From the NCBI GenBank assembly GCA_031409655.1, contig JANNXQ010000104.1, positions 1-29,704 of the forward strand: a stretch of DNA of 29,704 bases, written 5' to 3'. Made by a program: the position numbers and the translations under genes. Source of the stretch: Chthoniobacteraceae bacterium (GTDB taxonomy: Bacteria > Verrucomicrobiota > Verrucomicrobiia > Chthoniobacterales > Chthoniobacteraceae). Shown piece after piece: positions 1-29,704 of this stretch; positions within the stretch are counted from its first letter, which is position 1; the number at the start of each line of letters is the position of its first letter. The notes below the pieces were generated by a model, which was not told where the DNA came from, did no database searches, and was given only the letters and a program-made list of their open reading frames with translations.

Positions 1-30
1 GGTTGGCGCCCCGCGCCCCTCCCCTGGCTC

Positions 31-69
31 CGCGCCCCCCCCCACTCTTATCTTGGGGCGGGGGGCGCG
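31..69. repeat. GC-rich hairpin
   Basis: cgcgcccccc (31-40) is the exact reverse complement of ggggggcgcg (60-69); ccca/tggg extends the stem inward after a bulge. Confidence 0.5.
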
Positions 70-112
70 CTTTGGCCTGGGCGCGCGCCGCGACGCCATC
101 CACCGAGGATGC

Positions 113-131
113 GTTTTTCAACAGGCTGCTA
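113..131 (-). mobile_element. Possible IS/MITE terminal inverted repeat abutting the desulfurase stop codon
   Basis: Minus strand reads TAG-CAGCCTGTTGAAAAAC, resembling from memory ends of IS5/IS1182-related elements. No partner end or transposase is in the window. Confidence 0.35.
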
Positions 132-1289
132 AGCCGCCGCCGCCACCCGCCGCAACTTGCCGATCACCTTCGGCACGATCTCCAGCGCCTTCGCCACTTC
201 CGCCCGCGTATTAAACCGGCTGAACGAGAAGCGCAGGCTGGCCCGTGCGCGTTCGTCGTCGTACCCCATCGCCTTCAGCACGTGCGAAGCATGCACGGAC
301 CCCGTGGTGCAGGCCGACCCGCTGGAACAACAAATCCCGTGCTGATCGAGGAGCATCAGCGCGCCCTCGGAATCCACGCCCTCGAAGGCGAGGTTCGACG
401 TATTCGGCAGCCGCTGCTCGCGATCACCGTTCACCTTTGAACCCTCGACCTGCGCGAGTACCCCGGCTTCAAACTCATCCCGAAACGCCCGCACCTCAGT
501 CGCCTCGTGCTCCATGAATTGCCCCGCGACTGCACACGCTTTTCCGAGCGCCACGATCGAGGCCACGTTCTCCGTGCCCGCGCGTTTCCCCTGCTCCTGC
601 CCGCCGCCGATCAGGTAAGGCACAAACTTCGTTCGCCGGTTCACGTAGAGCACGCCGACGCCTTTTGGGCAGTGCAGCTTGTGCCCCGAGACGGAGAGAA
701 AATTGATCTTCGATTCCGCCATGTTCAGCGGGATCTTGCCGACCGCCTGCACCGCGTCGGTGTGAAAGAGGGTGCGCTTGTGCCGCACGATCTCCGCGAT
801 TTCATGGATCGGAAAGAGCACGCCCGTTTCGTTATTTGCCCACATCGCCGTGACGATGGCCGTGTCGGGCCGAATCGCCTTCTCAAGTTCCCCGAGATCG
901 ATCTGCCCGCGTTCATCCACGCCGAGCCACGTCACTTCCCAGCCACGTTTCGCGAGCGTCTCGCAGTGTTTCAAAGTCGCGCTGTGCTCCACGCGCGTCG
1001 TCACGATGTGCTGCCGGTCGCGATCGATTTGAAGCGCGGAGTGGATCGCCGCGTTCGTCGATTCCGTCCCACAACTTGTAAAAACAATCTCCCCCGGCTC
1101 ACACCCGAGCAACGCCGCCACCCGCGCCCGCGCCGTCTCCAGCGCTTCATTCACCCGCTTCCCAAAACGATAGCCACTCGAGGGATTACCGTAGTGCTCC
1201 GTGAGGAAAGGCAGCATTTCTTCGACAACCGCCGGGTCCACGCGCGTGGTTGCATTGTTGTCGAGGTAGATGAGTTCGCTGCTTTTCAT
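129..1289 (-). CDS. iscS: Group I cysteine desulfurase (NifS/IscS family), PLP-dependent, 386 aa
   Basis: IYLDNNATT, MWANNETG, HTDAVQ, SGHK (PLP lysine), RAGTEN, SSGSACT (catalytic Cys). Start set at ATG 1289 (MKSSELIY) instead of the upstream TTG at 1412. Confidence 0.93.
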   Translation of the reverse strand: MKSSELIYLDNNATTRVDPAVVEEMLPFLTEHYGNPSSGYRFGKRVNEALETARARVAALLGCEPGEIVFTSCGTESTNAAIHSALQIDRDRQHIVTTRVEHSATLKHCETLAKRGWEVTWLGVDERGQIDLGELEKAIRPDTAIVTAMWANNETGVLFPIHEIAEIVRHKRTLFHTDAVQAVGKIPLNMAESKINFLSVSGHKLHCPKGVGVLYVNRRTKFVPYLIGGGQEQGKRAGTENVASIVALGKACAVAGQFMEHEATEVRAFRDEFEAGVLAQVEGSKVNGDREQRLPNTSNLAFEGVDSEGALMLLDQHGICCSSGSACTTGSVHASHVLKAMGYDDERARASLRFSFSRFNTRAEVAKALEIVPKVIGKLRRVAAAA

Positions 1290-1410
1290 GACTTCCAAAA
1301 GGGCGCGCAGGATAGCGCACCCGCCTTCCTCGCGCCAACCGAACTTTGTGTCATAGCCGCGCAGCGAGAGATTCCGGGGCGCAGCCGGGTGTCGCGGATG
1401 CTCGCCGGAC

Positions 1411-1450
1411 AAAAAACAAAACCGCCGGGCCCCTTTCGGAACCCGGCGGT
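1411..1450 (-). terminator. Rho-independent terminator after groEL
   Basis: Stem accgccggg (1421-1429) / cccggcggt (1442-1450); on the minus strand it is followed by TTTGTTTTTT. Confidence 0.85.
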
Positions 1451-1483
1451 CTGTGAGTTTTACTCGAGACTGGTGGTCTGGAC

Positions 1484-3151
<1,668 letters not shown>

Positions 3152-3206
3152 CTAAACGGACGGGCCGGGCCTGGGCGCGGGCGTCACGAGGGTGGGTTGT
3201 GGTTGA

Positions 3207-3500
3207 TTAACCGAGGATGCCGAGGATGTCGTCTTCGCGCATGATCAGGTATTGCTGGCCGGCGATCTTGATCTCGGTGCCGCCGTACTTGCTGATGAGG
3301 ACTTTGTCGCCCTTTTTGACGGTGAAGGCGATGAGTTTGCCATCGTCGTCACGCTTGCCGGTACCGAGGGCGATGACTTCGCCTTCCGTCGGCTTTTCTT
3401 TGGCGTTATCGGGAATGATGATTCCGCCTTTCTTGACTTCAGTTTCCTCGATCGGCTTCACGATCACGCGATCCGCGAGGGGTCTTACGTTGAATGCCAT
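3207..3500 (-). CDS. groS: Co-chaperonin GroES
   Basis: [38 protein letters not shown]; directly upstream of groEL. Confidence 0.99.
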
Positions 3501-3624
3501 GGTGGTCTTTTGGTTTCTAGTTGTTTGTTGGTTTGGTTTCTACTGACCCGCCACGGTTAGCTTTCGATGACTGCGAGGCCATCGAAGGCCAGCCGTGACT
3601 GCGGCCGGTAAAGGGTTTGGTGAG

Positions 3625-5574
<1,950 letters not shown>

Positions 5575-5626
5575 TTAGCGGACGCGCGTGTTAGGAGAGC
5601 GCGAAATTGTGCGGGAACAACGACTT

Positions 5627-5643
5627 AGCACGGCGCGGACCCA
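5627..5643 (-). promoter_or_regulatory. Weak candidate sigma54 (-24/-12) promoter for dnaK-groES-groEL
   Basis: Minus strand TG-GG-TCCGCGCCGT-GC-T has correct GG-N10-GC spacing but a poor match to TGGCACG. Confidence 0.25.
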
Positions 5644-5855
5644 TCCCTCGAAAATATTTTAAGACCCACGGCAACAGCATCTTGTGTATTCTCTCAAAAA
5701 TGCGGCAACTGAGACATGTGGCGTGTTTTGTCCCACTTTACCCTATTGTAGTGTGACATGGCGGCGCACATCTACGTCCCGGACGCTCCGCAGGACGGCC
5801 ACGGTGTTTCCCCTGTCCCAATGGGCCTCGGCTCCGCTATTGATTTTTTACCCGT

Positions 5856-8800
5856 ATGCGCCCCCTCCCGCCACTCCGCTCGCTCGCTCTCACGCTCCTC
5901 ATTTGCACTGCCCACGCGGCGGACGATGCCGCGAGCCTCCTCGCCACCTCCGGCGTGAAAGGCGGCATCGTCGTGCAACTCGGCATCGGCGACGGCTCGC
6001 TCACCGCGGCGCTGCGCGCCAATGACAGCTACCAGGTTCAGGGCCTCGACACGGATGCCGCGAAGGTGGCGGCGGCGCGCGAGGCCATCTCCGCGAAGGG
6101 TGCCTACGGGCCGGTGAGCGTGGATCGCTTTGACGGCAAGACGCTGCCCTACATCGACAATCTCGTGAACCTGATCGTCGCCGAGGATCTCGGCGGCGTG
6201 CCGATGGAGGAGGTGAAGCGGGTGCTCGTTCCGCTCGGCGTGGCGCTGGTGAAAGAGGGCGGCGCGTGGAAGAAGACGACCAAGACGTGGTCCGATCAGC
6301 TCGACGAGTGGACGCACTATTACTACTCCGCAAAGGGCAATGCGGTTTCGAAGGACAAACAGGTCGGACCGCCTTCGCGCCTCCAGTGGGTGGGCTCGCC
6401 GCGGTGGTCGCGGCATCATGACCGCATGTCGTCGGTCAGCGCGCAGGTCACCAGCGCGGGGCGGCTCTACTACATCATGGATGAAGGCTCGCGCATCTCG
6501 ATCCTCATGCCGTCGAAGTGGAACCTGATCGCGCGTGACGCCTTCAACGGCACGATCCTCTGGAAGAAGCCGATCGAGAAATGGAGCGAGCACATGTGGC
6601 CGCTCAAGTCCGGCCCGACGCAGCTCACGCGCCGGCTCGTCGCGGATGGCGACCGCATCTTCACCACGCTCGGCATCGGCGAGCCGATCAGCGTCGTGGA
6701 CGGTGCCACCGGGAAGGTCGTGCGCACTTTCCCGGAGACGAAGGGCGCGGAGGAAATCCTGCACGTCGGTGGCGTGATCTACACGCTCGTGAATCCGAAG
6801 GAGTGGGCCATCGCCGACTTCGCTCCGAAGCTCCAGCAAGATCAAAAGCGCATCGCCGACGAATATGAATGGGACAAGCAACCGCGCTCGCTCGTCGCGC
6901 TCGATGCGAATTCCGGCGCGGTGCTTTGGAAAAAAGAGGGGACGAAGGTCGCGCCGATCACGCTCTCGGCGGATGAGAAGCGCGTGGTCTTTTACGATGG
7001 CGATCAGCTCGTGTGCCTCGACGGCAAGACCGGCGTGCAGAAGTGGGCGAGCGGCCCCGCGCCGAAGCGCAAGCTGCTCGAGTATAATTTCGGCCCGCGC
7101 ATCGTGCTCACCGGCGAGACCGTGCTCTACGCGGGCGGCGATGGCTCGCAGAAGGGGCTTGACGCCGAGAGCGGCAAGGAACTCTGGACCGCGCCACACG
7201 AGAAGTCGGGCTACCGCTCGCCGGAAGATCTCCTCGTCGCGAATGGGCTCGTCTGGAATGCGGGCACGACGCAGGGGAATCAGACCGGCGAATTCATCGG
7301 GCGCGATCCGCGCACCGGCGAAGCGAAGAAACAATTCTCGCCCGATGTGCCGGACGGAACTTATTGGTTCCATCACCGCTGCTACATCGCGAAGGGGACC
7401 GAAAATTTCCTCATCCCATCGCGCACCGGCATCGAATACGTCGATATCAATAAGTCGCACTGGGATCTCAATCACTGGGTGCGCGGCGCGTGCCTCTACG
7501 GCGTGCTCCCCGCCAATGGCCTGACCTACGCCGGCCCGCACAATTGCGCCTGCTACCCCGAGGCGAAACTCGACGGTCTCAACGCGCTCTCCGCCGCGAC
7601 TTCGCCGTGGCCCGCGCTGCCCAGCGACGACCAGCGTCTCGAGCGCGGCCCCGCTTTCAGCCAGCCGATCGAAGAGCGTGCCGCCGATGCCGCCGACTGG
7701 CCCACTTACCGCCAGAACAACGCCCGCAGCGGCTCGAATCCGCAGCCGCTCGTCGCCGATCTCGGCAAGGCCTGGGAGGTACAACTCAGCGGCCCGCTCA
7801 GCGCGCTGACCATCGCCGACGGCCGCACCTTCGTCTCGCAAGTCGATGCCCACACCCTGCACGCCTTCGACGCCGCGACGGGCAAAAAACTCTGGCACTT
7901 CATCGCCGGCGCGCGCGTCGATTCACCGCCTACTTTCGCGCAAGGCCGCGTCTTCTTCGGCGGCAAGGATGGCTTCGTCTATTGCCTGCGCGCCACCGAC
8001 GGCGCGCTCGTCTGGCGTTTCCAGGCCGCGCCGAATTCCCGCCGCCACGGAGCGTTCGAGCAGATCGAAAGCGCGTGGCCGGTGCATGGCAGCGTGCTCG
8101 TGGAAAATGGCACGGTGAACTGCGTCGCCGGACGCTCCGTTTTCCTCGATGGCGGCCTCCGCTTCCTCCGCCTCGACGCCGCCACCGGCCGGAAGCTCGC
8201 CGAAGTCGTGTACGACGACAAAGACCCCGAGACCGGTGGCGATTTTCAGGACCGTCACAAGACCCTGCAAATGCCCGTCGGTTTGAACGACATCCTCTCC
8301 AGCGACGGCAAAATGATGTATCTGCGCTCGCAGAAAATCCTCCCCGACGGCAACCGCATCGAGATCGGCCCGATCAGCGCGAATGTCGCCGAGCAGGCCG
8401 GCACGCAGAAAGGCGAGGGCCGCCATCTCTTCGCGCCGATGGGTTTCCTCGACGACTCCTGGTTCCACCGCAGCTACTGGATCTACGGCAAGAATTTCGC
8501 CGGCGGACACAGCGGATATTTCCAGGCCGGGAAGTTCACGCCCGAGGGCCGCATCCTCGTGCATGACGACAAGAACGTCTTCGGCTACTCGCGCATGCCG
8601 CAGTACTACAAGTGGACGACGACGATGGAGCATCAGCTTTTCTCCGCGTCGATCGACGCGCCCAATGTGGATCTCAAGGCCATCGCCGCCAACGAGAGTG
8701 GACCGAAGAAACGCCAGGCCGCGAAAGCCGGCGCCAAACCCGCCGCGGCTGCGCAGGCCGCCGGTGCGAGTGTGAGATTCGACGCCGACAAACTCGACCC

Positions 8801-9821
8801 CTCGAACAAACCGCTGACCGTCGAAGCCTGGGTCCTACCCGACGGCCCCAATGGCGTCATCGCCCAACACGGCGGCGGCGTCACCGGCTACGCGCTCGCT
8901 CTGGAGGAAGGCCGTCCTGGATTCTCCATCCGCGCGGATAAAGCGACGACCACCGTGCAAGCCCAGCGCGCGCTGGACCAAGGCTGGCACCACCTCGCCG
9001 GTGTGCTCACCGAAGACAAACGCCTCATCTTGTACGTCGATGGCCAGGTCGCCGCGGAGACGAAGGCGCCGAGCTTCGTCACTCGCAAACCGAATCAGGG
9101 TCTGAGCCTCGGCAGTGCCGGCGTGTCGGGCGTCAGCGACTACGGCAAGAACGCGCCCTACACCGGTCTGCTCGATCAATTCGCCCTCTTCGGTCGCGCG
9201 CTCACCCCGGCGGAAATCAATGAGCACGCGAGCGGCGCCAACTTCATCCAGCGCGGACTCGCCGCGATGGTTGCCTGCACCTTCGACAACGGCGACGCCC
9301 GCGACGACGCCGGCGGCACCCTGCTCGGCGCCGTGAGCGGAGCCGAGACCGGCAAAGGCAAACTCGGCGCCGCGCTCTGGTTCAAGAAACCCGGCGGCGC
9401 CCCGAGCGTCCTCGCCGATCCCGCGCAGAAAGGCGGCGCCCCCGCCGCGCCCGCTGGCAAAGCCGCCGGCAGCTTCGTCGAGCACCAGTGGACCGCTAAG
9501 AGCCCCGTCTTCGCCCGCGCCATGGCGATGGCGAAAGACACCATCTTCATCAGCGGCCCGCCCGACATGATCGACGAAGAATACGCCTTCGAGCGCATGG
9601 CGCAGAAAGACCCCGCGATCTACAAAGACCTCGCCGAGCAGGACGCCGCGCTCGACGGCAAAAAAGGCGGCAGCCTCCTCGCCGTGAACACCGCCAAAGG
9701 CGAAGTGAGCAGCGACGTGAAGCTCGACAGCCCGCCCGTCTGGGACGGCCTCGCCATCGCCCAAGGCCGCCTCTACGTCGCCAGCGTCGATGGCAAGGTG
9801 ACGTGCTACGGGAAGCCGTAG
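5856..9821 (+). CDS. Secreted multidomain protein: class I SAM-methyltransferase-like domain, PQQ-like (BamB-type) beta-propellers, inserted LamG domain
   Basis: Signal peptide ending TAHA-ADD; VVQLGIGDG, GLDTD, LPYIDNLVNLI, EVKRVLVPLG; blades ARDAFNGTILW, ALDANSGAVLW, AFDAATGKKLW, CLRATDGALVW; LamG motifs LTVEAWV, WHHLAGV, LYVDG, GLLDQFALFGRALT. Confidence 0.85.
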   Translation: MRPLPPLRSLALTLLICTAHAADDAASLLATSGVKGGIVVQLGIGDGSLTAALRANDSYQVQGLDTDAAKVAAAREAISAKGAYGPVSVDRFDGKTLPYIDNLVNLIVAEDLGGVPMEEVKRVLVPLGVALVKEGGAWKKTTKTWSDQLDEWTHYYYSAKGNAVSKDKQVGPPSRLQWVGSPRWSRHHDRMSSVSAQVTSAGRLYYIMDEGSRISILMPSKWNLIARDAFNGTILWKKPIEKWSEHMWPLKSGPTQLTRRLVADGDRIFTTLGIGEPISVVDGATGKVVRTFPETKGAEEILHVGGVIYTLVNPKEWAIADFAPKLQQDQKRIADEYEWDKQPRSLVALDANSGAVLWKKEGTKVAPITLSADEKRVVFYDGDQLVCLDGKTGVQKWASGPAPKRKLLEYNFGPRIVLTGETVLYAGGDGSQKGLDAESGKELWTAPHEKSGYRSPEDLLVANGLVWNAGTTQGNQTGEFIGRDPRTGEAKKQFSPDVPDGTYWFHHRCYIAKGTENFLIPSRTGIEYVDINKSHWDLNHWVRGACLYGVLPANGLTYAGPHNCACYPEAKLDGLNALSAATSPWPALPSDDQRLERGPAFSQPIEERAADAADWPTYRQNNARSGSNPQPLVADLGKAWEVQLSGPLSALTIADGRTFVSQVDAHTLHAFDAATGKKLWHFIAGARVDSPPTFAQGRVFFGGKDGFVYCLRATDGALVWRFQAAPNSRRHGAFEQIESAWPVHGSVLVENGTVNCVAGRSVFLDGGLRFLRLDAATGRKLAEVVYDDKDPETGGDFQDRHKTLQMPVGLNDILSSDGKMMYLRSQKILPDGNRIEIGPISANVAEQAGTQKGEGRHLFAPMGFLDDSWFHRSYWIYGKNFAGGHSGYFQAGKFTPEGRILVHDDKNVFGYSRMPQYYKWTTTMEHQLFSASIDAPNVDLKAIAANESGPKKRQAAKAGAKPAAAAQAAGASVRFDADKLDPSNKPLTVEAWVLPDGPNGVIAQHGGGVTGYALALEEGRPGFSIRADKATTTVQAQRALDQGWHHLAGVLTEDKRLILYVDGQVAAETKAPSFVTRKPNQGLSLGSAGVSGVSDYGKNAPYTGLLDQFALFGRALTPAEINEHASGANFIQRGLAAMVACTFDNGDARDDAGGTLLGAVSGAETGKGKLGAALWFKKPGGAPSVLADPAQKGGAPAAPAGKAAGSFVEHQWTAKSPVFARAMAMAKDTIFISGPPDMIDEEYAFERMAQKDPAIYKDLAEQDAALDGKKGGSLLAVNTAKGEVSSDVKLDSPPVWDGLAIAQGRLYVASVDGKVTCYGKP

Positions 9822-9884
9822 CGCGCCGTTCCCAAGCCGAAAAGGGCGCATGAGCGCGCGCACCAGTCGCACCAACTTTCCCCC

Positions 9885-10406
9885 GTGGAAAAAATCTTCG
9901 CCGTCATCAAACAGATGGAAGCCGACGGCGTCATCGGTCGCTATGCCATCGGTGGGGCGATCGGTTCGATATTCTGGATCGAGCCCGTCACGACCAAGGA
10001 CGTGGACGTATTCGTCTCACTGCCGACGAGTCCGGGCGGTTCGCTCCTCACGCTGGGTCCGATCTACGAATATCTCGTGGCGCGAGGGTTTCAGCCGCAG
10101 GGCCAGCACGTCGTCATCGAAGGATGGGCCGTCGAATTCGTCCCGCCGGCAACGCCGCTCGTGGAGGAGGCGCTCGCCGAAGCCGTCGAGCGGGATGTCA
10201 ATGGCGTCGCCACGCGCGTCTTCACTGCCGAGCATCTCGCCGCCATCGCCCTCCAAGTCGGGCGCGCCCGGGACCACGACCGCGTCTCGCGTTTCCTGGA
10301 GCAGGACGCCTTGGACATCGCGCGGTTCGAGGCGATCCTCACGCGCCACGATCTGCTGGAAAAGTGGCGCGAGTTTCAGCAAAGATACTGCTCCGATCAG
10401 CCATGA
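9885..10406 (+). CDS. Nucleotidyltransferase-fold protein (Pol-beta superfamily), putative toxin-antitoxin component
   Basis: GTG start; YAIGGAIG...TTKDVDVFV matches the GG...TxDxD signature; C-terminal GRARDHDRV. Confidence 0.7.
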   Translation: MEKIFAVIKQMEADGVIGRYAIGGAIGSIFWIEPVTTKDVDVFVSLPTSPGGSLLTLGPIYEYLVARGFQPQGQHVVIEGWAVEFVPPATPLVEEALAEAVERDVNGVATRVFTAEHLAAIALQVGRARDHDRVSRFLEQDALDIARFEAILTRHDLLEKWREFQQRYCSDQP

Positions 10407-10579
10407 CCGACCTCATGCAAAGCATCCTCCAGGCAAAGCGCGCGCGGCGCAAAGAGCTGGCCGCGCTGCCCGTCGGCGAGAAGCTGCGACTGCTCGAAGA
10501 AATGATCGAAGCCACGCGATCGATCGCCCGCAGCCGGCCCCGAAAACCCGCGAAACCTGCCGCCAGCACGAAAGGCTGA
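10403..10579 (+). CDS. Small basic helical protein (58 aa), partner of the nucleotidyltransferase
   Basis: ATG overlaps the upstream TGA (ATGA 10403-10406); MTDLMQSILQAKRARRKELAALPVGEKLRLLEEMIEATRSIA; it is the 3' end of track ORF 10124..10579. Confidence 0.7.
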   Translation: MTDLMQSILQAKRARRKELAALPVGEKLRLLEEMIEATRSIARSRPRKPAKPAASTKG

Positions 10580-10706
10580 TCACCCGGCTGCGGCAAGTGA
10601 CATGCAATGCGAAGCAGCGCGGGAGCGCCATGCTCACGCGTACGACTACTGACCTATCACATTGTGCGCTTTGACGACCGACCGCGGATCGGAGCAACAA
10701 ACCGGC

Positions 10707-13529
10707 TCACGCCCGCCCAAGCCAGTCGTCCCAACTGACCCAACCTTGGTTCGCGTAGGTTTTCTGCGGCTCGGTAGGAATGTCGCGCGGACGCGGCGGC
10801 AAGGCGGGAAGTTTGCCCGAACTGAACAGCCTCCAGTCGCTCGGTTTGGATAGGCCGAGGGAACGTGCAAAGTCCCGGGCCGCGCGAAAGTCACGAGGCG
10901 TGACATTGCGATACGGCGTATTGCCAGTGGCAAGCCAGTCGCCCCAGCTGCTCCATCCTTCGCTTTGATAGACGCTGTCCGGTGCTGTGGGAATGTCCTC
11001 GGACCGCGGCGGCAAGCCGGGGATGCGTCCGGAGGTGTACTGCTTCCAAGCCCTTTGGCCGGAGAGTTTCAAGCTCCGCGCAAAAGCACGCGCATCCTCA
11101 AATGGAAGCCAGCGACGATTGAGTCTCGGTTCGTATCCCAGAAAATCCGGCCAGCTAACCCATTGTTCTCCATACATTTCGTGCGGTCGCGACGGGATGT
11201 TATCAGAGCGTTTGCCTCTACCCGGAAGTCTTCCGGCGCTGTAGAGCGACCAATCGTTCGGATTCTGGATGCCCAACGGGCGAATGATTTCGCGCGCTTC
11301 AACGTAGGGAAGAAAGGTCATCCCCCTTCGAGCAAAACCCTTTCTGCCTGTTCCGAAGAAGTCACCCCAACCTGTCCAGCCGCGTCCTGCATAGATCTGG
11401 TCGGGACTGCTCGGAATATCCGGCGGGCGAGGCGGCAATTCGGGCATCCGGCCCGCGCGCCACGCCTGCCATTCGTCCTGCCTCCTTAGTCCCAGCTCCT
11501 GCACGAACGCACGTGCAGTTTCGTAGGGTGCCCACGCGATTCTTGCGAGCTTCCCCCAGCACTGCAATTCGATGCCCTGCACGAACGTGTCCGCTTCCAC
11601 CTCCGCCGGGACAATCGCGCTCATGTCGAAGTTGAGCACGTGCCCGGAGCGCCGTGGCTGACCTCGCTGGATGGCGCGGAGTTCGTCGATGATGCGTTCG
11701 TCCTGCGATGCGAGCGCGCGGAGCACGGCGACGACGAAACCGAAGTGGGCGCTCTTCGCCGCGTCGTCGATGGAGGCGCCTTCGCGCACGACAAAGGGGA
11801 GGACGATGTACGCCTTGGTTTTGCCTTCGGCGCGGCGCATCGCGCGACCGGCGGCTTGCACGATGTCCACGGTGCTCGCCTTCGGGTCCACGAACATCAC
11901 GCAGTCGATGCCCGGCACGTCCACGCCTTCGGTGAGGCAGCGCGCATTCGTGACGAGCGAGGGCGGGCGCGCGGCGAAATCGCGCAGGATGGAATCGCGC
12001 TCGGTGCTGCGCATCGTGCCGGCGATGTGGAAGGAGCGGACGGCGGGTTGTTCGGGGAAGGCTTGATTGTACTCCTGCGAAAGCTGCTGGAAGTCGGCTG
12101 CGCGCCGGATGCTGGTGTGAAACGAAACTGCGCGAGTGACACCGAATTTTTCCACCGCGCGTCGGAGCGCGATGAGGCTGGCGAAGGCATTGGCCGTGAG
12201 CGCATCGAACTCGCCGCGGCTCGGCGTGATGAAGCGGCGCTCCTCGATCAGCTTGCGAACTTCACCTTCGCGCACGCCGATGGTGAGGATTTCGTAGTCG
12301 CAGAGAATCGGGGGCTCGCTCTCGAGCGCCGCCTTGAACGAGAGGAGATGAAACGTGGTGCCATAGAGCGTTGGGTCGTCCATCGAGACGACTTCGTCGG
12401 TGATGCCTTTGAAGCGGCGCTCTGTGGCAGTCATGAACAGGCGTCGGGCTATGGGCAGATGATCGTCGAACAACAGATGCGTAAATCGGCTGCGGCGCGT
12501 GCTGACGGTCTTGTGCGCTTCGTCGAAGACGGCGAGATCGCACCGCCAGTCGAGTGCCTTCGCGGCCTGCGCGAGTGAGGGCGAGCTTTGATAAGTCGTG
12601 AGGATGATTTCGCGCGCCGCGTTCATCTTTCGCATTTCGCCCATGATTCGCGCCGGATCGGTGACGCACGGGATGCCGAGATCGTGGACATGGGTGACGA
12701 GTTCATCGCGCTCCGCCTTGCCGGCCGACTCGTCGCTGCACACGCAAAGCCAGTTCACGGAGAGGCCGGCCGCGAGTGCTTCGCGCAGCCATACACTCAG
12801 CGTCTGGCCGAAGAGGAACAGACTCGGTACGGCGATGATGATGCGTCGCGCATTCAATGCGCCCGCCATCCACCAAGCCGTGAGAGTTTTGCCCGAACCA
12901 CACGGGCTGATAAACTTCCCACGGGACTCGCCAGCATCGACGAAATGCAGCACTGCGGCAGCCACGGCATCGTGCTGGTCACTGCGCGGTGTCTTTGCGA
13001 GTGGGATCTCCCGACGACCTGCGAGACGAGCGCGCAGGCGCGAGAAGAACTCCTCATCGAGGCTCGCCCAGAAGTCGGCCTTGCAGAAACCGACGCGGGC
13101 ATTGGCTTCCAGCAGGTGCGTCACGCGATCGGTCGTAGTGCAGACGAGGCCGTAAGCGAACCGCGCGGACACGCCGAAGGTGAGCGACATGAACGTGGCG
13201 AGTTCCTCGTGCTTGAGCGAACTGTCCCGTTCGCTCCGATACTTCGCCTGCACCGCCCAGTAGTCGCCCTCGAAGGTCTGCGCGACGATGTCGATGCCGT
13301 AGTCCCGCAGCGGGATTCCTAAATGTTCGCGCACTTCGAAGGGCACTCCCGATTGGAGCCACACTTTCTCCAATTTCGTCGCGTAGAGCGGATGCAGTTC
13401 GAGCGCGAGGGCGACCAGCAACTCGAAGACGTCCCCCTTTTCTCGCTCGGCGAGATCTCCCACCCGCTGCTGATAGTCCGCCCAAGATCGGCAAGTATTG
13501 AGAACGGATTCCGCGAGCATTGCCGGCAT
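10707..13529 (-). CDS. Mrr-type restriction endonuclease fused to SF2 (DEAH) helicase/ATPase, with four C-terminal Trp-rich repeats
   Basis: Nuclease EKGDVFE...DYGIDIV...WAVQAKY; helicase PCGSGKT, FDEAH, MTAT, LTEGVDVPGID, QAAGRAMR. Start uncertain (ATG at 13562, 13529 or 13520). Confidence 0.88.
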   Translation of the reverse strand: MPAMLAESVLNTCRSWADYQQRVGDLAEREKGDVFELLVALALELHPLYATKLEKVWLQSGVPFEVREHLGIPLRDYGIDIVAQTFEGDYWAVQAKYRSERDSSLKHEELATFMSLTFGVSARFAYGLVCTTTDRVTHLLEANARVGFCKADFWASLDEEFFSRLRARLAGRREIPLAKTPRSDQHDAVAAAVLHFVDAGESRGKFISPCGSGKTLTAWWMAGALNARRIIIAVPSLFLFGQTLSVWLREALAAGLSVNWLCVCSDESAGKAERDELVTHVHDLGIPCVTDPARIMGEMRKMNAAREIILTTYQSSPSLAQAAKALDWRCDLAVFDEAHKTVSTRRSRFTHLLFDDHLPIARRLFMTATERRFKGITDEVVSMDDPTLYGTTFHLLSFKAALESEPPILCDYEILTIGVREGEVRKLIEERRFITPSRGEFDALTANAFASLIALRRAVEKFGVTRAVSFHTSIRRAADFQQLSQEYNQAFPEQPAVRSFHIAGTMRSTERDSILRDFAARPPSLVTNARCLTEGVDVPGIDCVMFVDPKASTVDIVQAAGRAMRRAEGKTKAYIVLPFVVREGASIDDAAKSAHFGFVVAVLRALASQDERIIDELRAIQRGQPRRSGHVLNFDMSAIVPAEVEADTFVQGIELQCWGKLARIAWAPYETARAFVQELGLRRQDEWQAWRAGRMPELPPRPPDIPSSPDQIYAGRGWTGWGDFFGTGRKGFARRGMTFLPYVEAREIIRPLGIQNPNDWSLYSAGRLPGRGKRSDNIPSRPHEMYGEQWVSWPDFLGYEPRLNRRWLPFEDARAFARSLKLSGQRAWKQYTSGRIPGLPPRSEDIPTAPDSVYQSEGWSSWGDWLATGNTPYRNVTPRDFRAARDFARSLGLSKPSDWRLFSSGKLPALPPRPRDIPTEPQKTYANQGWVSWDDWLGRA
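10710..11532 (-). repeat. Four tandem ~60-70 aa protein repeats
   Basis: Consensus [YF]xxARx[FI]xxxLx[LI]xxxxxWxx[YWF]xxG[RK]xPxxxxRxx[DN]IPxxPxxxY...WxxWxD[FW][LF]; units begin PYETARAF, PYVEAREI, PFEDARAF, DFRAARDF. Confidence 0.9.
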
Positions 13530-13580
13530 GAATACGCCGCTCTTCCGCACCGTGGCAACCATCCCCGGATCGATCCCTCA

Positions 13581-13670
13581 CTTGGATGTGGAATCTTCGT
13601 CGAAATCATCGGTGCGCGACCTGGTCGCGTCTTCGCCTTCGAGCCGTATCTGGCGCTGTTTCGCGGGTGA
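13581..13670 (+). pseudogene. Probable 3' remnant of a Fic-family gene (C-terminal winged helix)
   Basis: Reads LGCGIFVEIIGARPGRVFAFEPYLALFRG*, resembling the GIxxEITGxxRxRVFxYxxYLxLF terminus recalled for Fic proteins; no matching upstream coding region. Confidence 0.45.
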
Positions 13671-13695
13671 GGCGCGAAGGTCGCGGCGGCGGCGC

Positions 13696-14073
13696 TTACT
13701 TCATCGAGTGCAGCCCGACCACATTGCCCTCGGTGTCGGTGACCAGCGCGATGAAGCCGTATTCGCCGATGGAGAATTTTTCTTTCATCACCGAGCCGCC
13801 GGCCTTCGTGACACGGGCAGCCTCCACGGCGCAGTCTTCGCACGAAAAATACACCAGCGTGCCGCCACCGCCGGACTTGCAACCGTCCATCTTCACGAGC
13901 GCGCCGGGCGCGCCGACGGTGGTCATGTCCATGGGGAAATTCCACATCTCGAGCGAGTCATCGGGCGCTTCGAGTTTCTCCAGTTTCCCGGCCAGGACCG
14001 TCTCATAGAAGGCCTTCGCCCGGTTCATGTCCTGCACATAAATTTCAAACCAGCCGACGGGATTTGTTTTCAT
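13696..14073 (-). CDS. VOC/glyoxalase-bleomycin resistance family protein
   Basis: NPVGWFEIYVQDMNRAKAFY, GTLVYFSCEDC, DTEGNVVGLHS; 125 aa. Confidence 0.92.
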   Translation of the reverse strand: MKTNPVGWFEIYVQDMNRAKAFYETVLAGKLEKLEAPDDSLEMWNFPMDMTTVGAPGALVKMDGCKSGGGGTLVYFSCEDCAVEAARVTKAGGSVMKEKFSIGEYGFIALVTDTEGNVVGLHSMK

Positions 14074-14193
14074 AGAAAGGTATCAGGCCCCGGGTGGCAG
14101 GCTCGGTCAACTCCGGCCCGGCGAAGTTTATTTTGTCGCCGAAATCGGCCTGCGTAGAGTCCAGTCCGCCCCTTCCCGAGCTATTCCATCGCT

Positions 14194-15219
14194 GTGAAAA
14201 CGATTCTTTCCTCCATCGCTGCCGCCCTGCTCCTGCTGGTCGGGGCGCAGGCCTGCTCCATCCCCGTCTTCCGCTACGCGCTGGATCGCTGGCCGGCGGA
14301 TCGCTTCGTCCTTGAGGTGTCGCCGAAAGACGGGAGTGACGAGCAGGTCGCGAAGTTCCTGCGCAATTTCACCGACAGCACGCCGCTCAATCTCACGCCC
14401 GTGCGATTGAAGGAAGACAGCGGATCGCGCCTCACCTTCCCACATCCCGAGCCGGGCTCCGCGCCCGCGTGGTCCGGCACGCTCGAGGCCACCGTGCTGG
14501 CGCAGATCGCAGACTCGCCAGCGCGGGCCGAGATCGTTCGCCGCACGCTCGCGGGTGAATCCGCGGTGTGGGTGCTCGTCGAGTCGGGGCGCAAAGACGA
14601 CGACGAACGCGCCGCCGCGACGATGGAGAAGCGCCTTCGTTATCTCGAGACCGCTTCCATCCTCCCGCCCATCGACCCGAGCGATCCCACGAGCAAACTC
14701 GGCCCTGGCCCGAAGCTTGGCGTGAAATTTTCACTCGTCCGCATCCGCGCGGATGATGCCGCCGAGCAGACTTTCGTGAAGATGCTCGCTGGTCCGAAGC
14801 CGGACGCAGCGCTGCAAGGTGGGCCGTGGTATTCCGTCGTCTTCGGACGCGGTCGGGCGCTTGGGGCCTGGCCAGCGGAGGGCTTCGGCGAGGAGCAGAT
14901 CGACGAAGTGTGCGGCTTCCTGCTCGGCGCGTGTTCGTGTGAAGTGAAGCGGATGAATCCCGGCTGGGACTTGCTCCTGCGCGCCGATTGGGACGCGGAA
15001 CTCGCCACCGCCGAACAGGCGCGCATCTCCGCCTCCGATGAGCCCGACGCTTTGCCCGCCGTCTCCGTGGTTCCCGAGACCGTGACCTTCGAGCCGCGCC
15101 CGGTGCCTCCACCATCCGCACCGGTTAATCAGCAACGCCTCACCCTCCGCCTGCTCGCCGCGAGCTTCGCGTTCGTGTTGCTGGCCTCCACGCTCGGGAA
15201 ACTTTTCGCGTCCCGATGA
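14194..15219 (+). CDS. Exported, C-terminally membrane-anchored protein of unknown function with Cys motifs
   Basis: GTG start; signal peptide ending AQA-CSIPVFRYALDRW; VFGRGRAL; CGFLLGACSCEVKRMNPGWDLL; Pro-rich linker and C-terminal hydrophobic helix; stop overlaps the next ATG. Confidence 0.75.
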   Translation: MKTILSSIAAALLLLVGAQACSIPVFRYALDRWPADRFVLEVSPKDGSDEQVAKFLRNFTDSTPLNLTPVRLKEDSGSRLTFPHPEPGSAPAWSGTLEATVLAQIADSPARAEIVRRTLAGESAVWVLVESGRKDDDERAAATMEKRLRYLETASILPPIDPSDPTSKLGPGPKLGVKFSLVRIRADDAAEQTFVKMLAGPKPDAALQGGPWYSVVFGRGRALGAWPAEGFGEEQIDEVCGFLLGACSCEVKRMNPGWDLLLRADWDAELATAEQARISASDEPDALPAVSVVPETVTFEPRPVPPPSAPVNQQRLTLRLLAASFAFVLLASTLGKLFASR

Positions 15220-16757
15220 AGCGCGCGCTTCTTCTCCTCCTCGCCGTCGCCATCTCCGGATGCGATCGCGGCTCGAATGAACCCGCGAAGGCAACACTCA
15301 CCGTCTATTGCGCGGCAGGATTGAAGAATCCCGTCGAGGCCATCGCCGCGAAGTACCGCGAAGAACTCGGCGTCGAGGTGCAACTCCAATACGGCGGCAC
15401 TGGCACGCTCCTCTCCCAACTCCGCGTGGCGAAGCGTGGTGACCTTTTCATCGCCGCGGATGACGCGGGCATCGTCGATGCGCGGAAGTTCGACGCCATC
15501 CGCGAAGTCGTCCCGCTCGTGAAACAGCGCCCGGTGATCGCGGTGCGCGCAGGCAATCCGAAGAAGATCGCGACGCTCGCCGATCTCGCGCGCGACGACG
15601 TGAAGCTCGCGCTCGCAAATCCCGAAGCCGCCGCCATCGGACGCTCCGTGCGCACGGCGCTCGGAGAAAAATATGAGCCGCTCGCGAAACGCGCCGTGGT
15701 GCAAAAGCCGACCGTCACGGAGATCGCGAGCGATCTCAGTCTCGGCGCAGTGGACGCGGCGATCCTGTGGGACTCGACCGTCCCGCAATTCAAGGGACTT
15801 GAAGCGATCGAAGCGCCCGAGATTTCCTCGCTCGCGGAGGATGCCAGCGTCGCCGTGCTCACGGCGTGCCAGGACTCCGTCGCCGCGCTGCGCTTCGCGC
15901 GCTACCTCGCCGCGCCGGAGAAAGGCGCGGCCATCTTTCAGCAGCATGGCTTCAAGCCCGTCGGCGGCGACCAGTGGGCGGTGAAGCCGGAGATGATCCT
16001 CTACAGCGGCGGCGTGAATCGCCCCGCCGTCGAAAATCTCCTGCGCGATTTCTCCGATCGCGAAGGCGCGACCGTCACCACCGTCTTCAATGGCTGCGGG
16101 ATCCTCTGCGCCTCGATGAAAGCGATGGAGGACGCGAGCAACCCGAAGTTTCCCGACGCCTACTACGCCTGCGATCTGTGCTTCGTCCCACCGGTGGCGC
16201 AGCATTTCCCCGAGACCCAGATCCTCACGGAGACCGAGATCGGCATCGTGGTGAAAAAGGGCAACCCGCGTGGCATCCGCACCCTCGCCGGCCTCGCGCA
16301 ACCGGGCTTGAAAGTCGGCCTCTGCAACACTCAGCAAAGCACCCTCGGCTACATGACGCAGGGGATGCTGCGCGACTTGAAGATCGCCGACCTCGTGCGC
16401 GCGAATGTCGTCGTCGAAGTGCCGACCGCCGACTTCCTCGTGAACCAGATGCGGGCCGGCGCGCTCGACGCGGCCGTGGTCTATCGCGTGAATGCCGCAC
16501 CGCAAGCCGAGCACCTCGACTTCCTGGTGATCGACCATCCCGGCGCGAAAGCGGTGCAGCCCTTTAGCATCCGCGCGGACTCGCCGAACCGCCAACTCGC
16601 CGGACGCCTGCTCGCTTGCATGAAATTGAATCGCGCGAGTTTTGAGAACGCCGGCTTCTCCTGGCGCGGCGACGAGCCGGTGCTGCGCAGCGACAAGATC
16701 GAAGTCCCGCCGTGGCTGCGACCGGAAGGCACCGGCCCGAACGGCACGGCGAAATGA
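15216..16757 (+). CDS. modA: ModA-like oxyanion-binding lipoprotein with two tandem binding domains
   Basis: Lipobox AISG-C; domain 1 YCAAGL, YGGTGTL, GDLFIAAD, GNPKKI, ANPEAAAIG; domain 2 YSGGVN, FNGCGIL, KGNPRGI, GALDAAVVY; 513 aa, about twice a normal ModA. Confidence 0.8.
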   Translation: MKRALLLLLAVAISGCDRGSNEPAKATLTVYCAAGLKNPVEAIAAKYREELGVEVQLQYGGTGTLLSQLRVAKRGDLFIAADDAGIVDARKFDAIREVVPLVKQRPVIAVRAGNPKKIATLADLARDDVKLALANPEAAAIGRSVRTALGEKYEPLAKRAVVQKPTVTEIASDLSLGAVDAAILWDSTVPQFKGLEAIEAPEISSLAEDASVAVLTACQDSVAALRFARYLAAPEKGAAIFQQHGFKPVGGDQWAVKPEMILYSGGVNRPAVENLLRDFSDREGATVTTVFNGCGILCASMKAMEDASNPKFPDAYYACDLCFVPPVAQHFPETQILTETEIGIVVKKGNPRGIRTLAGLAQPGLKVGLCNTQQSTLGYMTQGMLRDLKIADLVRANVVVEVPTADFLVNQMRAGALDAAVVYRVNAAPQAEHLDFLVIDHPGAKAVQPFSIRADSPNRQLAGRLLACMKLNRASFENAGFSWRGDEPVLRSDKIEVPPWLRPEGTGPNGTAK

Positions 16758-16780
16758 GCGGCGGCGCGGGGGCGGAGTGT

Positions 16781-16941
16781 CGGGGAGCGCGCCCGTCTCG
16801 GGCGCTGGCGGCGGCGTCCCGCCGACGCGGACTTTTCCAAGGCGCCATGAAAGCTCCAAGCGTTTCCGACTTCAGAGCACTGCTGGAAAGTTCGTTCCGG
16901 CGGGACGCCGTAACCAGCGCCCGAGACGGGCGCGCTCCCCG
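16781..16941. repeat. REP/MITE-like palindromic element between modA and modB
   Basis: Perfect 28-bp inverted repeat 16781-16808 / 16914-16941, plus a 13-bp inner one 16812-16824 / 16898-16910; each outer arm has its own hairpin (GCGCCCG-TCT-CGGGCGC). Confidence 0.9.
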
Positions 16942-16944
16942 GAT

Positions 16945-17724
16945 ATGACCCGCCGCTTCGATCCGCTCTGGCTCATGCTCGGCGTCATCACCGGCGCGTA
17001 TCTGCTTTTCCTCCTCGCGATGCTCGGGGCGACCGCGGGGTACAGCTCTCCGCACGATCTGTGGCAGGCGCTCGGGAAGCGGGAGATCCGCTACGCCATC
17101 GGGCTGAGCCTCGCCACTTGCACGATCACCGCGGTACTCTCCCTGCTGCTGGCGGTGCCCGTCGGTTATTTGCTTTCACGCGGAAGATTTCGCGGTCGCG
17201 AGTGGCTGGATGCAGCGCTCGATATTCCCATCGTTCTGCCGCCGATGGTCGTCGGCCTGTGCCTGCTCATCTTTTTCCAGACCTCGATCGGCCACGCCAT
17301 CGAGCGCGTCATCCCTTTCACCTACACGATCGCCGGCGTGGTCCTCGCGCAATGCACCATCGGCGCCGCCTTTGCCGTGCGCACGATGCGCGGGACTTTC
17401 GATCACCTCTCGTCGCGACCGGAAGATGTGGCGATGACGCTGGGCTGCTCACGGGCGCGAGCGATCTGGCTCGTCACCCTGCCCGCGGCGCGGCGCGGGA
17501 TGTTTGCCGCGGCGAGCATCGCGTGGGCGCGCAGCCTGGGGGAATTTGGGCCGGTGCTCGTCTTCGCCGGCGCGACGCGGATGAAGACCGAGGTGCTGCC
17601 GACGACGGTGTGGCTCGAGCTGAGCGTCGGGAATCTCGAAGCCGCCGTCGTGGTGAGTCTGCTCATGGTCGCGCTCGCCGTGGTGGTGCTCGCGAGCGTG
17701 CGGCTGATGGGCGAGCGCATATGA
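16945..17724 (+). CDS. modB: ModB-like ABC permease, 259 aa
   Basis: DIPIVLPPMVVG, EDVAMTLG (EAA loop), WARSLGEFG; start at ATG 16945 just after the palindrome. Confidence 0.88.
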   Translation: MTRRFDPLWLMLGVITGAYLLFLLAMLGATAGYSSPHDLWQALGKREIRYAIGLSLATCTITAVLSLLLAVPVGYLLSRGRFRGREWLDAALDIPIVLPPMVVGLCLLIFFQTSIGHAIERVIPFTYTIAGVVLAQCTIGAAFAVRTMRGTFDHLSSRPEDVAMTLGCSRARAIWLVTLPAARRGMFAAASIAWARSLGEFGPVLVFAGATRMKTEVLPTTVWLELSVGNLEAAVVVSLLMVALAVVVLASVRLMGERI

Positions 17725-18365
17725 TCCGCCTCGACGACATCGCGTGGCGCGCGGGTGCGTTTGGCTTGGAGAAAGTGAGCTTCACCGTGCCGGCAGGGCG
17801 CTATGGGGTGCTTATGGGAAAGACGGGCGGCGGAAAAACTTCGCTGCTCGAAATCATCTGCGGCCTGCGTCAGCCGGATGCTGGTCGCGTGTGGCTCGCG
17901 GAGCGGGAGGTGACGCAGCTCGCGCCCGGCGATCGTGGCATCGGCTACGTCCCGCAGGACGGCGCACTCTTCCCGACCATGACGGTGCGCCAGCAGATCG
18001 GCTTTGCCCTGCGCCTGCGCCATCGGCCCACCGATGAAATCGCGCGCCGCGTCACCGAACTCGCCGCGCCGCTCGGCATCGCGCACCTACTCGACCGCAA
18101 ACCCGACGGCCTCTCCGGCGGCGAACGCCAGCGCGTCGCCCTCGGCCGCGCGCTCGCCGCAAAGCCGCAAGTCCTCCTCCTCGACGAGCCGCTCTCCGCG
18201 CTCGACGACGACACCCGCGAGCCACTCGCCGATCTCCTGCGCACGGTGCAGCGCGAGACCGCCGTGACCGTCCTGCACATCACCCACAATCGCAGCGAAG
18301 CCGCGCGCCTGGCGGACATCCTCCTCCGCCTCGAAGATGGCCGCATCCGCGAAGAGCAGCCATGA
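17721..18365 (+). CDS. modC: ModC-like ABC ATPase, 214 aa, no TOBE domain
   Basis: GKTGGGKT, GYVPQDGALFP, LSGGERQRVALGRAL, LLLDEP, HITH; ATGA overlaps with both neighbours. Confidence 0.88.
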   Translation: MIRLDDIAWRAGAFGLEKVSFTVPAGRYGVLMGKTGGGKTSLLEIICGLRQPDAGRVWLAEREVTQLAPGDRGIGYVPQDGALFPTMTVRQQIGFALRLRHRPTDEIARRVTELAAPLGIAHLLDRKPDGLSGGERQRVALGRALAAKPQVLLLDEPLSALDDDTREPLADLLRTVQRETAVTVLHITHNRSEAARLADILLRLEDGRIREEQP

Positions 18366-19114
18366 GCGATCTCCCCGCACTCACGCCCGAGGAACGCGCC
18401 ATCTACGAGTGGCAGATGTGGCTACCCGGCTTCGGTGAAAGCGCGCAGCGCAAACTGAAAGGCGCGAGCGTCCTCATCTCGCGCGTCGGCGGCATCGGCG
18501 GACTCGTCGCGGCTCAGCTCGCCGCCGCCGGCATCGGCAAACTCGTGCTCGCGATGGGCGGCAACGTGCAGGCGCGCGACCTCAACCGCCAGCTCCTGCA
18601 ATCTCACGACCGGATCGGGAAGCCGCGTCTGGACAGCATCCTCAGCCGCCTGCGCGATCTGAACCCGCGCACGGAACTCATCGGCGTCGCTGAAAACATC
18701 TCCGACACAAATGCCCCTGCCCTCGTCGCACAGGCCGACGTCGTCGTCGATGCCGCACCGCTTTTCGAGGAACGCTACGCGCTCAACCGCGCCGCCGTTG
18801 CACTCGGAAGGCCGATGGTCGAGTGCGCGATGTATGCGCTCGAAGCACAGCTCACCACCTTCCTCCCCGGTCGCACCGGCTGTTTCGCCTGCCTGCATCC
18901 CGAGGCTCCGCCGGAGTGGCGGCGCGAATTCCCGGTGCTCGGTGCGGTCTCGGGTGCCGTCGCGTGTCTCGGCGCGGTGGAAGTGGTGAAGCTCCTCACC
19001 GGTCTCGGCACCCCGCTCGCCGGCACGCTGCTCACCATGGATCTCGGCTCGATGCAGTTTCGGCGGCACCGCATCCGGCGGAGGAAAGACTGCCTCGTCT
19101 GCGGCAGCCACTGA
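18362..19114 (+). CDS. HesA/MoeB/ThiF family E1-like adenylating enzyme, HesA-type
   Basis: SRVGGIGG, DLNRQ, two CxxC (CFAC, CLVC), PEWRREFPVLGAVSG; GG replaces the usual DxD as in HesA; no rhodanese domain. Confidence 0.85.
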   Translation: MSDLPALTPEERAIYEWQMWLPGFGESAQRKLKGASVLISRVGGIGGLVAAQLAAAGIGKLVLAMGGNVQARDLNRQLLQSHDRIGKPRLDSILSRLRDLNPRTELIGVAENISDTNAPALVAQADVVVDAAPLFEERYALNRAAVALGRPMVECAMYALEAQLTTFLPGRTGCFACLHPEAPPEWRREFPVLGAVSGAVACLGAVEVVKLLTGLGTPLAGTLLTMDLGSMQFRRHRIRRRKDCLVCGSH

Positions 19115-19152
19115 CGCTCGACTGGTTTCGTGCGGAGCGCAAAACGCCCTCC

Positions 19153-19168
19153 TGGCACGCCGCTGGCT
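19153..19168 (+). promoter_or_regulatory. Candidate sigma54 promoter for the GH16 gene
   Basis: TGGCACG-CCGC-TGGCT versus consensus TGGCACG-N4-TTGCW; GG-N10-GC spacing. Confidence 0.45.
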
Positions 19169-19212
19169 AAAGTCCCTTGCGGCGTGTGCTACATTGCCTG
19201 CGTCGAAGCTTG

Positions 19213-20073
19213 ATGAGGTTTATCCAAACTCTTCTCGACGCCACCGGCCTCACGGCCCTGGCGGTGATAATCGCTTCTTCGGCGGAAGCCGCGCCGCCGC
19301 CGGGCTGGGAGATGGTCTTTCAGGACGAATTCGAAACCGGCTCTCTCGACCCGGAAAAGTGGAGCACGGAGATGGCCTTCGCAGGCACCCATGGGCCCAG
19401 GTATCACAATGAGTTCTACGTCAGCTACACGGTCGATGAGGACGTGATCGTGGGCGACGGGTTGCTCCGCTTGCGCACGGATCGGCGCACGGTGGAGGGG
19501 CGCGAAGGGCCCGGGATTTTCGACTACACGCAGGGGCTTGTCTCCTCGCACGACCGGTTTTCCTTCAAACATGGCTACATCGAGGCGCGGGCGAAATACC
19601 CGGGCGGAAAAGGGCTGTGGCCGTGTTTCTGGCTGATGCCGGAGCACCAGAGCTGGCCACCGGAATTTGACATCGCGGAGTACTACGGCGGGCAGCGGAA
19701 AATGCACCACGGCCTCGCCTACGGGACGATGCACGATCCGCAGTGGGACAGCACGGGGGACACGGAGACGGAGTTTGAAAATGTGTGGCACACCTACGCG
19801 CTCGAGTGGACGCCGGGCCGCGCGGTTTGGTACGTGGACGGGGTGGCGTGCAAAGTGGTGCAGGCCAGCTACGTGCCGGATTGCGCGATGTATGTGCTGC
19901 TGAGCAACAGCGTCAGCGCGTTGCGGGGGCCGTCGGGTTCGCCGGATGCGGCCACAGTGTTCCCGAACTACTTCGAGATCGACTACGTCCGCGTCTATCA
20001 ACCCGGTCCTCCAGCGCCCGTGGAGACGATTCTGGTCAAAGGCGAAGCCGTGCCGGCGGAAGTCGTGCCGTAA
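19213..20073 (+). CDS. Secreted glycoside hydrolase family 16
   Basis: Signal-like N-terminus; WEMVFQDEF, HGYIEARAK, GLWPCFWLM, catalytic EFDIAE (ExDxxE), WHTYALEW, IDYVRVYQ. Confidence 0.9.
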   Translation: MRFIQTLLDATGLTALAVIIASSAEAAPPPGWEMVFQDEFETGSLDPEKWSTEMAFAGTHGPRYHNEFYVSYTVDEDVIVGDGLLRLRTDRRTVEGREGPGIFDYTQGLVSSHDRFSFKHGYIEARAKYPGGKGLWPCFWLMPEHQSWPPEFDIAEYYGGQRKMHHGLAYGTMHDPQWDSTGDTETEFENVWHTYALEWTPGRAVWYVDGVACKVVQASYVPDCAMYVLLSNSVSALRGPSGSPDAATVFPNYFEIDYVRVYQPGPPAPVETILVKGEAVPAEVVP

Positions 20074-20087
20074 GTTGCGGCGGGCGC

Positions 20088-21515
20088 TCAGAGAGGCCGG
20101 CCGATGAGGTCATAGACCTGCGTGCCAGTGATCTCGACGTCGATGAATTCGCCGACCGGCGCTGGGCGGGAAAGCAGGATGCGGCCGTCGATATCGGGCG
20201 CATCGACGGCGCCGCGGGCGACCGTCGGCTTGTCCACCAGCGCGCGGATCGTCCGGCCGATCTGGGCGGCGCCGATCTCGTGGGCGATCTTCTGCTGGAG
20301 CTTCATCGCGCGCTTGTAGCGCTGCTGCTTCACCTTTTGCGTGAGCTGCCCGTCCATCTTCGCAGCGCGGGAGCCTTCCTCCTGCGAGTAGGTGAAGATG
20401 CCGAGCCGCTCGAAGCGGGTGCGCTCGATGAAACTGAGCAGGAACTCAAACTCCTCCTCCGTCTCGCCAGGAAAGCCGACGATGAAAGTGGTGCGGATGG
20501 CGATGCCGGGGACGCCGGCCCGGATGCGGGCGACGAGCGTCTCAATGTGCTCGCTGCTGGTCTCGCGACGCATGAGTTCGAGCATCCGTGGATGGATGTG
20601 CTGGAGCGGCATGTCGATGTAGCGCGCGACTTTTTTGCACGCGGCGAGGCAGGCGATGAGTTCGTCGCTCCAATGCGCGGGATGCGTGTAGAGCAGGCGG
20701 ATCCAGAACTCGCCCTCGATCTTCTCCAGCTCCCGGAGGAGATGCACCAGCGTGACGCCACGCTCGGGATCGACCTTCTGCCGCGGCCCCGCTTTCTCCG
20801 CCCACAGATCCATGCCGTAGTAGGTGGTGTCCTGGCTGATCAAGTTGATCTCCTTCACGCCTTCCGCGACGAGGCTGCGCACTTCGGCGACGACACTCTC
20901 GATCGTCCGCGAGCGGTGCTTTCCGCGCATCTGCGGAATGACGCAGAAGCTGCACGGGTGATTGCAGCCCTCGGCGATCTTCGTAAAGGCCGTGTGCGGG
21001 GGCGTGAGGCGGAAGCGCGGAGTGTCCCAATCGGGGATATAGACGGGCTTGCGCGAGACGAGGTTGAGCGGCTCCCATTTCTCGTCACCGAGGGTCGCTG
21101 GCAGATTGGTGGGCGTAGATTGGCCCGGCGAACGTGCCAGCACTTGCTCGATGATCGCAGCGGTTTCGGCCACTTGATCGAGGCCGATGAAGGCGTCCAC
21201 CTCGGGCAGTTCGCTGGCGAGATTTTTGGAAAAGCGCTGCGCCATGCAGCCGCTGACGATCAGCTTTTGGCCAGCGCGCTTCTTCAATCCGCGACCTTTG
21301 TGCGCTTCGAGGATGGCTTCGATGGACTCTTCCTTCGCCGAATCGATGAAGGCGCAGGTGTTCACGATGAGCACGTCGGCCTCGTCCGCGTCGCTGGTGA
21401 TCTCCATGCCGCGCGCGAGCACGCCACCGAGCATGATCTCCGCGTCCACGAGGTTCTTCGCGCAGCCGAGCGAGATCATGCCGATCTTTTTGGGAGGAGG
21501 AGGAGTCGTGGGCAT
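20088..21515 (-). CDS. rimO: Ribosomal protein S12 methylthiotransferase RimO
   Basis: ISLGCAKNLVDAE, VNTCAFIDSAKEES, CNHPCSFC, FIVGFPGET, DAPDIDG in the TRAM domain. Confidence 0.95.
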   Translation of the reverse strand: MPTTPPPPKKIGMISLGCAKNLVDAEIMLGGVLARGMEITSDADEADVLIVNTCAFIDSAKEESIEAILEAHKGRGLKKRAGQKLIVSGCMAQRFSKNLASELPEVDAFIGLDQVAETAAIIEQVLARSPGQSTPTNLPATLGDEKWEPLNLVSRKPVYIPDWDTPRFRLTPPHTAFTKIAEGCNHPCSFCVIPQMRGKHRSRTIESVVAEVRSLVAEGVKEINLISQDTTYYGMDLWAEKAGPRQKVDPERGVTLVHLLRELEKIEGEFWIRLLYTHPAHWSDELIACLAACKKVARYIDMPLQHIHPRMLELMRRETSSEHIETLVARIRAGVPGIAIRTTFIVGFPGETEEEFEFLLSFIERTRFERLGIFTYSQEEGSRAAKMDGQLTQKVKQQRYKRAMKLQQKIAHEIGAAQIGRTIRALVDKPTVARGAVDAPDIDGRILLSRPAPVGEFIDVEITGTQVYDLIGRPL

Positions 21516-21786
21516 GGCGGCGGAGTGGGGCGTGACTTGAGCCTCGAATGCGGGTCGCGTCCAGAACGGAACGGCACCGTCCTCCCCGGCGGATCAGACC
21601 CCGCACAGCACCGGAATGGCCTCGTTCACCCTCGAACCCAAAACTACCGTCCCGCCTGTGTTTCTCTCGTATGTGAGAACTACAGAGGAAAACGCCATCT
21701 TCGGGGCTTTTATTTTTGCAAAAATTGTTCTTTGCAAACTCTCAAAACTGAATATCTCTCAATTCCGCGACAACCAACCCTATCCT

Positions 21787-23184
21787 ATGGCCCGAATCCT
21801 AATCATCGACGACGACCCTCAAATGGTGGCAGTGATCTCCGAAATCTGCAAAGAACGGGGGCACCAAACCATCGCCTACAACTCCGGCCAGAAGGCGATC
21901 GAGTGTCTCGCGGCGCAGGCGCCGCAGCTCGTGATTACGGACCTGAAAATGGACAAGGTGGGCGGGCTCGACATCCTCCGCGAATGCCGCGAGTCGCTGC
22001 CGCAGACCCCGGTCATTTTGATCACGGCCTACAAGACCGTGGAGACCGCGCTGGAGGCGATGAAGCTCGGCGCTTACGACTACATCACGAAGCCGTTCAA
22101 AGTGGACGAGCTGCAGCTCACCATTCAGCGCGCCCTCGAGCATTCCGACGACAAGCGCCAGATCCGCAGCCTGCGCCAGGTGGTCAAGCGTGCCTCGAGC
22201 TTCGAGTCCATCATCGGTCTGAGCCCGCGGATGGACGACGTCTATCATCTTCTGAAAAAGGTCGCCGATACGGACTCGACGATCCTGATCCAGGGCGAGA
22301 GCGGCACTGGCAAGGAACTCGTCGCCCGCGCGCTGCATTTCAATTCCACGCGGCAGCATCAGCCCTTTGTTGCGATCAACTGCTCGGCGCTGCCGGAGAA
22401 TCTGCTGGAGTCCGAACTATTCGGCCACAAAAAGGGGTCCTTCACCGGCGCGGTACAGGACAAGATCGGGCTCTTCGAGGAAGCGGAAGGCGGCACCATT
22501 TTCCTCGATGAAGTGAACTCGATGGCGCAGCCGCTGCAGACAAAACTCCTGCGCGTGCTCCAGGAGCGCCAGCTCCGGCGCGTGGGCGAGACGAAGAGTC
22601 TGCCGATCAATGTGCGCGTCCTCGCGGCGACGAATGAATCCTTGCACGCGAAGATCAAGACGGGCGGCTTCCGCGAAGATCTCTACTACCGCCTCGCGGT
22701 CATCCCGATCGAGATGCCGCCGCTCCGCGAGCGCACCGAGGACATCCCCCTTCTGGTCAGTCACTTTCTGCAAAAGAACGCCGCGCAGACCAAGACCGAG
22801 GCGAAAAAAATCGAGCCGAAAGCCGTGGATCTGCTCACGCACTACCGCTGGCCGGGCAATGTGCGGGAACTCGAAAATGCCATCGAGCGGGCCTGCGCGC
22901 TCTGCGAACAAGGCGTGATCCAGCCCCAGGATCTGCCGCCGCACGTCGTCCGGCAGGCGTCTTCGCCCTCGGGGGAATACGAGAGTTCACTGCCGGTCGG
23001 GCAGACTCTGGATGCCTACATCGGCGAGCACGAACGCCGTTACATTGAAGAGACGATCAAATCGACCGGCGGCAGCCGGGAGAAGGCCGCGAAGATTCTG
23101 AAAGTCTCGATGGCGACGCTCTACCGAAAGCTCGACGTGAAAAAGAACGGCGCCGAGCCGAAGGAAAGGAAGAAGGCCAAGTAA
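21787..23184 (+). CDS. Sigma54-dependent response regulator (NtrC family: REC, AAA+, Fis-type HTH), 465 aa
   Basis: ILIIDDD, TDLKM, GESGTGKE, ESELFGHKKGSFTGA, FLDEV, FREDLYYRL, WPGNVRELEN; no adjacent histidine kinase; start ATG 21787. Confidence 0.95.
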   Translation: MARILIIDDDPQMVAVISEICKERGHQTIAYNSGQKAIECLAAQAPQLVITDLKMDKVGGLDILRECRESLPQTPVILITAYKTVETALEAMKLGAYDYITKPFKVDELQLTIQRALEHSDDKRQIRSLRQVVKRASSFESIIGLSPRMDDVYHLLKKVADTDSTILIQGESGTGKELVARALHFNSTRQHQPFVAINCSALPENLLESELFGHKKGSFTGAVQDKIGLFEEAEGGTIFLDEVNSMAQPLQTKLLRVLQERQLRRVGETKSLPINVRVLAATNESLHAKIKTGGFREDLYYRLAVIPIEMPPLRERTEDIPLLVSHFLQKNAAQTKTEAKKIEPKAVDLLTHYRWPGNVRELENAIERACALCEQGVIQPQDLPPHVVRQASSPSGEYESSLPVGQTLDAYIGEHERRYIEETIKSTGGSREKAAKILKVSMATLYRKLDVKKNGAEPKERKKAK

Positions 23185-23192
23185 GCGCTCCC

Positions 23193-23891
23193 ATGCGGCG
23201 CGTTCTCTTCGTCCAAAACGGCGACCAGGACGGGCCCGGCCTGCTGGCCGCTGCGCTCCGCGAATGCGGCGTCGAGCTGACGACCGTCCATGCGTGGCGA
23301 GGCGACCCGGTCCCGGAGACGCTGGCGGGCTTCGCCGGGCTCGCGATCGGCGGTGGCGCGATGAGTGCGTATGAGACGGCGGCGCATCCCTATCTCGGCC
23401 AGGAGCTGTCGCTGATCGCGGCTGCGCAGACGGAAAAAAAGCCGGTCCTCGGGATGTGTCTGGGCGCCCAGTTACTAGCCGTGGCGCTTGGCGGGCGGGT
23501 CTTTGCGCATTCATCCCGGGAGATCGGCCTGCAGGAGATCCGCTTTTCCGCGGCTGCCGCGGATGATCCGCTCTGGCGCGGCGACACCGCGCCGCTTCAT
23601 CCGGTCCACTGGCATGGCGATACTTTCACCCTGCCGCCCGGCGCGGAGTTGCTGGCGTCGTCCGCGCTCACGCCCCATCAAATTTTCCGCGCAGCCGGTT
23701 CGCTTTACGGATTTCAGTTCCACCTCGAGATCGATCTGCCGGCCCTCCGCGAGATGGTCACGAGCGACGAGGCTGCGCTAAGAGCCTGCGGCGTGGACCC
23801 GGCGGCCTTCGTCGCCGCGGGCGAAGTGCATTTGCCGGCGATCGAACCCGTGGCCCGCCGCGTCTTCGCGCGCTGGGCGGGCCTGCTCTGA
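23193..23891 (+). CDS. Class I glutamine amidotransferase (GMP synthase-like)
   Basis: GGGAMS, LGMCLGAQ (nucleophile Cys), HWHGDTF, QFHLE. Confidence 0.92.
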   Translation: MRRVLFVQNGDQDGPGLLAAALRECGVELTTVHAWRGDPVPETLAGFAGLAIGGGAMSAYETAAHPYLGQELSLIAAAQTEKKPVLGMCLGAQLLAVALGGRVFAHSSREIGLQEIRFSAAAADDPLWRGDTAPLHPVHWHGDTFTLPPGAELLASSALTPHQIFRAAGSLYGFQFHLEIDLPALREMVTSDEAALRACGVDPAAFVAAGEVHLPAIEPVARRVFARWAGLL

Positions 23892-23893
23892 AC

Positions 23894-23981
23894 CCGGGAG
23901 CGCCACCGTCCCGTGCGGCAATCGTGAACATGCGCAGAGCGCGTTGCTGTGGACTGCCGCACGGGACGGCGGCGCTCCCGG
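23894..23981. repeat. REP-like inverted repeat between convergent genes
   Basis: 27-bp arms 23894-23920 / 23955-23981 with one mismatch; begins GGGAGCGC..CCGTC like the element at 16781. Confidence 0.88.
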
Positions 23982-23985
23982 CGAC

Positions 23986-24210
23986 TTACGTCCGCTTGCC
24001 GAGGAATTTGAGCTGCGCAGCGTCTTGCTGGAGCACGTCGAGCTTTTGCATGGTCGCAGCCTGCTTCTCGATCTGCTCCTTGTTCTTCTGCCGGATGTCC
24101 TGGAGTTGCTGGAGCACGGTCTTCGGGATACCGGGAGCCTGGGAATGTAGCGGGGTGGCTGGACCGAGGACCAGGACCGCAGTGAGGAGCGAAAAGGTCA
24201 GTGTTTTCAT
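23986..24210 (-). CDS. Small secreted coiled-coil protein (74 aa)
   Basis: Signal peptide MKTLTFSLLTAVLVLGPATPLHS; heptad-like Gln/Lys-rich helix; 3 bp downstream of a similar gene. Confidence 0.75.
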   Translation of the reverse strand: MKTLTFSLLTAVLVLGPATPLHSQAPGIPKTVLQQLQDIRQKNKEQIEKQAATMQKLDVLQQDAAQLKFLGKRT

Positions 24211-24213
24211 GGC

Positions 24214-24465
24214 TTACTTGGCTTTGCCGCCGCCGCGTCCGACGTAGATTTTGGCAATGCGGATGTCTTCGGCGATGGCGGCGATCTTCTCGTCAATTTT
24301 TGCCTGGTTCTCCGCGATGATCGCTTGCTGCGCGGTGATTTCAGTGAGCACGGCGGCGAGCGCGGCCTCGTCGTCAGCGGCCTGGCCGTTTGAGCGGTCA
24401 GGCACGAACAAGACCAGCAGCGCCGCGGCGCTGAGGAGGGTTGCGATGAGGGACTTCTTTTTCAT
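24214..24465 (-). CDS. Small secreted coiled-coil protein (83 aa)
   Basis: MKKKSLIATLLSAAALLVLFV signal peptide; heptad helix LTEITAQQAIIAENQAKIDEKIAAIAEDIRIAK. Confidence 0.78.
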   Translation of the reverse strand: MKKKSLIATLLSAAALLVLFVPDRSNGQAADDEAALAAVLTEITAQQAIIAENQAKIDEKIAAIAEDIRIAKIYVGRGGGKAK

Positions 24466-24523
24466 GGTTTCAAACGGTAGCGGAATCAATGCCGTGGCAC
24501 TTTGTTAAAATAAAGCGGAGCCG

Positions 24524-24539
24524 TGGCAGGAATGCTGCT
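24524..24539 (+). promoter_or_regulatory. Candidate sigma54 site upstream of rpoN
   Basis: TGGCAGG-AATG-CTGCT, GG-N10-GC spacing, ending 41 bp before the ATG. Confidence 0.5.
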
Positions 24540-24580
24540 TGCGTGCGGAGGCGCATTCTCTAACCTATCCCACATCAACC

Positions 24581-25981
24581 ATGGCCGGCCTATCCCAATC
24601 CCAACACCTCTCGCAGTCTCAAGTCCTCGCTCCGCAGCTCCAGCAGAGCCTGCAAATTTTGCAGGTGCCGATGCTCGAGCTCCGCAATTTGATCCAGCAA
24701 GAGCTGGAATCGAACCCAACGCTCGAGATGGAGGAGATCGAACCGACGATCGAGGACAAGAAAGCCGAGCAGGAGGAATTTCAGGAGGAATTCGACCGCC
24801 TCGCCAAGCTCGATGAAGAATGGCGCGACTACATGTCGCAATCGCAGAGCTACAATGGACGCTCCGCGGAGGAAGAAGAGCGCCGGCAGTTTTTCTTTGA
24901 TTCGCTGGTCAAGGAGGAGACCCTCCAGCAGCACCTGCTCGATCAGGTGGCGAGCAGCGACATGAGCGATGAAGATCGCCGCCTCGCCGAAGTCATCGTG
25001 GGCAATGTGGACGACCACGGTTTCCTCCAGGCTGCACCCGAAGAGATCGCGGCCAGTTCCGGGATGGATCAGGAAGATCTCCAGCGCGTGCTCGAGTTTG
25101 TGCAGACGCTCCATCCGGTGGGCGTCGCCGCGCGGGATCTGCGCGAGTGCCTGCTTATCCAGCTCAAGCGCCTCGGCAAAGAGCAGAGCCTCGAATATCG
25201 CATCGTCGATCGTTTCATCGACGACCTCGGCAAGCGTCGCTTCCCCGAGATCGCCCGCCGCTGTGGGACGACCGCGGAGCAAGTGCAGCGCGCCGCAAAT
25301 TTCATCGCCACGCTCGACCCGAAGCCCGGCCAGATTTTCACCGCCGATCCGAACAACTACGTGCTGCCCGACGTGACCGTCGAACGGGTGTCGGGCGATT
25401 GGATGATTTCGCTCAATGGTGAACAAATCCCACACCTCCGGATCAGCAACACGTACAAGGATCTGATGTCGCAGGAGAAAAATGGGGCCGATGTCCGCGA
25501 CTACATCCGGGACAAAATCCGCAGCGGCAAATTTCTCATCAAATCCATCCACCAGCGCCAGCAGACGATCTCGAACATTGCGCACCAGATCGTGAACCGG
25601 CAGCTCGAATTCCTCGAATCAGGCCCGAGCGGACTGAAGCCGATGACGATGGTGCAGATCGCCGACTCCGTGGGCGTCCACGAGACGACGGTCAGCCGCG
25701 CGATCTCCGGCAAGTACATGTCCACGCCGCACGGGGTCTTTGACATGAAGTATTTCTTCACCCCTGGCTACCAGACCGCGAGCGGCGACTCGATGAGCAA
25801 TACGAGCGTCAAGGGCGCGATCGCCGAGTTGGTGAAAGGCGAGAACACGAAGAGTCCGCTGAGCGACAAGGAAATCGTGGAACTGCTCGAGAAGCGCGGG
25901 ATCCCGATCGCGCGCCGCACCGTGGCGAAGTATCGTAACGAGCTGAACATCCTCCCGAGCAACATGCGGAAGCGCTACTGA
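24581..25981 (+). CDS. rpoN: RNA polymerase sigma-54 factor, 466 aa
   Basis: LAPQLQQSLQILQ (region I), GVAARDLRECL, VHETTVSRA, RpoN box ARRTVAKYR. Confidence 0.98.
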   Translation: MAGLSQSQHLSQSQVLAPQLQQSLQILQVPMLELRNLIQQELESNPTLEMEEIEPTIEDKKAEQEEFQEEFDRLAKLDEEWRDYMSQSQSYNGRSAEEEERRQFFFDSLVKEETLQQHLLDQVASSDMSDEDRRLAEVIVGNVDDHGFLQAAPEEIAASSGMDQEDLQRVLEFVQTLHPVGVAARDLRECLLIQLKRLGKEQSLEYRIVDRFIDDLGKRRFPEIARRCGTTAEQVQRAANFIATLDPKPGQIFTADPNNYVLPDVTVERVSGDWMISLNGEQIPHLRISNTYKDLMSQEKNGADVRDYIRDKIRSGKFLIKSIHQRQQTISNIAHQIVNRQLEFLESGPSGLKPMTMVQIADSVGVHETTVSRAISGKYMSTPHGVFDMKYFFTPGYQTASGDSMSNTSVKGAIAELVKGENTKSPLSDKEIVELLEKRGIPIARRTVAKYRNELNILPSNMRKRY

Positions 25982-26011
25982 GCGGAGCGAGTCGGCACCC
26001 GCCGAACACCC

Positions 26012-26040
26012 TTGCCGCCCTGCGGAGCGATTTCTAGCTT
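26012..26040 (+). promoter_or_regulatory. Candidate sigma70 promoter giving a leaderless mRNA
   Basis: TTGCCG-N17-TAGCTT; the ATG at 26047 lies 7 nt after the -10 box. Confidence 0.4.
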
Positions 26041-26046
26041 CCGCGG

Positions 26047-26964
26047 ATGATCGTCGTCGTCCAGAGCATCGGCCAGATCGGGAACCGGCTCGAACAGTTC
26101 TCGCACCTGATCGCCTTTGCGCGCGATCACGGGGTGCAGATCGCGAACCCAGCATTTGCGCTCTACTCGGAGTTCTTCGAGCACACCCAGCACGATCTTT
26201 TCTGCCGCTATCCGTCGAAAAGCGCGTCGTGGGTGACGTCGGGGATGCAGCGGGTGGGCTACTTCTTCTTCCGGACCCTCGCCGGGCTGCGGCTCCTGTC
26301 GCTGCTCCCGCGTTGCGAGTGGATCGATCAGCACTGGACCTCGTGCGAGTACAACCTCGGCAATCCGCAATTCCTCAAGATCGTCCGCAACCGGAAACAC
26401 GTCTTCCTCACCGGCACCTGGGAGCACGGCTACTGGCAAAATTACGAGGCGCACCTCGACGCCATCCGCGCGCACTTCCGGCTAGTGCCCGCGTTGCGGG
26501 AAAAGATCGCGCGGCATTTTGCCCCGATCCGGGAGGCCGGTGAAATCGTCGTCGGCATGCATATTCGGCAGGGCGACAATTCGACAGATGCCGTCCGGAC
26601 GGACTGCTTCTCCTCCGCAGACTACCTCCGCGTGATGCGGAAAATTCTCGCGCTCTTCCCGAGCCGCCGCGTCGTCTTCCTCATCTGCTCGAATGAACGG
26701 CAGGACGACGCGCTCTTCGCCGGGATGACGATCTTCCGCGGACCGGGCGCCTTCATCGAAGACATGTACATCCTCGCGGAGTGCGACTACATCGTGGGGG
26801 CCGGGCAGAGTTCCTTTTCCGGCTGGGCGTCGCTCATGGGACAGAAGCCGCGCTACGGCCTGCTGGAGCCCGACCGCGAAATCACGCTCCGCGATTTCGT
26901 CGTCTGCAAAGGGCTCAACGACCGGCGACCGACGGCGGCGGCTCCCGGGCCGGATCAAAAATGA
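26047..26964 (+). CDS. Glycosyltransferase family 11-like (alpha-1,2-fucosyltransferase-like)
   Basis: GQIGNRLEQ (GxLGNQ-like), VGMHIRQGD (HxRxGD), DMYILAECDYIVG...SSFSGWA. Confidence 0.8.
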   Translation: MIVVVQSIGQIGNRLEQFSHLIAFARDHGVQIANPAFALYSEFFEHTQHDLFCRYPSKSASWVTSGMQRVGYFFFRTLAGLRLLSLLPRCEWIDQHWTSCEYNLGNPQFLKIVRNRKHVFLTGTWEHGYWQNYEAHLDAIRAHFRLVPALREKIARHFAPIREAGEIVVGMHIRQGDNSTDAVRTDCFSSADYLRVMRKILALFPSRRVVFLICSNERQDDALFAGMTIFRGPGAFIEDMYILAECDYIVGAGQSSFSGWASLMGQKPRYGLLEPDREITLRDFVVCKGLNDRRPTAAAPGPDQK

Positions 26965-27012
26965 CGGTCATTGTGGCGCGACAATTGCAATGAGCAGGGT
27001 AACTATTCTGCC

Positions 27013-27195
27013 ATGTCCCTCATTCGCTCACTTTTTTGGTTCGGACTTTTCCTCGCTTCGACCTTCGGCTTCACGGTGCTTTTTGAGCACGGCACGACTG
27101 ACTTTGCGAACAACGCCAAGAAGGAAAAGGAATATCTGATGAAGATGGTGGGTCTGAACGCGCCGAAGGATGGCGCCAGCGAGGCGCCGCGGTAG
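27013..27195 (+). CDS. Small membrane protein (60 aa)
   Basis: One hydrophobic helix LFWFGLFLASTFGFTVLFEHG followed by a charged tail; fills the intergenic gap in the coding direction. Confidence 0.65.
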   Translation: MSLIRSLFWFGLFLASTFGFTVLFEHGTTDFANNAKKEKEYLMKMVGLNAPKDGASEAPR

Positions 27196-27309
27196 CGGTC
27201 CAGGCGGAGATTCCTCCGCGACGGAAAAAGAACGCGTTTCACGGCGCGCAACGACGGCGGGCATTGTCAAAGGGCGGAACGCGGTGCTAAGTTCACTGGT
27301 CTTCCTCCT

Positions 27310-28782
27310 ATGCCTATACAGACCGATAAGGACTTGTCCGAAAATGCGCGCCAGCTCTGGCTGAAAGCACTGAGTGCCGTCGAACTGCGGAACTACCCCT
27401 ACGCCATCTCGCTCATCCAGACGGTGCTCAAGGAATCGCCCGCCTTCCTCGACGGGCGCAAGCGGCTGCGGAAGGTGGAACTCGCGGTGAACAAGGGGAA
27501 GAAAAGCTTTCTCTCGGGCCTCTCCTCGGCCTCGATGAAAGGCGGCAGTGTGATGAAAAAGGATCCCATCGCGGCCATGGAACTCGCGGAAAAGGGCCTC
27601 GAGAATGATCCCACCAACTCCCAGGCGAATCATTTGCTGAAGGATGCCGCAAAGGCCGCCAATCTCCCGGAGATCGCCGCCTTTGCCCTCGAAACGCTCG
27701 CGGACGCGAACCCGAAGGATATGAAACTCCTGCACGAACTTGGCGAGCTCTACAGTTCGATGGGCGATTCGGACAAGGCCGTCACCCTTTACTCAAAGAT
27801 CGCCGAACTGAATCCCGCCGACCTCATCGCCGTGAAGCGCAGCAAGGACGCGGCGGCAAATGCGACGATGAAGAAGGGCGGCTGGGAAGCTGTGGCGGAA
27901 TCAGGCGGGAAGATGGACTACCGGAGCCTGATCAAGAACAAGGAAGAGGCCATTTCGCTGGAGCAAAAAGGCCGCGTGGTACGCGACGCGGACACCATCG
28001 ACGCGCAGCTCGCCGAACTGCACCCCGTGTGGGAAGCCCAGCAGGATCACGTGGATAATTCCAAGCGGATGGCCAAGCTCTGGGAGGAACGCCACGAGGT
28101 CGCGGCCACCGAGGAGACGCTCCCGAACGCGATCTACTTCTATCACCACACGAACACCGTCCTGAATGGCAGCGACCCCGGCATCGCCCGCAAGCTCACG
28201 GATCTGCAGATGAAGCAGACCGACGAGCAGATCAAAGCGAACGAAGACTACGCGGCGCAGACGGAGGCGTGGCTGGCGGGTGAAGGCGTTGGACACCCGG
28301 ATGCGGATCAATATCAGCAAGCGCTCGAGGAAGCGAAAATCACGGTGGCGGATTTGAAGAAAGGGCGCGACGAACTGCTCATCACCGAAGCCCGGCGGCG
28401 CATCGATCGCAACCCGACCGACCTCCAGCTCCGCTTCGAACTCGGCGAACTGCTCGTCAAAGCCGGGCAGTTCAACGAGGCCATTCCTGAACTCCAGCGC
28501 GCCCGGCAAAATCCCAATGCGCGGCTCAAAGCGATGATGATGCTGGGCGAGTGCTACGACGCGAAGGGCATGCTCGACTTTGCCGCCAAGCAGCTCAAGG
28601 AAGCGGGTAGCGAAATCCTCGCGATGGACATCACCAAGAAGTCCATCCTCTACAAGCTCGGCGTCGTCTATACGAAGATGGACATGAAGGCCGAGGCGCT
28701 CGCTTGTTTTAAGGAAATCTACGAGGTGGACTACGGCTATCTCGACGTCGCGGCGCGGGTCGAGGGTTCTTACCAAGGGTAA
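27310..28782 (+). CDS. Tetratricopeptide repeat protein
   Basis: TPR-like units LHELGELYSSMGDSDKAVTLY, RFELGELLVKAGQFNEAIPELQRA, LGECYDAKG, YKLGVVY; central coiled coil. Confidence 0.85.
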   Translation: MPIQTDKDLSENARQLWLKALSAVELRNYPYAISLIQTVLKESPAFLDGRKRLRKVELAVNKGKKSFLSGLSSASMKGGSVMKKDPIAAMELAEKGLENDPTNSQANHLLKDAAKAANLPEIAAFALETLADANPKDMKLLHELGELYSSMGDSDKAVTLYSKIAELNPADLIAVKRSKDAAANATMKKGGWEAVAESGGKMDYRSLIKNKEEAISLEQKGRVVRDADTIDAQLAELHPVWEAQQDHVDNSKRMAKLWEERHEVAATEETLPNAIYFYHHTNTVLNGSDPGIARKLTDLQMKQTDEQIKANEDYAAQTEAWLAGEGVGHPDADQYQQALEEAKITVADLKKGRDELLITEARRRIDRNPTDLQLRFELGELLVKAGQFNEAIPELQRARQNPNARLKAMMMLGECYDAKGMLDFAAKQLKEAGSEILAMDITKKSILYKLGVVYTKMDMKAEALACFKEIYEVDYGYLDVAARVEGSYQG

Positions 28783-28824
28783 CCTCGCGTCCGGCGCGTA
28801 CGGGCGCGGCCCCCCATTTTCCCA

Positions 28825-29704
28825 GTGGACCTCCTCACGATCGCCAGCCTGAAGCGCGCTGCGCTCGAGGGGAAAATCGAAGCGCGGGTCCATGCGCAAA
28901 TCGACACCCTGACGCGGAAAGACACCAAGGACGGCAAGCCTTACTGGGAGGTGATCGTCGCGGACGCTGAGGGCAAGCTGACCCTGCGCGCGTGGAGTGA
29001 TGGGCCGGCCTTTGCCATCTGCCAGGAGTTGGCTCCGGGAAACTTCATCGAGATCAGCGGAGAATTTGCCGCCAGCGCGGCTTTCGGCGTGGATGCGCGC
29101 CGCTGGACGGCTCGCGACCTCGATCCTCCGGAGCGCGACGCCGTGCTGGGCGGCCCGCCGGAATTACGCGCCCGCCAGGCTGCGGACTTCGAAAAAATCC
29201 GTGCCGTCGCCGAGGAGTTGCGTGATCCCCGTCTGCGCGCGCTCGCCGCGCTTTTCCTCGAGGAGTACGGCGACCGTTTCCGCCGAGCGGCGGCGGCGCG
29301 AGGGAATCATCATGCCCGGCGCGGCGGCCTCGTCGAACACGTCGCGCAAATGCTGCGCAGCGCGGAAGCCATCGCCGGCGCCTACCCGGCGCTGAATCGC
29401 GACGTACTCCTCGCCGGCGTGCTTTTCCATGACTGCGGGAAGCTGTGGGAAAACGCGCTGCCGGCGGATGGCTTCACCATGCCTTTTGACGAACTCGGCG
29501 AGTTGCTCGGCCACATCACCATCGGCATCGAGGTGGTGAATACACTCTGGCGACGAATCCAGCAGAAGCCCGAATGGGCCGGGTGGCTGCCGCTCGATCC
29601 CGCATGCGAAGATGTGCGCCTCCACCTGCTCCACCTGCTCGCGAGCCATCACGGAGAACTGCAATTCGGGAGCCCCGTCGTCCCGAAGACTCCCGAGGCA
29701 TGGG
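28825..29704 (+). CDS. yhaM: YhaM-like 3'-5' exoribonuclease (OB fold plus HD domain), truncated by the window end
   Basis: Translated by hand from GTG 28825: TKDGKPYW..VADAEG..LRAW, AAARGNHHARRGGLVEH, LFHDCGK, GELLGHI, SHHGELQFGSPVVPKTPEA. No stop in the window, so it is absent from the ORF track. Confidence 0.88.
   Translation, partial: MDLLTIASLKRAALEGKIEARVHAQIDTLTRKDTKDGKPYWEVIVADAEGKLTLRAWSDGPAFAICQELAPGNFIEISGEFAASAAFGVDARRWTARDLDPPERDAVLGGPPELRARQAADFEKIRAVAEELRDPRLRALAALFLEEYGDRFRRAAAARGNHHARRGGLVEHVAQMLRSAEAIAGAYPALNRDVLLAGVLFHDCGKLWENALPADGFTMPFDELGELLGHITIGIEVVNTLWRRIQQKPEWAGWLPLDPACEDVRLHLLHLLASHHGELQFGSPVVPKTPEAW

Follow-up and report, generated by a model that had tools for sequence, protein, structure and literature searches.

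What does a molybdate-type transporter serve when its genes lie between those for an exported cysteine protein and a HesA-like enzyme, outside any nif cluster? The question arises from a contig of a Chthoniobacteraceae bacterium, analyzed here over 29,704 nucleotides (the window). The reading we favor, with slightly less than even confidence, is that the operon is an undescribed system, the metal-supply and maturation arm for a large exported protein, BIG, to which it would supply a Mo/W(-S) centre. Literature searches for this unit found no description.

Gene layout of the locus

The features of the locus are as follows.

5856..9821, + strand: BIG, 1321 aa; likely client of the operon, from Pfam matches, a predicted model and its position adjoining X in relatives
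9885..14073, no strand: inserted block with a nucleotidyltransferase-like ORF, a restriction-type helicase and a glyoxalase; outside the system
14194..15219, + strand: X (gene 1), 341 aa; signal peptide, predicted thioredoxin-fold domain, CSC, C-terminal hydrophobic helix
15216..16757, + strand: tandem ModA-like binding protein (gene 2, modAA), 513 aa; two SBP_bac_11 stretches
16781..16941, no strand: palindromic repeat, REP/MITE-like, dispersed, incidental
16945..17724, + strand: ModB-like permease (gene 3), 259 aa; BPD_transp_1
17721..18365, + strand: ABC ATPase without TOBE (gene 4, modC), 214 aa; ABC_tran
18362..19114, + strand: HesA-subfamily E1-like protein (gene 5), 250 aa; ThiF

The original prediction described an operon of five genes at 14194-19114, three of whose junctions are ATGA overlaps (15216, 17721 and 18362); all of these are present at those positions, the five reading frames being on the plus strand. 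It also stated that the window lacks nif, moa/moe and sulfur-carrier genes, and a family scan of 24 window ORFs detected none. The palindromic repeat that it placed in the fourth gap exists, with arms at 16781-16835 and 16887-16941 that are 87% complementary, but it is not an element of the unit. It was ruled out as part of the system because it is dispersed, with 72 blastn matches across 34 contigs of the genome, and because relatives have other sequence in the modAA-modB gap.

The limit of five genes did not survive. The unit starts earlier, with BIG, which is the probable client and the tightest partner of X and had been missed. In the window a 4.4-kb insertion separates BIG from X, while in relatives BIG lies directly before X. 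The block is found in L001/L214 and is missing from six family loci.

Conservation of the unit across genomes

BIG and the five operon genes are conserved together in Verrucomicrobia as a unit of six genes. The order BIG-X-modAA-modB-modC-hesA is complete in six genomes of the family (L197, L198, L202-L205), and six more X paralogues (L207, L208, L210-L213) lie beside a second type of BIG. A single-protein search of genome contigs gave two loci only.

Across the phylum, 301 genomes were surveyed, with 4-9 candidates scored per genome for X, BIG, HesA-type and Cys-type ModA proteins; all are draft assemblies, 89-97% complete, and related genomes are not independent. X occurs in 18 of them, this genome and 17 others. 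BIG (at least 65 bits) was found in 16 genomes, 15 of which have X. HesA-type proteins (above 300 bits) were found in eight, all with X, and the Cys-type ModA domain (above 230 bits) in nine, eight with X. HesA is an optional part of the system (8/18 X genomes). For BIG, a first profile (A2) was too narrow, reaching 8/301 genomes, and profile A6 was used instead; its matches below 65 bits, in 23 of 39 genomes, were set aside as generic propellers. Coupling of X and BIG is well supported.

Metagenomic sequences added 80 loci, equivalent to 58 groups at 90%. BIG lies upstream of X in 31 of 45 informative groups and modAA downstream in 39 of 54. After X, modB appears in 17/38 and hesA in only 9/28, which counts against the favored reading. 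So do one genome with tandem ModA, permease, ATPase and MoaC and no match to X, BIG or HesA (G001), and two with X and BIG in which no family ModA was found (G227, G278). BIG adjoins ModA-like or permease genes in other arrangements as well (L062, L153, L154, L160, L162). MoaD-like proteins ending in GG are encoded beside hesA at four loci (L117, L121, L140, L148) and a MoeB-rhodanese protein beside X at two (L059, L060); rhodanese proteins adjoin hesA in some loci, and an FtsX/LolD-type ABC pair stands next to X in distant lineages. In this genome neither the system's FtsX-type permease nor its MoaD-like protein had a match, a further point against the favored reading.

BIG, the probable client

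BIG carries a signal peptide, a methyltransferase-like domain, an 8-bladed PQQ-type propeller, a second propeller and a LamG domain. Its predicted model (pLDDT 85.6) has fold matches, the 8-bladed propeller aligning with known PQQ-type propellers at Z 19-27. This predicted fold is common to BamB, YxaL, quinoprotein dehydrogenases and tetrathionate hydrolase. Unlike these, BIG has the methyltransferase-like domain and four invariant cysteines, and it scores far under the family cut-offs: 66.7 against 285.2 for TIGR03300 (BamB) and 30.9 against 480.05 for TIGR03075 (PQQ-dependent dehydrogenases), placing it in neither family. The cysteines (509, 546, 563 and 565) are on the 8-bladed propeller; all four occur in 39/39 motif segments and the motif patterns in 120/120 homologues. 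In an exported protein they could form two disulfides, which would speak against the favored reading. A Tat-like motif was found in 0 of 28 BIG N-termini, and from the signal peptides BIG is predicted to leave via Sec.

X, an exported cysteine protein

Neither Pfam nor NCBIfam has a match for gene 1, in keeping with the prediction that it belonged to no recognized family. That it encodes an exported cysteine protein was likewise upheld: a signal peptide ends in AxA before Cys21, and Cys21, Cys247 and Cys249 are near-invariant. Within the highlighted CGFLLGACSC motif, the CSC pair (247/249) is conserved (149/150 each), but the first Cys is found in only 75/149. Residues 107-251 are predicted to form a thioredoxin-fold domain (model pLDDT 83.7; Z 10.5, rmsd 2.6 and 101 aligned residues against thioredoxin), followed by a Pro-rich linker and a C-terminal hydrophobic helix; such a stretch occurs in 119/131 X proteins. 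X is predicted to be a membrane-anchored thioredoxin-fold protein.

With this fold, X might be a helper dedicated to disulfide formation or folding in BIG. BIG would then be an enzyme or binding protein of the periplasm that contains no metal, the transporter would take up its product, and HesA would be an accessory. The best Foldseek matches of X are PDI-family domains, albeit weak ones, X co-occurs more tightly with BIG than with HesA or modB, and the missing Tat-like motif of BIG would fit. However, X has no conserved CxxC, the active site of thioredoxin and Dsb proteins; one of its cysteines begins the mature protein and the others form the CSC that follows the thioredoxin domain. Nor would a folding helper account for the recurrent association with ModA-like, HesA and MoaD-like genes, and we regard it as improbable.

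HesA

Gene 5 falls in the HesA subfamily. The closest known proteins are the HesA enzymes encoded in nif clusters of cyanobacteria, Paenibacillus and Frankia; identity to cyanobacterial HesA, which also gives its best plasmid matches, is 47-49%. It is closer to nif-cluster HesA (48 and 47%) than to the MoeB-type E1 of this genome (35%), a canonical gene encoded separately. Like nif-cluster HesA, it has lost Lys83, the crossover-loop Cys and the acidic motif that follows strand 2. The adenylyltransferase residues of MoeB/ThiF are Arg11, Ser66, Arg70, Gln71, Lys83, Asp127 and Cys184 (PMC12596934). As in MoeB/MoaD and ThiF/ThiS, Arg70, Gln71, Asp127 and the Zn Cys of the ThiF fold are kept; unlike in MoeB and ThiF, equivalents of Arg11, Lys83 and Cys184 are absent, and the full set is incomplete, which counts against the favored reading. 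Arg11 is replaced by an invariant Trp (11/11), Lys83 by Arg, and Ser66 by Arg here (Ser in 10/11). MoaD-like GG proteins and MoeB-rhodanese proteins beside some copies of the unit nevertheless recall MoeB/MoaD systems.

Elsewhere hesA has ties to molybdenum, lying in a nif cluster near modAB and in a modA-modB-mop-hesA-modD module. This gene is not in a nif cluster: the nifD/K family (PF00148) has no match in this genome and exceeds the cut-off in 1 of the 17 other X genomes, and nitrogenase supply was ruled out accordingly. Seven of the eight HesA carriers here are without nitrogenase, which together with the Arg11 to Trp change and the linkage to X and BIG sets this HesA apart from that of nif clusters. 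Molybdate or cystine partially rescues a Paenibacillus hesA mutant, whose nitrate reductase is unaffected (PMC6361004).

The transporter and its ligand

Gene 2 has a lipoprotein-like N-terminus, exceeds the TIGR01256 modA cut-off (73.7 against 62.5; a canonical cyanobacterial ModA scores 235.7), and among solved structures its best sequence matches are ModA proteins. The permease scores 200.4 on TIGR01581 (the NifC-like model, cut-off 210.3), 163.6 on modB and 136.4 on the sulfate permease model, and groups with ModB in a clade separate from CysT/W. For the ATPase the best model is WtpC, under its cut-off. Membership in the sulfate-binding (TIGR00971, 27.1 against 155.5) or WtpA (16.9 against 355) families was ruled out by these scores and the permease grouping. 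A PF12849 search could not separate TupA from phosphate-binding proteins and was left out of the results.

In contrast to E. coli-type ModABC, the binding domain is present twice, in one fused protein or in the products of paired genes, with changed ligand residues and conserved pocket cysteines, the ATPase lacks TOBE, and the transporter is retained in genomes without MoaC, MoeA or nif. At the ModA anion contacts Ser12, Ser39, Ala125, Val152 and Tyr170 (PMC8895017), domain 1 has G/T/I/V/W and domain 2 G/C/L/A/Y, while most canonical ModA controls keep the set. Ser12 is thus Gly in both domains, and Tyr170 in domain 1 is Trp, as in sulfate-binding proteins. In domain 2 an invariant pair, Cys294 and Cys319, occupies the positions of Ser39 and Ala58 in ModA. 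A quick tree of 43 rows, rooted at the midpoint, has a clade of 15 ModA rows (support 95), and both domains branch outside it. Because the anion-binding residues are altered, we only infer that the anion is molybdate or tungstate.

The same architecture could serve another oxyanion or sulfur species (thiosulfate, polythionate, organosulfate, selenite or vanadate), with X, HesA and the rhodanese or MoaD-like partners relaying sulfur or another metal to BIG. The Trp and Cys substitutions in the pocket, the rhodanese, MoaD-like and MoeB neighbors, the cystine rescue of the hesA mutant (PMC6361004) and the sulfatases that frequently adjoin BIG all suit this alternative. Tetrathionate hydrolase is moreover the top Foldseek match of the BIG propeller, although no better than other 8-bladed propellers. 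The low sulfate-binding score and the ModB-like permease argue against it, as do separate CysTWA-type systems in two of the genomes (G227, G269), and we consider a different ligand rather unlikely.

Molybdenum cofactor and nitrogenase context

This genome contains moeA with an adjacent moaD and a moaE-like ORF, a separate MoeB-type E1 and PF00384 matches. As it has no second strong ModA-like protein, ordinary Moco enzymes are probably supplied by this transporter too. Related units also exist in genomes whose search detected neither of the known routes to a molybdenum cofactor. MoeA is present in 6 of the 17 other X genomes and MoaC in the same six; both are missing in 11. Of these 11, seven have a family ModA-like protein and a permease and no PF00384 match (G089, G140, G250, G253, G269, G293, G299); G262 has only the binding protein, and G295 a WtpA-like protein. 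In G089 (7 contigs, 95%), where MoaC, MoeA and nif were not found, X, BIG, tandem ModA, ModB, ModC and HesA are accompanied by a MoaD-like gene. Eighty X-less genomes served as control, 71 of them without MoaC. PF13531 matched in 11 of the 71: five full-length ModA-like proteins, all in genomes with nif, five sulfate-binding proteins and one that is neither.

The mod-hesA genes might instead be a divergent but ordinary source of molybdate for Moco enzymes that stands beside BIG and X by history, or BIG might use the pterin cofactor. The Moco genes, PF00384 matches and sole strong ModA of this genome are consistent with that, as are the Moco genes in six of the eight HesA carriers (this genome among them), MoaC in 5/5 family genomes tested and the X-less transporter of G001. 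HesA occurs in 6/7 Moco-positive X genomes and in 2/11 Moco-less, nif-less ones (G089, G299); given this and the family MoaC, the HesA version may depend on or serve Moco. Yet in seven genomes the binding protein and permease are retained where MoaC, MoeA, nif and PF00384 gave no match, in G089 together with X, BIG, HesA and a MoaD-like gene, and no orphan ModA of this kind was found in the 71 MoaC-less controls. We consider ordinary Moco supply, or a pterin cofactor in BIG, distinctly unlikely. Searches of 17 loci against Rfam at the gathering score gave one SRP RNA and no Moco or tungsten riboswitch.

The original prediction depended on gene 1 being linked to mod and hesA in other genomes, and on carriers not all using the operon for Moco or nitrogenase supply. 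On these two points it stands, since the genes are linked across genomes, nif is found in 1/17 other X genomes, and MoaC and MoeA are absent in 11/17. As a whole the prediction is partly supported, its oxyanion substrate and its adenylation or thiolation of that anion being hypothetical.

A candidate maturation route

If the operon is indeed the maturation arm for BIG, molybdate or tungstate would enter through the ModABC-like transporter, and HesA would help turn the anion into a sulfur-ligated form, possibly with the adjoining MoaD-like, MoeB-rhodanese or rhodanese proteins as partners. The membrane-anchored, three-Cys X would pass the metal-sulfur form to BIG outside the inner membrane; in distant lineages the FtsX/LolD-type pair may carry the product outwards. 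The LamG domain and sulfatase neighbors suggest that BIG could be a metalloenzyme acting on carbohydrate-type substrates. The proposal draws on gene order, co-occurrence, HesA membership, the conserved cysteines of X (three), ModA domain 2 (two) and BIG (four), and the existence of carriers in which MoaC, MoeA and nif are missing. Coupling of X and BIG is supported, while the metal and chemistry are what we infer.

NosZ, with NosDFY and NosL, combines an exported beta-propeller client, a membrane-anchored Cys chaperone and an ABC system in one operon. This system for maturing a periplasmic metal-sulfur centre resembles the BIG unit in component layout, with no sequence match noticed between the parts. 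Unlike NosZ, BIG has no Tat-like motif and would use Cys rather than His ligands, and the unit includes an importer.

A bolder version, which we consider doubtful, is that BIG founds a large class of exported Mo/W enzymes with a Cys4-bound metal-sulfur centre, neither pterin cofactor nor FeMo-co. This would be built by the two-domain Cys-lined ModA, ModBC, HesA with a ubiquitin-like/rhodanese sulfur relay, an FtsX-type exporter and the chaperone X, and HesA would be a general Mo-activating enzyme common with nitrogenase assembly.

The molybdenum enzymes known so far carry one of two cofactors, the pterin cofactor or FeMo-co (PMC6361004). The retention, in genomes with neither, of a Mod-like importer and HesA tied to one exported family points to a third metal sink. 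If true, this would give a nif-free setting for settling the role of HesA and a function to thousands of proteins now labeled BamB-like. Even were the ligand not molybdenum, the unit would be a maturation system not described before, serving a family that is widespread in lineages that degrade polysaccharides.

Wider occurrence of BIG and X

Relatives of BIG carry the database labels 'BamB' or 'PQQ-binding-like'; 4635 of 8000 candidates match BIG, and in the ESM Atlas it falls in generic PQQ-repeat clusters. X had no match on plasmids. It comprises 3286 clusters at 50% identity, and in the ESM Atlas only unnamed clusters, most commonly from Verrucomicrobiota and Planctomycetota.

Gene content and gene order

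Each of the five ORFs of the original prediction was confirmed, as were its three ATGA overlaps and its palindrome, and the first gene (X), noted there as lacking a recognised family, gave no Pfam or NCBIfam match. The unit is larger than the five genes first reported, and BIG, a gene for a 1321-aa exported protein, belongs to it.

Features of the unit
5856-9821 (+), BIG, 4372 bases before X
9885-14073, inserted block with an ORF resembling nucleotidyltransferases (weak DUF2204), 951-aa Mrr_cat_2/ResIII restriction-type helicase, glyoxalase
14194-15219 (+), X
15216-16757 (+), modAA, two-domain ModA-like protein
16781-16941, palindrome
16945-17724 (+), modB, ModB-like permease
17721-18365 (+), modC, ATPase without TOBE
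18362-19114 (+), hesA, ThiF-family protein

The palindrome is a dispersed repeat (72 blastn matches on 34 contigs of the home genome), and relatives have other DNA in its place. The insertion, whose helicase bears repeated C-terminal units, is shared, among the loci compared, by the window and its closest relative only.

Gene maps of 101 loci and the window were built with our own ORF caller and clustering, and the BIG family (1000–1500 aa) was present in 57 of these 102 sequences. Eighty metagenome loci, picked via two conserved X peptides, collapsed to 58 groups, in which BIG lies immediately upstream of X in 31 of 45 informative groups and modAA immediately downstream in 39/54; modB (17/38) and hesA (9/28) also follow X. 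The closest named relatives are Chthoniobacteraceae MAGs. X was carried by 12 of 60 relatives, from which 18 loci were fetched: six hold BIG-X-modAA-modB-modC-hesA intact, one has the same order with the window's insertion, three stop at the end of a contig or have one side missing, two have X with mod or hesA genes alone, and six hold X paralogues adjoining a second BIG type. In distant lineages the genes after X encode an FtsX/LolE-type permease and a LolD-type ATPase, and X often lies close to BIG, a TonB receptor, MoaD-like GG proteins or MoeB-rhodanese.

In three loci (L131, L144, L145) where modB/modC are missing, X-modAA is followed by a gene for a rhodanese-domain protein that has an active-site-type Cys and whose N-terminus is lipoprotein-like. 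Four others (L088, L089, L099, L105) have, between X and modAA, a pair of short ORFs of 86 and 106 aa, which we take to be toxin-antitoxin-like.

The system, which has two uncharacterised families of Cys proteins at its core, is conserved and undescribed. The literature searched, mostly open-access papers, gave no description of it; nine passages of PMC6147048 describe neither transporter-only genomes nor the unit, and the supplementary tables of that paper may list such genomes.

Anatomy of X and BIG

X begins with a signal peptide with an AxA end, followed by Cys21 (134/136 homologues). Within the noted motif CGFLLGACSC, Cys247 and Cys249 are kept (149/150 each), but Cys240 is found in 75/149 only; Lys252 is present in 150/150, and a hydrophobic C-terminal stretch in 119/131. 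The predicted model (pLDDT 83.7) contains a thioredoxin-fold domain (107-251, Z 10.5) that has no CxxC. That X is a disulfide helper for a metal-free BIG we regard as improbable.

The BIG model (residues 22-600, pLDDT 85.6) comprises two domains, one methyltransferase-like (Z about 16) and the other an 8-bladed propeller (Z reaching 26.8). Four Cys are invariant across very different domain orders (39/39 motif segments, leaving out L150, a gathered protein without a match to the motif pattern). No Tat-like motif occurs in 28 BIG N-termini.

Transporter and HesA

The tandem ModA conserves Cys32 (41/42), Cys294 (41/41) and Cys319 (41/42), the last matching E. coli ModA Ala58, presumably a pocket position. 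In a quick tree both domains fall outside the canonical ModA clade. At the positions of E. coli ModA Ser12, Ser39, Ala125, Val152 and Tyr170 (listed in PMC8895017), domain 1 has G/T/I/V/W and domain 2 G/C/L/A/Y. With these binding-site residues changed, molybdate or tungstate is a tentative assignment for the substrate, and another oxyanion or a sulfur species is a less likely candidate ligand. The system's permeases form a single clade (99) inside the ModB group, separate from CysT/W (18-row tree).

HesA is 47–49% identical to cyanobacterial HesA from a nif cluster and from a modA-modB-mop-modD module. It retains Arg70, Gln71, Asp127 and the Zn Cys and is without equivalents of Arg11, Lys83 and Cys184, residue roles being those given in PMC12596934. 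On a Nostoc sp. C057 plasmid (L147), hesA lies among modA, modB, modD and two molybdopterin-binding (mop-type) genes, with no nif genes in the 16.7 kb shown.

Distribution relative to Moco and nif

X occurs in 18 of 301 phylum genomes. BIG (at least 65 bits) is found in 16/301, 15 of them with X, and three of the 18 X genomes have no BIG match at that threshold; HesA-type proteins are found in 8/301, all with X, and Cys-type ModA domains in 9/301, eight with X. The operon had been predicted to stand apart from ordinary nitrogenase or Moco supply. For nif this was borne out, one of 17 X genomes (home genome excluded) having it; for Moco it held in part, MoeA and MoaC both being absent from 11/17 and both present in the other six. 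PF00384 had no match in the nine genomes searched of those 11, and 7/11 keep the family ModA-like protein and permease. One (G089; 7 contigs, 95%) carries X, the FtsX pair, tandem ModA, ModB, ModC, BIG, HesA and a MoaD-like gene.

The control consisted of 80 X-less genomes, out of 110 planned, chosen on their handle numbers; MoaC was found in nine and a PF13531 match in 19. Among the 71 MoaC-less controls, 11 match PF13531: five full-length ModA-like proteins, all from nif genomes, five sulfate-binding proteins and one unrelated. Among genomes searched, only X carriers were thus seen to combine a ModA-like importer with the lack of both Moco and nif; all these genomes, controls included, are drafts with few candidates scored in each, and kin are not independent.

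That the unit merely supplies ordinary Moco enzymes, or that BIG depends on a pterin, is unlikely, but some results do favour such a reading. HesA and Cys-type ModA mostly co-occur with Moco (6/8 HesA carriers; MoaC in 5/5 family genomes tested), and HesA occurs in Moco-less genomes in G089 and G299 only. The home genome (94.9% complete), in which nifD/K had no match, has moeA adjoining moaD and a moaE-like ORF, a further MoeB-type E1 and PF00384 matches, part of which may be NuoG.

Proposed role

The reading of the operon as an oxyanion system is partly supported and extended. We tentatively favour, at slightly less than even chances, a route in which it matures BIG: the transporter would import molybdate or tungstate, HesA would assist its conversion into a sulfur-ligated species, and three Cys of X would pass this to the four Cys of BIG beyond the inner membrane. 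The coupling of X and BIG is well supported; the metal, chemistry and direction of the route we infer. NosZ (Nos) maturation offers a comparison. Evidence for Mo is indirect: it comes from scores against family models, from the tree of permeases, from the profile of the control genomes and from a hesA mutant of Paenibacillus. According to PMC6361004, that mutant loses nitrogenase activity, which molybdate or cystine rescues in part, and retains nitrate reductase; moeB does not complement it.

Several further results stand against the favoured route. G001 has the transporter and MoaC with no match to X, BIG or HesA, and family ModA was not found in G227 and G278, both with X and BIG. The FtsX-type permease and the system's MoaD-like protein were unmatched in the home genome, so there is no evident path there by which a cytoplasmic product would get to X.

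Other loci

The Cys-type tandem ModA of G001 (L151, contig C4), with permease and ATPase, is that genome's sole strong ModA-like protein. In G295, where MoaC, MoeA and nif were unmatched, a WtpA-like binding protein (L171:2938-3945) scored 179 bits, below the cut-off. A second X paralogue of the home genome (L052:9419-10513, contig C183) is without the N-terminal Cys and CxC motif and has no system genes nearby; L064 (G295) resembles it. Upstream of the system the window holds groEL and dnaK (1484-5559), and downstream (19177-28782) a GH16 hydrolase, a radical SAM methylthiotransferase-type gene, a sigma-54 regulator, rpoN, GT11 and a TPR protein, none conserved beside it. One genome (G223, L162-L166) has at least five BIG paralogues, several adjoining sulfatases. 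In another (G080), canonical modA-modB-modC is divergent from moeB-X-FtsX pair-modAA-modB-modC-hesA (L059, contig C7), and a second operon copy on contig C33 lies ~20 kb from moeA-moaC.
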